Below are positions 1 through 64,000 of a stretch of DNA of 64,000 bases, in pieces; position 1 is the stretch's first letter; each line of letters opens with the position of its first letter. The stretch spans positions 448,001 through 512,000 of the forward strand of contig OY729426.1 in the NCBI GenBank assembly GCA_963422365.1, written 5' to 3'. A program made the translations under genes and the position numbers. The notes beneath the pieces were generated by a model, which saw only the letters and a program-made list of their open reading frames with translations, was not told the DNA's origin and ran no database searches. The DNA comes from Nitrospirales bacterium. GTDB lineage: Bacteria > Nitrospirota > Nitrospiria > Nitrospirales > UBA8639.

Positions 1-569
1 CCTTCCAAGTACAACCCCAAAATCCCCACCAACAACAACAAGCTTCCCGTCAGACTGTACAGCACAAATTTAATGCCGGCTGCTAGGCGTTGAGGTCCTC
101 CCCATAAAATAATCATGAAATACATGGGAATCATGGTGATTTCCCACAACATAAAGAAGAGAAAAAGATCCAAGGCGGTAAAGACCACAATCATCGCCCC
201 TTCCACCAACAGAATCAGCATCATGAATGCTCTGACTCTCGTCGTGATGGAATGCCAAGAGCAGAGGACACAGAGAGGACAGAGCAGCGTGGTCAGCAAG
301 ACCAGTGGGATACTAATGCCATCCACGCCAACGGCATATTGAATATTGAAGGTGGGCATCCATTGCATGCGTTCCACGAACTGCATGCCTTGGTTTCCGA
401 AATCAAAACTGGACCAGAGCATGAGGGACAGGCCAAAATTCAAGAGCGTCGACGCGAGGGCGGTTCGACGAATCCATTCACGATCCTGAACGAATGCCAG
501 AACTGCAATCGCAAGAAACGGAACAGCTATCATCCAACTGAGAAGATGATCAGCAAAAATAAAACTCAT
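1..569 (-). CDS. nuoM: NuoM-like proton-translocating membrane subunit, runs off window start
   Basis: Manual translation from ATG at 569: MSFIFADHLLSWMIAVPF...QFVERMQWMPTFNIQYAVGVDGISIPLVLLT, a typical NuoM N-terminus; lies directly downstream of the NuoL-like gene. Not in the ORF track because it is truncated. Confidence 0.85.
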   Translation of the reverse strand, partial: MSFIFADHLLSWMIAVPFLAIAVLAFVQDREWIRRTALASTLLNFGLSLMLWSSFDFGNQGMQFVERMQWMPTFNIQYAVGVDGISIPLVLLTTLLCPLCVLCSWHSITTRVRAFMMLILLVEGAMIVVFTALDLFLFFMLWEITMIPMYFMIILWGGPQRLAAGIKFVLYSLTGSLLLLVGILGLYLE

Positions 570-612
570 GATACTTTCTTCAGGCAAGACCTCTTGGGGA
601 GCTTCGTGGCAT

Positions 613-2622
613 TCATGACACGAGCCAATAGAAAAGTCCTATGGCCACAACCAGCCAAAGCACCATGACCAAGACATGGTGTTGAAGGATTCGTGGTTCA
701 ACTTTCTGCAACATATGACCTGTGGCATCAGCCTGATACCCCAATCGTTCGACAGGCTTCTCAGGCACACGGATATCAAAAACCTGCCACAGCCATCGGG
801 CAAGGGCAACGGATCCTTCGGCAAGACTCATGATCACGCGATCAATTCCTCCAAGATCAATGGTTTTCCATAACCAGCCGGCTAATCGAAGCATAGGTTG
901 AACCACATACACTTCATAGAGTTCGTCGACATACCACTTGTTGAGAAAAAGCACATACAGCGTTTTTCCCCACTCCGACTGTCCGAATGGGGACCGTCGA
1001 GGATTCCTATGCAGCCAGTAGGCGAATCCCGAACCACTCAATGCCACGACAAGCGGTAACACGATCCACAAAGAGCCCTCAGCCGTTGCAGGCAACTCGG
1101 CAAACAAGGGAACGGGCTGTGGCAGGGCAGGCGCTAAAAATTGAGCAAACCACGTCCAGAAGGCCACCAAAAGGCCAGCCATCACGGCTGCTCCGAATAC
1201 GACCCCGATCAGGTGAGGTGGTGAAAACAACCAAGGGCGAGCGATAAAAGAGCCAGCCTTCCCCTGGATTCCTACGGCAAGACTCTGTTGAAAAAGCGAG
1301 ATGATTCCTCGAAAGAGAGACATGCCCGTACAAAAAACCGTGGTTAAGCCAATCACCCAAAAGGCGACTTTCGCGGAGGCAAAATTCTGGACCGTCCACA
1401 AATATTCATAGGGTCCTGAAAAAATCACAAACGGAGGGATACAGGCTAGCATCAATGCTCCAAAGCACAAGACCCCCGTCGGTCGTAAAGCATGTCGGGA
1501 ATCAGGGTGTGCATGGCCATGGGCTTGGACGGATTGCAGGGCGTTGCCGGTCGATAAGAATAAAAACCCTTTCAAAAAGCCATGGGCCAACAAATGGAAA
1601 ATCGCGACGACGAACGCACCAACGCCACACGTCATGATCATGAATCCGATTTGGCTGATCGTCGAATAGGCCAAAAGCTTTTTAATGTCGGACTGGGTCA
1701 GAGAGACCAGGCCAGCGAACAGTGCGGTGGTCGCCCCAATGATCGCAATCACCGTCATCGCGACGGGAGAAAGCACAAACAACGGGCTCAATCGCACCAA
1801 CAGGAACGGACCGGCGTTTACCATGGTCGCAGCGTGAATCAACGCCGACACCGGAGTCGGGGCTTCCATCGCAACGGGTAGCCACACGTGGAGCGGGACC
1901 TGGGCAGACTTCCCTAAGGCCCCCATAAACAACAAGAGCGTAATGAGTGTCACGGTCTGAACCGGCAGATCGAATCCTGCCCACCCCAGCAGGTTCATGG
2001 TGTGCCCGCTCATGCTCTCGGCCTGAGCGAGAATCTGCTGGATATCGAGGGTCCCAAATGCGGCAAACGTGAGGATGACCCCGAACCCCAGTCCCATGTC
2101 CCCCACCGCATTCACCAAGAATGCTTTGGTTGCCGCTCGGCATGCGGACGGTCGCTCCGCCGAGTGGGAAATCAAGAGATACGAACAGAACCCCATGACT
2201 TCCCAAACAATGTACACGAGAAGCAGGTTGCTACTCATGACCAGCATGATCATGGAAAAGGTAAAGAGCGCAATAATGGCGAAGAAGCGACTATACCGTG
2301 AATCACCGATCATGTAGCGGGAAGCATAGATATGCACGACGCAGCTCACCCCTGTGACCAGCAACAACAGCAACACGGTCAGTTGGTCGATATATAGACC
2401 GAGGTCAACGATGAGATTGCCGGACTGCATAAGTCGATACAAAGGAATAGTAATCGGGCCATTGCTCAAGACTTCGACGAACGCGCCTATCGATAGACCA
2501 AAGGAGAGGCCTAACGCAGGAATAGCGACTTTGTGGCTTTTTTCTCCCAACAAGCGTCCCCCCAACGCGAGAGTCAGAAATGCCGTCAAGGGAAGAAGCG
2601 GGATCAGGACATACGCTGACAT
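613..2622 (-). CDS. nuoL: NuoL/MrpA/DabB(MpsA)-family antiporter-like subunit
   Basis: Motifs WEVMGFCSYLLI, KAFLVNAVGD, GKSAQVPLHVWLPVAMEAPTPVSALIHAATMV, DIKKLLAYSTISQIGFM, HLLAHGFLKGFLFL, NKWYVDELY. Confidence 0.9.
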   Translation of the reverse strand: MSAYVLIPLLPLTAFLTLALGGRLLGEKSHKVAIPALGLSFGLSIGAFVEVLSNGPITIPLYRLMQSGNLIVDLGLYIDQLTVLLLLLVTGVSCVVHIYASRYMIGDSRYSRFFAIIALFTFSMIMLVMSSNLLLVYIVWEVMGFCSYLLISHSAERPSACRAATKAFLVNAVGDMGLGFGVILTFAAFGTLDIQQILAQAESMSGHTMNLLGWAGFDLPVQTVTLITLLLFMGALGKSAQVPLHVWLPVAMEAPTPVSALIHAATMVNAGPFLLVRLSPLFVLSPVAMTVIAIIGATTALFAGLVSLTQSDIKKLLAYSTISQIGFMIMTCGVGAFVVAIFHLLAHGFLKGFLFLSTGNALQSVQAHGHAHPDSRHALRPTGVLCFGALMLACIPPFVIFSGPYEYLWTVQNFASAKVAFWVIGLTTVFCTGMSLFRGIISLFQQSLAVGIQGKAGSFIARPWLFSPPHLIGVVFGAAVMAGLLVAFWTWFAQFLAPALPQPVPLFAELPATAEGSLWIVLPLVVALSGSGFAYWLHRNPRRSPFGQSEWGKTLYVLFLNKWYVDELYEVYVVQPMLRLAGWLWKTIDLGGIDRVIMSLAEGSVALARWLWQVFDIRVPEKPVERLGYQADATGHMLQKVEPRILQHHVLVMVLWLVVAIGLFYWLVS

Positions 2623-2650
2623 AGGCTAGTCCAAAATGAACGATGACACA

Positions 2651-4120
2651 TTACAGCCCCGTGGGCAGAGCAGTCGTGAGCAAAAATCCGACAATCGGAT
2701 CGCTGCACAACCCCAAAATAATAATCGCAGCAGACGCGCCTCCCACACTCACCTTTAACGATAAGGGCACATCGACCGGACTCACCACAGGGGATAATTG
2801 ATTGTCCCGGAAAATACGTTCAAAGAGCTTAATAAAATAGGCCAACGTGAGAAGGGTTGAGACGAGCACGGCCCCGACCGCGAAATAATTCTGAACCTCA
2901 ATAGCGCCAAGGATGATGTACCATTTACCGAAAAATCCACCCGTTGGAGGAAATCCGACCATGGACATCGCCATAATGATGAGCGCACCGGTGATCCATG
3001 GGGCTTGCCCACGCAAACGGTTTAAACCATCGATTGTCCGGACGCCATACTGATAGATGATGGCACCAGCCAAGAAAAACAGGGCCGCTTGCATGACCGC
3101 ATCATTGATCAAATAAAACACGCCTCCTGCAAAACCGGTCGGACTTCCCAGGCCCACCCCGATGAGAATCAACCCAATATGAGAAATCCCGCCATAGGCG
3201 AACATTCGTTTGATTTCATGTTGAGCCAACGCGAGAAATGCCCCGATGACTGCTGCGATGGCCCCCAACTCTTCCAGGAGGACCAGGATAGAAATATGCT
3301 CAATTTCCGCCTGAGGCCCGACCACCCAAAACATGATTCGGACCCAGACGACTAACGCCGCTTTGGTGACCAAAGAAGCGAGGAAAGGTGAAATGGCCTC
3401 CGGTGCATGGGTATAGGCATCAGGCAACCATCCGTGAAGGGGCATGAGGGCCATCTTAATCCCAAGACCGAGAAACATGAAAATCAACCCTCCGACAATG
3501 GCTTTGGAAGTTAATAATTCAGGCACTCGTTGGGCCAAGTCGGCCATGTTCAGCGTTCCAGTCGCTGCATAAAAATATCCAACACCCAATAAATACAAGG
3601 AAGCCCCGAGTGCTCCCAAAATCAGATAACGAAAGGCCGAGATGAGAGCCTTACCACCTGCAACGCCTACCAGGGCATACCCTGATAACGCGGCAACTTC
3701 CAGGAACACGAACACGTTAAATAAATCCGCTGCAAAGATAATGCCCGTGATTGCCGAAAGCAGCAAAAGGATCAACGTATAGTACGGGACGACTCTCCGA
3801 CCCAGCGATTGGGGTGAGAGCGGTCCCTCGTTGATAAGGCAAAGCAATGCCAACAGGCTGAAGGTCACCATGACAACACTTGCCAACCCATCATCGACCC
3901 ATTCAATGCCAATCGGGGCTGCCCACCCGCTAAAGGCGTAGCGAATCTCTCCATCATTCAGGACGACCACGAGATTGGCAAGGGCAAGCGGACTCATGGC
4001 GGAAACGGCCACGAACGCCATGGGGCGACACCACTCACGATGTTTCAATCCGACAATGGGCAAAGAGAGCGCCGTCAAGAAGGGGAGCAGGAAGAGAAGT
4101 GCCGGCAAGTGATGATTCAT
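2651..4120 (-). CDS. mrpD: Mrp/Mnh cation:H+ antiporter subunit D
   Basis: DLFNVFVFLEV, GTLNMADL, GLGIKMALMPLHGWLPDAY, IKRMFAYGGISHIG, GFPPTGGFFGKW. Confidence 0.88.
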   Translation of the reverse strand: MNHHLPALLFLLPFLTALSLPIVGLKHREWCRPMAFVAVSAMSPLALANLVVVLNDGEIRYAFSGWAAPIGIEWVDDGLASVVMVTFSLLALLCLINEGPLSPQSLGRRVVPYYTLILLLLSAITGIIFAADLFNVFVFLEVAALSGYALVGVAGGKALISAFRYLILGALGASLYLLGVGYFYAATGTLNMADLAQRVPELLTSKAIVGGLIFMFLGLGIKMALMPLHGWLPDAYTHAPEAISPFLASLVTKAALVVWVRIMFWVVGPQAEIEHISILVLLEELGAIAAVIGAFLALAQHEIKRMFAYGGISHIGLILIGVGLGSPTGFAGGVFYLINDAVMQAALFFLAGAIIYQYGVRTIDGLNRLRGQAPWITGALIIMAMSMVGFPPTGGFFGKWYIILGAIEVQNYFAVGAVLVSTLLTLAYFIKLFERIFRDNQLSPVVSPVDVPLSLKVSVGGASAAIIILGLCSDPIVGFLLTTALPTGL

Positions 4121-4494
4121 TCCAACCTCTTTAAAATTTCATCTTCATCCAAGCTGCCATATTTCCGATAAATTCCTGCAACCAAGGCTAAAGAGACACC
4201 CAAGGTCGCGACCTGGACCACGATCGCCGTGAGCGTCAACACGTGGGGTAATGGATTGGGATAGATGGGAACCTGGGCTGAGTCTGTTTCAGACAAGAGG
4301 ATAGGAACCGTTGCGCCTGTTTTCACGCTTATCGCCACGATAAAGAAAATCACGCTGGTTTGCACGATATACAGACCAATGAGCTTTTTAACAAGGTTAT
4401 GGTGGGTCACCATGATGTAAAATCCCCCAAGAAACAGGATGACGAAGGCGATAAAATTTGGCCTGTGAAGCCACGCCTCAATGAGTTCAAGCAT
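4117..4494 (-). CDS. mrpC: Mrp antiporter subunit C
   Basis: NLVKKLIGL and NPLPHVLTLTAIVV motifs; ATG at 4494 overlaps the end of the upstream gene. Confidence 0.88.
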   Translation of the reverse strand: MLELIEAWLHRPNFIAFVILFLGGFYIMVTHHNLVKKLIGLYIVQTSVIFFIVAISVKTGATVPILLSETDSAQVPIYPNPLPHVLTLTAIVVQVATLGVSLALVAGIYRKYGSLDEDEILKRLE

Positions 4495-4936
4495 GGGAGT
4501 CCTCGTCTTCGTCATCGAACGACAGACTAAACACGATAGAGATCGCCGTCACAGCGACATCGACCGCCACACCGATTTGTGTCAGCAGGATCCCCAAATA
4601 ACGGCGTGAAGCGACTTCGAGTCCGGGGGTCTCGATGGCAGCGTAATTCAAAAATTCTCCTCCCCCGATCAGACACAATCCTCCGGCACCGGCAAAAATT
4701 AGTAACCCCAGCCCATCCCCATGCAGCATCTTCCTCGCCACATTGCTGGAAGAAGCGCTGGCCCCAAAAATGAGAATTGAGAAAATCATACTCGTGCCAA
4801 AAACAACCCCACCCACAAATCCTCCACCCGGGCCATACTGTCCAAAGAACAACACATACAGGCCAAAGAGTTGGGCCAAGGGAATCAGGACTCGTCCTAA
4901 CGTGAGAACGATGACGCTATCGTGTGCTTGGATCAT
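4487..4936 (-). CDS. mrpB: Mrp antiporter subunit B (MnhB domain)
   Basis: GQYGPGGGFVGG matches the MnhB GHxxPGGGF motif; hydrophobic helices. Confidence 0.85.
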   Translation of the reverse strand: MIQAHDSVIVLTLGRVLIPLAQLFGLYVLFFGQYGPGGGFVGGVVFGTSMIFSILIFGASASSSNVARKMLHGDGLGLLIFAGAGGLCLIGGGEFLNYAAIETPGLEVASRRYLGILLTQIGVAVDVAVTAISIVFSLSFDDEDEDSHA

Positions 4937-5463
4937 TCCCTGCGCCTCCTGAGCAACAAGGCGCAGGCAAGCCCGGATGTGAAGATCACGACCGTTTCAA
5001 TCAAAGTATCGAGAGAACGATAATCCATGAGCACCGACGTGACGACATTGGGCGTATGGGTGTCCTGCAGACTGTTCTCCAGGTAGACAGGAGCAACGTG
5101 AATGCTCGCGGGAGAAGCAGGATCTCCAAATCGAGGAAGATCACTGGCTGCATACAACAGGAGTAACCCCAGCAGAGGTAAGCCGATCAAAGCGGCCCAG
5201 GGAAGGGACGGACGATGCATACGAATATCCTTTTGAGCCGTTCCAAACAGCGTCAAGAGAAAAAACACCGTGGCCAAGCCGGCGCCCACAACCGCTTCGA
5301 CAAACGCCACATCGACGGCACCAAGCCAGGCCCACACCACCGCTAAAAAGAACCCGTAGGCACCTAAAATAAGCACTGCCGACAGCAAGTCTTTGACCAG
5401 AATGGCCCCGGCCGCTGTCAGAATCAGGAGAATCAGGAGAGGAATTTCAAATGAAAACGTCAC
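4933..5463 (-). CDS. DUF4040 / MrpA C-terminal-like subunit (MrpB')
   Basis: AVDVAFVEAVVGAG and TPNVVTSVLMDYRSLDTLIE motifs; GTG start overlaps the mrpG stop (GTGA). Confidence 0.82.
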   Translation of the reverse strand: MTFSFEIPLLILLILTAAGAILVKDLLSAVLILGAYGFFLAVVWAWLGAVDVAFVEAVVGAGLATVFFLLTLFGTAQKDIRMHRPSLPWAALIGLPLLGLLLLYAASDLPRFGDPASPASIHVAPVYLENSLQDTHTPNVVTSVLMDYRSLDTLIETVVIFTSGLACALLLRRRRE

Positions 5464-5759
5464 TGTTGTTCTCGTACCCACGGTTTGAGGCCCGAGCGAA
5501 AAGCCGCTCGAATGGTGGCGTGTGCAATGACAGGATTGATCAGATAGATCAGCGCGAGCACCACCAGAATTTTAAGCAAATTCATGCTGAATCCTTGATA
5601 GACGGCCAACCCTGCCAATATCAGAAACGCCCCCAAGGAATCCGTCAGTGAGAGCGCGTGGGAGCGGGCAAACACATCCGGCAAGCGCACCATGCCAATT
5701 GCCGCAACGACCAGAAAAAACAAACCAACAAGAATGAGCACAATGGCAATCACAGACAT
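5460..5759 (-). CDS. mrpG: Mrp antiporter subunit G
   Basis: GMVRLPDVFARSHA...NPVIAHA. Confidence 0.9.
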   Translation of the reverse strand: MSVIAIVLILVGLFFLVVAAIGMVRLPDVFARSHALSLTDSLGAFLILAGLAVYQGFSMNLLKILVVLALIYLINPVIAHATIRAAFRSGLKPWVREQQ

Positions 5760-6026
5760 TTACACATTTCCTCGCTGTTCAAGAAACTTGGCAATGGCCA
5801 AGGCCCCAACCAAATTCAACAGGGCATACCCCGTGGAGATATCCACGAACATGTCGACTCGTTCGTAGACGGTCCCGATCAGCACCAGCAAAATAATGGC
5901 TTTCGTCGAAATCCCATTCAGACCCAACACGCGGTCAAAGACCGTAGGCCCTCGGACCACACGATATAAATACACCAGAATGAGGACAGCGAGCACGATC
6001 AACACGCACAGAAAAAAGAATTTCAT
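5760..6026 (-). CDS. mrpF: Mrp antiporter subunit F
   Basis: RVVRGPTVFDRVLGLN; three TM helices; ends ...LAIAKFLE. Confidence 0.9.
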   Translation of the reverse strand: MKFFFLCVLIVLAVLILVYLYRVVRGPTVFDRVLGLNGISTKAIILLVLIGTVYERVDMFVDISTGYALLNLVGALAIAKFLEQRGNV

Positions 6027-6037
6027 TCTGAACTCGT

Positions 6038-6493
6038 TTATTCCTGGAACACCTGGCCAATTTTTTCTTCAAGGCGTTGTGTGGTCAGATCGTGGCCCGA
6101 TTCATCGTCTATGGCATGGACGATGAGTTCCTGGGCATTGACTTCGGCCGTGATCGTGCCTGGAGTCAGCGTGATGGAATTTCCAAGTAGGACCACGGCT
6201 TCCTGTCGCAGCAACTTCGTTTGATAATGAATGAGCTTCGGCGCAATCGGAAGAGAAGGATGAAGAATGAGCGTAGTCAGATGAAGGCTACTTTGCACAA
6301 TGCGCCCAAATAGCCAAGGCAGATACCCCAGAATTCGCCACACAAGTATTTTTCGAAAAAGAGAATCTGAGTGGCCCGAATTCAACCATGCCACGCCAAA
6401 AGATACTATCAGCCCTAGACCCATATGGAACGGGTTATACTTTACCGATAAAATGAGCCAAATAATAAAAAACGCGACTGTTTTAAGAAACAC
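6038..6493 (-). CDS. mrpE: Mrp antiporter subunit E
   Basis: LLGNSITLTPGTIT...LIVHAI signature. Confidence 0.9.
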   Translation of the reverse strand: MFLKTVAFFIIWLILSVKYNPFHMGLGLIVSFGVAWLNSGHSDSLFRKILVWRILGYLPWLFGRIVQSSLHLTTLILHPSLPIAPKLIHYQTKLLRQEAVVLLGNSITLTPGTITAEVNAQELIVHAIDDESGHDLTTQRLEEKIGQVFQE

Positions 6494-6609
6494 GGCGTTA
6501 GAGAAGAATCTCCATCTCCTTCATTATCAATCGTTCATTGTTTTCGAAAACCGGCATTCTTCTTGAAACCCGGTGCTGTTTTTTCATTGACGCACATGCC
6601 TTCGTTCAC

Positions 6610-6712
6610 AAAAAAAGCCAACCGGATGCCTCGAATGAATCATTCGAAAAGCCTCTGGTTGGCTTGTACTGTGCCTGCCCGTTCACTTGCTAGGCAGTCA
6701 CCCTACCGGCCA
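6610..6712 (-). promoter_or_regulatory. Candidate attenuator/riboswitch leader, copy 1 (upstream of mrpE)
   Basis: RNA GGCCG-GUAGGGUGA-CUGCCU...GGGCAG-GC-ACAGUACAAGCC overlapping terminator AAGCCAACC...GGUUGGCUUUUUUU; same architecture as copies at 11703 and 14699. Confidence 0.75.
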
Positions 6713-6928
6713 AGAGTATCGTCAATCGGTTCGCCAAGGATCCTCACCACGATCGCCTCCCGATCCCTGGGAACTCTTATACCAATATTGGGCTCATGAC
6801 ACAACAGCGTTGCTTGATACGGAAAAAAATTTCAAACAAGGAGGGAGGAGGAACGATCGTTGCTCCGCCTCCAGCGAGTCAAAACAATGACGGAAGCTTT
6901 CCGAAACCGGACTTGCGTTCTGCGTCTG

Positions 6929-8464
6929 TTATTTGCCACTGAGCGATAGAAAGAGCATCGAGCGTCCTCGTCTCAGGAGAACCAGGACCGAATCACTCTC
7001 ATCGAGTCGACCGGTGACGCGATCAAAGTCTTCCACATCCTTAATGGTGATTCGGTTGATTTCCAGGAAGATATCATCCTTTCGTATGCCGGCCCGTGCG
7101 GCACGACTGTCGGGATGAACCTTCAAGACGCGCACCCCCTTCTCATCAGAGGGGGACTCGGAAGCAACCGATTCGACCGTCAACCCCGACAGGACATGAC
7201 GGGCGCCTACCGTCCCCACCTCGCCGCTTCGCCCGGCCAAATGCTTGGGCATCTGTCCAATGACGACGGTGAGGCGCTCGTGGTTGCCTTCACGAAGAAT
7301 CCCCACGTCCACCTTGGTCTCCGGAGGAGTCTCGGCAACATAGGTGCGTAATTTAGTCGAATTTTCGACCGGACGTCCAGCATATTCACGAATGATGTCT
7401 CCCCGTTGAAACCGGCCCCCCTGTGCCGGGCTTCCCTCAATCACGTCGGTGACCAAGGCGCCTTTCGTCTCAGTTGTCTCAAATCGTTTCGCAAGATCAG
7501 GAGACAGGTCTTGGATGGAAACCCCGAGCCATCCTCGTACCACTTTCCCATACGCTTTCAAACTTTGCGCCACACCCTTGGCCATATTGCTCGGGATGGC
7601 AAAACCGATTCCCATATACCCACCGCTTCGGCTGAAGATTGCCGTGTTGATCCCGATGAGTTCCCCTTGCAAATTCACCAGAGCCCCGCCGGAGTTCCCC
7701 GGATTGATGGCCGCATCGGTTTGGATAAAATCCTCGTAATCGACAATGCCGACATTGGCCCGTCCCACGGCACTGATAATGCCCATGGTCACGGTCTGGC
7801 TCAGGCCAAAAGGATTCCCCACTGCCACGACCATTTCTCCAACTTGTAACGTGTTTGAATCACCCCAGGAGAGAAACGGCAAATCCGATGCTGCAATTTT
7901 TAAAATGGCCAGATCGGTTTTGGGATCAGTGCCGATCAATTGTGCGTCAAACTTTCTTTGATCCCCCACCACCACCTGAATTTCATCGCTCTCGGCCACC
8001 ACGTGATGGTTTGTGACAATATATCCGTCAGAATTGACAATGACCCCTGACCCCATGCCCTGTTGTTGGCGTTTGGGCGCCTGTCGGCGTTCTTCTTTGA
8101 ACCTGTCTCCGAAAAATCTCCGAAAGAATGGGTCGTCAAAGAATGGGGAATGGGGAAAAGGAGAACCTGGCGGAGCCGTCGTCTTCACGATGGAAATATT
8201 GACCACCGCAGGCTTGATCTTTTTCGCAATCGCGATGAGATGCTGATTGAAACGGAGAATATCGTCGCTCGTGGAGGGAAGAGAAAAACCGGCTTGTTGA
8301 ATCAGGGGCGTTTGAACGGTATGCTCTTCGGAAGCCTGAATGACCGTGGAGGGCTGGAAGAATGTCGCCCTCGCGCCTAAGACCCCACACACGCAGAGAA
8401 AAATCCCGATCCCCAGAACGACGGGGTTTTTCGTGACATTGATGAGTGACCATCGAACTCGCAT
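6929..8464 (-). CDS. degP: DegP/HtrA (Do family) serine protease with two PDZ domains
   Basis: GSGVI, TNHHVV, DPKTDLA, IQTDAAINPGNSGG, RGWLGV; N-terminal signal/TM segment. Confidence 0.93.
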   Translation of the reverse strand: MRVRWSLINVTKNPVVLGIGIFLCVCGVLGARATFFQPSTVIQASEEHTVQTPLIQQAGFSLPSTSDDILRFNQHLIAIAKKIKPAVVNISIVKTTAPPGSPFPHSPFFDDPFFRRFFGDRFKEERRQAPKRQQQGMGSGVIVNSDGYIVTNHHVVAESDEIQVVVGDQRKFDAQLIGTDPKTDLAILKIAASDLPFLSWGDSNTLQVGEMVVAVGNPFGLSQTVTMGIISAVGRANVGIVDYEDFIQTDAAINPGNSGGALVNLQGELIGINTAIFSRSGGYMGIGFAIPSNMAKGVAQSLKAYGKVVRGWLGVSIQDLSPDLAKRFETTETKGALVTDVIEGSPAQGGRFQRGDIIREYAGRPVENSTKLRTYVAETPPETKVDVGILREGNHERLTVVIGQMPKHLAGRSGEVGTVGARHVLSGLTVESVASESPSDEKGVRVLKVHPDSRAARAGIRKDDIFLEINRITIKDVEDFDRVTGRLDESDSVLVLLRRGRSMLFLSLSGK

Positions 8465-8653
8465 CGTACCTTCCTTATCTGAAAATCCTCACAACGACCA
8501 GCAATGAAATTATACCATAATCTTCCGCGTTGCACGTACTCGCTCTTCCGTCGCCGGCACGCTTGCCGCATAACAACGTTCAACGAGGCCTAGACGGCGT
8601 TCGCCTCTTGCCTTACACAGCCCGATGACCGTGACAATGGAGAAACACGTCCC

Positions 8654-11600
8654 TCATCCAATGGGTTCCCATGTGGCATCGGGATGATAGCGATGAAACA
8701 CAAAGGTATGTGGATCGAGGGCCAAGAGATTGAGCCATTGGTTCTGGAAGAGTTGCTGCAGGATCGCATGCTTCTGAATGATGGACGCGATTCGACTCGG
8801 CGGCGCTTCAATAATACCCAGAAGCCGCATCGGTTCGTGATAATGGACGTCACCGTCGTTGACCGTCTGTAAGGGAAATCCTATCTGCAAATCACTCTGG
8901 CTTCCCAACATCACCCCCACGCCCGACACGACGTTGTGGATCACCTTACTCCCACTTCCATAGTGCCACGGATCAACGGCGGAAAAGTAATATCCGGTGT
9001 TAATCCACTCTCCGACGATCAATGGGGCCGTCATGATTTTTTCGAGATTGTTTCCCTCCGCGTCGGCAAGCGGATCATAGGAATGTAAGAAGACGCGACC
9101 GCCTAAATTCAGGCCTTTGGTCAGGCTTCGACGCCCGATTAAAAAAGCCGCATTGCCGGCCAGCCCCCATTCCGGTCGAGGATTGGCCCAATCGCGGCTG
9201 CGTTCCTCGACGTGAGCCAACGCCTGTTGAGGAGAAATCCCGGTCGGCGCGCTTGGAATGCGATGACATCGTTCCAATGCTTGGGTCATGCCCGCTTGTT
9301 CCAAATCCCGGCTCAACACCTGTACATCCTCCGTATGACTCTCGGGCAAGTCTTGCAGATCATAAAACGTGACCCGATCAGTGGTGGTATTGTGCTTGGC
9401 CGGCAGAAACCAGGTATCCTCAGGAATGGGCAATCCCTTTTCGTTGAGGATGCGCCGAACCTCCGGTTCGTTGGCCATGGCCGCAAACACGCGTGCGTTG
9501 GCGTCCCCGGGGTTGCCTCCGCAGGCCCCGCAATCCAATGCCGCGAAATATGGATTGTTGTCCGTCTGACTTCCATGCCCACAGAGCACGACTAGCCGAC
9601 CGTAGTTCCGGGTCAACCCCATGACCCGAAGCCCATTCTCGATGAAGGTGGCCCGCTCGGTAAGGGAGAACCCTTGTGCGAGCCCAGCGGAATCCCTTCG
9701 GGCTTCATCTCTCCCCATTGGGGATTGCCTGGATCGGACGGTGAAGACACCGAGATCTGTGTCGGAACCGGACGGGGAACCCCTCCTTGAAGTTTTGATT
9801 GAATCGCATGGAACGCTTTGGGAATCAGCGTTTTGCCGATTAACCCGAGACTAAAGAAAAACCCCAGCACGTCAATCAGCATCATCGACCCGACGGGATT
9901 ATGTTTTAGATCGTGAAAGAGATGACGACCCAGTTGCTGCCATTGCGCCCCGGTCGAATATTGCTGCAAGGCGCGTTCTTCGCCGAGTCGAGGAATTTCC
10001 GTTACCGCATGGTTGGGAGAAAGTAACACCGGGCATAAGGCAGACCGTTCCTCGCTATCAAAGGCTTGATGACTGATAGGAATACCGAAAAACCCGGCGA
10101 ACCCAAGCGTTTCATACGGACCCTGCGCCTCGACGTGTCGACGGAACGATTCCGATCGGACATCAATGCAGCACACGAGTTGTGCGCGCGGGCGAGTGCC
10201 GAGTGGCGGCACCGTTCCGCGATGGGCCGAAAGTTTTTGGATGATCTCGCCTAGAAAGGCATCTTCATACGCTTCAAGCCACACCGGGCCGTGCCGATCC
10301 AGGGGAAAGACATCCAGCCATCCTAATACCATTCGCGCCTCAGCCACGGAAAGATCGGTCATCTCGAGAGGTGACAGCTCCAAAATTTGAGCAAGGTGAA
10401 ACAGCCGCCAGGCATCACGGCAGATCGCCTGTTCCGCGGCATCGACCGCATGCGTGCCTTCCCCCATTCGGTTCTTGTATTCATCCGGACGATCCTGCCA
10501 GTAGGCGATCAGCGCCGAAACGTTTCCGTCAATCCCCCATTCTCGCTGACAGGCCACATGCGTCAATTCGGATTCATAAAACACACGCACCGCCAGATAC
10601 TGAACGGCATCAACAGGGTGTTTTTGTTGCGCGTGATACGCGGGATTCGTCTCAAGCCAACGAACGTATCGCGTCCAACCCGGCAATTGGGATAACTGCC
10701 GTGAGAGGTAATCGCTCCAGAGCTCCTGTGGAATGCCCAGACGATGCAGACTCGACACAATCGCATCCTCAGGCTCAGGCGGAAGATTGTTGACTTTCTC
10801 CCGTAAATCTCGAATGCCCAAAAAGCGGCTGGACCGATCGCGTTGCGCAAGCTCTCGCCAAGCCGCATAGAATCCCCCGTGCCTGCAGGGCATTTCCCAT
10901 CCGGCTAATCCTTCATCGACAAACGCCGCAAACCATTTGATGAGTTGGTTATTGATCTGTTCGACCAAGTCCGTTCCAGCCAAGACATCCACCCAATCGC
11001 TGGTGGTTTGCTGAGACGGCAAGGCAATGTCGATGGAAGCGCGTGGCCCCTCTGACACGTTTAGGCTTGCATGCCCGGCGGCGTGGTCGCCGGACAGAGC
11101 ATCGGACAGCCCTAATGCCGACAATATGGCTTGCCACAGCTTCGCAAGATACGCCTCCTCGGGATGATCCCGACATTGCTCACACTCTCGGAGCATTCGC
11201 TCGATGATGCGTTGTCTGGATTCGTCTGAAAGGTCGTGGCGAAATCGTTTCGTGGCTCCATCACCGCCGAGTTCCCATTGCAGCAGGGCGGGCTCCAACG
11301 CCTCAAATCCAAACACCACATGCCCATGCCACACCTCATCGACCGTGATCCGACGACTCCCGACCGTAATCGCCTGTTGTGTGTCCTGTCGAGGGCCCAT
11401 TCGCGCTAAGGCCCGGTTGAGACTGTCGCGGGTGATGCGTCCCGCTCGATAAAACCGACGATACTCTTCATTAGGCAAGTACCCATTTCCACCAAGAAGC
11501 TGTTTGCCTTTTTGAACGGCCTGATCAAAGGGAAGATATTCGAATCCGTGCAAGGGATTTTGGGCAACCATGACTTGCATGGGCCAAAAGGGTGGAATCG

Positions 11601-11679
11601 GTTCGCTAGCCTGGGCAACCGTCTGGCGGAGCAGATCGCGTTCTTCTTGGGAAATCGCATGCATCGACGTGGTGCTCAT
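8654..11679 (-). CDS. dabA: DUF2309 / DabA (MpsB) beta-carbonic-anhydrase-like subunit of the inorganic carbon pump, split by one frameshift near 9683-9685
   Basis: N part (9613-11679): PFWPM..VAQNPLHGFE, QLPGW, CIDVRSE, GFAGFFG, CPVLL. C part (8654-9718): GHGS..NNPY..ALDCGACGG, HNTTTD, DWANPRPEWGLAGNA, FLHSYD, YHEPMRL. One extra G in CTG GG(G) CTC joins the frames (~1008 aa). Confidence 0.9.
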
Positions 11680-11702
11680 AACATTGCTTGTGCCTTGCTA
11701 GG

Positions 11703-11800
11703 AAAAAACCAACCGTTTTCGTTCCATCCATCTCAGAAAAACACGGTTGGCTCGTCCTGTCACTGAACGCTTTGTCGGGAAGCCCAGCCACCACACAGCC
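11703..11800 (-). promoter_or_regulatory. Candidate attenuator/riboswitch leader, copy 2 (upstream of dabA)
   Basis: RNA GGCU-GUGUGGUG-GCUGGGC...GUUCAGU-G-ACAGGACGAGCC overlapping terminator AGCCAACCG...CGGUUGGUUUUUU; ends ~23 nt before the dabA ATG. Confidence 0.7.
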
Positions 11801-11992
11801 TTCGTTCGTAGGTCAGACTCAATCCGGGACCACCTGCCTGCTTTCATGTGCATACCTGCCTCAGGGAAGCAGGGGGGGCTCTCCTTGACCTCTACAAAGT
11901 CATGGCTTATACCATTGTTATATCAGGGACTGCAGACGGGCTCAAGAGATTTCTGGTCAGCCAAAAGCTCTTCCAACCCTGTGACCCCCCCT

Positions 11993-12364
11993 ATGAAAAA
12001 TGGATCGACCAAAGGCGAAGTTGAGACAGCCATCCGCAATGCCGTCATCAAATTCGAACAAGAATTTATGGGGCGCGGGCCGACCGAGGTCAAGGCGTTC
12101 ATCCTTCATGACATAGTCTTGGTACGGCTCAAGGGCGTCTTGACTCCAGCCGAGCGTCAACTCGCGAAAAATACTGAGGGGGTTGATATGGTCAAACGCA
12201 TGCGGCAGAACCTGATCTCACAAGGACGGGAAAGACTCTGTAGCCAAATTGCAGCCATTACCGGGACAGAAGTCACAGGCCTGTTCACCGATATCGAAAC
12301 GCACATCGGTGAGCGGATGATTGTCTTTACTCTTGAAAATGACCTCGACAATACCTCTCGCTAG
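11993..12364 (+). CDS. mpsC: DUF2294 / MpsC family protein
   Basis: TKGEVETAIRNAVIKFEQEFMGRGP..VLVRLKGVLTPAE..L.TDI....GERMIVFTL; divergent from dabA; ATG 11993 preferred over the longer track ORF. Confidence 0.88.
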   Translation: MKNGSTKGEVETAIRNAVIKFEQEFMGRGPTEVKAFILHDIVLVRLKGVLTPAERQLAKNTEGVDMVKRMRQNLISQGRERLCSQIAAITGTEVTGLFTDIETHIGERMIVFTLENDLDNTSR

Positions 12365-12551
12365 CCCACCACAGTCTTCACAAACATTTCCACGTTCTAT
12401 TGGCAGAAAAATCCAAAAAGGACTTCTAGCCCTCGGATAGAGGATTGAGGAAAAATTTGGACATGGAACGATACGAAAAGGGTTACGAGAGAATGTTCCC
12501 GGCGGGAAAGGGCCTAAGGATGCCTTCGGCTTTCGGAGAAAAACGAATAGC

Positions 12552-12707
12552 TTAGAAAATCTTGGCTATCAACGCACGAAATGGGTTGACAGCCGCTTCA
12601 GATTTCGCACCACTCTTAGCTTGGGAAGAAGAAACATTTTTTTCGTCTTTCTTCGGTGCTTTTTGATCACAGTGAAGACTTCTGTACAAGATACGAAATT
12701 CACTCAT
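12552..12707 (-). CDS. Small hypothetical protein (51 aa), probably sigma-54 driven
   Basis: MSEFRILYRSLHCDQKAPKK...NPFRALIAKIF; SD GGAGGGGGG before the ATG; consensus sigma-54 site upstream. Confidence 0.6.
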   Translation of the reverse strand: MSEFRILYRSLHCDQKAPKKDEKNVSSSQAKSGAKSEAAVNPFRALIAKIF

Positions 12708-12753
12708 GATATCCCCCCTCCAAAGGTTTGAACAAGAACTGTTTCTGGTATGA

Positions 12754-12769
12754 AGCAAAGGAGGTGCCA
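12754..12769 (-). promoter_or_regulatory. sigma-54 (-24/-12) promoter
   Basis: TGGCAC-CTCCT-TTGCT, exact match to TGGCAC-N5-TTGCW. Confidence 0.75.
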
Positions 12770-13025
12770 AGTTTCACAAAGGAACATCTTCAAATAAAAC
12801 TCTAAAAAAACAATTTGTTATGAATATAAAACGCTAGATCGTCCAACAATGATGAGGGAATAAGCAAAAACGCACATGCTCGGATGAGCGAAATCGCACC
12901 AAAATACTGGGAGCAACATGGCTATCATGGGCTATTAGGGCGATGGGTCTGGAAGGAAATGGGAGGAGAACGCACGCAATCCGTTACGTGCAGCTTGTCG
13001 CTCTTCAAAAAAGAATGAAGCCCCT

Positions 13026-14666
13026 CTAGCCCTTAGGCTTTACGTGAGCAGCCACGATGGAGTCAGCCATCGGGCGGTGCTGGGCCAACCCCCGAATGAA
13101 CAACTCACAACCCTTTTCTTCGAATTCGTTGGTCCATTCATAAAGTTTTGACATCACGGTGTGATCGACAAGTCGCGTCTCGGCCAGATTCAGGGTAACT
13201 GTTTTCCCTTCCTCGAGAAAGCGATGAAGATGCTTGCGCAAGGGAATCCACGTACTGAAGACGGCGGACTCTCGCACCACAATGATCGCTGAGTGATCAT
13301 CTTCATGCGTGACCTCAGCATGTAATTTGAAAAACGAGGGAATCGGTGCGCCATTCATGATGTGAATGGCGACCTTGACTCCTATTCCAATGCCGATTCC
13401 CAACAGGAGATCTGTCGCAAGCACGCCCACGATCGTGGACACAAACACAATGAACTGGTCTTTTCCCAAATGATACATATGGAGAAACTCTTGTGGAGAC
13501 GCCAACCGAAACCCCGTAAAGACCAACAACGCGCCTAAGGCCGCCAGAGGGATCTGGTTGATAATCCCTGGAATCACGGCGACGAATGCCAGCAGACACA
13601 GCCCATGAAACATGTTGGCAAATCGCGTCCTCGCCCCATTATCGATGTTCGCTTTGCTTCGAACGATCTCCGAAATCATCGGCAACCCGCCCACCAAGGC
13701 CGCCAGCGTATTGCCGAGGCCCACGGCAAGCATGTCTCGATCCAAATTCGTCTTTCGCTGCCAGGGGTCGATCTGATCGATGGCCTTCGCACTGAGTAAC
13801 GACTCAAGGCTCCCAATTAAGGCAAACATGATCACGTACTTGATTCCGATCGAAGTGGTTAACCCTGAGAAATCCGGGAACGTGAGGGCATTGAACATGT
13901 TCTTCGGAACATCCACCAAAAACTTTGTTCCTACAGCAGCCGTCTGCTCATGAACGGTGTAGGTGGCTTCTTGGCTGATATTCAAATACAGCCCCATGGG
14001 AACCGCGACGAACAACACAAGCATCGGCGCTGGAATCACTTTCCATTTGGGGTGTTTGATCAGCGTAGACCCAACCATAATGAGGAGACTCACGATCCCG
14101 ATCAAGCCAATTTTGGGATTCATCTCCATGACAAAATTCGGGATACCGGCCAACAACTCTAATGGGGTGCCTTCTGGGCTCAGCCCCATGACCACCGGAA
14201 ACTGTTTGGCGATGATGATGACCCCGATGGCTGACAATAATCCATGAATCGCCGTTGTCGGGAAAAATTCCCCAAGAATCCCGGCACGGAAGACCCCGAA
14301 CAAAATTTGAATGAGGCCTGCGGCCACCCCGACTCCAAGCGCTAACCGATAGGCTTGAAAGTCGGCAGCAGGATCCTTCCCGCCGGTAAACCCGAATTCA
14401 GTCACACACCCGATGGCGATCACGATGAGTCCAGCAGCCGGGCCTTTGATCGTGAGTTCTGAATTACTAAAGAACGTGGCCATGATGCCGCCGATAATGG
14501 CGGTAAAGATGCCGGCAATGGCAGGATACCCACACGCCAAGGCAATGCCGAGGCACAGTGGAAGCGCAATCAGAAAAACAAGAAATCCGGAAAGAAGGTC
14601 TGCCCTCCAGTTTTGCTGAAGTCCGGCAAGTGTTCCTCTCGGTATCTCTGCTCCATCAGTGTTCAT
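13026..14666 (-). CDS. SulP/SLC26 family anion (probably bicarbonate) transporter with C-terminal STAS-like domain
   Basis: DLLSGFLVFLIALPLCLGIA, GPAAGL, SLESLLSA, GGLPMISEIVRS, IPLAAL, DLLLGI; substrate inferred from dabA context; alternative GTG start at 14675. Confidence 0.9.
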   Translation of the reverse strand: MNTDGAEIPRGTLAGLQQNWRADLLSGFLVFLIALPLCLGIALACGYPAIAGIFTAIIGGIMATFFSNSELTIKGPAAGLIVIAIGCVTEFGFTGGKDPAADFQAYRLALGVGVAAGLIQILFGVFRAGILGEFFPTTAIHGLLSAIGVIIIAKQFPVVMGLSPEGTPLELLAGIPNFVMEMNPKIGLIGIVSLLIMVGSTLIKHPKWKVIPAPMLVLFVAVPMGLYLNISQEATYTVHEQTAAVGTKFLVDVPKNMFNALTFPDFSGLTTSIGIKYVIMFALIGSLESLLSAKAIDQIDPWQRKTNLDRDMLAVGLGNTLAALVGGLPMISEIVRSKANIDNGARTRFANMFHGLCLLAFVAVIPGIINQIPLAALGALLVFTGFRLASPQEFLHMYHLGKDQFIVFVSTIVGVLATDLLLGIGIGIGVKVAIHIMNGAPIPSFFKLHAEVTHEDDHSAIIVVRESAVFSTWIPLRKHLHRFLEEGKTVTLNLAETRLVDHTVMSKLYEWTNEFEEKGCELFIRGLAQHRPMADSIVAAHVKPKG

Positions 14667-14698
14667 GCTCGTCACCCCATTTATCCTGTACGCGGCAG

Positions 14699-14799
14699 AA
14701 AAAAAGCCGGTTGCTCTTCAGGGATCATGTTCCCGAATGCTCAACCGGCTTGTACTGTCGCTGGCCTCAGACAGCCGATAACCAGCTACCCTACACACC
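14699..14799 (-). promoter_or_regulatory. Candidate attenuator/riboswitch leader, copy 3 (upstream of sulP)
   Basis: RNA GGUGU-GUAGGGUA-GCUGGUU...GGCCAGC-G-ACAGUACAAGCC overlapping terminator AAGCCGGUUG...CAACCGGCUUUUUUU. Confidence 0.75.
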
Positions 14800-14935
14800 T
14801 GCCTATTCAAAGTGAGCCATCAAACAACAAAAGTCTCACCATTTCGTTTTGTTCGATTTTGAAGAATTTTATCTCGATGGCCTCTCGGGAGCAACCGTTT
14901 TTCTTTCCGCTAAAGAATTCCTCGCATGCCCAACA

Positions 14936-16372
14936 TTAAAATTGATTCGAGTTCATCCACAGATGAACGAGGATACTCGCCGCATAACCAAGCGCAATGA
15001 CCGGGGTCCATTTGAGGTGACCAAAGAACGTATACTTGCCTCGTGCCTGCCCCATCAACGCCACCCCGGCGGCTGACCCAATCGATAGCATGCTCCCCCC
15101 AACCCCGGCCGTTAAGGTCACCAACAGCCACTGCCCCTGAGACATCTCGGGATTCATCGTCAACACGGCAAACATCACCGGAATGTTATCGACGATGGCG
15201 GACAAGATCCCGACCATCGTATTCGCAAACGTGGGCCCCCATCCGACATACATCACCTGAGCCACCACCGCGAGGTAGCCGAGAAAACCCAACCCTCCCA
15301 CACACAGGACGACTCCATAGAAAAACAGCAAGGTATCCCATTCTGCACGGGCAACTTTTTGAAAGATATCGAACGGAACCACATCGCCATGAACTCCCCG
15401 AGCGTTCTTCTCACTCGAGGGTCCCAGCTCCACATATGTATTGTGCGTCTTTTTCAGGTAATATCCCCAAAATCCCAGGTAGGCCAAGCCGGTCATCATG
15501 CCCACCATGGGTGGGAGGTGAAGGAAGTTATGAAAACTCACGGCGGTACAAATGGTGAAAAAGAATAAGAGCATAATCACCTGTGCCCCCCGCTTCATGA
15601 CCACCACTTCGTCTGACGGCGCCGGTGACACCTGAGGAACGGCGAAGTGCATCAACCCGGCCGGCACGATGAAGTTGACTGCCGAGGGAACAAACAAGAG
15701 GAAAAACGTGAAAAAATCCACAATCCCTTTTTGCCACACCATCAACGTCGTGATGTCGCCAAAGGGACTGAACGCCCCACCCGCGTTGGCCGCCACGACA
15801 ATATTGACACACGCCAAACTGACGAACCGAGGATTATCTGCCCCAACCGCAAGCACCACGGCGCACATCAGCAAGGCCGTCGTCAGATTGTCCGCCACCG
15901 GCGAAATAAAGAACGCCAAGATTCCCGTGAGCCAAAACAGTTGACGATAGGTCAACCCCCTGCGCACCAACCACGATCGCAGACTTTCGAAGACCAGCCG
16001 TTCTTCCAGAGCATTGATGTACGTCATGGCGACAAGCAGAAATAACATCAATTCTGCGTATTCGAGAATATTGTGACGGAGCGCTTGCGCAACGACATGA
16101 GGATCATTGCCGGGATACGCCCAAGCCACCAACGCCCAAATGATTCCCGCAGCCAACATGACGGGTTTTGATTTTCTGAGGTGTGTAAACTCCTCGGCCA
16201 TGACCAACGCATAGGCCAGCACAAAAATACCCAGCGCGAAATACCCAATGGGTGAATGGGTCAGATCAAGCTGGGCAACTGGACCCTCCGCACCCCAACT
16301 GAGTTCAGGAAAGCCGAGCAGCAGCGCGACGCTGCTGAAGGAGAAAACGGTTATTGAGGGGTGATTCATCAT
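14936..16372 (-). CDS. nhaD: NhaD-type Na+/H+ antiporter
   Basis: EEFTHLRKSKP, FLLVAMTYIN, SPVADNLTTAL, ANAGGAFSPFGDITT, SAIVDNIP, GGSMLSIGSAAGVALMG; start uncertain (track ORF extends to 16552). Confidence 0.9.
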   Translation of the reverse strand: MMNHPSITVFSFSSVALLLGFPELSWGAEGPVAQLDLTHSPIGYFALGIFVLAYALVMAEEFTHLRKSKPVMLAAGIIWALVAWAYPGNDPHVVAQALRHNILEYAELMLFLLVAMTYINALEERLVFESLRSWLVRRGLTYRQLFWLTGILAFFISPVADNLTTALLMCAVVLAVGADNPRFVSLACVNIVVAANAGGAFSPFGDITTLMVWQKGIVDFFTFFLLFVPSAVNFIVPAGLMHFAVPQVSPAPSDEVVVMKRGAQVIMLLFFFTICTAVSFHNFLHLPPMVGMMTGLAYLGFWGYYLKKTHNTYVELGPSSEKNARGVHGDVVPFDIFQKVARAEWDTLLFFYGVVLCVGGLGFLGYLAVVAQVMYVGWGPTFANTMVGILSAIVDNIPVMFAVLTMNPEMSQGQWLLVTLTAGVGGSMLSIGSAAGVALMGQARGKYTFFGHLKWTPVIALGYAASILVHLWMNSNQF

Positions 16373-16575
16373 GACGAGTTTGCCGTCAGCCAATTTTTGG
16401 GAAACATAGCAAAGACGGAAATCCTTTCTCAATAACTTTGGAATAGATAGACTATCTCGGAAATCGGCAGAAACAGACTTGACGAGAATCGTCAAACCCC
16501 AGGAGAGCACACGCAAAAACTTTCCCATCCCGTCGCACGGCAGGACGTTCAAAAGCGAACTGCTGAAACAGCTTG

Positions 16576-17160
16576 TTAATTCAAGGGCACTTCGATGACG
16601 AGCCCCCCCATCACATCATTAAGTTTGAAATCACGCTTTGGAGACTCGGTGTGCGCATTATGACAAGATACGCAGGCTCGACTCACGGCCCGGTCCGGAT
16701 AGATCGCCTGAAAATAGCGTTTGTGATTCAGCGTCATTTCGCCTTCCATCACCTCGCCGAATTTGACGACTTGTTCCACCATCTGCCGTTCCTGATCGGA
16801 AACGGGAGCATTTCGGGAATTGAGAGGCCAGAGACTGACTAACCGATAGCGAAACGGAGCATCTCGCAAACGAAGACTTCGAGATGCTTCGCGTAAAAAT
16901 TGGGCGGGCAAAGGCAAGGTTTTATCATTCACCCAATCTTCGGAAGCATTCACAATAAGCATGGCTTCCATACGCGCGACAACGTGCTGCGTATAAAAAG
17001 TTCGATCGGCCTCAATCACCCCGTGGAGGTAATCAGCAACGGTTCTTGCAGGAATACCCTGGACGGGAAGTCTTTGAGTACTGATGATCCATCCCAACAC
17101 AATTCCCAGCAAAAGGATCACCCCGCACAAACCGACTGTTCGTAGATTCAGGTCTTTCAT
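16576..17160 (-). CDS. DUF3365 (Tll0287-like) c-type heme sensor-domain protein
   Basis: N-terminal TM; LPLPAQF; YRLVSLWPLN..NAP; CVSCH; FKLNDVMGG. Confidence 0.8.
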   Translation of the reverse strand: MKDLNLRTVGLCGVILLLGIVLGWIISTQRLPVQGIPARTVADYLHGVIEADRTFYTQHVVARMEAMLIVNASEDWVNDKTLPLPAQFLREASRSLRLRDAPFRYRLVSLWPLNSRNAPVSDQERQMVEQVVKFGEVMEGEMTLNHKRYFQAIYPDRAVSRACVSCHNAHTESPKRDFKLNDVMGGLVIEVPLN

Positions 17161-17644
17161 GTCACGAATGTTCTGAGAAAAAACCCCAGAGTTCCCAGAA
17201 TTGCACGTTGCGACCTTTCTTCATGAAACAGCCACACCCAAAAAGCTGCATCGAGCAAGTGACGGATGCGACTGAGATGGAGGATCCATTATACCTGAAC
17301 GGGGGCCGACTCACCAGAGGGCTGTCACGAATCCCTCACAACCTATGCAAGTCATGGGGACTCTTGACGGATCGCCTGGGCTTGCACAATCAGGCAAGCG
17401 CCTGTTCGAGCGCTTCAGTGAAATGAGCATAAAGATGGTCGGACTTTATTCGATGTCGTTCGTTAAGATCGACAAGCGTCTGCTGTGAGCGAAATGACAT
17501 CCCAACGACGAAGACGGCCACGCCGAGTCCACAAGGGGCCATGTGGTCGAACAATCAAAATCCGGTTCCGAACGGTCGGTTCAAACCGTCCACTCATTTC
17601 CCCTCACCTTCCATGATGTTCTCCCTCAATAACCCGAAAGACTC

Positions 17645-17682
17645 AAACTTGACGCTCTCTACGAAACTTGACGCTCTCTACG
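17645..17682. repeat. Perfect 19-bp tandem duplication
   Basis: AAACTTGACGCTCTCTACG x2. Confidence 0.95.
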
Positions 17683-17687
17683 CAATA

Positions 17688-17703
17688 AGCAATGTGAATG
17701 CCT
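17688..17703 (-). promoter_or_regulatory. Putative sigma-54 promoter
   Basis: AGGCAT-TCACA-TTGCT; GG-N10-GC spacing; divergent from the sensor kinase / sigma-54 activator pair. Confidence 0.55.
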
Positions 17704-17861
17704 AAGATTAAACCGTACGACACGCTGTATTCACAGGAGGTCTAAGCATTCCATTTTCGTTACATTCGTGACCTGAGCGAATTCACGCCATCCGTTGAGT
17801 TCAAAACCTCACCGTTTGACAACTCCACGAGCCAATCCTAAGATACGGACAGAGCCTCACG

Positions 17862-19790
17862 ATGCGAATTTTTCGAAGATTTAACAACCTTCCGATTGAG
17901 AAAAAGCTCCTTCTCGCCTCGGTTATTCCTATTCTCACGCTCGGTGTCCTCAGCATCGTCACCTTTAATAGTGTTCAAACCTTTTCTCAAGATGAAGACC
18001 GGCTCAACCAAGTGTATCATATTCAAACTACTGCCGCCGACTACTTGCGACTGATTGTCGATTTAGAGACCGGCTTCCGCGGATTCGTCTTAACTCTCCA
18101 ACCAAAATTTCTGAATCCCTATCATGCAGCGAAACAGCGCGTGTTACAGGTTGGACGGACCCTTGCCCAAATGGTGGAACACGATAACAAACAACACGCT
18201 GAAATCTTGCAAGCGCAATCCCTGGTTCAAACGTTACTGAAAGATAAGGATCGTTTGATTGAACAAGCGAAGCTAGGCCATTCGGATCAAGCGCTTCAGT
18301 ACATCGAATCCGGGGCAGGACGGGGGCTGATGTTGAACATTCGAGAACAAATTGCTCGTTTTGATAAGCGGGAAGGCGATGTCTTACGACAGACCTTGGA
18401 ACGAGCATCGCATGACCGGGGCTTTCTTTTGAGTGTGATTGTGGGTGGAGGATCGCTGGCTCTTATCCCCATGGTGTTTGTTCTACGTCTTTTAGCGCAA
18501 TCGATTGCCGGTCCCTTGGTCACTCTGGCCAAATCTGTTGAAAACCGACCAGGCGGGACTGTCCCGGACGTCCCGATCTTAGACCGAGGAGATGAAATCG
18601 GTGACTTGACCAGAGTCATGCACGAGATGAGTCAGCAAATTCGAGAATTCATTGGTCAAATCCAAAAATCGGAAGCTGAGTTGCGCAACCTGAATATGGA
18701 CCTGTCGAATTCAGAATCCAAATATCGGGGAATTGTGGACCACGCCCCCTTTGGTATTTTTACCGCCAAGGACGGCCGAATTATTTTTTGTAATCGCCAT
18801 AATTGGATTCTGGCCGGACAAGATCCAGACGATCCCTTGGACCCGGAATGTATCTGGGATGCCATTCACCCCGGTGACCGCAACCAAGTGTATGGGTCGT
18901 TCTCGAAGGCGACGGGGCAACAGGTTCCCTTTGAAAATGTCTTTCGTTTTGTTCATCCCGATGGGACCACGCATAAGGTCCTGAGCCGCGCAATCCCCAT
19001 TAAAAATGGACAAGGGGGCGGTTCGCTGTATCAAGGCTTTAATGTTGACATCACCGCTTTTGAACAAATGAAGGAAACACTCAGCCGGACGGAACGCCTC
19101 GCCACCTTGGGACAGGTAGCAGCAGGCATCGCGCATGAAATTCGAAATCCCCTTGTTGGCATCGGCTCAACGACTTCGTTACTCATGGAAGATTTTCCGA
19201 ATGAAGACCCCAAACGACAGGACCTGCAAACGATCCTCAAAGAAACCCGCCGGCTGGACCGGATCGTGACTCAGATTGTCGAATACGCCAGACCTCGTGA
19301 CATCGTCCCAGGGTCATTTGAGATGGCCGCGCTTGTTGAAGAAACCTTGGACCTCTTACGGCATCCTGTCGACCAGAAACACCTCAACGTGACCGCGACC
19401 TTTTCCCCGGAACTTCCTGCACTCGAAGCCGATCGTGATCAGGTCAAGCAAGTGGTGCTCAACGCGATTCAAAATTCCATCGAGGTCTTAGGAGAGAACG
19501 GGACAATTCGGGTCGAAGCCCGAGAGGAATTACGAGACGGGTACAGAGGGCTGCTCACCACCATTCATGACAATGGGAAAGGAATCAGCCCGGAGGATCT
19601 CCCGAAAATTTTTGATCCCTTTTTTACGATGGGGAAAAGACGAGGTACAGGGTTGGGGTTAGCCATCTGCCGAAATATCATTGAAGCTCATGGGGGAAGC
19701 ATCCGGGCTGAGAGTCAAGTGGGGGTTGGAACCGTCATGTCCATCTGGCTTCCGTTAACCCTTCAACAACAACCCGCAACCGTGGCCTAA
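17862..19790 (+). CDS. Sensor histidine kinase (CHASE3-HAMP-PAS-HisKA-HATPase)
   Basis: DLETGFRGFVLT (CHASE3), DEIGDL (HAMP), IHPGDR (PAS), IAHEIRNPL (H box), DNGKGI, FDPFFT, GTGLGL. Confidence 0.93.
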   Translation: MRIFRRFNNLPIEKKLLLASVIPILTLGVLSIVTFNSVQTFSQDEDRLNQVYHIQTTAADYLRLIVDLETGFRGFVLTLQPKFLNPYHAAKQRVLQVGRTLAQMVEHDNKQHAEILQAQSLVQTLLKDKDRLIEQAKLGHSDQALQYIESGAGRGLMLNIREQIARFDKREGDVLRQTLERASHDRGFLLSVIVGGGSLALIPMVFVLRLLAQSIAGPLVTLAKSVENRPGGTVPDVPILDRGDEIGDLTRVMHEMSQQIREFIGQIQKSEAELRNLNMDLSNSESKYRGIVDHAPFGIFTAKDGRIIFCNRHNWILAGQDPDDPLDPECIWDAIHPGDRNQVYGSFSKATGQQVPFENVFRFVHPDGTTHKVLSRAIPIKNGQGGGSLYQGFNVDITAFEQMKETLSRTERLATLGQVAAGIAHEIRNPLVGIGSTTSLLMEDFPNEDPKRQDLQTILKETRRLDRIVTQIVEYARPRDIVPGSFEMAALVEETLDLLRHPVDQKHLNVTATFSPELPALEADRDQVKQVVLNAIQNSIEVLGENGTIRVEAREELRDGYRGLLTTIHDNGKGISPEDLPKIFDPFFTMGKRRGTGLGLAICRNIIEAHGGSIRAESQVGVGTVMSIWLPLTLQQQPATVA

Positions 19791-19792
19791 AC

Positions 19793-21187
19793 ATGCGAGC
19801 ATCGATTTTTGTCACCGATGATGATGAAGTCGTTCGATCGTCGATCACCCGCCGATTAACGCGCGACCAGCACGACGTTCGCAGCTTTGACTCTGGAGAA
19901 GCTCTTCTCGAGGGATTGGACCACGATATTCCCGACATGATCCTTCTCGATCTGAAAATGTCAGGCATGACCGGCATCGAGACACTCAAACATATTCGGC
20001 CCAAAGCCCCGCAAACGCTCGTCATCCTTTTGACCGCCTACGGGACCATTGAAGATGCCGTCGAAGCCATGCGATTAGGGGCCTACGACTTTTTGATCAA
20101 AAGCGTTGATCTTTCCGGTGTCGGTCCGGTTGTCGAACGAGCGATTGACTACTTGACCCTCCGTCGCCGGGTCAGTTTTGAAAGCCAAGACCGTGCCGGT
20201 CGATATGCACTCAAGGATCTCATCGCCAACAGCCCCGGCATGCGAGGGCTGGTCGCTCAGGTTCAAGAATTGAGCCAAAACGCGAAAACCACTGTCCTTC
20301 TCCAAGGTGAAACCGGAACAGGCAAGGAATTCATTGCCCGCGTCCTTCATCACAATGGGCCACGACAGGATGCGCCCTTTGTCGGCGTGAATTGCACGGC
20401 CATTCCCCAGGAATTATTTGAAAGCGAACTGTTTGGTTACGAACGAGGTGCGTTTACCGGAGCCGCTCAGCGAAAGCCTGGGCTCTGTGAACAAGCTGAA
20501 GGGGGGACGCTGTTTTTAGATGAAATCGGCGATCTTAATCATTCAATGCAAGCCAAGCTGCTTCGCGTCCTTCAGGAACGCTCCTTCAAACGGCTGGGGG
20601 GGCAAGAAGACATTACGGTGGATTTCAGGCTGATTGCCGCGACGCATCGAGAGTTGAAAAAGGAAGTGAGCCAAGGAGCTTTTCGGGAAGATTTATTTTT
20701 TCGGCTCAACGTCGTGTCTTTGGACCTTCCGCCACTGCGAAAACGCGTTGAAGATATTTATCCCCTGAGTCTTCACTGCTTGTTTCATCATAGCCGGGAT
20801 ATCAATAAAGACATTGGCGAGATCGACACGGGTGCCCGAGCACTTCTTGAGCGCTACGCGTACCCAGGCAACATTCGTGAGCTAGAAAACATCATCGAAC
20901 GAGCCGTGATCTTTTGTCATGGAAAAACGTTAACATCTGGGGACTTGCCCCGGGAACTCCATGGGGAAACAAAAAAAGTCATTTCATCCACCACTCAAAA
21001 CGACGAACCGATTCTCAGGTTGGAGATGGCGTTAGGGCAGCAAACATTGGCGGAAACTGAATTCACGATCATTGAGGAAGTAATGAAACTCTGTGGACAG
21101 AATAAAACGTTAGCCGCTCAAAAATTAGGACTCACTCGGTTTGCGCTGGACCGACGCTTGAAAAAAATCTCTGATGAATCGGAATAG
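19793..21187 (+). CDS. sigma-54-dependent response regulator (NtrC/AtoC family)
   Basis: Receiver domain; GETGTGKE; ESELFGYERGAFTGA; LFLDEIG; YPGNIRELEN; C-terminal Fis HTH. Confidence 0.95.
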   Translation: MRASIFVTDDDEVVRSSITRRLTRDQHDVRSFDSGEALLEGLDHDIPDMILLDLKMSGMTGIETLKHIRPKAPQTLVILLTAYGTIEDAVEAMRLGAYDFLIKSVDLSGVGPVVERAIDYLTLRRRVSFESQDRAGRYALKDLIANSPGMRGLVAQVQELSQNAKTTVLLQGETGTGKEFIARVLHHNGPRQDAPFVGVNCTAIPQELFESELFGYERGAFTGAAQRKPGLCEQAEGGTLFLDEIGDLNHSMQAKLLRVLQERSFKRLGGQEDITVDFRLIAATHRELKKEVSQGAFREDLFFRLNVVSLDLPPLRKRVEDIYPLSLHCLFHHSRDINKDIGEIDTGARALLERYAYPGNIRELENIIERAVIFCHGKTLTSGDLPRELHGETKKVISSTTQNDEPILRLEMALGQQTLAETEFTIIEEVMKLCGQNKTLAAQKLGLTRFALDRRLKKISDESE

Positions 21188-21253
21188 CCTGAGGCTGGTC
21201 CAGCACAAAACTGTTTGGAGAGCTTCCATTCGTGATCCAGGCCTCTCCCAGAA

Positions 21254-21688
21254 ATGCATCACGCCACACCCGTCGATCAAATGGACCCCACGACCAACAT
21301 CTATCAAATTGCCGGACTCGATCATTTGGGCCGAGGGTTTAATCGACGGGTCGAAATGAAAGTCATGCCTGAAACGGTTCAGGCCATTTTCCGGTATGAA
21401 CACTTTCTTCTGGAACCTGAGGCACAAGGCACCGAACGCGCCGCCGTCGCCATCCTCATCAGCCAATTACAGGACCGGGGCTACACCCAACTTCGCAGCC
21501 GTCTCCAATTTCGAGGAGAGGCGTATTTAGGCAATCAAGAACTGTGGGAAGAACACCTAGAGCCTGAGCCACGGGGAATACTGGCTCGACTGTTGCAGAC
21601 AATCCGAAGCACGTTCCACGGAGAAGACCACTGTCAAGTCTCTTCCTGCCGACGATTTCCAGAAAATTCCAAAAGTGGACGACCGTGA
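21254..21688 (+). CDS. Hypothetical protein
   Basis: 144-aa ORF co-oriented with the regulator; no recognised family. Confidence 0.6.
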   Translation: MHHATPVDQMDPTTNIYQIAGLDHLGRGFNRRVEMKVMPETVQAIFRYEHFLLEPEAQGTERAAVAILISQLQDRGYTQLRSRLQFRGEAYLGNQELWEEHLEPEPRGILARLLQTIRSTFHGEDHCQVSSCRRFPENSKSGRP

Positions 21689-21728
21689 GGTTGAAAGGGG
21701 TTGAGATAACACAGGCGGAGACAAGATA

Positions 21729-23141
21729 GTGGCAGAAGAAAATATGAAAATTTCTATTAAAAACTTCGGTCCTATTGCAGAGGCACAAGACATTGATCTC
21801 TGTCCTTTGACCGTTTTTGTCGGTCCAAGCAATACGGGGAAATCTTACCTCGCCGTGCTCATTTATGCTTTGTTTGAATCCTTTCAGACTAGAGAATATC
21901 TCCCTTTTCACCACAGAAGAAGAAAGAAGCACGAAGACATGCGTCTATCCGACTTTGGCAAAGCAATTTCGGCTGAAGTCAATGACTTCTTAACCCGATT
22001 AACCAAGGAGGGAATAAAAATAACAAACTTTCTTGATTTACCTGAAAAGTTGCAAAAGTTGGTCAAGGAAGAAATGGGACGAGAGCTTGCTCAAATGTTT
22101 TATCAAGAACTTCCTCGTTGTATGGGAACTTCCACAAAGGAAAATCAATTAATAACTGATAAATTCTTTTTGCATTTTGAAGACAATAAAAAAAGCTTCA
22201 AATTAAGTTCTTTAAATAAAAATGCCACTATGGAAATCAAGAATTTCCGTTTTGAGAAGGGGTATTTTCGCAGGTTTATGTCCCTTTCAAACGATATGCC
22301 AAACGAGATAAGAGCAGAGATATTTCTTGACAGTGTACTAGGAGAACTTGCCGGTTATTCCGATTACGTCTCGAAATCTTTCTATCTGCCTGCGGCAAGA
22401 ACTGGCATCATGCAAAGCCATCAGGCCATAGTCGGAGCACTGGTAAAACGAACTCCCTTTGCAGGATTAGAAGCTGTTTCTGTCCCTACCCTCAGTGGGA
22501 TAGTCTCTGATTTTCTACAGGAACTTATCAGTATGGACACAAGTCAAAAAAAGGGAAATACTATCTCTAACATAGCAGATGATATGGAAGAAAAGATTTT
22601 GAAAGGTTCCATTAAGACAAAACCTTTCGAAGCCATTCAATACCCACAGTTTTTATATAAGCAGAACGGACTGGAAGTCCCATTACTTTGTTCCTCATCA
22701 ATGGTCTCTGAGCTTGCTCCCGTTGTTCTTTTTATTAGACACAGAGTAGGGAAAGGCGATTTGTTGATTATTGAGGAACCTGAAGCACATCTACACCCTG
22801 AAGCTCAAAGAAACATTGCAGAAGTCGTTGTTCATCTGGTCCGTGCAGGTGTTCGGGTTATGGTAACAACGCACAGTGATTATTTTCTGGACCAACTCGC
22901 AAATCATGTTCGCTTGTCAAAATTGACGAAATCTAAACGGAGTAAATTGACTGACCGTCAGAATGCATGTTTACAAGAGGACGAAATTGGTGCCTATGTG
23001 TTTAGACGGCAAGAGGGAGGAACAATCGTTGAAAAATTGCATTTTGACCGGGAAAACGGTTTGTCCCCAGAAGACCACGATACGGTATCTTCAGATTTGT
23101 ATAACGAAACCGTTGGGATTCTGGAACAATTTGATCCATAG
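21729..23141 (+). CDS. ABC-like AAA ATPase (AAA_15/AAA_21, AbiEii/OLD-like)
   Basis: IKNFGPI, Walker A GPSNTGKS, YLPAARTG, SSSMVSELAP signature, IIEEPEAHLHP, TTHS; AT-rich. Confidence 0.85.
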   Translation: MAEENMKISIKNFGPIAEAQDIDLCPLTVFVGPSNTGKSYLAVLIYALFESFQTREYLPFHHRRRKKHEDMRLSDFGKAISAEVNDFLTRLTKEGIKITNFLDLPEKLQKLVKEEMGRELAQMFYQELPRCMGTSTKENQLITDKFFLHFEDNKKSFKLSSLNKNATMEIKNFRFEKGYFRRFMSLSNDMPNEIRAEIFLDSVLGELAGYSDYVSKSFYLPAARTGIMQSHQAIVGALVKRTPFAGLEAVSVPTLSGIVSDFLQELISMDTSQKKGNTISNIADDMEEKILKGSIKTKPFEAIQYPQFLYKQNGLEVPLLCSSSMVSELAPVVLFIRHRVGKGDLLIIEEPEAHLHPEAQRNIAEVVVHLVRAGVRVMVTTHSDYFLDQLANHVRLSKLTKSKRSKLTDRQNACLQEDEIGAYVFRRQEGGTIVEKLHFDRENGLSPEDHDTVSSDLYNETVGILEQFDP

Positions 23142-23153
23142 AATCGACAAAGA

Positions 23154-23627
23154 ATGAGTTTTATTGTCCAAACGCTAAAAAATACATTCGGTCAATGTAT
23201 CCGTAACTCTTGCAAAGATCCACATTGCACACTCAATTTGAGTGCCTTTCCAAATAAAAAGATCATTTTGGATATCGATTGCATTGCAGAACAAAGACCA
23301 TCCCACGTTCAAGGCAAAAGATGCGACTACGTAATTGTAGTCGAGGAAGGTGGCGTTATATTTCTTCTCCCCGTTGAGTTTAAGACTACTCGGGTGATTC
23401 CAGATGAGGTAAAGAAACAGTTGGAAGGTGGGATTAGGTTTTTTAAGAAGCACCACCAAAATCAATTCAACTGTTATCCGGTATTGGTCTCTAAAAGTCT
23501 CGGACGCCCAATCAGTAGAAAGCTTCAGCAAGTTTCAATAAGTTATAACGGGAAAAAAGCAAGAATTAAGCACGTTTTATGCAATCGCTCGTTGTCATGG
23601 AATAAAATAAGTGGTTGTTCTAGCTAA
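23154..23627 (+). CDS. Hypothetical protein with PD-(D/E)XK nuclease-like motif
   Basis: KRCDYVIV...PVEFK...KKQLEGG; AT-rich; 12 nt after the ATPase stop. Confidence 0.6.
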   Translation: MSFIVQTLKNTFGQCIRNSCKDPHCTLNLSAFPNKKIILDIDCIAEQRPSHVQGKRCDYVIVVEEGGVIFLLPVEFKTTRVIPDEVKKQLEGGIRFFKKHHQNQFNCYPVLVSKSLGRPISRKLQQVSISYNGKKARIKHVLCNRSLSWNKISGCSS

Positions 23628-23895
23628 GGGGTACGATTTGATCCATAACGCTGTGGACGACAAGGGGCAACCGGTCTGCGCGGGTGTTCAAGAATTCCCG
23701 AGGCCAAAGCCCGTGGGGTTGTGCGGATTCCAAGCCTGTCGTTCAAGCATCCAGAGTCTGCGTTTGCTGAGAAAAGTAGACTTGCGGTCTGGCGTCTTTT
23801 GTACCAATCGGGGGTGGGGTGGCCAAACTCATTCGTTGCCCTCCTGAAGCTACCCGAACAATCCGTCGGTTTTGAGCCTCCACACGTCGAACGGC

Positions 23896-24933
23896 TCACG
23901 CCTTTCTTAATCGACTGATACGATCCAGCACCTTCTTGCGGGTTGCATGGTAGTCTTTTTTGCCTTCGGTCAAGGTCAGAAACGTCCGGTAATGCTTGAC
24001 GGCGACATACCTGTTTCCCCGCACTTCGAGAGAATACGCCAAGTTCAGTTGAACCTCGGGGAGCTTGGGAGCCAATAACTCCGCTTGCCGAAGGGAATCC
24101 AATGCTTCGACGAATCGGCCCTGTTGTTGACTCACCAAGGCACGTTGCACCCACAATTGCGGCACCGTGGCATCCCGGGCCAGCCCTTCCACCAACGAGG
24201 CCCGAGCCTTCTCCCATTGGCCTAACCCCAATTGTGCCGTTCCCAACCAAAACCAAGGCTCCCAGGGTTCTGGAGGCTTGACAAACAGGGGCTGCAGGAC
24301 GGTCATGGCGCGTGCATATCGCCGGTTCTTAATGAAATATTGTGCGCGGGCTAACTTGCCTTGAAGGGAAGTGGCATTCCGAAGAAGTGGAGGAACACGG
24401 GTTTTCTGTTGACTGGATGACGCCGCATTGGCGTTGTCCATCGGTGGCGGGGCCGCTCTTGACGGAACACCAGGAGAGGAACGCGGGTTCCGAGCCAGTG
24501 CACGCTTGGCAATCGATGGGTTCGCCTCTGCCGACGGATTGGGGATTGTGGCCGAAGCCGCCTCCTTCGGCTTAGAAATGTCACTTGCCCCGACCAAAGT
24601 CGCTGCGAAAAACTCTTTCCGTTTTTCGGAAATCGACTCAACGATCTGAGACGGAACGTGTTCCACGGAACTCAATTCCTTCACCGCCTCATGCTCCGGG
24701 CTCACCTTGTCTGGATCTGTAATAAGGGGCAGCCCCCAGAGATAGGCCGCAATCCCAATACCCCCAAGTACGACCATGATGGATGACAGACGAAACCTCT
24801 GAGGCGGACGAAAATCTGGTTCCGGGGAATCGGCGGCTTCCGCACTCTCTGGCGCCACCGAACCCTTGGATTGCCGTGCGCGTCGAGCCCGTTCGGCCTG
24901 CAACCGGTTCAGCGCATCGGTGATAATACTCAT
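23896..24933 (-). CDS. Membrane-anchored TPR protein (MshN/GspB-like)
   Basis: MSIITDALNRLQ N-terminus, one TM, Pro/Ala linker, C-terminal TPRs; follows an ExeA-like ATPase. Confidence 0.75.
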   Translation of the reverse strand: MSIITDALNRLQAERARRARQSKGSVAPESAEAADSPEPDFRPPQRFRLSSIMVVLGGIGIAAYLWGLPLITDPDKVSPEHEAVKELSSVEHVPSQIVESISEKRKEFFAATLVGASDISKPKEAASATIPNPSAEANPSIAKRALARNPRSSPGVPSRAAPPPMDNANAASSSQQKTRVPPLLRNATSLQGKLARAQYFIKNRRYARAMTVLQPLFVKPPEPWEPWFWLGTAQLGLGQWEKARASLVEGLARDATVPQLWVQRALVSQQQGRFVEALDSLRQAELLAPKLPEVQLNLAYSLEVRGNRYVAVKHYRTFLTLTEGKKDYHATRKKVLDRISRLRKA

Positions 24934-25002
24934 GGCTCGTCGTTCGTCTTTCTTCTTCTGTCGTTGTTTTCTTTTCGGAAAAGACGTGTGTGTCTTGACG
25001 CC

Positions 25003-25836
25003 TTACGTCAGGCCGGTGATTTCCCGTCTTGCACGCAGGACCATGCGGAGGCTGACCTCGAATCGGCGGCTGGCATAGGCCGCAAGAAGGGAACGATGGC
25101 AAATCTGGTTAATCCGACGAGGCACCCCTCCGCTCAGGTAGTGCGTGAGCATCATGACGCTGGGAGGAAATTGAAACCGGGTCCGTGGGCCTGCGACCCG
25201 CAGGCGATACTGGATATACTGCAGGGTTTCTCGACAATCGAACGGCTTCAATCGAAATCGAATGCTGATGCGTTGCGACAGGGGGCGAAGCACTCGATGA
25301 GACAACGTACGATCGAGTTCGGGTTGTCCCACAAACAACAGGCACATGAGTTTTTCTTTTTCAGTATCCAGGTTTGATAACAGCCTGAGTCCTTCCAACA
25401 CTTTCCCGCTCAACCGATGCGCCTCGTCAACCAAGACCGCCACACGTTCACCCTGTTCGGCCAATCGCAGTAACGCGTGTGACAATGTCCGTTGCAGCGC
25501 CCCAATGCTGCGATCGTCCGGGACCTGCCCGGTGAGGTCCTGGTAAATCGAACTCAGAAGATCCACGTACGATTGATCGGGATTCAAGAGGTAGGCAAAT
25601 CGCACGCCTGTCGGCGGATGCCGCAACAGGTACCGACACACAAGGGTTTTCCCTACCCCGACTTCACCGGTCAACATCGTTAACTCACCACTGGCGATAC
25701 CAAATTGCAAATGCTCCAATGCGTGCAGATGCTGCTGCGCGCGGAAAAAGTAGTCGGTATCCGGCGTGATCTGAAACGGGGCTTCGGTAAAGCCCAGTTG
25801 TTTGTAGCACACATTCAGATCGAGTCTGTCCATCAC
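25003..25836 (-). CDS. ExeA/GspA/MshM family AAA ATPase
   Basis: GFTEAPFQITPD, GEVGVGKT, LVDEAH, LRLLSN, LFVGQPEL, SGGVPRRINQIC. Confidence 0.9.
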   Translation of the reverse strand: MMDRLDLNVCYKQLGFTEAPFQITPDTDYFFRAQQHLHALEHLQFGIASGELTMLTGEVGVGKTLVCRYLLRHPPTGVRFAYLLNPDQSYVDLLSSIYQDLTGQVPDDRSIGALQRTLSHALLRLAEQGERVAVLVDEAHRLSGKVLEGLRLLSNLDTEKEKLMCLLFVGQPELDRTLSHRVLRPLSQRISIRFRLKPFDCRETLQYIQYRLRVAGPRTRFQFPPSVMMLTHYLSGGVPRRINQICHRSLLAAYASRRFEVSLRMVLRARREITGLT

Positions 25837-27449
25837 GTCGCCTTCAGGATACGAGGCATGAGGAAGATGACGTGTTCGGTTTTTCTCTCGGCCTGATAGG
25901 TGCCTCTAAAGAGCCAACCAACCACGGGAATATCTCCCAGCAACGGCACCTTCCGTTCGGTATTCGTGAGTTGCTCTTGGATAAGCCCGCCGATAATCAC
26001 CATCTGTCCATCACGGACGCGGACCAGCCCGCCGGACTGTTTCACATCCAAAATCGGGGCGGTGGACCCATTGGCTGACTGCACGATATTGGTCAACCTG
26101 GTGATAATGGGCGACACATCCATCATGATCCACCCGTCTTGGGAAATCTGCGGAGTCACCGAGAGGACGAGACCCGAAGTCACAGTCCGCACTTGCTCCG
26201 TAATAATGTTTCCAGCCCCTGCCGTCCCTTGTGTCGTGGTTGAGGTAAAAAAGGATTGATCGGTCCCTACCTTAATCAACGCCGGTTGGTTATTCAGTGT
26301 CAGAATCCGAGGCTGGGACACCACCTGCACGTCACCCTGCTCCTGCAAGGCTTTGATCACACCTTCAAAATCGCCGTCATTAAAAGTAAAGGCCGCAGTA
26401 GCCGCTTGCGCGACAAAGCCACCGGCCGGCGCCGTGATGATGTTGGCAAGCTTAAAACTGCCCTTGAAGGCGCTGAGATCAATTCGACTCCAATCCAATC
26501 CTAGACTGTAATCGTCCCGGAGCGCGACTTCATAGATTCTGGCTTGGATCTCAACCTGCCGATAGAGTGAATGGCGGACATTGGCCAGAAACGCCGCAAC
26601 CTCTTCAACCCGCCGATGTAGATCCGTGACTTGAATGGTGCCGGACAAACGATTCACCACGAAGCGCCCTTCGGTCGAGAGGAGCGTGTTAAGCTGTGTT
26701 TCAATCTCTTCCCAAAACTTAATGTGGTCCTGTTGGCTCAATGTCACTTCACCCGCATCCTGCCCCCCGCTTCTCCCGGACCCGGACGTGACTTGTGCTT
26801 TATTGCGTCCCTCACCGGAACGTTCCAGACGAATGTAATCCATCGTGAAGATTCGTGTTTTCAGCCAACGCACGACAATCAGTTCTCCATCTTTTTCCCA
26901 ATAGTACCCCTGCGTATCCAACAGCGCAGCCATGGCTTTTCCCAGATCAAGGCCCTGAAAGTCGACCGTCACAACGCCTTCGACCCCTGGCTCCACAACA
27001 ATATTAAGGGTATTCGCCCGCGAGAACAGGCGTAAGGCATCCACCAACGGCATTTCCCGCGCTCGAAAACTAAAAACCCGGGCAGGCTTGGCGTCGGGAA
27101 AGGAGAGCCCTGAAGGGATTCCCAGCGACATTCGATCTTCAACAGAAAACGGCTGGTCTACGTTTGATGCAGGACTTTCCCGGGAGGCCATCTCCGTAGA
27201 ACGAGCATCAGGCTGAAGCTCCGGTGGCTTGGGGAATTCACTCTGAAGTCGCCCCGTCGACTTTGGGGCAGGGGGGAATAGGGGAACGGTCGTGCAACTG
27301 CCCACCATGAAGGCCAAGAGCACACTCAGCACAATGACCCCATACAATGGTCGCAGCGCCCCATCTTGCATCCGGTCACAAGAAAGACTGCGTGACGCTC
27401 TCATCAGCACGTGGAGGGCTGGAACTTTCATGATTCCTGGAATCTTCAC
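25833..27449 (-). CDS. mshL: Secretin, MshL-like (start uncertain, possibly 27371)
   Basis: Lipoprotein-like signal (..VGSC), QVEIQARIYEV, SQPRILTLNNQPALIKVG, GLVLSVTPQI, KVPLLGDIPVVGWLF. Confidence 0.85.
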   Translation of the reverse strand: MKIPGIMKVPALHVLMRASRSLSCDRMQDGALRPLYGVIVLSVLLAFMVGSCTTVPLFPPAPKSTGRLQSEFPKPPELQPDARSTEMASRESPASNVDQPFSVEDRMSLGIPSGLSFPDAKPARVFSFRAREMPLVDALRLFSRANTLNIVVEPGVEGVVTVDFQGLDLGKAMAALLDTQGYYWEKDGELIVVRWLKTRIFTMDYIRLERSGEGRNKAQVTSGSGRSGGQDAGEVTLSQQDHIKFWEEIETQLNTLLSTEGRFVVNRLSGTIQVTDLHRRVEEVAAFLANVRHSLYRQVEIQARIYEVALRDDYSLGLDWSRIDLSAFKGSFKLANIITAPAGGFVAQAATAAFTFNDGDFEGVIKALQEQGDVQVVSQPRILTLNNQPALIKVGTDQSFFTSTTTQGTAGAGNIITEQVRTVTSGLVLSVTPQISQDGWIMMDVSPIITRLTNIVQSANGSTAPILDVKQSGGLVRVRDGQMVIIGGLIQEQLTNTERKVPLLGDIPVVGWLFRGTYQAERKTEHVIFLMPRILKAT

Positions 27450-27713
27450 CGTTCTTTACCCTAGGGTGGTGCACTAATACACTCCTAATGTCACTCGTTT
27501 GTCAACCCGTCTGTGCTGCTGCACCATCGGCTCGGCGTGCAAGCGGACCGACGGCATAGGCTGGAAAGGCTCGCAAAAACTCTTCCGCAGAATCGGAGAT
27601 TTCGTTAAGAATGACCGTGCGAAGGCGGCGAGTTCCAAGATGCATGCACGACATACCCAATGAGGCCAAGACCCATGACAAAGACGACGCCTCCCATTGC
27701 CATGGCACACCCG

Positions 27714-28743
27714 TCAAGGCTCAGTTGCGTCGCGGCAGAGTGCTTTCGCTAACCAAGATTGGCAAACCGCGTCTCGGAACACGACCATCAGACACACGGT
27801 GACCAGTACACTCACAATACCGGCCAAAGCCATTCCCCGCATATGGGGAATCATCAACACCGCATTTAGTAACACGAGACTGAGTAATCCAAAAGTGAGT
27901 CCTACGAAAAACGCAAGAGAACCCAGGTTCTGCCCGCTTATGAGTTCGGCCCGAACCCCATACGGTAGAGACCATAAGAGCCACGGTCCAACCACGGTTT
28001 GAGGTAACGTGCCAGCCAAGGGCCAGGCCACCCCATACTTGGTCACCCACTCCTGTCGGTTCATCTCCCTGAGAGTCTAGACGTCTAGAGCCCGAACCCA
28101 GGTACAACCCATAGCACATCAGAAAGATTCCCATCCCTGCCACAGCTGCTAAGACCAGATGCCCATACCGTGGGAGTAGGGAAGGAAGAGAAAGTCCTCC
28201 TCGCAACCCACTAGCTTGAATGTCTTTCCAGTACTCCGGATTCAGCATCAAGATGCCGACCATCACAAAGATCCATGCCACGCCTCCAAAAAGAACGACA
28301 TTGACACTTCCAAGTGCGAGATGAAGGCCCCCGGACGGCCACCCAACCACACTCTCCAATATTTAGAGGCATACAACCCATAATACCCAATAAGGATGGC
28401 ACCAAGGACCACGATCCACATATTGCCGAGGAGGATGGCGGGATACAACACGGGGCCGTATACCGCTTGGACAAACAGGAGGGACGCGACACCTAAGACC
28501 ACGGCGGAAACCAGAAACGAAGGCAACATATTGGCCAATGCCGTACATACCCGTCGGTAGCGTTAGCGACCAGTCCTGTATCCCAGCCAATCAGTTACCA
28601 CCATAATGGGGGTGCCATCGAGAACGAGATTCATGAAGAGGGCATGAAGTAAAAACCCGACCAACGGGAATCCCTGCAAGATGGGCTCTGGGCCAGGCAA
28701 GGCTAAAGGATCGGCAGTGGGAATGTGCAGAGAGGAATTCAGG
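27714..28743 (-). pseudogene. Disrupted multi-TM membrane protein of a cytochrome c-associated (CydA-like) type
   Basis: Fragments join as IPTADPLALPGPEP..FLLHALFMNLVL..*..MLPSFLVSAVVLGVASLLFVQAVYG..GYYGLY / ..PRYGHLVLAAVAGMG / ..QTVVGPWLL; in-frame TAA at 28563-28565 plus frameshifts near 28330 and 28065. Confidence 0.65.
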
Positions 28744-28865
28744 CCCCCTCATTGTACATCAGTCGGTCGTCACTTAGCGACACGGGTGTCTCTTGTAGCA
28801 GCCAGCAGGGCCACACCCTGCGGCAATGGTCAGGGGGGGGCGGAAACATCGCCCCTCATTTCTTC

Positions 28866-30296
28866 CTATTTCACCAACGTCTTGATGTAATGAATCAATT
28901 GCCAGATATGATTATCGGGCATATTGGGAAAGGCCATCATGCCGGTACGTTTGGAGCCGTGTTTAATGATCCAAAACATCTGACCATCGGAAAGATCCTG
29001 CATGGTTTTCCCACACGTAAAGTTCCGTGGAGGCGGATGCAAGGCGGCTCCCATTGGTCCCTGTCCATCACCTTTGGTTCCATGACAGTTGAAACATGCC
29101 AAGGGTTGAGCCGTTTGCTGGAACAACGTTTCGCCAGCTTTCACGTTGGCTGCATTCGCCGGTAAGGGATTCGTCATGTTTTGAAACTTTCCCGGAGCCC
29201 GCTTGGTCTTGCGTGGCTGTGGGCATACCCCTGACGGGCCCCTCCCCGTTGTGGCAGACGTCATGTCCGGCACTCCCTTAAACGTCGCTTTCAGATACGC
29301 AATGACGTCCGCCACCCCCTGCTGGCCAATCGTGAGTCCCCAATACGGCATGTTGGTGGACTTTCCAACGCTTCGCCCACCATGATAGATCACGTTGTAG
29401 AGATAGTCCGTCGGCAACTTGTCAAAGGCCATCTTGGCATGCACCGCAGGCTTGGGACTCAACCCTGACGCAGCCGGACCATCACCCTCTCCCGTCGCGC
29501 CATGACATTGCGAACAGTACTCTTGATACATCACCATTCCCCGATCCACGCTTGCCTGCGCAAACTCTTGGCTGGTCCAGGGCTCGTAATAGCTGAAATC
29601 CTGAACGCCCAAGGTCAGGAGATACCCGACAATCGCCCGCACGCCGAATTCCGTGGCATCCGCCAAAAATTCTCCGCTGTGAGGCGTAAAGTCTTGGGGA
29701 TTGATCGCAAACCGGAAGAGCCAATCTGGATTATAGCGTCGCCCGGCCTCTGCTAAGTCGGCACTGTGCGGGGCACCGACCAGTTGCCCATTTTCCTCAA
29801 CGGTATGGCATCCGATGCAGGCATGCTCCTTGTACGCCAGGGCGCCGAACTCCGCTTCCTTTTTGGTCACCTTTGAAACGTCGAACGCGTCGATTTTCAC
29901 CCGCGGATCAATCAGGGTTTTTTCAAAATAATCAGTAAGCGCTTCCGCTTGCTCTTGTGTCACGGTGATGTGGACATCGGGGTCTTGACCTTGATCCCAC
30001 CGATAGCTTTTTGCATACAACCTTTTTTCTTTCCCGGTGAGAAACCCGACCAGCCATTTGTGCTGGTACTTGTTCCCAGCCCACATCAAATCCGGAGCTT
30101 TCAAATTGAATCGGCTTTCCGGCTCACCTTGAAACTTGTGACAGGTCGAGCAGACATGCTTCACCATCATTTCAACCGGCTGTTCATCGGCAGCCCAAAG
30201 AGGGGAGAATGCGAACAGGCTCATACAGGCCCCGACGATCGCAACCCTGTATGTCGTTCCCATCATTTTCGATAAAGACCGGAACTGATGCTTCAT
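28866..30296 (-). CDS. Tetraheme multi-domain c-type cytochrome
   Basis: Signal peptide; four CXXCH (CSTCH, CIGCH, CSQCH, CFNCH); GAGAAG SD-like sequence before ATG 30296. Confidence 0.9.
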   Translation of the reverse strand: MKHQFRSLSKMMGTTYRVAIVGACMSLFAFSPLWAADEQPVEMMVKHVCSTCHKFQGEPESRFNLKAPDLMWAGNKYQHKWLVGFLTGKEKRLYAKSYRWDQGQDPDVHITVTQEQAEALTDYFEKTLIDPRVKIDAFDVSKVTKKEAEFGALAYKEHACIGCHTVEENGQLVGAPHSADLAEAGRRYNPDWLFRFAINPQDFTPHSGEFLADATEFGVRAIVGYLLTLGVQDFSYYEPWTSQEFAQASVDRGMVMYQEYCSQCHGATGEGDGPAASGLSPKPAVHAKMAFDKLPTDYLYNVIYHGGRSVGKSTNMPYWGLTIGQQGVADVIAYLKATFKGVPDMTSATTGRGPSGVCPQPRKTKRAPGKFQNMTNPLPANAANVKAGETLFQQTAQPLACFNCHGTKGDGQGPMGAALHPPPRNFTCGKTMQDLSDGQMFWIIKHGSKRTGMMAFPNMPDNHIWQLIHYIKTLVK

Positions 30297-30310
30297 GTCG
30301 ACTTCTCCCT

Positions 30311-30778
30311 CTACGACTTCATGACAACGTGTGACGTTCGGCCCAATGCACGCACATACAACAGAACGTACCAGGCTTCTTCTTCCGTCAACACAAGCGG
30401 AATAAACGGAGCCATATCCGTGCCAGGGCTTCCATTTTTCAAAATCCAAAACAGTTCGCCATCCGTTCGCGCGGCTTGCCAAACCTTATCTGTAAAGTTT
30501 CTCGGCAATGTTCCGCGCAGTCCTGGAATATCGCCCAGCCCTTTGCCATCCTTCCCATGGCACGTCACGCAAAAGGCTTTGCCCTGAAAAATCTTTTTCC
30601 CTTTTTCAATAGTTTCAGAAGTACTGGGGAAAGGGTTCTGCCACGTCTTGGCTTCCTCAATCTGATCAGGCGGCACGCGCGGCTTGAGAACCATAGAATC
30701 AGCCCCCAAGACCACCGACCCTCCCATCAAAAACACAACCAAGACAGCGCTCGCCCATTGTTGGCCCGTGAATCGCAT
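30311..30778 (-). CDS. Monoheme c-type cytochrome
   Basis: Signal peptide, CVTCH, PRNFT, DGELFWILKNGSPGTDM. Confidence 0.9.
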   Translation of the reverse strand: MRFTGQQWASAVLVVFLMGGSVVLGADSMVLKPRVPPDQIEEAKTWQNPFPSTSETIEKGKKIFQGKAFCVTCHGKDGKGLGDIPGLRGTLPRNFTDKVWQAARTDGELFWILKNGSPGTDMAPFIPLVLTEEEAWYVLLYVRALGRTSHVVMKS

Positions 30779-30859
30779 CAGACCCTTCCTTTTGTCAAAA
30801 AACCTGGCGGGAGAGGAACGGTGCGGGAAATGATGCGTTCTCCCGCACCGGCCAAGACG

Positions 30860-31378
30860 CTACTCGGTTCGAAATTGATGACCGATCGCATTCGGAATGG
30901 TCACCGTTCCATCAGGAACTTTTTGGCCTGGTTGCCAGAGATGGTAGATGATGCCGTCGGTTTTCGCGGCAGCGGCGGCAATTTCCTTCACCTTGTTTTC
31001 ATCCGCGATGTCTAAAATTTGTACGCGCCCAGTAGCAATTTCTACGGCATGGTCATGGAAATTTCTGTTCCATGTGATAAGCGGGACTTCGTTGCGGGCC
31101 AAGTCTTTGGCCACGAAGTATTCCACCGCGACCAAAGGGGCCTTGGGATCGGTGGACGGAAAGAGCACACATTGGATGATTTCATTAGAAATGCCTTTGC
31201 AATAATGGTGGAATGGCCCGCCGATTGATCCATCAGCCATCATGTGTGGAGCTTGAACGTGGAGATCAAAGCCATCCGACGGACCATTGCCCTCACTGAT
31301 GGCTGGAGTGCTCATCCCTCCAATGAAGAAGAAACTGAGAAGCCCGATGAAACTCATTGCGCGAACAGAATACAACAT
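30860..31378 (-). CDS. Secreted DUF1264-like protein
   Basis: HHYCK..IQCVLF...APLVAVEYFV..W...HDH pattern; signal peptide; SD GGGAGG. Confidence 0.7.
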   Translation of the reverse strand: MLYSVRAMSFIGLLSFFFIGGMSTPAISEGNGPSDGFDLHVQAPHMMADGSIGGPFHHYCKGISNEIIQCVLFPSTDPKAPLVAVEYFVAKDLARNEVPLITWNRNFHDHAVEIATGRVQILDIADENKVKEIAAAAAKTDGIIYHLWQPGQKVPDGTVTIPNAIGHQFRTE

Positions 31379-31459
31379 TGTCTACCTCCCTGTGGTTGAT
31401 GTGGTTGAATATGAATATGCATAAAGCTCCCACCCCGAATGAATGGAAACACGTTGGGG

Positions 31460-33130
31460 CTAAGAATTCGCAGCCACCAACGAGTGAAAAGTCGGGTCGG
31501 TTTCCACCAACCCTTTCAAAGTATCATTTTGCAGGAGAAAGACCCAGGATCGGTCTGTGGCTCCTGGAATCTGCTGATACCAGTGTCGCGCTTCCTTCAA
31601 CAGTTCGAACATCGCCTGATTATCACGTTTGGGGCGAAAGGCTAAACTGTACGCCTGCGCATAGGCTGCGGAGAATTTGAGCAAGGGATCAGAGGACAAC
31701 GTAAAGGCTTCAGCCGCTTCTTCGTAACCTTGAACAAGATCAGGATCATCAAAATGCCGACTCCAAGCGACGTTACTGATTCGCGACCAGGCAAGAGCCA
31801 ACAACACCCTCGCACGCAGTTGGGGTTGATCCGTCGGCAATTCGGAGAGCAATTGTTGAGGGACCATGATGGACGTGAACTCATCATTCGTCCACCGATA
31901 GGCCATGCTCAGTTTCAATCGCATTTCAAAATCCCCGGGTTGTAAATCAACTAAGGTTTCCATCGCGGGAATCAAGCGGTACAGATAATCGGCTGGTGTC
32001 GGGGCGAGTTTTCCCCCCATTTCCATATCAAGGGAAATATCCATCCGGTCGGTTTGCGACTGGATGGTCCAATAGAGAGCATTAAATTCTTGATAAAGAC
32101 GGTCGCTCTCCACCTGAACGCCATGAATCCGTACTCCAAAATCCAGCAGACCGGTATAGAGTTCTGAGGTAATGGCTTGTAACCCCTCCACGTACGAGGG
32201 GTTGACTGCCAAAACCCGGTTGAGCATAGAGATCCGCTCCCGACGCGTCGGCAACGTCTTCGCCCGTGTGACCCCTGCCGCCAATGCCGCTTGCGCTTCA
32301 TTCGGACTCCAAAATTCCGTGGATTTCTGCTCAAACCCTCCGGCGTCGACCACAAAGGGAATCGGTGTCCCCATGGAAGACGTCAGAGGAATGTTGAGGA
32401 CGGCGGTATCCACGGGAAATCCATGCTGGAATAACCCCGACAACACGACCCATTTCACGGTTACGGCCTTTATCGGATGCATCGGTTTTTTATACGGCAC
32501 GACCCAATCTTGTTGACCGGAACCATGGGCCGCTGGTGACGTCATCGGATCAGGGTACGCAATTCGTACCCGGACCAACGAAGTCGGCACAGCAACCACA
32601 CGATCTGACCCTGGAACCTGAAAGGAAGCATGGGGGAGCGGTCCCGTACTGAGCACTTCCAGGGTAAACCCGGGAGACTCGGACATGGCACCGATCTCTG
32701 GCATCACAAAAAAGGAAGGGGCTCGCTGATGTGCACGGGTTTCCGAGATTTCGAATCGTTTGAAATCTTGAAAATTCACCAATTTTCCAACACCAGGCCA
32801 TAACTCATCCAGTGCCCGGTTGCGGCTCTCGATCACTTCCGCATGCGCGTGAACAAGCCGATCCCAACACCAGGGATACACCGGATCAGAGCCAGGGGGA
32901 AAATGCCCTTCCCCTGTGGCGCCGGCCTTCACCATCTTCAATAAACAGACAAAATCGTTTTGGGCCACTTGAGCGGGATTCCGGCCAGACACGGCGTGGA
33001 CGTAATTGTGGACCACCTGCACTGCCGCCTGACTTTGTGCAGCCGGAACAGGCTCTGCCGCATGCGAAGGATTGCCCGCACCTAACCCAAACAGCCCGAC
33101 AAGAAAGGCCACTAGGCTGAGACCTCGCAT
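31460..33130 (-). CDS. Secreted hypothetical protein with helical/TPR-like C-terminus
   Basis: Long ORF; signal peptide from MRGLSLVAF; no family recognised. Confidence 0.7.
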   Translation of the reverse strand: MRGLSLVAFLVGLFGLGAGNPSHAAEPVPAAQSQAAVQVVHNYVHAVSGRNPAQVAQNDFVCLLKMVKAGATGEGHFPPGSDPVYPWCWDRLVHAHAEVIESRNRALDELWPGVGKLVNFQDFKRFEISETRAHQRAPSFFVMPEIGAMSESPGFTLEVLSTGPLPHASFQVPGSDRVVAVPTSLVRVRIAYPDPMTSPAAHGSGQQDWVVPYKKPMHPIKAVTVKWVVLSGLFQHGFPVDTAVLNIPLTSSMGTPIPFVVDAGGFEQKSTEFWSPNEAQAALAAGVTRAKTLPTRRERISMLNRVLAVNPSYVEGLQAITSELYTGLLDFGVRIHGVQVESDRLYQEFNALYWTIQSQTDRMDISLDMEMGGKLAPTPADYLYRLIPAMETLVDLQPGDFEMRLKLSMAYRWTNDEFTSIMVPQQLLSELPTDQPQLRARVLLALAWSRISNVAWSRHFDDPDLVQGYEEAAEAFTLSSDPLLKFSAAYAQAYSLAFRPKRDNQAMFELLKEARHWYQQIPGATDRSWVFLLQNDTLKGLVETDPTFHSLVAANS

Positions 33131-33269
33131 CTTGAAACCCAGGGATTGCACTTGGCGGTCTGCGTGAATCCGTCCCCTGTATCGACAATGAACCATGCGG
33201 TACCTCATACACACTTCTCCTTTTCAACACCATACATAGAGCCCAACAACTCATTTCACTCTAGCATAT

Positions 33270-33713
33270 TCATGAGCCGTCCACCACAATCATCCCGTTC
33301 ATCATATGCCCGGGCAAGTCACAGAAAAAAGGAAAGGAGCCTGCTTCCTTCGACACAAACACCAACTCGGCTTGACCGTCTGAAGGAATCAACACTCGGC
33401 GGAGTCCATCTTTGCCAAACTGTGGCGCCCCGTCACCACTCACTTGGACATTCGTCCGAATCAAGAGATTCGTGGGAACAAAAGCATGGAGCTCAACATC
33501 TTCGTTCTTCAGGATAAGACGAACGCGTTGCCCAACCCGAAGGTGCACCACATGGGGAAGAAACCGACGGCTCTCGATGCGAATCGTCATGGCAATATCT
33601 TCCTGCCCCAGCGCCTTGGCGGGCACAAACTCACCAAAGCCGATTCTCTGGCTCCCACCCCACACGCCGCACACCAAGGCCAGAAGAACACCGGCACGCT
33701 TGAATGTATTCAT
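33270..33713 (-). CDS. Cupredoxin-domain protein
   Basis: NEDVELHAF and GSFPFFCDLPGH-M-GM type-1 copper-like ligands; signal peptide. Confidence 0.8.
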   Translation of the reverse strand: MNTFKRAGVLLALVCGVWGGSQRIGFGEFVPAKALGQEDIAMTIRIESRRFLPHVVHLRVGQRVRLILKNEDVELHAFVPTNLLIRTNVQVSGDGAPQFGKDGLRRVLIPSDGQAELVFVSKEAGSFPFFCDLPGHMMNGMIVVDGS

Positions 33714-33989
33714 CAGTCCAATATTGCTTTCTCGCCGTAGCTCCAATAGATCAAATACGTATTCAGTGTAACAAAGTCTCCGAAATCCGCACAAATGGAC
33801 TCGTCAGGACACGTCGTCATCATGAGTCATCAGGCACAGGGTGGGACCTTCACGCACACGCTCAGGTACTTTTTCCGACTGCACGACTCGCCGATGAGTT
33901 GCAGAACACTCCTCTGGCCACAGGCCCTTGCATCCACATCCAGCCCTGCGTACAATCGCCGGTATCGTGATCAATTCATGGGATAAAAA

Positions 33990-34700
33990 ATGATTAAGCT
34001 GATTCGCGAAGGATCGATAAAACACCCTTGGATTCTGAAAATCATCATGTTGGTGATCGCGATCACCTTTACCATCGGGATGGGCTGGTTTGGGTATGAC
34101 GCCTCGCAACAACCCAATGTCGTGGCCGTGATTGGGCCGTACCAAGTGGAGTTAGAGGAATTCCGTACGGCGTATAACAGGGCTGACGACTTCTATAGAA
34201 ATCAGCTCAAGCAAGAAGTCCCCGACCGAGAAGAGCTCAAGCAGACTGTCATGAACTCCTTGGTCGAGCAGAACCTGTGGCTCATGGCTGCCGATGATCT
34301 CAATCTGGACGTACATCCGGACGAACTGCGACGGACCATCATGAAGCGCAAGGAATTCCAACAGGATGGGGCATTTGATCCGGAGGTCTACCACCGCCTC
34401 CTAGCTCTCAACAGACTGTCTCCCGCTCAGTTTGAAGAGAGCCTGACCAAAGACCTTCGCAGGCAAAAAGTTCAGCTTCTTGTTCAAGACGTGGCGACCC
34501 TCAATCCCGTAGAGGAAGAAGAAGTCAAAGCACTTGCCGCGCGACAAACCGCGGACATGGAAGACGAACAAGAAATCGAAAAGATCACCGCCCGCATCCA
34601 GCTGCAACTCCTGATCCAAAAGAAACAGCGTGCCCTCGAAGCCTTCCAAAACGCCATGCGCACTTCTTCCGACGTCGAGATTCGGCAAGAATTTCTCTAA
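33990..34700 (+). CDS. SurA N-terminal domain protein (PpiD-like chaperone, no PPIase domain)
   Basis: N-terminal TM, VAVIG...EF..AY, FQQDGAFD..Y..LL. Confidence 0.85.
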   Translation: MIKLIREGSIKHPWILKIIMLVIAITFTIGMGWFGYDASQQPNVVAVIGPYQVELEEFRTAYNRADDFYRNQLKQEVPDREELKQTVMNSLVEQNLWLMAADDLNLDVHPDELRRTIMKRKEFQQDGAFDPEVYHRLLALNRLSPAQFEESLTKDLRRQKVQLLVQDVATLNPVEEEEVKALAARQTADMEDEQEIEKITARIQLQLLIQKKQRALEAFQNAMRTSSDVEIRQEFL

Positions 34701-34813
34701 GTTGTCTACCTCGCGATTGTGGTTCCCCCATCAGTCAAGCTTTGCTTCCTCTGAACGGATAACAACCCCGGAACCAGCCGATTCCTCAAAAACAGAGGAC
34801 CGCCAATATCGTG

Positions 34814-35250
34814 TTACTCCAGCGGATTTCGGACATCCCAAAAATCAAATTTCATGAAATCCCTATCCAGGATGTACAGCTTGAGGACATCATGTTGCTG
34901 CAGAAGAGCAGCCAAATGCGCATCGGGAACCAAGTTTCCACACACGGGAAAGTCTCGCGTGACTTTTCCATAGACTTCGAAAAATCCATCCGCTTCGGAC
35001 AATGGTCTGACCTGAGGTAACCACAGGAGGGCTTGGATATTTCCAAAAGCTTCCTCTGGCGTCAAGGGGTGAGAAAAGATCAGAGGGTGAGTCGCGACAC
35101 GCGAGATAAGCCATCAACGTCGGCCAAGCCGACGTACCACGGCTCCGAATGGATAGTATAATTTTTCAGGAACTCCAGGGCTGACGAATGGTGAGAACTG
35201 GTCAGATCCGATGCATACAAAAAGATATTCGAATCGACGGCATAACTCAC
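34814..35250 (-). pseudogene. vapC: VapC (PIN) toxin, frameshifted
   Basis: SYAVDSNI/LLYASD ... GNLVPDAHLAALL...LDRDFMKF spread over several frames; GTG start overlaps the antitoxin stop. Confidence 0.75.
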
Positions 35251-35485
35251 TTCGTGTTCTCGTCAAGCAGGGCATAAAGGGCCTCTTTGTCGGAAAAATC
35301 AATGCGGGCCTTCATGGAGCGAGACACCCAATGCAGTTTGGATACTCGCGGGGTTTTTCGCCTTTGAAAGAGAGCTTCCGCCAGCCATTGAGACATGATT
35401 GGCCCAATGATCGGTTTTCTCTCTTTTGAAGGGTTTTGAGTTCCTTCAGAAGAAGCCCATCAATGTCAACGGTCGTTCTCGGCAT
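35247..35485 (-). pseudogene. VapB-like antitoxin, frameshifted
   Basis: MPRTTVDIDG.LLKELK.LQKRENRSLGQ / MSQWLAEAL...WVSRSMKARIDFSDKEALYALLD. Confidence 0.7.
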
Positions 35486-35882
35486 GATGAGTTGTAGCGC
35501 ATCTGATGTCAATACGGTGCAGATGGGAATAGCTTTGCCTTTTTTCATCATCGTAGAAGCCGTCATTTGTCAGTTAACAGCAGAATGGTTTTTCGGCTGC
35601 AACGCGTCTAAAAATTTGAACGGCCAATCCGTCTCTCGGATTTCCTTGGGAAAATCACGGCCTTTGAAGTATGCTTTTCACTGCTGCCGTGGGTCACTTC
35701 ATTCATAGAGGCCTCCTCCCAAAAATTGAGGCGTCATAGAGCCTTTCTTCCCATATTTTAAAGGCTTAACCTCAAGTCGTTGGGAACCCACAGACCCTAT
35801 CTTTTAAAGATCCGCTTAAAAAATCCACACTCAATTTGCTTACTGTACGCCGTGCAATTGTCTTGTGATCTGGACCAAATCG

Positions 35883-36122
35883 CTATGCGACATGATGCAT
35901 GTTGTTGGCAAGGTTACGACCACAAGTAGAGGGAGGCAAGGGTTTATCCGTTTTACCGTAAAGCTCGATGATCTCTTCAACAATTTAACACAATTCATCG
36001 AATACTGACTTTTCATCATCACCGTGACATCCCCCATACACCAGGCCGGGAGCGCTGCCGACGTAGCACTGATCCTCTTCCGACCACTCCACGATTTTCA
36101 CGTATCTCGCACTATCCTTCAT
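35883..36122 (-). pseudogene. hicB: HicB-like antitoxin with an in-frame stop
   Basis: MKDSARYVKIVEWSEEDQCYVGSAPGLVYGGCHGDDEKSVFDELC*IVEEIIELY...KPLP; TAA at 35985-35987. Confidence 0.75.
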
Positions 36123-36316
36123 TTTTTTACCTCCTCAATCGCCAGCCGCATGGCTCGAACCTGATAATGCTTGTCATCATCACCAAACCTACCGGCAATG
36201 ATGATTGGTTTCGCAACATTGGGATGAACAAAATTCCTATGGCTACCCTTCCCGCCACGGTTAACGAAACCAACGTGCTCAAGTTCGGCAATAAAGTTTC
36301 TCACCTTTGGTGGCAC
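36119..36316 (-). CDS. hicA: HicA family toxin
   Basis: GF...GGKGSHRNFVHP; ATGA overlap with the hicB start. Confidence 0.85.
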   Translation of the reverse strand: MPPKVRNFIAELEHVGFVNRGGKGSHRNFVHPNVAKPIIIAGRFGDDDKHYQVRAMRLAIEEVKK

Positions 36317-36488
36317 GTATTGATCCTTAGGTTTTTATTGCCTTATTTATTGGGCGTACTCAAATCGTTTCTCAAGGGTAGCATGTGGCATTTGGGAATC
36401 CAAGAAAGAAGGAATCCACGCTTCAGTGCCTATGTCACGGCGCGAATGGTTTTGGTCCTTTTGCCGAAACCCAAAGACGAATCGATCC

Positions 36489-37511
36489 TCATTGAATCAG
36501 CATGGCATCGCCATAGCTATACAACCGATAACGTGCGTTGACGGCTTCTTCGTAAGCGGCTCGCAGTTGGTCAAGGCCGGCGAAGGCCGAGACGAGCATA
36601 AGCAATGTCGTGCGCGGCAGATGAAAATTGGTCAACAGGGCATCGACCATTCTCCATTGAAACCCTGGGGCAATGAACAGTCGGGTCTCCCCCCTACCAG
36701 GCTGAATTTCTCCGGCTTCGTTGACCGCTGATTCCAGCGTCCGAACCGAGGTCGTTCCAACCGCCACGACTCGCCGACCGTCAGCCTTTGCCGCATTGAG
36801 GTACTTGGCCGTTTCCTCGGAAATTTCAAACCATTCGGCATCCATGCGATGGTCTTCGATGTTGTCGACGGTGACGGGACGAAATGTTCCAGGCCCGACG
36901 TGCAGCGTGACGGTCGCAAGTTGGATACCCTTTTGCTTAAGGGCAACGAATAATGGCTCCGTGAAATGCAACCCTGCGGTCGGCGCGGCCACGGCCCCTT
37001 CTGATCGTGCGAAGACCGTTTGATAGGCCTCTTTGTCCTGCTCATTCGCCGGACGTTTGATATAGGGTGGGAGAGGCACTTCTCCTATCCTGTCGAGAAG
37101 ATCTTTGATGGACCGTTGCGTCTCGATCCGAAGGACCGTTCGTTCCGGACTCCGTTCCAAGACCTCGGCGGTCGCCTCATCTTGAAATTGCACGATCTGG
37201 CCAATGGCGACATGGCCTTTCAACAAGACGACCCAAATCGCTTCCTCCAAAGGCCGGACGAATAACACTTCGACCTTGCCACCGCTTGGCTGTTTGGTGC
37301 CGGACAGTCTGGCGGGCATCACCTTCGTGTTATTCAACACCACCACGTCATCGGACCGCAACAAGTTTGGCAGATCGTGCACCCGCGTATGTTGAAACGC
37401 AGCATCCCTCTTTCGCGGCACGACCAACAGCCGAGCATGATCTCTCGGAGAAACCGGGTGATCGGCAATCAGTGATTCATCAAAAGGAAAGTTAAACTCG
37501 GAAAGTCGCAT
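36489..37511 (-). CDS. queA: S-adenosylmethionine:tRNA ribosyltransferase-isomerase
   Basis: PLPPYIKR, YQTVFA..GAVAAPTAGLHF, LHVGPGTF, VGTTSVRTLE, TNFHLP, YSYGDAM. Confidence 0.97.
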   Translation of the reverse strand: MRLSEFNFPFDESLIADHPVSPRDHARLLVVPRKRDAAFQHTRVHDLPNLLRSDDVVVLNNTKVMPARLSGTKQPSGGKVEVLFVRPLEEAIWVVLLKGHVAIGQIVQFQDEATAEVLERSPERTVLRIETQRSIKDLLDRIGEVPLPPYIKRPANEQDKEAYQTVFARSEGAVAAPTAGLHFTEPLFVALKQKGIQLATVTLHVGPGTFRPVTVDNIEDHRMDAEWFEISEETAKYLNAAKADGRRVVAVGTTSVRTLESAVNEAGEIQPGRGETRLFIAPGFQWRMVDALLTNFHLPRTTLLMLVSAFAGLDQLRAAYEEAVNARYRLYSYGDAMLIQ

Positions 37512-37581
37512 AGCGGATACCCATGTCAACGAAAATGAGGCAGGGCCATCAAGCACAAGGTGGGAGGGCTGCGGGAAGCGG

Positions 37582-38766
37582 CTATAAAGCAGGTGGGGAC
37601 ATGATGACCTGATCGCGTGGCAGGATCTCCGTTCCCGGATAGTAATAGGACAGGATGGTTTGATAGGGATAACCCAACTCAGCCATTTCCTTGGCACCCC
37701 ATTGACAAAGGCCCACCCCATGCCCCGCCCCTTTTCCTGTCAACACCACGTCTCTGTTAATCCGTTCAATAGCAAACTGGGTACTGAACACTCTGGAATA
37801 CCCGAGGATACGTCGAAACTCTTGCCCTGTGACAATGAGTGCTCCTTGGGAATGCAGGATCCTGACGTCCTTGACCCGACCGGCGTCAGTCATGCGATAG
37901 GGCGTAAGCGTCGCGAGCCAACCAATAGAATACCCTTCATTTCTGAGTCGGGATTCGACCGTATCAAACGGGATGGCGACTTGCCATTGATACCGAGGCG
38001 CCTCCTGATCAAATGGACAATCCACCCCTTTTAAATAGGGCAAATCTTTGGACCACACATTCATGGCATCTTCCGTGGGCCCGGCAGCCGTGGACGAATA
38101 GGCTGCAAAAATAGGGCGGCCTTCATAGGTGAGGACTTGGCCACGCGTTTGGCTCACGGCATCGAGTACGGCGTGATTAACATGTTGACGTCCCGTATAC
38201 ACTTGATCCTGGACACTCGCGTAGACGTCAAACGGTTGGCTCTCAGTTTCCAGTTTCTTATGCAACACATAGGTCCGTGCAGCCACGGCCTGGGTCTTCA
38301 AGAGTTCTTCGTGCCAACCGGGGTTGACTTCCGAACTCACGACTCCAGCGACATACTCTTCGAGATCAACCAGGTTCACGACCAAGAGGGACGCCCCCTG
38401 GACCGTGAGATCGAGACCACCAGGAACCACCCACTGTTGCCTCGTCGAACCAAGGGCATGTCCTTGGAGTGTGACCTCCAGATCCTTGTGTGTCCCGTGA
38501 ATCGCAAGACGGCTGCCTCGCACTCGGTCGTGATCGACTTGCAACTCATTCCCCTTCCGAATAATCGTCACCCCGGAAGCGACATCGACTCGATCTCCGG
38601 AAGGCAGTTCAAGACGAAGGGCTCCTGCAGAAGCGACCGTGACATGGTCGGCCTGTTCAGAAAGCACAACTCGAATACGATCCGATGCGTGAGCCAAGGC
38701 GAGAAAAGGACTTAGCCCCACACTGATGAACAGCAGAAGGATTCTGACCGGGAAGGAGAGAAACAT
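37582..38766 (-). CDS. SpoIID/LytB domain protein
   Basis: LEEYVAGVV..E, LKTQAVAARTY, DQVY.G, G.GHGVGLCQWGA, IL.YYYPG. Confidence 0.92.
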   Translation of the reverse strand: MFLSFPVRILLLFISVGLSPFLALAHASDRIRVVLSEQADHVTVASAGALRLELPSGDRVDVASGVTIIRKGNELQVDHDRVRGSRLAIHGTHKDLEVTLQGHALGSTRQQWVVPGGLDLTVQGASLLVVNLVDLEEYVAGVVSSEVNPGWHEELLKTQAVAARTYVLHKKLETESQPFDVYASVQDQVYTGRQHVNHAVLDAVSQTRGQVLTYEGRPIFAAYSSTAAGPTEDAMNVWSKDLPYLKGVDCPFDQEAPRYQWQVAIPFDTVESRLRNEGYSIGWLATLTPYRMTDAGRVKDVRILHSQGALIVTGQEFRRILGYSRVFSTQFAIERINRDVVLTGKGAGHGVGLCQWGAKEMAELGYPYQTILSYYYPGTEILPRDQVIMSPPAL

Positions 38767-38769
38767 GCC

Positions 38770-39015
38770 TCACCGTTTCATGAGGAAATAGAGGAGGAGA
38801 CTTCCCACAATGCTGATGATGATACTGGTACTCAGGGGAAAATAAAAGGTGAAATTGTCCCGCTTGATGCAAAGATCCCCTGGAAGCTTTCCCAGCCAGC
38901 CGAGATCGATCCCGTCACTCGGCCACTTGCCGATCAGCGAGATGATGAGGCCGAGGGCGACAATCCCCACACCCAGAAAGATGAGTATTTTCCCAAAACC
39001 GTTGAACTCCGGCAT
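38770..39015 (-). CDS. DUF2905 small membrane protein
   Basis: LGKLPGD.....NFTFYFPL.TSIIIS. Confidence 0.88.
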   Translation of the reverse strand: MPEFNGFGKILIFLGVGIVALGLIISLIGKWPSDGIDLGWLGKLPGDLCIKRDNFTFYFPLSTSIIISIVGSLLLYFLMKR

Positions 39016-39019
39016 TGGC

Positions 39020-40048
39020 TCACCTCACCAATTCCTCGGCAATCTGGACGGCATTGAGGGCAGCCCCTTTGCGAAGATTATCCGCCACCACCCACAGATT
39101 GAGGCCTTGGGGAATGGAATCATCCTCACGAATCCGTCCCACAAACACCGCATCCGTTCCTGCCGAATGAATCTGCAGGGGATACACCGCGCGCGAGGGA
39201 TCATCGTACAATTGCACGCCTGGGGCAGTCGAGAGAATCGCTCGGGCTTCCGCTCCCGACAACTTTTTTTTTGTTTCGATATTAATCGATTCCGCATGAC
39301 TGACAAACACGGGCACTCGCACCGTGGTCGCGGAAATCCCAATCGATGAGTCACCCAGAATTTTTCGTGTTTCATTGACCATCTTCATTTCTTCCCGGGT
39401 AGAGCCCGACGGCAAAAAAGCATCGATGTGAGGCAAGCAGTTAAACGCGATTTGGTGCGGATACACCTTTGGTGTCACGTCACCGAAGTTCAACAACTGT
39501 CGACACTGTTGCGCCAATTCATCTACAGCCTCTTTCCCTGTGCCGGAAACCGCTTGATAGGTCGACACGACAATACGGGTGATCGTGGCATGGTCATGTA
39601 ACGGTTTGAGCACAACCACCATTTGAATGGTAGAGCAATTCGGGTTGGCAATCAGGCCCTGGTGTTTTTCAAGATCGTGGCGGTTCACTTCGGGGACGAC
39701 CAACGGAACGTGCGGGTCCATTCGCCAAGCCGAACTATTGTCTATCACCACCACCCCGGCTTTGACGGCAGCCGGCGCGTACTCTTTACTCACTGCGGCA
39801 CCGGCCGAGAACAATGCGATATCGACCCCGTGAAACGAGTCTTTGGTCAGCACTTGCACCTTGACATCGCCACCTCGAAACGACACTTCTCCACCTGCCG
39901 ACTTGGACGAAGCTAACGGGCACACCCGTTCGACGGGAAACTTTCGTTCTTCCAAGACCGCGAGCATTTCCGTGCCCACGGCGCCGGTGGCGCCGACGAC
40001 GGCGACGGCATAAGCCGATTGCTTCTTCATCTTATTGGGAGTGGCCAT
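39020..40048 (-). CDS. asd: Aspartate-semialdehyde dehydrogenase
   Basis: VGATGAVG, DNSSAWRM, ANPNCSTIQ, STYQAVSGTG, DNLRKGAALNAVQIAE. Confidence 0.97.
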   Translation of the reverse strand: MATPNKMKKQSAYAVAVVGATGAVGTEMLAVLEERKFPVERVCPLASSKSAGGEVSFRGGDVKVQVLTKDSFHGVDIALFSAGAAVSKEYAPAAVKAGVVVIDNSSAWRMDPHVPLVVPEVNRHDLEKHQGLIANPNCSTIQMVVVLKPLHDHATITRIVVSTYQAVSGTGKEAVDELAQQCRQLLNFGDVTPKVYPHQIAFNCLPHIDAFLPSGSTREEMKMVNETRKILGDSSIGISATTVRVPVFVSHAESINIETKKKLSGAEARAILSTAPGVQLYDDPSRAVYPLQIHSAGTDAVFVGRIREDDSIPQGLNLWVVADNLRKGAALNAVQIAEELVR

Positions 40049-40049
40049 T

Positions 40050-41264
40050 TCATGATTTTTCATGCATCACGACTCGGATACGATGGCTAAAGGTATCCGC
40101 GATGTACACATGCCCTCGGGAGTCAAGAGCAACACCGAACGGGTAGTTCAAACTACTGTGCACAGGGTTCTTCCCATCACCGGAAAACTCGGCCTTCCCA
40201 TTCCCGGCCAAGAGCGACATTTCTTGTTTCTGAAGATTCCAAACCCGGATCAAGTGGTTGTCGCTATCCGTTATGAACAGACGGCCGTCGGGATGAAGGG
40301 CAATGGCATACGGGCGAGACAGATTGGGAGAGGATTCATTCTCACCCGGTGCCAATCGAAAATCACCCGTTCCTCCTACCACCGTGGCAATCATTCCGGT
40401 TGCTCGATCCCACTTTCGAATCCGACCACTAAACGTATCGGCAATGTACAGATTCCCCTCGTGATCAACGGCAAGACCACTGGGACCGGCTAACGAGGTT
40501 TCAGGGCCCGGGGCACCATCGCCGTTATACCCCGACTCCCCGGTCCCTGCGACCGTCATCATCACCCCGGAGGTCAGATCAAGTTTTCGGATCCGGTTGT
40601 TGCTTTGATCAGCGAGGTACAAAGGACCACGCCCATCAAGGGCCAAGGCGACGGGTTCATTCAGGGCCGCCTTTACGGCAGGGCCATGATCGCCGTAAAA
40701 TTTCGCTTGGCCCGTTCCCGCTATGGTGGAGATGATCCCGGTGTGAGGATCAACCCGGCGAAGACGATGATTCCACGTATCGGCAATATACACTGTCCCA
40801 TCGTCAGCCACAGCCACGGCTGAGGGAAAATTGAGTGCGGCATTGATCGCCAAGTCACCATCACCTGAAAACCGCTGATCCTTCGATTGCGTCCCAGTCA
40901 CGTAGCGGACCATTCCACTCAAGTCGGGTTGTTGCGTGTAGGTGTCACCTGGGTTGCCTACGGGATCCGCTAAGGGATCTTCATCGTCTTCCACCCGTTC
41001 GCGCAAAGGCTCGGCAGGCCTCGAAGGGAGCTCGTCGCGCCGGCGGGTTCCAGCTATCGTCGTAATGATCCCTGTCCGTGCATCAACCTTTCGCACCAAA
41101 TGATTTTCCGAATCAGCGATGTAGAGATGACCGGCAGCGTCGAGGGCAATATTTTTGGGTTCGTTTAAAAGAGCCGTGGTGGCCGAACCGGCATCCCCCG
41201 CGTAACCGGGCTCTCCTGTCCCGGCGATGGTGCCGATAGTGCCGGCTTGAATCGCTTTCAGCAT
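40050..41264 (-). CDS. NHL-repeat beta-propeller protein
   Basis: Repeated LYIAD..NH.IR..D..TG.I.TIAGTG..G..GD units. Confidence 0.9.
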   Translation of the reverse strand: MLKAIQAGTIGTIAGTGEPGYAGDAGSATTALLNEPKNIALDAAGHLYIADSENHLVRKVDARTGIITTIAGTRRRDELPSRPAEPLRERVEDDEDPLADPVGNPGDTYTQQPDLSGMVRYVTGTQSKDQRFSGDGDLAINAALNFPSAVAVADDGTVYIADTWNHRLRRVDPHTGIISTIAGTGQAKFYGDHGPAVKAALNEPVALALDGRGPLYLADQSNNRIRKLDLTSGVMMTVAGTGESGYNGDGAPGPETSLAGPSGLAVDHEGNLYIADTFSGRIRKWDRATGMIATVVGGTGDFRLAPGENESSPNLSRPYAIALHPDGRLFITDSDNHLIRVWNLQKQEMSLLAGNGKAEFSGDGKNPVHSSLNYPFGVALDSRGHVYIADTFSHRIRVVMHEKS

Positions 41265-41282
41265 CTCACCCTTCCCTTCCGC

Positions 41283-42359
41283 CTATCTTGCACCTATATT
41301 CTGAATGATACGGGTGCCCATCTCTTGAGTGCCGACGAGTGTGGTCCCTGGCGCTTCAATGTCTCTGGTTCGATAACCGTGGCCCAACGCGGTTTGAATG
41401 GCGTTTTCGATGAGATCCGCTTCTTTCCCTAAGTCAAACGAATACCGCAGCATCATCGCGCCAGAGGCAATCATGCCGATGGGGTTGGCCGCATCCGTGC
41501 CCGCAATATCCGGCGCACTGCCGTGAATGGGCTCATACATGCCGACGACGGCGCCGATACTCGCCGACGGCAACATCCCAATCGATCCGGTTAACATGGC
41601 GGCTTCATCACTTAAAATATCACCAAACAAATTCGTCGTCAGAATGACATCAAACTGCCGGGGATTCCGAACCAGTTGCATCGCACAATTGTCGACATAC
41701 ATGTGTCGCAGGTCTACGTCTTGGTAGTCTTTGTGAACCGCAATGACGACCTCCCTCCACAACTCCGAGGATTCCAGCACGTTCGCCTTATCGATAGAGG
41801 TAACGAAACCCCGGCGTTTTCGCGCGATGTCGAAGGCGACTTTGGCAATCCGCGTAATTTCTTCCGTGGTGTAGACTTCGGTATTAAATCCACGATGTCC
41901 GGTCGGCGTCGCCTCCACGCCCTTGGGCGTACCAAAATAAATACCGCCCGTCAGCTCACGTACCACCAACACGTCAATGCCTTCGATGACCTCGCGTTTG
42001 AGGGTCGAGGCATCGGCCAATTCCGAATGCAGTTTGGCCGGCCGAAGATTCGCAAACAGTCCGAGTTGTTCTCGCAGGCCCAGCAACGCGCGTTCCGGTC
42101 GCCGCTCATAATCAAGCCCTTCCCATCGGGGTCCGCCCACTGCTCCTAACAAGACCGCGTCGCTGGATTGGGCAACCTGCAAGGTCTTGTTCGGCAACGG
42201 CCAGCCGGTCTCGTCAATGGCCTGCCCACCTACTGCCGCAGAAACAAACTCAAACGAATGGCCGCATCGTTTACCGACAGCCTGTAAAACATTGATGGCC
42301 GCAGGGACAATCTCCGGGCCAATACCGTCCCCTGCCAATACCGCAATCTTCTTATTCAT
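41283..42359 (-). CDS. leuB: 3-isopropylmalate dehydrogenase
   Basis: [49 protein letters not shown]. Confidence 0.97.
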
Positions 42360-42392
42360 AGAAAGGGCCTTGCCCGTCCTGACCTTTCATTT

Positions 42393-43940
42393 TTAACAGA
42401 GCCCGATGTTGTGTCCCGTGTCCGCCCGACGCTCCAATTGTGAAGCCAGTTTGTTCAGCGCGTTTAAATACGCTTGGGCCGACGCCACGATAATGTCGGT
42501 ATCGGCGCCATTACCGGTGACGGTTTCACCGCCTTGTTCCAACCGCACCGACACCTCTCCTTGTGCATCCGTCCCGCCGGTAATCGCCTTGACCACATAG
42601 GACAACAAGTGACTTTTGGTTTGCGTCATGTGGGCAATCGTTCGATACACGGCATCGACCGGCCCATCCCCCATCCCCGTCTCTTTTTTGATCTGTCCTT
42701 CGACGTGTAATTCCACGGTCGCGGTGGGCACCTGATTCATCCCACTTTGCGTGTTCATGGCTTTCAAGGAGTACCGTTCAGGAACTTTGGTGGCGGCCTC
42801 CGACACGATGGACTCTAAATCCTCCTCAAACAATTCTTTTTTCTGATCCGCGAGCCGTTTGAATCGATTAAACGCGGCATTCATTTCTTCGTCCGTGAGA
42901 GAATATCCCAACTTCGCTAATTCTGCCCGAAAGGCATGGCGACCGGACAGCTTCCCCATGACCAGGCGGCTTTGCGTTAACCCGATGGAATCCGGCCGCA
43001 TAATTTCATACGTGTTTTTATCCTTGAGCAACCCGTCTTGATGGATCCCTGAGGTATGAGCAAATGCATTCGCCCCGACGATGGCTTTATTGGGTTGGAC
43101 GACCATCCCCGTGATCTTGCTGACCAGACGACTGGCCTTCGAGATTTCTTCGGTACGAACGTGGGTTTCGGCATCATAAAAATCTTTCCGGGTCCGCAAC
43201 CCCATTACAATTTCTTCCAATGACGCATTGCCGGCTCGTTCGCCGATTCCGTTGACGGTGCATTCCACTTGTCCGGCCCCCGCATGGATGGCAGCCATTG
43301 AATTGGCAACCGCCAACCCTAAATCATTGTGGCAATGGACGGAGATGATCGCTCGATCGCAATCACGAACTCGCGTCCGGAGTGTACGAATAATTTCTTC
43401 AAATTCCTTAGGGGTCGTGTACCCCACCGTATCGGGAATATTCACCGTACCCGCGCCGGCATCAACGACCGCTTCTGCCACCTCACACAGATAGGAAACA
43501 TCCGACCGCGTCGCGTCCATCGGGGAAAACTCGACGTCATCGACGTAGCTTCGCGCATGTTGCACCATCTCGACCGCACGCGTGAGGGCTTGCTCCCTCG
43601 TCATGCGAAACTGATGTTTCAGATGAATATCCGATGTGGATAAAAAAGTGTGAATGCGCGGCTTGGGTGCCCCTTTCAACGCCTTCCACGCTGAATCAAT
43701 ATCGTCGGGTTTGGCGCGTGCCAAACTACAGACAGTCGGGCCTTGAACCTCCTGGCCAATGCGTTGCACCGCCTCAAAGTCGCCGGGGGAACTCATGGCA
43801 AATCCGGCTTCGATAATATCCACGTTCAATCGAGCCAGTTGTTTCGCGACCAACACTTTTTCTTCCACATTCATGCTGGCCCCCGGAGACTGCTCTCCGT
43901 CTCGCAGGGTCGTATCGAAAATTCTAATGTGTCGTCTCAT
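42393..43940 (-). CDS. leuA: 2-isopropylmalate synthase
   Basis: FDTTLRDGEQSPG, HCHNDLG, NGIGERAGN, GIHQDG, GKLSGRHA, C-terminal regulatory domain. Confidence 0.97.
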   Translation of the reverse strand: MRRHIRIFDTTLRDGEQSPGASMNVEEKVLVAKQLARLNVDIIEAGFAMSSPGDFEAVQRIGQEVQGPTVCSLARAKPDDIDSAWKALKGAPKPRIHTFLSTSDIHLKHQFRMTREQALTRAVEMVQHARSYVDDVEFSPMDATRSDVSYLCEVAEAVVDAGAGTVNIPDTVGYTTPKEFEEIIRTLRTRVRDCDRAIISVHCHNDLGLAVANSMAAIHAGAGQVECTVNGIGERAGNASLEEIVMGLRTRKDFYDAETHVRTEEISKASRLVSKITGMVVQPNKAIVGANAFAHTSGIHQDGLLKDKNTYEIMRPDSIGLTQSRLVMGKLSGRHAFRAELAKLGYSLTDEEMNAAFNRFKRLADQKKELFEEDLESIVSEAATKVPERYSLKAMNTQSGMNQVPTATVELHVEGQIKKETGMGDGPVDAVYRTIAHMTQTKSHLLSYVVKAITGGTDAQGEVSVRLEQGGETVTGNGADTDIIVASAQAYLNALNKLASQLERRADTGHNIGLC

Positions 43941-44049
43941 TGCCCATGCTCCTCACAAGAGGATTCACTGCTGTCCGACAAAACACGCCAGGATCGATGC
44001 TCATGAAGCCTTGCTTCTAGCCTTCTTCAATCAAACCGGCTCCAACAAT

Positions 44050-44083
44050 AAAAAAGCCTTCACCCCGATGAGGTGAAGGCTTT
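44050..44083 (-). terminator. Intrinsic terminator of the leuA leader
   Basis: AAAGCCUUCACCUC-AUC-GGGGUGAAGGCUUUUUU. Confidence 0.85.
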
Positions 44084-44101
44084 CTACCTGTTTCGGGGTC
44101 A

Positions 44102-44146
44102 TCAGGGGGTCGCTGATGGTTCCAGAAGACCTGACAGTGTTAGCAC
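44102..44146 (-). CDS. Putative leucine attenuator leader peptide (MLTLSGLLEPSATP)
   Basis: GTG CTA ACA CTG TCA GGT CTT CTG ... TGA; 4 Leu codons in the first 8; AGGTG SD-like sequence; directly upstream of the terminator and leuA. Confidence 0.65.
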   Translation of the reverse strand: MLTLSGLLEPSATP

Positions 44147-44201
44147 CTCGTCACCTAAGAGAAGGGTGCCCCTTCCTTTTCCTTGGCATTGATCCATTCG
44201 A

Positions 44202-45023
44202 TCAGTCCTCTGAATCCGACACCACGGACGTCGGAGCCTGCGTTTCTCGTGGTGCTCCAACGGTGACGACACTCCAGCCTTTTTCCAACAAACCGGAACT
44301 CACGTATCCCACACAAATCAAAAACAACATCAGTTGAGGATAGGCCATGATGGACACCAGAATCAAGACAGCCCAGACTAAATACATAAAATGATGCTGG
44401 CCTTCGAACTTCAATTGTTTCACGCTGCGGTACTTCACCGTACTTACCATGAGAAACGCCATCAACAAACTCAACGCAATCACCACCGAGGGCAGGACGT
44501 CTTCCGACAGGTGGCCGATGTGCTCGTTGAAAATATAAAACGTCGAGAGAAAACCCGCCGCCGCCGGAATGGGCAACCCGGTAAAAAATCGATTATCCCC
44601 GCTGCTCGCCACGATGACGTTAAACCGGGCTAAGCGAAGTGCACCACAGGCCACATACGCGAACATAATCGCCGCCCCTAACATCCCGGGGGACTTCAGC
44701 ACCCATGCATAAATCAAAAAGCCCGGGGCAAGTCCGAATGAAATGAGATCCGACAACGAATCGTATTCCACTCCAAACTCGCTTGTGCTATCCATCAAAC
44801 GGGCGGACGTGCCATCCAAGACGTCAAACACCATCGCAATCAAGATCGCAATCGCCGCTGCTTCCAGGCGACCATGAAACACCAACACCACCGAGGCCAA
44901 TCCGCTAAACAAATTGCCGGTGGTGAGGATATTGGGGATCAGATGAATTCCCCGGCGGCGTTTCCCCTCTTTATTTTTAAAAATCTGCCCCTTCATGCGA
45001 TTTTGAAATATGTGGCCTTTCAT
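44202..45023 (-). CDS. pssA: CDP-diacylglycerol--serine O-phosphatidyltransferase
   Basis: IPNILTTGNL, DVLDG..AR....SEFG.EYDSLSD.ISFG.AP, LRLARFN, F.GLP.P; adjacent to psd. Confidence 0.95.
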   Translation of the reverse strand: MKGHIFQNRMKGQIFKNKEGKRRRGIHLIPNILTTGNLFSGLASVVLVFHGRLEAAAIAILIAMVFDVLDGTSARLMDSTSEFGVEYDSLSDLISFGLAPGFLIYAWVLKSPGMLGAAIMFAYVACGALRLARFNVIVASSGDNRFFTGLPIPAAAGFLSTFYIFNEHIGHLSEDVLPSVVIALSLLMAFLMVSTVKYRSVKQLKFEGQHHFMYLVWAVLILVSIMAYPQLMLFLICVGYVSSGLLEKGWSVVTVGAPRETQAPTSVVSDSED

Positions 45024-45670
45024 GTGAACTCCGCAAGTATGGATTCCCCCCCTTTGACTCGATCCCCGACTCGGACGCGGACTCGGCTCTCCACGGGAAC
45101 AAAGGTATCCATCCGAGAGCCGAATCGAATGAGGCCGAATCGTTCACCGGGGACGGCCGTATCACCGGGCTGCACCCAACAGGCAATGCGCCGCGCAAGG
45201 AGCCCGGCGACCTGCACGCAGAGCACTTTTTTCTTCGACGGGGTTTCAATCATCAGCGCATTCTGTTCATTGTGTACCGTCGCTTCAGAATCTCTCGCGT
45301 CGAGGAACCGGCCTGGCTGGTAGGCCATATCCACGATGGTGCCCACACAGGGTATTCGATTGATATGCACGTCAAAAACGTTGAGAAAGATACTGATCCG
45401 GACACTCTGCTCTTTCAAATATCTTGGTTCAAATTCCTTTTGAATCGAGAGCACCTCCCCGTCGCCAGAAGCCAGAATCAGGTCATCACCCCGCGGGATC
45501 GTACGAGAAGGATTTCGAAAAAACCAGCTGGTAAAACACGCGAAGGCGCCAAAGGCCACGGCGGTTTTTCGCCAACCCAACAACCTGGCTAACACAGCCG
45601 GGGCCGCCGCTCCCACGATGAAAGGCAACCCTTCCCGAGCGATGGGGAGACCTTTTGCACGATCAGCCAT
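45020..45670 (-). CDS. psd: Phosphatidylserine decarboxylase proenzyme
   Basis: WFFRNP.R, IFLNVFDVHINR.P, QVAGLLARRI, FGSRMD cleavage site. Confidence 0.95.
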   Translation of the reverse strand: MADRAKGLPIAREGLPFIVGAAAPAVLARLLGWRKTAVAFGAFACFTSWFFRNPSRTIPRGDDLILASGDGEVLSIQKEFEPRYLKEQSVRISIFLNVFDVHINRIPCVGTIVDMAYQPGRFLDARDSEATVHNEQNALMIETPSKKKVLCVQVAGLLARRIACWVQPGDTAVPGERFGLIRFGSRMDTFVPVESRVRVRVGDRVKGGESILAEFT

Positions 45671-45699
45671 GCTGACTCATTTCGCGAGTGTCCTCCGGC

Positions 45700-46728
<1,029 letters not shown>

Positions 46729-47796
46729 CTACTTCTTTTGTGCAGGCATCAAAGGTTCTTTTCGTGCGAGCTTGTCTTGCACTTCCTGCATAGCAGCTTC
46801 AATTTTCACAAACCTTTCTGCCGACCCCGGATGGGTACTCGAATAAATGGCTGCCTCATTCGTCTGGCCATGACTCTCCTGCGCCATCTTACGCCACATA
46901 TTCGCAGCATCTGTTACATCAGAGCCAGCACGAGCGGCGAAATAAACACCAAGATAGTCGGCTTCCAATTCAAACTCCTTAGAGTAAGCCTGCTGACCTG
47001 CCTGCATGCCAGCTCGCATTCCGGCTGTTTGTGTGTTAACACCAGCGGCAGCGGCGACAACATCAAGCAACAATCCGGCAAAGCCGCCTATTATTTGATT
47101 TGTCCTACTCCGAGTAAGATGGCCAAGGGTATTGTGCGCCATCTCATGTCCGATAACTAACGCTAATTCATCATCTTCAAGAAAACGCATCATCCCCGTC
47201 GTCACAAAAATTTGACTGCCGTCTGCGAATGCATTGATCTCGGAATTTTCCATAATGTTGATCGGCATGTCACAAACTTGAACAGCAGCGACTTCAACAA
47301 CCGAACGAACCCCCTCTGGATCAATCAACTCAAATCTCGAACGAGATTTACTGCCTAACGCTTCATTGACATCTTCTAAATGTTCAAAGTCTTTTTTATT
47401 AATTTTTAAAATCTTCGATCCTTCAGCGACTCCAGCCTTCTCCATAGGACTTCCGGGCGTTACGTCAATAATTGTCAATTGATCTCCATAGAAATTGAGG
47501 ACTGTTTGACGATAGTTTTCATTAAACATCTTAGGCGAAATAAAATGAAAACCATAACGAAAAACATTCTGCTCGCAAAACTCTCGATTCGCAGTAATAA
47601 GAGGAAACGATACCCGAGCAATTCTTTTAGATCGGTCAAGGGTTTTCTTTATGTAAAGAAGTTTTTGCTTTTTTTGTTCTTGTTCAACAAGTTTAGAGTC
47701 AATTTGAGGTACAGCAAGTTTCGTCCCACATGCCGACGCCATTAAAATTGACGAAGCAATAGCTATCCCAAAGACAAATGTTCCCATCGCCTTCAT
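46729..47796 (-). CDS. M48 family metallopeptidase lipoprotein with PDZ domain
   Basis: Lipobox (MASAC), PDZ-like segment, INAFA, GHEMAH, E.EADYLG, STHP...R; AT-rich. Confidence 0.88.
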   Translation of the reverse strand: MKAMGTFVFGIAIASSILMASACGTKLAVPQIDSKLVEQEQKKQKLLYIKKTLDRSKRIARVSFPLITANREFCEQNVFRYGFHFISPKMFNENYRQTVLNFYGDQLTIIDVTPGSPMEKAGVAEGSKILKINKKDFEHLEDVNEALGSKSRSRFELIDPEGVRSVVEVAAVQVCDMPINIMENSEINAFADGSQIFVTTGMMRFLEDDELALVIGHEMAHNTLGHLTRSRTNQIIGGFAGLLLDVVAAAAGVNTQTAGMRAGMQAGQQAYSKEFELEADYLGVYFAARAGSDVTDAANMWRKMAQESHGQTNEAAIYSSTHPGSAERFVKIEAAMQEVQDKLARKEPLMPAQKK

Positions 47797-47824
47797 CTTT
47801 TTTTCTTTTTACCTCGAAAAGCCA

Positions 47825-48346
47825 CTAGTTGGCTTTGGCAAGCGGACGCGACTGATTCACCACCGTGCGAACAGGTTCTCGTGCAATGGCAATCCGGCCA
47901 GTCCTGACGATTTCCTTAATGCCAAGAGGTTGGAGCAACTGGATCATGGCGTGAATTTTTTGCACGTCACCCGTGACTTCAATCGTATACGATGTTGGGG
48001 ATGAATCAACCACGTTCGCTCGAAATATATCCGCAATCCGCAGGGCCTCGGCTCGATCCGCCGATCGGGCGTGCACTTTAATCAAGGCGCTTTCACGGAT
48101 GACGGCGTCACTTTCATTGAGGTCAACCACCTTAATGACATCGATGACTTTATTCAGTTGTTTGAGGATTTGTTCAATGATGTGCCCATCCCCATTTGTG
48201 ACAATGGTCATCATCGACACAGTCGGGTCGAGCGTGGGCGCAACCGACAAACTTTCGATATTAAACCCTCGCCCGCTAAACAAACCTGCGACCCGGGATA
48301 AGGCCCCGGATTTATTTTCCAATGTCACGGCAATAATATGTTCCAC
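47825..48346 (-). CDS. ilvN: Acetolactate synthase small subunit
   Basis: LENKSGALSRVAGLFSGRGFNIESLSV, EQILKQLNK, EIVRTG. Confidence 0.96.
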   Translation of the reverse strand: MEHIIAVTLENKSGALSRVAGLFSGRGFNIESLSVAPTLDPTVSMMTIVTNGDGHIIEQILKQLNKVIDVIKVVDLNESDAVIRESALIKVHARSADRAEALRIADIFRANVVDSSPTSYTIEVTGDVQKIHAMIQLLQPLGIKEIVRTGRIAIAREPVRTVVNQSRPLAKAN

Positions 48347-48395
48347 AACGACCTTGCCTCGTGTACGCCGTTCCAAAAAGCTTCGCCTGCACGCC

Positions 48396-50174
48396 CTACG
48401 CAGTCAAAATGATGTCTCTGCTTTCCTCGTGTCCCGTTGCCTCCGTTGTTTGTCGCTTTTGCAACTCGGGAGGATCTTCCAAAATCATTTCATGGTTGCA
48501 TCCACCGGACGGAATCATAGGATAACAATTCTCAAATTGGTCAACCGGCACATCAACGAAGACCGGCTTATCAATCGCGATCGCCTCTTGAATGCCGTCA
48601 TCCACATCATTGACCGTTTGGATGCGAAGCCCGGCGGCACCATAGGCTTCCGCAAGTTTCACGAAATCCGGGGTTTGGTCCAAATAGCTGCACGCATAGC
48701 GCCCTTCATAGAACAGATCTTGCCACTGTCGCACCATCCCATGGAACCGGTTGTTGATGATAAACACTTTGACCGGCAGTTTTTCGATCACAGCCGTGGC
48801 CAATTCCTGAGTGTTCATTTGGACACTCCCGTCACCCGCAATACACAACACGAGTCGATGACGAAAGGCCGCCTGTGCTCCTAAGGCCGCGGGGAACCCA
48901 AAGCCCATCGTCCCCAACCCACCCGACGTGAGCCACGTATTCGGATTAGCGAGATGAAAGTATTGCGCCGCCCACATTTGATGTTGTCCCACATCAGTCG
49001 AAACAATCGGATCACGATTTTTGGTCAGCTGATACATCCGATCGATCAAATACTGCGGCTTGATCAATTTCTGGGCATCTTGGTTGTAGCTGAGGGGGTG
49101 GGCGGTCTTCCACTCATTCAGTTGATCCCACCACGGCTTGCGCCATTCCTTTTGGTCACCGTTCACCGTCGCGCGCAACAGACTGTTCAATTCCTGAAGC
49201 ACACATTTACAATCACCCACAATAGGAACATCCACGTGAATGTTCTTGCGAATCGATGTCGGATCAATATCGATATGGATAATTTTGGCATTCGGACAAA
49301 ACTCGGAGACTTTCCCAGTGACGCGATCATCAAACCGGGCGCCTACCGCAATAACCAGATCGGAATAATGGATGGCCATATTGGCTACATAGGTGCCATG
49401 CATGCCGAGCATCCCCAAGGATAATGGATGTTGACCGGGAAAGGCCCCCAAAGCCATTAAGGTTTGATTCACGGGGATCTGAGTCATCTCGGCTAATTCG
49501 CGAGCCTCTGCGGAAGCACCGGACAACTGAACTCCCCCGCCAAGGTACAGGATAGGCCGACGAGACTTCATGATGGCATCAGCGGCTTGTTTGATTTTCC
49601 ACTTGCTGCCTTCATAGGTCGGATTGTAGCCACGAATCGAGACGGAGTTCGGATATTTAAAATCAGCTTTGTTCATGGAAATATCTTTGGGAATGTCCAC
49701 TAACACGGGACCAGGTCTTCCGGTGGATGCGATGTAGAACGCTTCTTTAATGGTCTGCGCCATATCATTCACGTCCTTCACCAAAAAGTTATATTTCGTG
49801 CAGGGACGGCTGAGCCCGATATTGTCGGCTTCTTGAAAGGCATCGTTCCCAATGAGCGCCGTGGGGACCTGACCGGAAAAGCACACCATCGGCACGGAAT
49901 CCATGTAGGCATCGGCCAAGGCGGTGATCACGTTGGTCATGCCGGGACCCGACGTAATCAAGGCCACCCCGGGTTTCCCCGTGGCTTTCGCATAGCCTTC
50001 CGCCATATGGCCGGCAGCTTGCTCATGTCGAGTTAAAATGACTTCAATCTGCTTTTGTTGATGCAGGACATCGAAAATTTTCAGGACCACCCCGCCGGGA
50101 AGAGCAAAAATCGTTTTCACGCCTTCCCGATTCAAGGCTTCCACAAAAATTTCGGCTCCTGTAATCTGTGCCAT
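48396..50174 (-). CDS. ilvB: Acetolactate synthase large subunit
   Basis: [50 protein letters not shown]. Confidence 0.97.
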
Positions 50175-50659
50175 GATCTTCCTCACCTGTTTGAACCATG
50201 ATCGGTTCGGTTAAGAATCTCTCCTTAAGTGACTTGGCGGTTGCTACCGAAGAAACCTAATGGTTTCGATAGGTTGCGCCCTAAAACTTGCTATGATAAA
50301 CCTGCGTTATCCACAAGTCAACTGAGTGTTCTGGTTCAAGACAGATGAGGCAAATCAGGTCGCCTGTTCATACGCCATGGGAATGAGTCAATCATCATCC
50401 CCTCATGGGGCGACAGGTGTTGTCGCCAATCAGGTCCTTCATCGGTTGTTGGTTGCCTGTAGCGGCCACATCTTATGCGGCCGTTTGTTTGGGGCGACAT
50501 GAGGCATGTCCCTGCCCCGTACTCCGATACGGGGAATGGCGCAGCTACGATCAGATTTCCACATGCGACGACGATCCACCAAGACGTTTCAACACTGCGC
50601 AGTACACTGTTCCAATGCTCCTCTACGACCGTAACCCTGTCCCCCATGATGCTGCACCC

Positions 50660-51826
50660 ATGTTACGCGACTTTGACGACGAGGTAAAAAAATTAGACGC
50701 GCAACATCTCCGCCGGCAGCCGCGCATCGTGCAGTCGCCGGCAGATACCACGATCACCATCAAAGGCCGCCGATTCATTTCCATGGCCTCGAATAATTAT
50801 CTCGGGTTGGCCAATCATCCCGCCGTCAACCGGGCGGCCATCGAGGCCATCGAAAAATGGGGAGTCGGAGCCGGTGCCGCGCGTCTCATTTCCGGCACCA
50901 TGACGCCTCACCACCAACTGGAACAGGACCTCGCCAGATTCAAACAAGTCGAAGCCAGCCTGACCTTCGGAACGGGATATACCACGAACCTGGGGCTTCT
51001 CCCGTCACTCATCGACCGGGACGGCCTCATCCTTGCCGACCGCTACTGTCACGCCAGCCTCATAGAAGCCTGCCGGCTGGCCAAAGCCAGGCTTCGCGTG
51101 TTTCACCACAACGATGTCGAGCACCTGGAAAAATTGCTCAAGAAACGGGAACGGGCTTGGCGTACCCTGGTCGTCACCGAAGGGGTCTTCAGTATGGATG
51201 GCGATCTCGCACCACTCCCGAATTTACTGACGCTCTGCCGACAATATGAAGCCACACTGGTCATCGACGATGCCCACGGCACGGGGGTCATGGGAAAAAA
51301 CAGTCGCGGAACGGTCGAACACTTCGGTTTGAACCCACAAGATCTCATCCAGATGGGCACATTGAGCAAGGCAATCGGAACCAGCGGCGGTTACATCGCA
51401 GGAACGGCTTCCCTCAAAAAATATCTGATTAATACGTCAAAGGCATTCATCTACACGACAGCAGCCCCGCCAGCCATCGCCGCCGCCGCATCCGCGGCCA
51501 TTCGGATCATTCAACACGAACCCGCTCGCAGGGAACGCCTCCAGAACAACCGAGACGCTCTCCATGCAACCCTGACAGGCCTAGGCTTTAAACTCACCGA
51601 CTCGCAGAGCCCGATCCTGCCGATCATCGTGAAATCGCCGGAGACGGCGCTGGAGATGTCGCAAGCACTGTACAAAGCCGGCGTGTACGTTCCGGCCATC
51701 CGCCCGCCCACCGTCCCCAAACACGGCAGCCGGCTACGACTCACCGTGAGTTCGGAGCATACAAAAGATCAGATGGAAACAGTGGTGACCGCGTTTCGAG
51801 AGGTGGGAAAAGAAATGGGTATCTAG
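50660..51826 (+). CDS. bioF: 8-amino-7-oxononanoate synthase
   Basis: SNNYLGLA.HP, HASLI, EGVFSMDGD, DDAHG.G, GTLSKA, AIRPPTVP...SRLR. Confidence 0.93.
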   Translation: MLRDFDDEVKKLDAQHLRRQPRIVQSPADTTITIKGRRFISMASNNYLGLANHPAVNRAAIEAIEKWGVGAGAARLISGTMTPHHQLEQDLARFKQVEASLTFGTGYTTNLGLLPSLIDRDGLILADRYCHASLIEACRLAKARLRVFHHNDVEHLEKLLKKRERAWRTLVVTEGVFSMDGDLAPLPNLLTLCRQYEATLVIDDAHGTGVMGKNSRGTVEHFGLNPQDLIQMGTLSKAIGTSGGYIAGTASLKKYLINTSKAFIYTTAAPPAIAAAASAAIRIIQHEPARRERLQNNRDALHATLTGLGFKLTDSQSPILPIIVKSPETALEMSQALYKAGVYVPAIRPPTVPKHGSRLRLTVSSEHTKDQMETVVTAFREVGKEMGI

Positions 51827-51843
51827 GTAATGTTGGCATTTCC

Positions 51844-51929
51844 CGTCAATCCCACGAAAGCAGGAATCCAGATCAAGCGCAATACCCTTTTTCGAGGACA
51901 GCTGGATTCCGGCTTCCGCCGGAATGACG
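51844..51929. repeat. REP-like imperfect palindromic element
   Basis: CGTCAATCCCACGAAAGCAGGAATCCAG ... CTGGATTCCGGCTTCCGCCGGAATGACG arms. Confidence 0.7.
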
Positions 51930-51944
51930 AAATGAAATTTTAAC

Positions 51945-52890
51945 GAGGTTTCGTACTGGTATTCGACGAAATTCAGAAGATACCAAATTGGTCGGAGACC
52001 GTGAAAGGCTTATGGGACGCCGACCGACGCGACGGACGCCTTCTGCACGTGGTCGTGTTGGGATCGGCACCACTTCTCATACAACGAGGATTGAACGAAA
52101 GCATGGCCGGCCGCTTTGAAACGATCCGCTTGCCGCATTGGTCGTTTGGCGAGATGTCCGCGGCATTCGGTTTTGATCTCAACCGTTACATCTACTTCGG
52201 TGGGTATCCGGGTGCGGCATCCTTGGTCCGGGAACAGCGGCGCTGGCGCGAATACATTTTGGGTTCCCTTATCGAACCGAATATCGAGCGGGACATCCTT
52301 GCCATGGAGCGGGTGGACAAGCCGGCGCTCCTCAAAAGGCTTTTCGAGTTCGGGGCCGAGAGGTCCGGACAGATTCTGGCATACGACAAGATGCTCGATC
52401 AGCTTCAGGATGCCGGAAACACGACGACCTTGGCGCGCTATCTGGATCTGCTGTCGAAAGCGGGGCTGCTTACGGGCCTTGCCAAATACGCCGGAGGGGC
52501 GTACCGCCGAAGGGCCTCCAGTCCCAAACTCAACGTCCTCAATACCGCGCTGATGGCGGTCTATTCCGGCTACACGTTCGAAGAGGCGAAAGCGGATCGA
52601 AGTTTTTGGGGCGATTGGTCGAAAGCGCCGTCGGGGCACACCTGTTCAATACGGGCATACCGGAGGTCCGCCTTCATTACTGACGGGAACGGTCCCTTGA
52701 GGTGGATTTCGTCTTGGAGCATGGCCGGAAGCTCGTTGCGTTGGAAGTCAAAAGCGGATCGCGGAGAGCGACTACAGTCGGGCTGGAGGAGTTCGCAAGG
52801 CGCTTCTCACCACAGCATTCCTTACTTGTCGGCGACCGCGGCCTTCCGATTTCGGAATTTCTGTCGACCCCTGCCCTGGATTGGTTTTAA
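51945..52890 (+). pseudogene. AAA_14 + DUF4143 ATP-binding protein, 5'-truncated and disrupted
   Basis: Begins at Walker B (FDEIQKIPNW); ESMAGRF; GGYPG; frameshift near 52610 (FWG/RLVESAVGAHL); TGA at 52681 in YWRE; EVDFV...ALEVKSG. Confidence 0.8.
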
Positions 52891-52895
52891 AAATC

Positions 52896-55800
52896 ATGAC
52901 TGATTTTGTTCCGCGCACATGTACGGAAGTCGGGGAAGACGATGCCGGTGTTGGACACTCCTCCCTGTCTTTCGAGAAGTTTCGGAATATCGACGCTTAC
53001 GTACTGCTCGGCGCACCAGGCGCCGGCAAGACCACGGCGTTCAAACAAGAGGCTGATTGCCCAAAGGCGTGCTATATCACTGCCCGAGACTTCATCACGT
53101 TCGATGATCGCCCGGAATGGCATGACACGACGCTGTTTATTGACGGTCTCGACGAAATGCGGGCAGGATCGTCGGATGGACGCACACCACTGGACAGCAT
53201 ACGCAGAAAGCTCGACCAATTGGGTCGCCCACGGTTCCGGCTCTCCTGTCGTGAGGCCGACTGGTTCGGCGACAACGACAGAAACCATCTGAACGAGGTA
53301 TCGAGAAACGGCAAGGTCAAGGTTCTGCGCCTTGCTCCGCTCACCGAAGAGGACATTGACAAAATCTTGCGCGACGATCCGAAAGTCGATGACCCGGAAA
53401 AGTTCGTTCATGAAGCCCGCCGGCAAGGCTTGGAGACCCTGCTCACGAATCCGCAAAGCCTGCAGATGCTTGTTGACGCCGTAGGCGGTGGCACATGGCC
53501 GGACACGCGGAAAGAAACGTATGAGTCGGCGTGCCTCACACTCGCCGGCGAGTTCAATCAAGAACACAAACGGGCAACTCAGAGACAGGTCGATACGTCG
53601 GTGCTGTTGGACGCGGCTGGACGGCTTTGTGCCGTTCAACTCCTCGCCGGTCATGCGGGGTACGCTCTGATCGGTGACGCGAGCAACGACGAATATCCGG
53701 GATTGGAGCAAGTTCCCTTCGACAGGGAAAATGCCCGTCAAGCCGCGGTCAGGACCAAGATCTTCGAATCTCCAAGTGAAGGCCTCGCTGCCCCTGTTCA
53801 CCGACACATTGCCGAGTTCCTGGGCGGCCGATATCTTGGCAACTTGGTCCAAGACGGCTTACCGATCCGGCGTATTCTTGCTTTGATGACGGGTGCCGAC
53901 GGCGGTGTCGTGTCGGATTTGCGAGGTCTCTCGGCATGGCTCGCAACGCACAGCAGGACAAGCCGGATGGAAATCATCGCGCGGGACCCGATTGGAACCA
54001 TTCTCTACGGCGACGTCAGGGACTTCTCTGTCGACGAGAAGCGCAGGTTGATAAACGACCTAAATCATGAATCACAAAGGAATCCCTGGTTTTTCGACCA
54101 GTTGGAGAAGATGGATTCCGGTTTTGGTGATCTTGCGACACACGATATGGAGCCCACTTTCAGAGAAGCCTTGACAAGTCCAACACGGCACGAAACCCAC
54201 CAAGCACTTGTCGTGTGTCTGGTCGAAGCGCTTCGGCATGGGCAGGTCATTCCGGAGTTTGTGGAAGTTGTACTGGCCGTCGTCAGGGACGACAGTTGGT
54301 GGCCATGCATCAGGCATTGTGCCCTGGATACGATTCTTCATCAAAGAAAAAACGACCAGCAGACCGACGCCACGCTTCTGGCGTTACTGGCGGACGTGAA
54401 TGACGGCTTGGTGCCTGACCCGGACGATGAATTGCTAGGTCTATTGCTGAGCGAACTCTATCCTTCGAAGCTATCTGCATCGGAAATCCTTCAATATTTG
54501 CGAATACCCAAAAATAGAAAACTCGGTATGTATAGGTATTTTTGGAACAGCGTGGCAAGGAAATCGACAAACGCGCAGCTTACAGAACTCTTGGATATCC
54601 TCGTCGAGCGATCCGACGAATTGCTGGAGAAAATTCGGGTAAATCCTAGACCAAGCAACCCGGCATGCCGTCTCCCGTCGAGTTTGTTGGCTCGTTTTCT
54701 GAACACATCGCACGAAAATATCGCTCCCGACAGACTCTTCGATTGGTTAGGCGTCGCCGCATTGGATTTTGGCCCGTCCGATCATCTCGATCCTGAAGTA
54801 CCGAAGATGATGGATGGGCTGGCATCCCTGCAAGCGGTAGTCAAATATTACGAGCAACACGGATACGAACCTCCAGGCAACGCTACGCACGATATTGGTG
54901 TCTGGCTGAGCAACCACCCCACGATACAGAAAGAGATAGTTGCCATGTGCATCAAGCACTGTCGCGGGGAGCAACAGTTCGATTTATGCGTTGATATGAA
55001 GCACCGCAGGTTGTTTGACGCGACACTGCCACCTGATTTCGGATCCTGGTGCATCGAACAGGCAATCGCAACCGACGGGAATGCGGCCACCTATTACATC
55101 CACAGAGCCGCTAATGCCCTTGCTGACAATCGGCATGACGAACGGTTGACCAGGGAAATCGTGGAAGAGCGTCTCGCAACCCACCCGTCCCTTAAGCAGG
55201 CTTTCAGAGAACGCCTGTCCGAGCGCGAACGGCAGAACACCGAAGATACGTGCGCCAAAGAAGCGTGCAAAAAACGGGAAAGCCGGACACAGCAGGAATT
55301 TCGGGATCGCGTGAAGGAACACGTCGCGGCGCTACGCGAAAATCGATGTCAGCCGTGTCTGCTTGCCCAATTGGCTACAGCGTATTTCGGCGAATTTTTC
55401 GACATTGAGGGCAGCAACCCCAAGGACCGGCTATGCAACCTGCTCGGAAACGATACAGACTTGATTGAGATGGTTCTGGTCGGTCTTCGGGGAACAATAA
55501 GTCGAAACGATGTTCCGACCGATACCGAAATCATACGCCTCAGTGCCGGAAACATGAGGGACGTTCTGGAGCTTCCCTTCCTGGCCGGCCTAGAGGAACT
55601 CTTTGAAATTGAAGGAGAAAAGCCGCCACTCAACGAAAGGCAGATGAAGCAGGCCGTTGCTTTTTATTATCATAGTTGTCCGCTCCGCTATTATACTAGA
55701 GGCGAGAGTCCGCATTGGTATCGACGGTTGCTGGCCCACCATCCGGACATGGTGTCCGACGTGTTCATCAAGTTCGTTCGGTCAGAAATCCGGAGCGGGA

Positions 55801-57020
55801 AGAAACAGTTTCTCGAAGCCTTGAATCTCGCTTCCTCGAAGGAACACGAGGCAGTCGCCCGTCTGGCGTCTCTGTCCTTTTTAAAGATTTTTCCCGTGCG
55901 GTGTACGTCACCGCAACTTCGGTTGCTGAATGCTCTGCTCACGGCCGCGTTGCTTCATTGTGAGAAAGAGGCATTCGTAAACCTGATCGAACACAAACTC
56001 GCTCTCCGAAGCATGAACGTCGCTCAGCGCGTCTACTGGCTGGCCGCCGGACTTCTTGCCTCGCCCGCGTCGTACCGCGAAACGCTCAAGACGTCGGTAT
56101 CAGGCCACGAGCGACGAATTCGGCATCTGGCGGAATTGTTACCCGCTTGGACAACTTTGGTGTTTGAACGCCTTGATGTTCCGGAGTTGGCATTGCTGAT
56201 CCGACTGACAGGGGATTTCTGCCGACCTTTTTCCTCTTCGTCCGACTTTCATTCTTCGTCCGATTTCGTAACCGGACTCATCAAGCGACTTGCTTCCCTT
56301 CCATCCCCGGATGCGACGGCAGCGCTTGAATCGCTGTCATCCGATAATGCTCTGCATCCTTGGCGATCCACTTTCGTGAATGCGGCATATCGACAGAACG
56401 CGATCCGTCGCGAAGCGGGTTTCCGGCATAAGGATATCCAGACGGTGCTCCAGACCCTGGACAAGCGGAAACCCGCGAACGCCGCTGATCTAGAGGCCCT
56501 GACGACGGATATGTTGTCTGATATGGCCAGAAGGATCCGCGATGGGAACACTTCAGACTGGCGTCAGTATTGGAATATGCATTCCTCAAATAAGCCTGAG
56601 ACGCCTAAGCCTAAGCACGAAGACCTCTGCAGAGACGCGCTGTTGTCGGATTTACGACTCAAGCTGGATCCACTGGGAATCGACGCCCAGCCAGAGGGCC
56701 GCTACGCGGACGATAAACGGGCCGATATTCGCGTTACATATGGCAACTTCAACGTGCCTGTCGAGATCAAAAAGAGCAACCACCGTGAACTGTGGAGCGC
56801 GATCCGGGAGCAATTGATCAGAAAATACGCCCGGGATCCGGGCGCGGGTGGTTATGGCATCTATCTGGTGCTCTGGTTTGGCGAGCAAGACTGCCAAACA
56901 CCACCCGAGGGAGCACACCCTACAAGCGCGGACAAACTGCAAGAGCGTCTGCTGCACACACTCTCGGCGGATGAAAAGTTCAAAATATCGACCCGCGTCA
57001 TCGACGTCTCCAGACGTTGA
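52896..57020 (+). CDS. Large STAND/NACHT-like NTPase with C-terminal PD-(D/E)XK-like domain
   Basis: Walker A GAPGAGKT, Walker B LFIDGLDE, RLSCR, NP..L, HR.IAEFL; helical middle; C-terminal E...ADDKRADI...PVEIK. Confidence 0.8.
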   Translation: MTDFVPRTCTEVGEDDAGVGHSSLSFEKFRNIDAYVLLGAPGAGKTTAFKQEADCPKACYITARDFITFDDRPEWHDTTLFIDGLDEMRAGSSDGRTPLDSIRRKLDQLGRPRFRLSCREADWFGDNDRNHLNEVSRNGKVKVLRLAPLTEEDIDKILRDDPKVDDPEKFVHEARRQGLETLLTNPQSLQMLVDAVGGGTWPDTRKETYESACLTLAGEFNQEHKRATQRQVDTSVLLDAAGRLCAVQLLAGHAGYALIGDASNDEYPGLEQVPFDRENARQAAVRTKIFESPSEGLAAPVHRHIAEFLGGRYLGNLVQDGLPIRRILALMTGADGGVVSDLRGLSAWLATHSRTSRMEIIARDPIGTILYGDVRDFSVDEKRRLINDLNHESQRNPWFFDQLEKMDSGFGDLATHDMEPTFREALTSPTRHETHQALVVCLVEALRHGQVIPEFVEVVLAVVRDDSWWPCIRHCALDTILHQRKNDQQTDATLLALLADVNDGLVPDPDDELLGLLLSELYPSKLSASEILQYLRIPKNRKLGMYRYFWNSVARKSTNAQLTELLDILVERSDELLEKIRVNPRPSNPACRLPSSLLARFLNTSHENIAPDRLFDWLGVAALDFGPSDHLDPEVPKMMDGLASLQAVVKYYEQHGYEPPGNATHDIGVWLSNHPTIQKEIVAMCIKHCRGEQQFDLCVDMKHRRLFDATLPPDFGSWCIEQAIATDGNAATYYIHRAANALADNRHDERLTREIVEERLATHPSLKQAFRERLSERERQNTEDTCAKEACKKRESRTQQEFRDRVKEHVAALRENRCQPCLLAQLATAYFGEFFDIEGSNPKDRLCNLLGNDTDLIEMVLVGLRGTISRNDVPTDTEIIRLSAGNMRDVLELPFLAGLEELFEIEGEKPPLNERQMKQAVAFYYHSCPLRYYTRGESPHWYRRLLAHHPDMVSDVFIKFVRSEIRSGKKQFLEALNLASSKEHEAVARLASLSFLKIFPVRCTSPQLRLLNALLTAALLHCEKEAFVNLIEHKLALRSMNVAQRVYWLAAGLLASPASYRETLKTSVSGHERRIRHLAELLPAWTTLVFERLDVPELALLIRLTGDFCRPFSSSSDFHSSSDFVTGLIKRLASLPSPDATAALESLSSDNALHPWRSTFVNAAYRQNAIRREAGFRHKDIQTVLQTLDKRKPANAADLEALTTDMLSDMARRIRDGNTSDWRQYWNMHSSNKPETPKPKHEDLCRDALLSDLRLKLDPLGIDAQPEGRYADDKRADIRVTYGNFNVPVEIKKSNHRELWSAIREQLIRKYARDPGAGGYGIYLVLWFGEQDCQTPPEGAHPTSADKLQERLLHTLSADEKFKISTRVIDVSRR

Positions 57021-57136
57021 GAACTAATTGGGAAAGACCGTTTCAACGTCAAGTTCCCGTCGATATCCATCCGCGTGGGCTCTCGACGTCAATCGACACG
57101 GATGACCCGGACACAGCGTGATCGAGCTTCCCGCAG

Positions 57137-57649
57137 TTATGACACCTCTTCAATCTTCAGAAGATAGGTGATAATCTTGTCCAAGGCGCCGGCGGTGAGT
57201 TTGTGGCCGTACCACCGCGGCATGGCATGGTCGGGATACCCCTTTACAATATAGGCTCCTGGATTCAGAATGGATTCCTGCACGTATTCCCACTCGGTTT
57301 TGGCTTTCCCGTGATAGTTTGGATCGGTTAAACGCTGGAGGGCGGTCGTGCCCAATTCCAACTTCGGGCCTTCCCGCCCTTTGGCGACTCGAATGCCCGG
57401 AATCATGTGACAAGCGGCACACCCGGACTGGACAAAAATTTTGTCGATGGGTTCTTTTCCCGTAGCCAATGGAACATTGGCTTTATTCACCACCTTCACT
57501 GCCTCGTTCTTGGGTGTTTCGATTTTTTCCTCCTGGGGCTCAGGCTCCGGTTCAATGCGGTTGAGCGTCCAAAAGAATACCACACACATGAGCCCAACGA
57601 TGATGATCGTCTCTTTATCCCACCGAAACGGTCTCTTGTTCGCAGCCAC
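57137..57649 (-). CDS. Membrane-anchored monoheme cytochrome c
   Basis: N-terminal TM; CAACH; EYVQESILNPGAYIVKGYP..MP. Confidence 0.88.
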   Translation of the reverse strand: MAANKRPFRWDKETIIIVGLMCVVFFWTLNRIEPEPEPQEEKIETPKNEAVKVVNKANVPLATGKEPIDKIFVQSGCAACHMIPGIRVAKGREGPKLELGTTALQRLTDPNYHGKAKTEWEYVQESILNPGAYIVKGYPDHAMPRWYGHKLTAGALDKIITYLLKIEEVS

Positions 57650-57783
57650 GTGACCGACCTCCGGATTCGTTCCGAGAGCGAGCCTTCCACCGCCGTATCT
57701 CTATCACAAATGTGGAGGACTCACCAACCAGGGAAACCTGGTGACGCATATTTTTTGGTAGACTGAAGACCAACCAACTTGAA

Positions 57784-58860
57784 ATGCGATTTTCTATGCG
57801 GCCGAACCATATTGTTCTCCCGTTCACTCCTCATCTTTGGCTGAAGAATCCTCATATCCAAACCCTGGCATCCCGGTATCGACGCAGGCCCCATCTCCTC
57901 GCTAATGTCCCGATTGAGGATCGCCTGTTCCAAGTCGACCTCCAATCGCAGCTCAAAGGCGTATGCAGTTGGCAACCGAACCGTCAGGCCCCCGGGCTCA
58001 TCCTGGTCCATGGGTTAGAGGGGTGCCATGACTCGCACTATATGCGAGGCATCGCTCACAAGGCTTGGCACGCCGGATTGAACGTCGTCCGCTTGAATCA
58101 ACGAAACTGCGCAGGCACCGAACACCTCACTCCCACTCTGTACCACGGGGGATTGAGCCAGGACGTTCGGGCCGTGGCCGACGAGCTCTTCAGAAAAGAT
58201 GGCATCCAGGCTCTCTGGGTCGCGGGGTATTCGATGGGTGGGAACCTGGTGTTGAAGATGGCAGGAGAGGCCAGGGAGACCTGTCCCGGTCTACGAGGTG
58301 TAGCTGCCGTCTGTCCCAACGTCCATCCCGCGGCTTGCGTGGCGGCTTTAGAGCAACGGCGAAACTGGATCTACCATCAACACTTTATGGTCAAGCTTAA
58401 AGCGCGACTCGAACGCAAGGCCAAATTCTTCCCAGGGAAATGGGACCTGTCCTTTTTGAAAAACGTCCGTACCTTATCTCAATTTGATGATGCGTACACG
58501 GCTCCCGATGGGGGCTACCGCAATGCGACAGACTATTACGAACAATCAGGATCCCGTCACGTGCTCGACTACATTCAAGTCCCAACCTTGCTCATCACGG
58601 CACAAGACGACCCCTTTGTTCCTTTTGCCTCGTTTGATATTCCTCGAATCCGTACCAATCCCTGGATTCAACTCATCAACCCCGCGCAGGGTGGCCACTG
58701 TGGTTTTCTCCAACAAGTACGTAAAAACGAAGACGTGCACTGGGCCGAAAATCGAATCGTTGAATTTATTCAACAGAATGAGAATCCGCCCGGCAGGTCG
58801 GGTTGGCAAAGCGTACCCGACAGCCTCACTCAGGATTGTCAATGTTCACGCATTTGTTGA
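57784..58860 (+). CDS. YheT-family alpha/beta hydrolase
   Basis: NPHIQT, HGLEG...S.Y, GYSMGGN, FDD.YTAP, A.DDPF, GGHCGF. Confidence 0.9.
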   Translation: MRFSMRPNHIVLPFTPHLWLKNPHIQTLASRYRRRPHLLANVPIEDRLFQVDLQSQLKGVCSWQPNRQAPGLILVHGLEGCHDSHYMRGIAHKAWHAGLNVVRLNQRNCAGTEHLTPTLYHGGLSQDVRAVADELFRKDGIQALWVAGYSMGGNLVLKMAGEARETCPGLRGVAAVCPNVHPAACVAALEQRRNWIYHQHFMVKLKARLERKAKFFPGKWDLSFLKNVRTLSQFDDAYTAPDGGYRNATDYYEQSGSRHVLDYIQVPTLLITAQDDPFVPFASFDIPRIRTNPWIQLINPAQGGHCGFLQQVRKNEDVHWAENRIVEFIQQNENPPGRSGWQSVPDSLTQDCQCSRIC

Positions 58861-59088
58861 CAGAAGAGAGGGGCCATCCTTCGACAGACTCAGGGCAAGC
58901 TCTGAGCCGGAGGCGAAGAAGCTCTTGCTCAACCACCGAAGCCCTTGAAAAACCGATCCGTCGCTTCGTGAAGGATGCCACCCCGGCGTGTTGGCAGGAT
59001 GCTGGATTCCTGCTTCTCCCTAGCGGAAATTGTCAACGAATGCGTGAACACAGACAAGGATGACGGAAGGACGGCTCAGGACGACCAC

Positions 59089-60000
59089 TCAGGGGCTCAG
59101 GAACCGTTCCAGGGCTTCACGATACTTGGCACTCGTCTGCATGACGACCTTATCAGGCAAATAGGGCGGAGGCGGGGTTCGATCCCAACCCACAGAGTCC
59201 AGATAATCTCGAACAAATTGTTTATCAAAACTGGGTTGCGACTTCCCAGGCTCATAGTGCCATTTGGGCCAAAACCGCGACGAGTCCGGCGTGAGGACTT
59301 CATCGATGACCAAAAGCTGTTTTGTGTCCCGATGCAGTCCAAATTCAAATTTTGTATCGGCGATAAGAAGGTCACGCTCTTCGGCTAAGGCAGCCGCACG
59401 CTGATACAGCGTGATGCTGACCGTCTTGACGTGTTCCGCCAACTCTTCGCCAATACGGTTTTTCATTTTCTCATATGAAATATTTTCATCATGTCCTTCC
59501 GTGGCTTTGGTCGAAGGCGTGAACAAGGGTTCAGGGAATTGCTCTGATTCCCGCAAGCCCGCGGGGAGTGGCTGTTCACAGACGGTTCCCTGTTTTTGGT
59601 ATTCTTTCCACGCCGACCCGGAAAGGTACCCGCGCACAATACATTCCACGGGCAACGGTTCGGCTTTTTCCACAATCATACTGCGGCCCGCCAATAGCTT
59701 CACATGAGGTCGACACGAGTCGGGAAAGGCATCAGGGTTCATGGTTCGCAGATGATGCGGCACCAGACCGCCGTCCTGCCACAGGCGATCAAACCAGAAC
59801 TTCGACAGTTGCGTGAGCACAAAGCCTTTGCCGGGGATCCCTTCCGGCAAGACCACATCAAAGGCCGAAATTCGGTCGCTCGCAATCAACAGCAAGCAAT
59901 CGCCAAGGTCGTACATATCCCGCACTTTGCCCTGCCGCTTCCGACCAAGGCCGGTGAGGTTCGTTTCCAACACGGCTGGAGATGTCCACACGTCGCTCAT
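59089..60000 (-). CDS. purC: SAICAR synthetase
   Basis: GKVRDMY, SDRISAFD, ECIVRGY.SGS, FTPSTKA..GHDENI, ADTKFEFG, DE.LTPDSSRFW, DKQFVRD. Confidence 0.98.
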   Translation of the reverse strand: MSDVWTSPAVLETNLTGLGRKRQGKVRDMYDLGDCLLLIASDRISAFDVVLPEGIPGKGFVLTQLSKFWFDRLWQDGGLVPHHLRTMNPDAFPDSCRPHVKLLAGRSMIVEKAEPLPVECIVRGYLSGSAWKEYQKQGTVCEQPLPAGLRESEQFPEPLFTPSTKATEGHDENISYEKMKNRIGEELAEHVKTVSITLYQRAAALAEERDLLIADTKFEFGLHRDTKQLLVIDEVLTPDSSRFWPKWHYEPGKSQPSFDKQFVRDYLDSVGWDRTPPPPYLPDKVVMQTSAKYREALERFLSP

Positions 60001-60268
60001 GATGCATGTTCCTTTTGTAGAAGAAGTGGATAAAACATCTAAAAGGGAAAACCAGAACTCTAGGTAAGCCGGTATGATGAGTCAACATCCGTTACCGGAC
60101 GGTCCTGATAACCGTTTGGAAGGCTCGACGATGACAGCGCAAGGAGAAATTGAGATTCCGTGCATTGAATATCCTTACTGAATACAGTACAGTTATCTTC
60201 AAGAAGAACATGCTGTCCTCTGCTAGAGAGCAGGCTACGGGACGGCACACAAGGGAGATTCTGCCATC

Positions 60269-60541
60269 ATGTCTGTTTTCGCTATCGTTCTCAAGAAAGC
60301 CAATGCCCAGGTAACGGAACAGATTGCCAAAGCCTATCCGGAGCATTATCAATATAGCAACACCTTCTTTCTCGTGGAGAGCGATACGCTTGCGGAAAGC
60401 TTTGCCGTCTCTGTCGGGATAAAAGGGGAACACCAGATCGAGTCGGCAAGTGGAGCGGTCTTTGAGCTGACTCAAGCCTATTCTGGCTATACCACACGCT
60501 CGCTGTGGGACTGGCTCAGCCGGACCGAGGACCGGGAATGA
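60269..60541 (+). CDS. Hypothetical protein (90 aa)
   Basis: SD AGGGAG; ATGA-coupled to the next ORF; ends YSGY....LWDWL. Confidence 0.65.
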   Translation: MSVFAIVLKKANAQVTEQIAKAYPEHYQYSNTFFLVESDTLAESFAVSVGIKGEHQIESASGAVFELTQAYSGYTTRSLWDWLSRTEDRE

Positions 60542-60783
60542 GTGCTCAGCATCTTCAATCCGTATCCGACAATGAAGAAGAACCGGAGGGCCCTGCAAGG
60601 TCAAGCCGGGGCAATGGCGGAAGCGACATTGAAAGGCGGCTCGCGGCACTCGAAACCCACATGCAATACCTTGCCACCAAAGAGGACCTCCAAAAACTCG
60701 AAGTGTGGTTTCTGCAGGCTATGATCGGCGCAATGGTGGCGATTGTAAGTCTAACCATCGGAATCCTCAAGTTCTTCTTTTAA
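60538..60783 (+). CDS. Small coiled-coil protein with C-terminal TM (XhlA/DUF1640-like)
   Basis: IERRLAALETHMQYLATKEDLQKLE followed by a hydrophobic tail. Confidence 0.65.
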   Translation: MSAQHLQSVSDNEEEPEGPARSSRGNGGSDIERRLAALETHMQYLATKEDLQKLEVWFLQAMIGAMVAIVSLTIGILKFFF

Positions 60784-61027
60784 CCGAATATTAAGATCCT
60801 ACATGTTGTGCATCCGTTGTTTGTGTGCCGTTGATGTCCAACAAGAGTGCAGAATTCATCGAGAATGTGGTTGCCTGCACTCTCCCTCGAATTTTTGGAG
60901 TGCCAAACCGCTACCGTTAACAGTCCCCATCCACCGACCGCTCCTACCCAGACAGGGTCCAACGGTTCACAAACAGGTTTCAACGTGTTCCCTTGATTCC
61001 TCGCAAGGGATGAGGTAGAAGATTTCT

Positions 61028-62449
61028 GTGGACCGAATCAGCGAGAGCCGTCACCATCAAACCCTTATGAGTCTTGAACCGCCAGCCTCAACGCACGAGT
61101 TCTTGCGGCACATCCATGATCCTTCCCAAAAAAAATATTTGGAAGAATGGCTGGACGTGCCCGCTCACATTCACCATGCGGCCTATCTCATGGCCGACCC
61201 TCCATTGGATCGCCCGCAAAGCCGGCAAGAATTTCAACAACTTCTCCAGTGCTTGGAGATTACCGAAGAGCACACGGTCATTCATGAAAAGTTCGGCTAT
61301 GGCACCAAACTCGCACCGAACGGCGATCGGTTGCTTCTCACGTGGGAAACCCACACCGAGTACTATAGTTACCAAGTGTGGCACATGCCCGACGATAAAT
61401 TGCAACCACTTGGATTCGGGCCACTCGCGTTTCCCGACTATGCCATGCCCTTCTCGCCGTTGGGTAGTGAAGTCAACGCATTGGATATCCTGATCCTACC
61501 GCACACTAACCTGACGGTGAAAGAAGTGAAAAACGCCATGCCCGGGCCACAGATTTACGGTAACCGCATCTTTGGGCGAGACCTTTCCGTCATGACGACC
61601 TACACGCCTGACGAATATCAGCGGGAACGCTATCTCATCATGTCGCCATCGTATGACGTATTGCTCGGTCAATTGGGCCGCACGATCGATACGCTGGTCG
61701 CCGTCGAAAACTATACCCACTTGCTTCTCCTCCCACTTCAAGCCTTTGCGCAATCCGTGGACCAGGTGCATCACTATGAACAACGCCATTTGGAGCAACG
61801 CGAAATGATTACCGTACAAATAGAAGTCTCCACTCAGGAACAACTCCAGCACTGGCTCACCGTGATGACGCAAGATTTCATGAAAGTCAGTCGCATGGCC
61901 GAATCCATGCGGTACAAGCTTTCCGCTTCCGTGCCGTACGATCGCATCATTCGAGCCAACCTGACGTTACTGCAAGAACGAGCCCTGGAGGGCTGCCGAC
62001 CGATCTCCGAATACGTGGACGGAAAAACCATTGGGGTCGCCGAGGGGTACCAGCAACTCATCCGGCGAATCAATGCACTGGTAAATGATTTTCAAGGATC
62101 CATTGCGGTCATCCACACAAAGGTCGAACTCCAACTGCAAGACCAGAACCTCCAGCTTTTACGCAGCGTGGATAGAACGACGCGCAGCCAAGCGATTCTC
62201 CAGCACACAGTCGAAGGCTTATCGGTCATTGTGATTGCGTATTATCTCAGCGGCCTCGGAAGTTACGCGTTCAAGGCCCTGGAAACACTCGGCTGGCTTG
62301 ACAACCACGATGTGGCGTCGGGCCTGTTCGTGCCCATCTCGTTAGGCGTGGCATTCGGACTCATCGTGCTGGGCCGAACATTCATCTACAAACGCCACGT
62401 CGATGGTGTCGACACCGACCGGACCCCACGAACGCGAACGAGCCACTGA
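61028..62449 (+). CDS. DUF3422 family protein
   Basis: WETHTEYYSY, LGR....L..VENY..L.LL, LQHTVEGLSV..IAYY, two C-terminal TMs; start may be 61067. Confidence 0.82.
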   Translation: MDRISESRHHQTLMSLEPPASTHEFLRHIHDPSQKKYLEEWLDVPAHIHHAAYLMADPPLDRPQSRQEFQQLLQCLEITEEHTVIHEKFGYGTKLAPNGDRLLLTWETHTEYYSYQVWHMPDDKLQPLGFGPLAFPDYAMPFSPLGSEVNALDILILPHTNLTVKEVKNAMPGPQIYGNRIFGRDLSVMTTYTPDEYQRERYLIMSPSYDVLLGQLGRTIDTLVAVENYTHLLLLPLQAFAQSVDQVHHYEQRHLEQREMITVQIEVSTQEQLQHWLTVMTQDFMKVSRMAESMRYKLSASVPYDRIIRANLTLLQERALEGCRPISEYVDGKTIGVAEGYQQLIRRINALVNDFQGSIAVIHTKVELQLQDQNLQLLRSVDRTTRSQAILQHTVEGLSVIVIAYYLSGLGSYAFKALETLGWLDNHDVASGLFVPISLGVAFGLIVLGRTFIYKRHVDGVDTDRTPRTRTSH

Positions 62450-62476
62450 CGACTTTTCAAGAATCACCAAACCGTC

Positions 62477-62848
62477 ATGCGTTCGCCTACCCCCTGTCCC
62501 TCGTCTCCCAATTGTGTGACCTCGACCGGTGACGCCGATCAAGACCATTTTGTCGCTCCCCTGCGCTATCGAGATACACGCGAAGAAGCCCAAGCACGAC
62601 TGTTGACCGTCTTGAACGCCATGCCGCGGACACGGGTTGTGACGGACGAGTCGGGGTATCTGCATGCCGAATGCACCTCGCTCGTGTTTCGCTTTGTTGA
62701 CGACGTGGAATTCTGGTTTGATCAACGCGAATCCCTCGTTCACGTGCGATCCGCCTCCCGCATCGGGCACTCGGACCTCGGGGTCAACCGACGACGGATC
62801 GAACACATTCGAAACCAGTTCTCATTCACGTCCCTTCCAAAGCCGTAG
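62477..62848 (+). CDS. DUF1499 family protein
   Basis: PCPSSPNCV, FRFVDDVEF, VRSASRIGHSDLGVNRRRIE. Confidence 0.9.
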   Translation: MRSPTPCPSSPNCVTSTGDADQDHFVAPLRYRDTREEAQARLLTVLNAMPRTRVVTDESGYLHAECTSLVFRFVDDVEFWFDQRESLVHVRSASRIGHSDLGVNRRRIEHIRNQFSFTSLPKP

Positions 62849-63106
62849 AGGGTCATGCCGTGCCGGTTTACGGAATCGGCACGCACCCGCATTCCCCTGA
62901 GAAATACATGTCGAGATCGAGATTCTCTCCGAATTTCACACAACTCAGAATGAGTGGCATGGCCGCCTTTGGAAGAAGACGGTTCATGCAGGACCCGTCT
63001 ACGTAATCGGCGGAACGGGCAGGACCAAACCATTCATTCTGAATCCCCTCCATCACCACCACATTTTCTTTTGCATCCTCGGATAATTTACGACTCCTTG
63101 ATTCCT

Positions 63107-63126
63107 CTGTAACGCCATCGTAACAA
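63107..63126 (+). promoter_or_regulatory. Pho-box-like direct repeat
   Basis: CTGTAAC-GCCA-TCGTAAC, GTAAC units 11 bp apart, ~90 bp upstream of the porin. Confidence 0.45.
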
Positions 63127-63215
63127 ACATTTTCTAAATTTTGTCCTGCATAAATGACAAGACGCAGGGCGATATTTCCATACGATTGACCATTCATTCG
63201 AGAGGAGATTGTCTT

Positions 63216-64000
63216 ATGAACATTCAGCGATGGATCTTCGCAATCGTGGCACTCGTTGTCATGACGGCCCCCGTGACGTTCCCATCACCAGCAACGGCTG
63301 GGGACGCACTGATTGATATTTTACGGGAAAAAGGCGTCATTACGAAGGAAGATTGGATTCGGCTTAAAGCCGCCGATGAGAAGCAGGAGGCGACAAAAGC
63401 GACAATGAAAAAGGAAGAAAAGAAGAAATCTGGAGTCGAAGTCGGCTGGGGCAAAAAAGGATTTTCCTTGTCGACCCCGGATGGACTATTCCAAACCAAG
63501 ATCCAGTGGCGGTTTCAAGGCCGTTGGACCTATCCTGAACGGTCAGATCCACGCAAGAAAAGTGATTTCGAGGATAACGAAGAAAGTTCCTTCGAGCTGC
63601 GTCGGGTCCGGATGAAGGTCGGAGGCCACGGCTATCAGCCCTGGATCAAATATTACTTCGAAGTGGATTGGCAACCCGGACGTGATTACGACGACGGAGC
63701 GGGCAATGCCGCGACCCGTCTGATCGATTGGCGCATCATGTTGGAAAAATATCCCTGGGCCAAGTTGCGAATCGGGCAATGGAAAATCAACTATAACCGG
63801 GAGCGGGTCGATTCCTCAGGGAAACAGACCATGGTCGAACGTTCGATCATGAATCGCGTCTTTACCATCGACCGACAAATCGGCGCGATGTTGTACGGGC
63901 GCGTGAATCCCGGAACGCCTGTGGACATGAACTATTATCTGGGGGTCTTCTCCGGCGGAGGTCGAGGTCTGGCAAAGAACGACGACGATAACATGATGTA
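63216..64000 (+). CDS. Phosphate-selective porin O/P family, runs off window end
   Basis: Manual translation: signal peptide, LIDILREKGVITKE, FELRRVRMKVGG, LRIGQWK..YNRERVDSSG; SD GAGGAG. Confidence 0.82.
   Translation, partial: MNIQRWIFAIVALVVMTAPVTFPSPATAGDALIDILREKGVITKEDWIRLKAADEKQEATKATMKKEEKKKSGVEVGWGKKGFSLSTPDGLFQTKIQWRFQGRWTYPERSDPRKKSDFEDNEESSFELRRVRMKVGGHGYQPWIKYYFEVDWQPGRDYDDGAGNAATRLIDWRIMLEKYPWAKLRIGQWKINYNRERVDSSGKQTMVERSIMNRVFTIDRQIGAMLYGRVNPGTPVDMNYYLGVFSGGGRGLAKNDDDNMM

Follow-up and report, generated by a model that had tools for sequence, protein, structure and literature searches.

An RNA element heading CO2/bicarbonate-uptake and ion-transport genes of nitrite oxidisers is real and uncatalogued, and it is predicted from its sequence to be a stop-or-go switch. 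Three copies are present in the window, a stretch of 64,000 nucleotides from a Nitrospirales bacterium. The element is probably a RAT-like, protein-dependent transcription antiterminator read by MpsC, with both RNA and protein unrelated to RAT and LicT.

Three copies in the window

The predicted features are as follows, with bit scores of the hairpins obtained with covariance model R2:

613..6493, minus strand: mrpE-F-G-B-B-C-D and a NuoL-like gene, an operon running beyond the window start
6610..6665, minus strand: intrinsic terminator of copy 1, with AAGCC common to the hairpin and a U-tract at 6616-6610
6661..6711, minus strand: putative antiterminator hairpin of copy 1, leader of the mrpE operon (63.6 bits)
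6929..8464, minus strand: degP-like protease, between dabA and copy 1
8654..11679, minus strand: dabA (PF10070), as two overlapping ORFs (9613-11679 and 8654-9718)
11703..11753, minus strand: intrinsic terminator of copy 2, U-tract 11708-11703
11749..11800, minus strand: putative antiterminator hairpin of copy 2, leader of dabA (42.2 bits)
11993..12364, plus strand: mpsC (DUF2294, PF10057), 123 aa, divergent from copy 2, candidate trans-acting factor
13026..14675, minus strand: SulP-family anion permease (PF00916), no STAS domain detected
14699..14751, minus strand: intrinsic terminator of copy 3, U-tract 14705-14699
14747..14799, minus strand: putative antiterminator hairpin of copy 3, leader of sulP, behind nhaD (54.8 bits)
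14936..16552, minus strand: nhaD Na+/H+ antiporter, upstream of copy 3 (NF038006, 638 bits, cut-off 80)

The initial annotation of this DNA had placed three minus-strand elements in the leaders of mrpE, dabA and sulP, and all of them are present at the positions claimed, ahead of genes confirmed as mrpE (PF01899), dabA and a SulP-family permease. The inner stems it listed were found in all three copies and are paired in the predicted folds, and its pattern matches the 2,495,695-base genome exactly three times, at these copies. When 301 genomes of the order were scanned with a near-identical pattern, 66 of them gave 84 matches in total, and a reversed-pattern control gave none; a first, looser genome pattern was dropped because it matched no more than the control. 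Copy 2, that of dabA, is the least canonical (42.2 bits vs. 63.6 and 54.8), and the z-score of its full-length fold is only -1.4, those of the other two copies being -3.6 and -4.0. A promoter scan, which overlooked the long terminators, detected no sigma-70 site in the leader of any copy.

Three public runs show one extra base at 9688, and the split reading frame of dabA is most likely a one-base assembly error. Bicarbonate may be the substrate of the SulP protein, whose score against the BicA model (117 bits) is far under the cut-off of 880.

Architecture and distribution of the element

The hairpin, 51-53 nt in the three window copies, consists of a GGY/RGCC basal helix, internal loop 1, GUR/UAC, the GG/AG internal loop 2 and a variable upper stem. 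Both internal loops are near-invariant, and the loop sequence in Nitrospirales is GUAGGGU/CAGUACAAGCC. The whole element occupies about 110 nt. The last five bases of the hairpin, RAGCC, are at the same time the start of the intrinsic terminator, which is 39-44 nt long in 92 of 108 copies, and the hairpin is computed to be finished about 40 nt ahead of synthesis of the terminator 3' arm. By default, 104 of 108 copies are predicted to adopt the terminator fold, with a margin of about 5.7 kcal/mol; for copies 1, 2 and 3 of the window, the terminator fold has -41.4, -31.5 and -43.2 kcal/mol vs. -36.6, -29.6 and -38.6 kcal/mol for the antiterminator fold. Since the terminator captures the last five bases and is favoured by this margin, termination is the predicted default. 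The two folds had been claimed to be mutually exclusive; this stands for the basal helix and internal loop 1 only (the five nucleotides RAGCC) and fails for the upper hairpin, since the minimum-energy fold contains both it and the terminator.

A covariation test gave 92.2% pairing and two-sided changes in eight of 16 pairs, and its score was reached by none of 500 shuffles, in an alignment that was fitted to the model and has invariant basal pairs. Unpaired loop bases are near-invariant across 110 distinct copies. The covarying stems, together with the default-OFF energetics, support the suggested antiterminator/terminator element. No second conserved hairpin or hairpin loop was found in the alignment columns of the copies, no sequence conservation was found in the copy alignment over the 70 nt upstream of the element, and UCGA is present inside the terminator in only 59 of 110 copies.

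A covariance-model search, of the kind proposed initially, covered 151 Nitrospirales genomes and detected the element in 112. Genes downstream of the copies belong to four types, dabB-like/dabA, sulP, mrpE and nhaD, which agrees with the regulon of DIC-uptake and Mrp-type genes that had been envisaged. When the strict pattern was compared with genome contigs, at least 119 stretches matched, 80 of them named. Among the matches listed, 37 of the 80 named records were Nitrospirota and 43 were not; two of the latter passed a crude U-tract filter, and both were discarded for weak stems. These 43 records were reused as controls. Of 151 genomes of the phylum, those with a match to model R1 all belong to two Nitrospirales families, and model R2 gave no match in 121 Bacilli genomes (without a positive control there) and none in 17 non-Nitrospirales mpsC loci; the strict element is therefore order-limited within the searched sets.

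No family of Rfam 15, including nhaA-II and sul1, matches the window copies or the element at 20 Nitrospirales loci, and there was no match at 20 other mpsC loci, so the motif is indeed one that Rfam does not recognise. We found no paper describing the motif or assigning RNA binding to MpsC; motif catalogues outside Rfam, e.g., a 224-motif set (PMC5737381), could contain the motif.

Association with mpsC

The strongest clue to the element is mpsC, which is single-copy in the window's genome. The initial annotation missed this clue: it listed MpsC solely among the test conditions and did not choose between a riboswitch and a bound protein. A copy of the element is present at 69 of 80 metagenome mpsC loci and absent at 11, and mpsC is divergent from the copy, 160-372 nt apart, in 63 of the 80. 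The genome table contains 101 genomes with both RNA and MpsC, 11 with RNA only, seven with MpsC only and 32 with neither (Fisher p 8e-17, the genomes being kin and not independent). Trees require at least 3-4 separate losses of mpsC. Within the genus, the best copy has at least 49 bits in 20 of 20 genomes with mpsC vs. 25.9-36.9 bits in six of the seven mpsC-lacking genomes with a match. Where mpsC is present, 39 of 55 copies have a perfect core, vs. two of 13 where it is absent. Core decay also accompanies a broken downstream dabA in genomes that have mpsC, so part of the correlation can be put down to a dispensable pathway being lost as a whole. One genome without mpsC yet retains a 56.7-bit copy (G031), and in three that have kept mpsC no copy could be detected (G068, G073, and G092).

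A related hairpin adjoins mpsC in other phyla. Its descriptor, fixed before the search of new mpsC loci, gave 15 matches in 36 new non-Bacilli loci (116 kb) vs. two in 71 control loci (313 kb) (p 2e-7). The loops are GGAAGAY/RUARGCC in these lineages vs. GUAGGGU/CAGUACAAGCC in Nitrospirales, even ahead of the same dabB-dabA genes, and related copies also head carbonic anhydrase and PEP carboxylase genes. The pre-set descriptor fits only one of 29 Bacilli mpsC loci and a looser, post-hoc one four of 32, and the element was not found in the single staphylococcal mpsAB-mpsC locus examined (L416). MpsABC of S. aureus has the same three protein families (NuoL-like DabB, DabA, and MpsC), and its mpsA is 1.7-2.5-fold lower in 5% CO2 (PMC6689103). 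The portion of that report available to us assigns no function to MpsC and describes no leader RNA, and it confines collocation of mpsC with mpsAB to staphylococci. Of the 32 Bacilli mpsC loci in our set, by contrast, 27 adjoin dabB-like/dabA or sbtA genes.

The predicted model of MpsC (pLDDT 90.5) has the topology alpha-beta-beta-alpha-alpha-beta-beta; the protein has a net charge of zero and no GxxG loop. A fold search gave a top Z of 6.7, to unrelated proteins, and similarities to KH-II domains (RbfA, Z 5.8, rmsd 3.8, 88 aligned; Era KH, Z 4.8) were all under Z 8 and below the unrelated matches. Foldseek found nothing at E<=0.001, a sequence search found no solved structure of MpsC, and an Atlas search returned MpsC clusters only. 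In three proteins MpsC is the C-terminal domain after a receiver domain, a layout typical of output domains. In the MpsC tree, where six of 21 "other-type" labels were given by eye, all 18 Nitrospirales proteins share one long branch; as this is a single event, co-evolution with the RNA is not proven by the tree.

Proposed antitermination by MpsC and competing explanations

The reading of the element as an MpsC-dependent antiterminator rests on linkage, co-loss and fusion. The transcript would first fold the hairpin, and the terminator would then compete for its last five bases, with OFF as the default. MpsC, encoded beside the element, would bind both internal loops and shield the basal helix, and RNA polymerase with the hairpin so protected would continue into dabAB, sulP and the mrp-type operon. 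More tentatively, MpsC activity might report inorganic-carbon supply, being active when CO2/HCO3- is short, or a coupled pH/Na+ state.

RAT, the target of BglG, SacY, LicT and GlcT, is likewise one hairpin with a variable apical loop, two conserved internal loops and a 3' end overlapping a terminator that forms by default (PMC5393181). RAT is 29-30 nt with a 6-10-nt overlap and controls sugar PTS genes, whereas our element is 51-53 nt with a 5-nt overlap and another sequence, serves inorganic-carbon and cation transport, and has a PF10057 protein as candidate partner. CAT_RBD (PF03123) was not found in any of five genomes tested (a control matched four of 14), nor was HutP (PF09021) in the same number. 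ANTAR of NasR, AmiR and EutV is a small antitermination output domain also found behind receiver domains, as is MpsC, but what it recognises are twin hairpins of 3 bp whose hexaloops carry A1 and G4 (PMC3369931), in contrast to the single long hairpin with an unconserved apical loop described here.

It is rather unlikely that the element belongs to a new ON-type riboswitch class, in which Na+, another small ligand or pH would be sensed in the tandem internal loops and the linked mpsC would act separately in the same pathway. The ON logic and the gene set (Mrp, NhaD, and cation-coupled DIC transporters) recall Na+-I regulons (PMC9337991), and Na+-I (DUF1646, RF03071), Li+-I (nhaA-I, RF03057) and Na+-II also exert ON-type terminator control of cation-transport genes (PMC9337991, PMC9646797). 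Nearly invariant loop nucleotides, the three genomes having mpsC without RNA, and the few having good copies without mpsC would also suit a riboswitch. However, the known aptamers have two hairpins and a conserved P2 loop (P1, linker and P2 in Na+-I; PMC9337991), and their published construct sequences are unlike the element (PMC9337991, PMC9646797), which is one hairpin with an unconserved flank. RF03071 did not match the copies at E<=10, nor did RF03057 or Na+-II variants match any copy in five genomes, and a Na+-I riboswitch, our own first hypothesis, was ruled out on these differences in match, architecture and construct sequence. The core decays upon mpsC loss, and the genes led by related copies encode carbonic anhydrase and PEP carboxylase and are not Na+ genes. 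Since the loop sequences are lineage-specific, a co-evolving protein partner fits better than a fixed small ligand. Comparative evidence from sequences favours the protein-bound reading with MpsC over a riboswitch.

Slightly less probable still is a protein-bound attenuator of which MpsC is not a simple activator, being a repressor, acting via or with a second protein, or giving place to another binder. Two findings that weigh against the main reading fit this one: S. aureus delta-mpsC grows normally in air, unlike delta-mpsA/B (PMC6689103), and terminators are mostly retained after mpsC loss ahead of apparently intact mrp genes, which would therefore be silenced unless the terminators are leaky. 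An ANTAR protein (PF03861) is encoded in four of five genomes tested, distant from the locus, but the twin hexaloop hairpins it requires are absent, and G100 has three copies and no ANTAR match. With OFF as the energetic default, any factor that binds the intact hairpin would be an activator. It is highly improbable that the element is unregulated, acting constitutively as a leaky attenuator or as a hairpin for RNA stability. That no more than five bases overlap, with most of the hairpin compatible with the terminator, would suit such a passive element, but it has no need of near-invariant unpaired loops, a basal helix competing with the terminator, terminators of such uniform length, or recruitment to four different genes.

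Beyond the antiterminator read by MpsC in Nitrospirales, we regard as possible, though doubtful, that DUF2294/MpsC is an RNA-binding antiterminator family, itself sensing CO2/bicarbonate, with RNA-level control of DabAB, SbtA, SulP, carbonic anhydrase and PEP carboxylase in nitrifiers and many other bacteria, the Nitrospirales element being a derived subtype changed together with the protein. If MpsC does read the element, this would provide a function for a widespread protein family now misread as a transporter subunit, would add another RNA-protein antitermination family, and would show how carbon uptake is adjusted in Nitrospira-type nitrifiers, which are major autotrophs of soils, waters and treatment plants.

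Leader copies in the window

The initial annotation had proposed three leader elements, and all three are present at the described places. The pattern read from them has exactly three matches in the 2,495,695-base genome, which are the same copies, and a genome search with R1, the earlier of two covariance models of the element (R1 and R2, scored in bits), returned only these.

Leader copies and mpsC
6610-6711, minus strand: copy 1, before mrpE
11703-11800, minus strand: copy 2, before dabA
14699-14799, minus strand: copy 3, before a SulP-family permease gene
11993-12364, plus strand: mpsC (DUF2294, PF10057), 123 aa, opposite in strand to the dabA copy, with its start 193 nt away

This dabA is the sole one of the genome and has no adjoining dabB; the order of dabA, degP and the Mrp/NuoL-like operon (613-11679) is kept in relatives. 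The two-ORF split of dabA most likely reflects an assembly error, given the one extra base that appears at 9688 in three public runs, two of which may be the source of this DNA. Several members of the host's genus-level group that also bear a second dabB-dabA operon have a truncated Mrp-linked dabA (loci L334, L335, L371, L372, L376 and L209). The sequence TGGTATAAG occurs on the minus strand at 6784-6776, ahead of copy 1, and identically at 11914-11906, ahead of copy 2, at distances of 65-105 nt; by eye it resembles an extended -10 element, and the promoter scan did not report this match. A Tll0287-like gene (16576-17160) stands upstream of nhaD in many relatives, and a CHASE3-PAS kinase with a sigma-54 response regulator (17862-21187) is encoded divergently.

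Structure and distribution of the element

Among 301 genomes of the host's order, 66 had a close version of the pattern, at 84 places in all (none in the reversed control); since the named records listed with the element are Nitrospira or Nitrospirales, we take that order to be Nitrospirales. R1 was built from 35 copies, and 114 hits from 98 sources were realigned to give R2. Pairing holds in 92.2% of cells in 110 distinct rows (23-40% in slid controls), two-sided changes occur in 8 of 16 pairs, and the covariation score was reached by 0 of 500 shuffles, the alignment being fitted to the model itself. The proposed switch has homologues elsewhere, with covariation. The covarying pairs belong to the upper stem. 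Both internal loops, the GUR/UAC helix and the basal helix hardly vary in sequence, and pairing in these two helices is therefore predicted rather than proven.

Of the 110 copies, 108 have a terminator, whose T-tract holds a median of 7 T in 8 nt and whose arms covary at four positions. The terminator takes up the hairpin's final five bases (RAGCC) by pairing; among the 108 copies it has the lowest energy in 104, by a median margin of 5.7 kcal/mol, and in 92 its 3' arm is complete 39-44 nt past the hairpin. Conservation stays at or below 54% at every position of the 70 nt upstream. Because the terminator overlaps RAGCC and is favoured in the folds, the element is an attenuator that is OFF by default, and the competition is confined to the basal helix and first loop; the mutually exclusive folds originally claimed hold for these parts and not for the rest of the hairpin. 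The expected position before carbon-uptake and Mrp genes was borne out among the 114 hits: a NuoL-like gene heading dabB-like...dabA operons follows 53 of them, mrpE 18, dabA 16, sulP 15 and nhaD one, and 11 lie in short loci without gene assignment.

Linkage to mpsC within and beyond the order

Of 80 metagenome loci collected by MpsC protein alone, 69 carry an element copy (63 divergent at 160-372 nt) and 11 carry none. Among 151 genomes, R2 matches 112 and PF10057 matches 108 (both in 101, RNA only in 11, MpsC only in 7, neither in 32). Two MpsC-only genomes have internal stops in mpsC, a weak copy lies close to mpsC in two more, and in three (G068, G073, G092) no copy was detectable. The G068 mpsC (L362 8176-9020) is divergent from a gene whose start is, by eye, SbtA-like, and a leader element was again undetectable. 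Copies in genomes with a lost or broken mpsC have a decayed RNA core: the core is perfect in 2 of 13 such copies versus 39 of 55 with mpsC, these including one chance hit, and within the genus the best copy scores 25.9-36.9 bits in 6/7 members without mpsC versus at least 49 bits in 20/20 with it. The degP and sulP trees (22 and 26 rows) need 3-4 separate losses of mpsC. These data show that the attenuator, conserved and OFF by default, is tightly linked to mpsC.

R1 had no match in other families of the phylum, and R2 none in 121 Bacilli or in 17 other mpsC loci. By eye, those mpsC loci from outside Nitrospirales contain a related hairpin, GG(A/C)AGAY...RUARGCC, with the same terminator overlap. 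A cross-phylum descriptor, fixed beforehand and applied to 65 new mpsC loci, matched 7/9 from the phylum of the Desulfobacterales record, 8/27 from Bacillota at large and 1/29 from Bacilli, one or two of these looking like chance, versus 2/71 control loci (p 2e-7 per base for non-Bacilli mpsC loci). It is loose, since it matches 17 places in the host genome; a tighter post-hoc pattern matched 18/68 mpsC loci, 0/71 controls and no place in that genome. Behind the cross-phylum copies lie genes for PEP carboxylase (2), SbtA, beta-carbonic anhydrase (2), DUF4914, MpsC itself, HtpX-like, Usp and MFS proteins, and four without family; Rfam had no match on 20 other-lineage mpsC loci. In Bacilli, 27 of 32 mpsC loci adjoin dabB-like/dabA or sbtA genes. 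All 18 Nitrospirales proteins form one long-branch clade in the MpsC tree, which would match a derived RNA subtype but is one event. In one Metabacillus genome (L358 8838-10160), mpsC and a kdp-like operon are divergent, and the operon's leader resembles, by eye, a c-di-AMP riboswitch with a second terminator behind it.

Known RNAs, the MpsC protein and mechanism

Rfam produced no gathering-score match anywhere in the window, none at E<=10 on the copies and no relevant one on 20 homologous loci, and targeted RF03071 and RF03057 searches did not match the copies; the initial annotation had likewise not recognised a known class in the motif. Na+-I and Li+-I aptamers consist of two hairpins each (PMC9337991; PMC9646797), and ANTAR targets are twin hairpins with hexaloops (PMC3369931). 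The element has the layout described for RAT hairpins in PMC5393181 but departs from them in length, overlap and sequence, and neither CAT_RBD protein nor HutP was found in any of 5 genomes; the element would work like RAT/LicT yet is not a member. In the literature searched, with subscription papers mostly outside reach, neither the motif nor RNA binding by MpsC was described.

The AlphaFold model of MpsC is a confident alpha-beta-beta-alpha-alpha-beta-beta domain, and fold searches returned several KH type II proteins, among them RbfA (Z 5.8) and Era (4.8), ranked below unrelated matches. Since MpsC also forms the C-terminal part of four other proteins, three with a receiver domain and one a PP2C-type phosphatase, its domain layout would suit a regulatory output domain rather than a transporter subunit. 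In P0274, P0280 and P0276, MpsC is joined to beta-carbonic anhydrase (possible read-through artefacts) and to PP2C phosphatase. According to PMC6689103, mpsC deletion in S. aureus leaves growth in air unaffected, and mpsA is about two-fold lower in 5% CO2. Activation of mpsAB in that species thus does not require MpsC. No element was seen at the one staphylococcal mpsC locus examined.

We consider it fairly probable that MpsC binds the two internal loops within the window of about 40 nt before the terminator closes, and that bound MpsC would permit read-through. Three findings count against a simple mpsC reading: a 56.7-bit copy is kept without mpsC in one genome (G031), terminators are mostly retained after mpsC loss, and decayed copies also precede broken dabA in genomes with mpsC. 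Among the rival readings, we regard a new ligand riboswitch as unlikely and other protein wiring as slightly more so, and a passive element as scarcely credible. For read-through permitted by MpsC, the signal would most likely be inorganic-carbon shortage or a coupled pH/Na+ state.

Follow-up and report, generated by a model that had tools for sequence, protein, structure and literature searches.

MpsC (DUF2294) as a candidate RNA-binding regulator of carbon-uptake operons that share a leader RNA in Nitrospirales

What does a small DUF2294 protein do when its gene lies among carbon-uptake operons whose leaders carry the same RNA hairpin? The question is raised by mpsC in a closed 2.5-Mb genome whose relatives are Nitrospirales; the window referred to below is the whole 64,000-nucleotide stretch of that genome that was analyzed. 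To our knowledge, the adjustment of CO2 and bicarbonate uptake outside cyanobacteria and proteobacteria is little described. A literature search, mostly of open-access papers, returned no regulatory role for MpsC, YbcI, or DUF2294 and no such RNA, and the supplement of the 224-motif paper PMC5737381 may list the motif under another name. In the available text of a 2025 review on antiterminators there is no mention of MpsC, DUF2294, YbcI, or bicarbonate (PMC12591593), and in that of the work on Staphylococcus aureus MpsABC, MpsC is given no role and is said not to be collocated with mpsAB outside staphylococci (PMC6689103). We lean, with slightly more confidence than doubt, toward MpsC being an RNA-binding antiterminator that acts on the leader hairpin, probably at low inorganic carbon.

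The locus and its leader RNA

The mpsC gene (DUF2294/YbcI, PF10057; 11993..12364, plus strand) encodes a candidate RNA-binding regulator of 123 amino acids and is single copy genome-wide. Its product matches PF10057 with 122.6 bits (cut-off 23) over model positions 1 to 110 of 111. The gene is flanked by sulP and dabA, and the mrpE operon is about 5.5 kb away; dabA, from which mpsC is divergent, starts at 11679 on the minus strand. That strand carries, around mpsC, sulP, dabA, htrA, and an Mrp-like operon running from mrpE (6493) to a NuoL-like gene. The original prediction had described a DUF2294 gene divergent from dabA, set among motif-bearing operons and without the motif in its own leader. 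The Pfam match, coordinates, and strands confirm the first point, and the second holds as well, since copies of the RNA were found only ahead of mrpE, dabA, and sulP.

The putative targets are all on the minus strand. The sulP gene (13026..14675) encodes a SulP/SLC26-family permease (PF00916) that scores below the curated cut-off of the BicA and DauA models; we infer bicarbonate transport from its gene context. The dabA gene (PF10070; 8654..11679) appears in the window as two frames, most likely one gene, with Pfam matches on both halves. The apparent frameshift lies in 9613-9718, and one extra base behind 9688 is present in three DNA runs from two studies (X4, X5, and X6); the split is therefore most likely an assembly error and the gene intact. 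The third target is the membrane operon of Mrp-like subunits from mrpE to the NuoL-like gene (613..6493), which extends past the window start and matches MNHE, PhaG, MbhD/E, MnhB, Oxidored_q2, and Proton_antipo in Pfam. DabA is thus tied here to a multigene Mrp-like operon (window 1-6493) and not to a simple dabB.

Overlapping divergent sigma70-like promoters, for mpsC on the plus strand and dabA on the minus strand, were picked by eye at 11885..11945; the pair is tentative because it is absent from the promoter-scan list. Separately, a sigma54-like site (TGGCAC-N5-TTGC, about 12770-12753, minus strand) lies between sulP and mpsC and points antisense into mpsC and onward to dabA. The genome has six such sites in all, and this one is seen again in 6 of 73 loci of relatives; a sigma54 two-component pair is encoded at 17862-21187. 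In family f13, dab leaders without the RNA (L227, L229, L231, L232, L230, and L240) have sigma54-like motifs instead, as judged by eye, and these are possibly an alternative control of the same dab pump.

A covariance model of the short hairpin, R1, which has the three window copies among its training rows, detects three copies genome-wide and no more, each on the minus strand. They lie in the leaders of mrpE (6656..6712; E value, 3.8e-13), dabA (11744..11802; 8.5e-10), and sulP (14742..14800; 2.9e-12), and the nascent fold supports them as well. The dabA copy, an antiterminator hairpin, is the least typical of the three; it shares an intergenic region with mpsC but is on the other strand, at a distance of 191 nt from where mpsC starts. 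The genome-wide R1 search found no copy ahead of mpsC on the plus strand. Folding z-scores are -3.7 (mrpE), -1.6 (dabA), and -4.2 (sulP). A typical copy is a hairpin interrupted by a 2x2 internal loop of purines, in which GG faces AG, and a long terminator follows directly. Plain repeat and terminator scans missed both the motif and its long terminators. Rfam 15 gave no match in the window at gathering score, and none on any of the three leaders even at E values up to 10.

The hairpin is conserved as a structure. In an alignment of 57 copies picked from 92 matches, pairing holds in 93.7% of cells, and two-sided changes are seen at 9 of 12 pairs; none of 500 shuffles reached the observed covariation, and all slid controls were far lower. 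A profile search of 80 Nitrospirota mpsC loci gave 88 copies, spread over 70 of the loci, and the next gene was sulP (28 copies), dabB-like (22), dabA (17), mrpE (17), or unidentified (4). One strong copy (L090; G091:C1:2097754-2097812) precedes sulP in a closed genome whose nearest mpsC is about 760 kb away, as would be expected for control in trans.

In all three leaders a terminator with a U-tract follows the hairpin. The terminators, taken from minimum free energy folds of the minus strand, span 6610..6665 ahead of mrpE (U-tract from 6616), 11703..11753 ahead of dabA (U-tract from 11708), and 14699..14751 ahead of sulP (U-tract from 14705). In computed folds of the nascent RNA up to the hairpin end, the 5' GG pairs with the CC of an AAGCC foot in all three copies, in the dabA copy GG at 11800-11799 with CC at 11750-11749. 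The same foot, at the 3' side of the hairpin, is also the 5' arm of the terminator in each of them. In the short variant, conservation is lower at this basal pair than elsewhere (49 and 30 of 57). By computation, the terminator is more stable than the antiterminator state by 7.3 (mrpE), 6.1 (dabA), and 4.9 (sulP) kcal/mol; the computed default is therefore off, and it takes something to hold the foot. In a run guessed to be RNA, one contig covers 6764-6608 and ends in an untemplated tail at the mrpE terminator, a faint hint only because four other tails end at unrelated places.

We propose that MpsC would bind the conserved leader hairpin and, when bound, would prevent the foot from pairing into the terminator. 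Read-through into sulP, dabA, and the mrp genes for carbon uptake would follow, probably when CO2 or bicarbonate is scarce. The signal may be direct binding of bicarbonate or CO2, a partner, or phosphorylation in receiver fusions. The opposite sign is quite unlikely: MpsC would bind the RNA as a repressor that promotes termination under abundant inorganic carbon, and without mpsC the genes would stay on. In the computed fold of the sulP copy, the terminator state is compatible with the upper internal loop, a feature that would suit such a repressor, but the computed default is already termination.

Co-occurrence of the RNA with MpsC and decay after mpsC loss

The original prediction had named phylogenetic co-occurrence as a check, with a motif common in genomes lacking DUF2294 as the finding that would speak against it. 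Among 151 Nitrospirales genomes, MpsC occurs in 108 and the R1 RNA in 110, with 103 genomes having both, 7 the RNA only, 5 MpsC only, and 36 neither. The RNA is thus present in 103 of 108 genomes with MpsC versus 7 of 43 without. In an overlapping sample of 151 Nitrospirota genomes, MpsC was found in 40, R1 in 30, and both in 28, leaving R1 in 2 of 111 MpsC-negative genomes. The motif is therefore not common without DUF2294 in either sample; on the RNA side this comparison covered Nitrospirota genomes plus four records from outside. DabA is present in 136 of the 151 Nitrospirales and in 66 of 66 genomes of the window's own family, f1. In f1 the RNA occurs in 42 of 43 genomes with MpsC versus 7 of 23 without, although DabA is universal there, and the RNA therefore tracks MpsC, not the target. 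These counts overstate independence because mpsC is physically linked to most copies and the genomes are related.

The seven RNA-only Nitrospirales differ in kind. G240 has a frameshifted mpsC in place, and the assembly of G260 is fragmented, with the match on a contig of 2 kb. In G073 and G174, remnants of dabA are preceded by altered copies, and G127 has such an altered copy together with a strong copy ahead of sulP. In G214 and G222, an mrp operon that looks intact is still preceded by a diverged copy and a terminator. The copies in G127, G214, and G222 count against MpsC as an obligate activator.

They also fit a stand-alone riboswitch that would respond to bicarbonate, CO2, pH, or a small ion, with mpsC as a cassette passenger in another role, since all three MpsC-negative genomes keep a copy with its terminator. 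The targets are coherent for inorganic carbon, small ion-sensing riboswitches such as the Na+ class control transporter genes (PMC9337991), and mpsC is dispensable for MpsAB function (PMC6689103). Against this, a riboswitch should persist with its targets, and the f1 genomes just described do not show that. In addition, mpsC is usually divergent from or upstream of the RNA, so that co-regulation cannot explain the linkage. In the dab operons of MpsC-less Nitrospirota, no intact copy was found in 16 regions, barring two altered ones. We consider a stand-alone riboswitch unlikely.

The fate of the leaders after mpsC loss bears on the same choice. We compared MpsC-positive loci with 16 loci of MpsC-negative genomes, of which 14 have an orthologous dabA; the dabA frames are full-length in the 12 that were checked. 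A strong copy was defined as one scoring 25 bits or more with a profile trained on MpsC-positive loci. In the mpsC-loss loci, strong copies were found in 0 of 12 mrpE and 1 of 9 sulP leaders, versus 17 of 28 and 28 of 35, respectively, in MpsC-positive loci. Overall, 1 of 21 leaders without mpsC has a strong copy versus 45 of 63 with it, the sulP-dabA-mrp operon being kept, in counts uncorrected for kinship and for the physical linkage of mpsC and the RNA. A riboswitch would be expected to survive here along with its genes. Remnants of intermediate score were seen in 5 of 21 leaders without mpsC versus 1 of 63 with it. The mpsC-loss sequences have eroded cores, lost U-tracts, or deleted leaders, and remnants of mpsC itself are left in three of the loci. 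The decayed mrpE and sulP leaders are kilobases away from mpsC and were not part of its deletion.

Decay did not always take the same part of the element. In the dabB leader of G103 the hairpin is kept and the terminator lost, and terminator-like hairpins survive at 6 of 12 mrpE and 3 of 9 sulP leaders of MpsC-negative loci. Survival of the terminator at about half of the MpsC-less mrpE leaders would fit a repressor, but several MpsC-less loci have lost the U-tract or the whole leader, which would not. With the RNA mostly decayed in relatives without MpsC, MpsC likely operates the switch. The new element here is this decay of the RNA after mpsC loss while the targets persist. Genome comparison gives good support for a pairing between MpsC and the leader RNA.

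A longer RNA variant beyond the Nitrospirales

Other Nitrospirota families, records of Anoxybacillus and Acetoanaerobium, and metagenome loci have a long variant of the RNA flanking mpsC. It consists of GGnAGA, a stem of 8 to 9 bp, a purine internal loop, a variable tip, and UAARCC followed by a terminator. The training copies of its model, R2, 27 in number, were selected by a pairing rule, and the covariation of R2 is therefore partly circular. R1 and R2 find none of each other's copies, so we infer homology of the two variants from the common foot, the internal loop, and the mpsC neighbor.

R2 was searched in the best 80 of 570 metagenome mpsC loci, ranked by likeness to the Anoxybacillus protein, and it matches 47 of them; 27 of these 47 gave no training row, with a few being near-duplicates of training loci. 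A complementary terminator arm, which is absent from R2, follows 30 of 30 non-training matches versus 58 of 752 control sites. Of 52 matches, 40 lie on the mpsC strand no more than 200 nt downstream of the gene, and R2 is found in none of the 111 MpsC-negative Nitrospirota genomes. The foot is nearly invariant in the long variant (GG in 54 to 55 of 55, CC in 54 of 55). These best-conserved bases form a foot present only in the antiterminator fold, which argues against MpsC as a repressor.

The genes behind the long variant change from locus to locus. Of 54 next open reading frames, 30 handle CO2 or bicarbonate: 12 dabB-like genes, 11 of which are then followed by dabA, 9 for phosphoenolpyruvate carboxykinase (PEPCK), 6 for SbtA, and 1 each for biotin carboxylase, PurE, and isocitrate dehydrogenase (IDH). 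The others are 6 MpsC paralogues, 11 members of other families that are not carbon genes, and 7 frames without a family, of which 4 actually precede dabB-like genes. mpsC is the constant neighbor of the long variant while these targets change. Tandem long-variant copies lie between mpsC and dabB in three loci (L147:6452-6580, L148:6451-6578, and L155:6442-6555), an arrangement that suggests double gating.

Two candidate copies were set aside. An element that seemed to wrap around the mpsC frame in Acetoanaerobium was dropped because a local hairpin explains the sequence. By-eye copies in the S. aureus-type mpsA leader and in the stretch after mpsC were not upheld by R2, the mpsA leader giving a nonsignificant E value of 8.5. 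The region upstream of ndhF (mpsA) is known as RsaX05, annotated as "cis-acting leader of ndhF?" (PMC2790875).

A constant neighbor may still act indirectly. A general factor, such as a Nus factor or an unrecognized protein, would then bind the hairpin, and MpsC would be a sensor, an adaptor, or a PII-like transporter partner. Consistent with this, 5 of 108 MpsC-positive Nitrospirales have no RNA, and divergent MpsC paralogues are common in that sample. However, of these five MpsC-only genomes, two (G121 and G245) have stops in mpsC and two (G079 and G145) are without an intact dabA, and no second constant neighbor gene was found across both RNA types in the annotated loci. We rate indirect action as improbable, the least likely of the alternatives weighed here.

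The MpsC protein among known attenuation systems

The type II KH or RbfA-like RNA-binding fold has the topology alpha-beta-beta-alpha-alpha-beta. The AlphaFold2 (AF2) model of MpsC (pLDDT, 94.6) has a helix, two strands, two helices, and two strands with a four-stranded sheet, and this order would fit that topology plus one strand. Nearly invariant residues are E11, G27-R28-G29-P30, D40, R45, G48, L50, E54, L57, G63, K68, R71, L74, D100, and E107; the conserved features include an MGRGP turn, and acidic residues are as many as basic ones. The original prediction had suggested looking for an RNA-binding surface by structure prediction, and the predicted fold has no significant match to an RNA-binding family. 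A sequence search of solved structures gave no matches with MpsC, Foldseek with the model gave none at an E value of 0.001, and the ESM Atlas gave no usable match. In VIA the best Z score was 7.0, in the range of common arrangements and from unrelated rows; RbfA chains scored 5.3 (root mean square deviation, 3.6; 89 aligned), 4.8, and 4.5, below unrelated rows, and hhalign of MpsC with the genome's own RbfA gave a probability of 0.1%. CAT, HutP, and ANTAR are not among the VIA matches listed, where absence does not exclude them. The failure of fold and profile searches to recognize an RNA-binding fold, and the acidic residues among the conserved ones, are points in favor of indirect action.

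Domain fusions point to a regulatory part for MpsC. Two of 17 longer proteins scanned (P0222 and P0242) are receiver-MpsC fusions, so that MpsC probably serves as a regulatory output domain; the same scan has tandem MpsC domains as well. Carbonic anhydrase and MpsC domains are found in one protein in P0284 and P0286, and in L128 (L128:551-1111) the immediate neighbor of mpsC is a carbonic anhydrase gene. Distant DUF2294 paralogues lie directly ahead of a 2-hydroxyacid/formate dehydrogenase-like frame (L138:4001-5532) and of fdhD (L085:11962-13131); these two, with CO2-linked neighbors, have no model-significant RNA copy. MpsC-like sequences also occur in viral records: a 595-kb record labeled phage encodes one with 39% identity (L139; LR756511.1:93813-94165), and a protein scan of viral contigs gave one locus on a second large contig (L140). 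Four RNA pattern matches on viral contigs were discarded as chance, all lying inside one phage gene.

The S. aureus system gives evidence against MpsC as an antiterminator. Growth in air is normal after mpsC deletion, and Escherichia coli is complemented by mpsAB under its native promoter in the absence of mpsC (PMC6689103); an obligate activator predicts otherwise, and a repressor would fit both observations. However, the S. aureus-type mpsA leader is no significant R2 match, and records of the same source include a second, distant DUF2294 gene. In favor of an antiterminator, the mpsA mRNA falls 1.7- to 2.5-fold at 5% CO2 (PMC6689103); against it, mpsA was reported to rise with bicarbonate plus oxacillin in two strains (PMC10269494). 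S. aureus MpsABC is like the locus studied here in having mpsC beside a DabAB-type transporter and an mRNA that is down at high CO2; it differs in that the collocation is said to be staphylococcal only (PMC6689103), whereas here it is widespread with dab in Nitrospirota and other loci. The original prediction, that MpsC may be an antiterminator, is partly supported: it gains from the pairing with the RNA, the decay after loss, the terminator anatomy, and the fusions, and loses from the searches that gave no significant match to an RNA-binding family and from the staphylococcal deletion without a growth phenotype.

The ribonucleic antiterminator (RAT) hairpin bound by BglG, SacY, and LicT has internal loops. 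In that system a target hairpin overlaps and excludes an intrinsic terminator, where for MpsC the holding by a protein is proposed, and the regulator gene lies beside or between its targets (PMC12591593). BglG-type proteins have CAT and PRD domains and control sugar operons; MpsC has only PF10057 in 123 amino acids, and the genes here concern CO2 and bicarbonate, with an RNA that has no Rfam family. HutP of Bacillus subtilis (hutP-hutH) is, like MpsC, a small single-domain alpha/beta protein, and hutP is directly upstream of the terminator it controls, a placement that mpsC shares in 40 of 52 long-variant matches; HutP, however, is a hexamer activated by histidine and Mg that binds single-stranded NAG triplets (PMC12591593), whereas the RNA here is a hairpin with purine-rich internal loops. 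ANTAR domains (AmiR, NasR, and EutV) are modular RNA-binding outputs, alone or behind a receiver, and MpsC is also receiver fused; an ANTAR domain is a three-helix bundle on dual hairpins (PMC12591593), whereas MpsC is predicted to be alpha/beta and the leader RNA is one rod-like hairpin. MpsC has no ANTAR Pfam match, and its AF2 model has four strands and three helices. The Na+ riboswitch (DUF1646 motif) shares with our RNA a small leader, a terminator platform, and ion-transport genes, but it has two stems with a conserved P1 bottom and P2 loop (PMC9337991), where ours has one hairpin with a variable apical loop; a relationship was dropped because of the two stems. The MpsC system would work like RAT, HutP, and ANTAR attenuation but belongs to none of them.

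A larger claim is possible, and we regard it as rather doubtful. MpsC would be the first inorganic-carbon-sensing RNA-binding protein, would read CO2 or bicarbonate directly through one domain whose fold is without a solved relative, and would run a cross-phylum attenuation regulon of DAB pumps, SbtA, SulP, PEPCK, PurE, and biotin carboxylase. The RNA variants of this regulon would be specific to lineages, and receiver-fused forms of MpsC would have been rewired to respond to other inputs. The suggestion that MpsC senses inorganic carbon comes from the target genes.

MpsC had earlier been set aside as nonfunctional after its deletion gave no growth phenotype. If MpsC is indeed an antiterminator on the leader hairpin, a widespread domain of unknown function would gain a function, and a family of RNA-binding antiterminators with an uncatalogued RNA would be added to those known. 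A protein of 123 amino acids and an RNA of 60 nt are directly testable and could serve as a CO2-responsive genetic part. In the biology of these bacteria, one regulon would join carbon pumps and carboxylases in nitrite oxidizers, bacilli, and other lineages.
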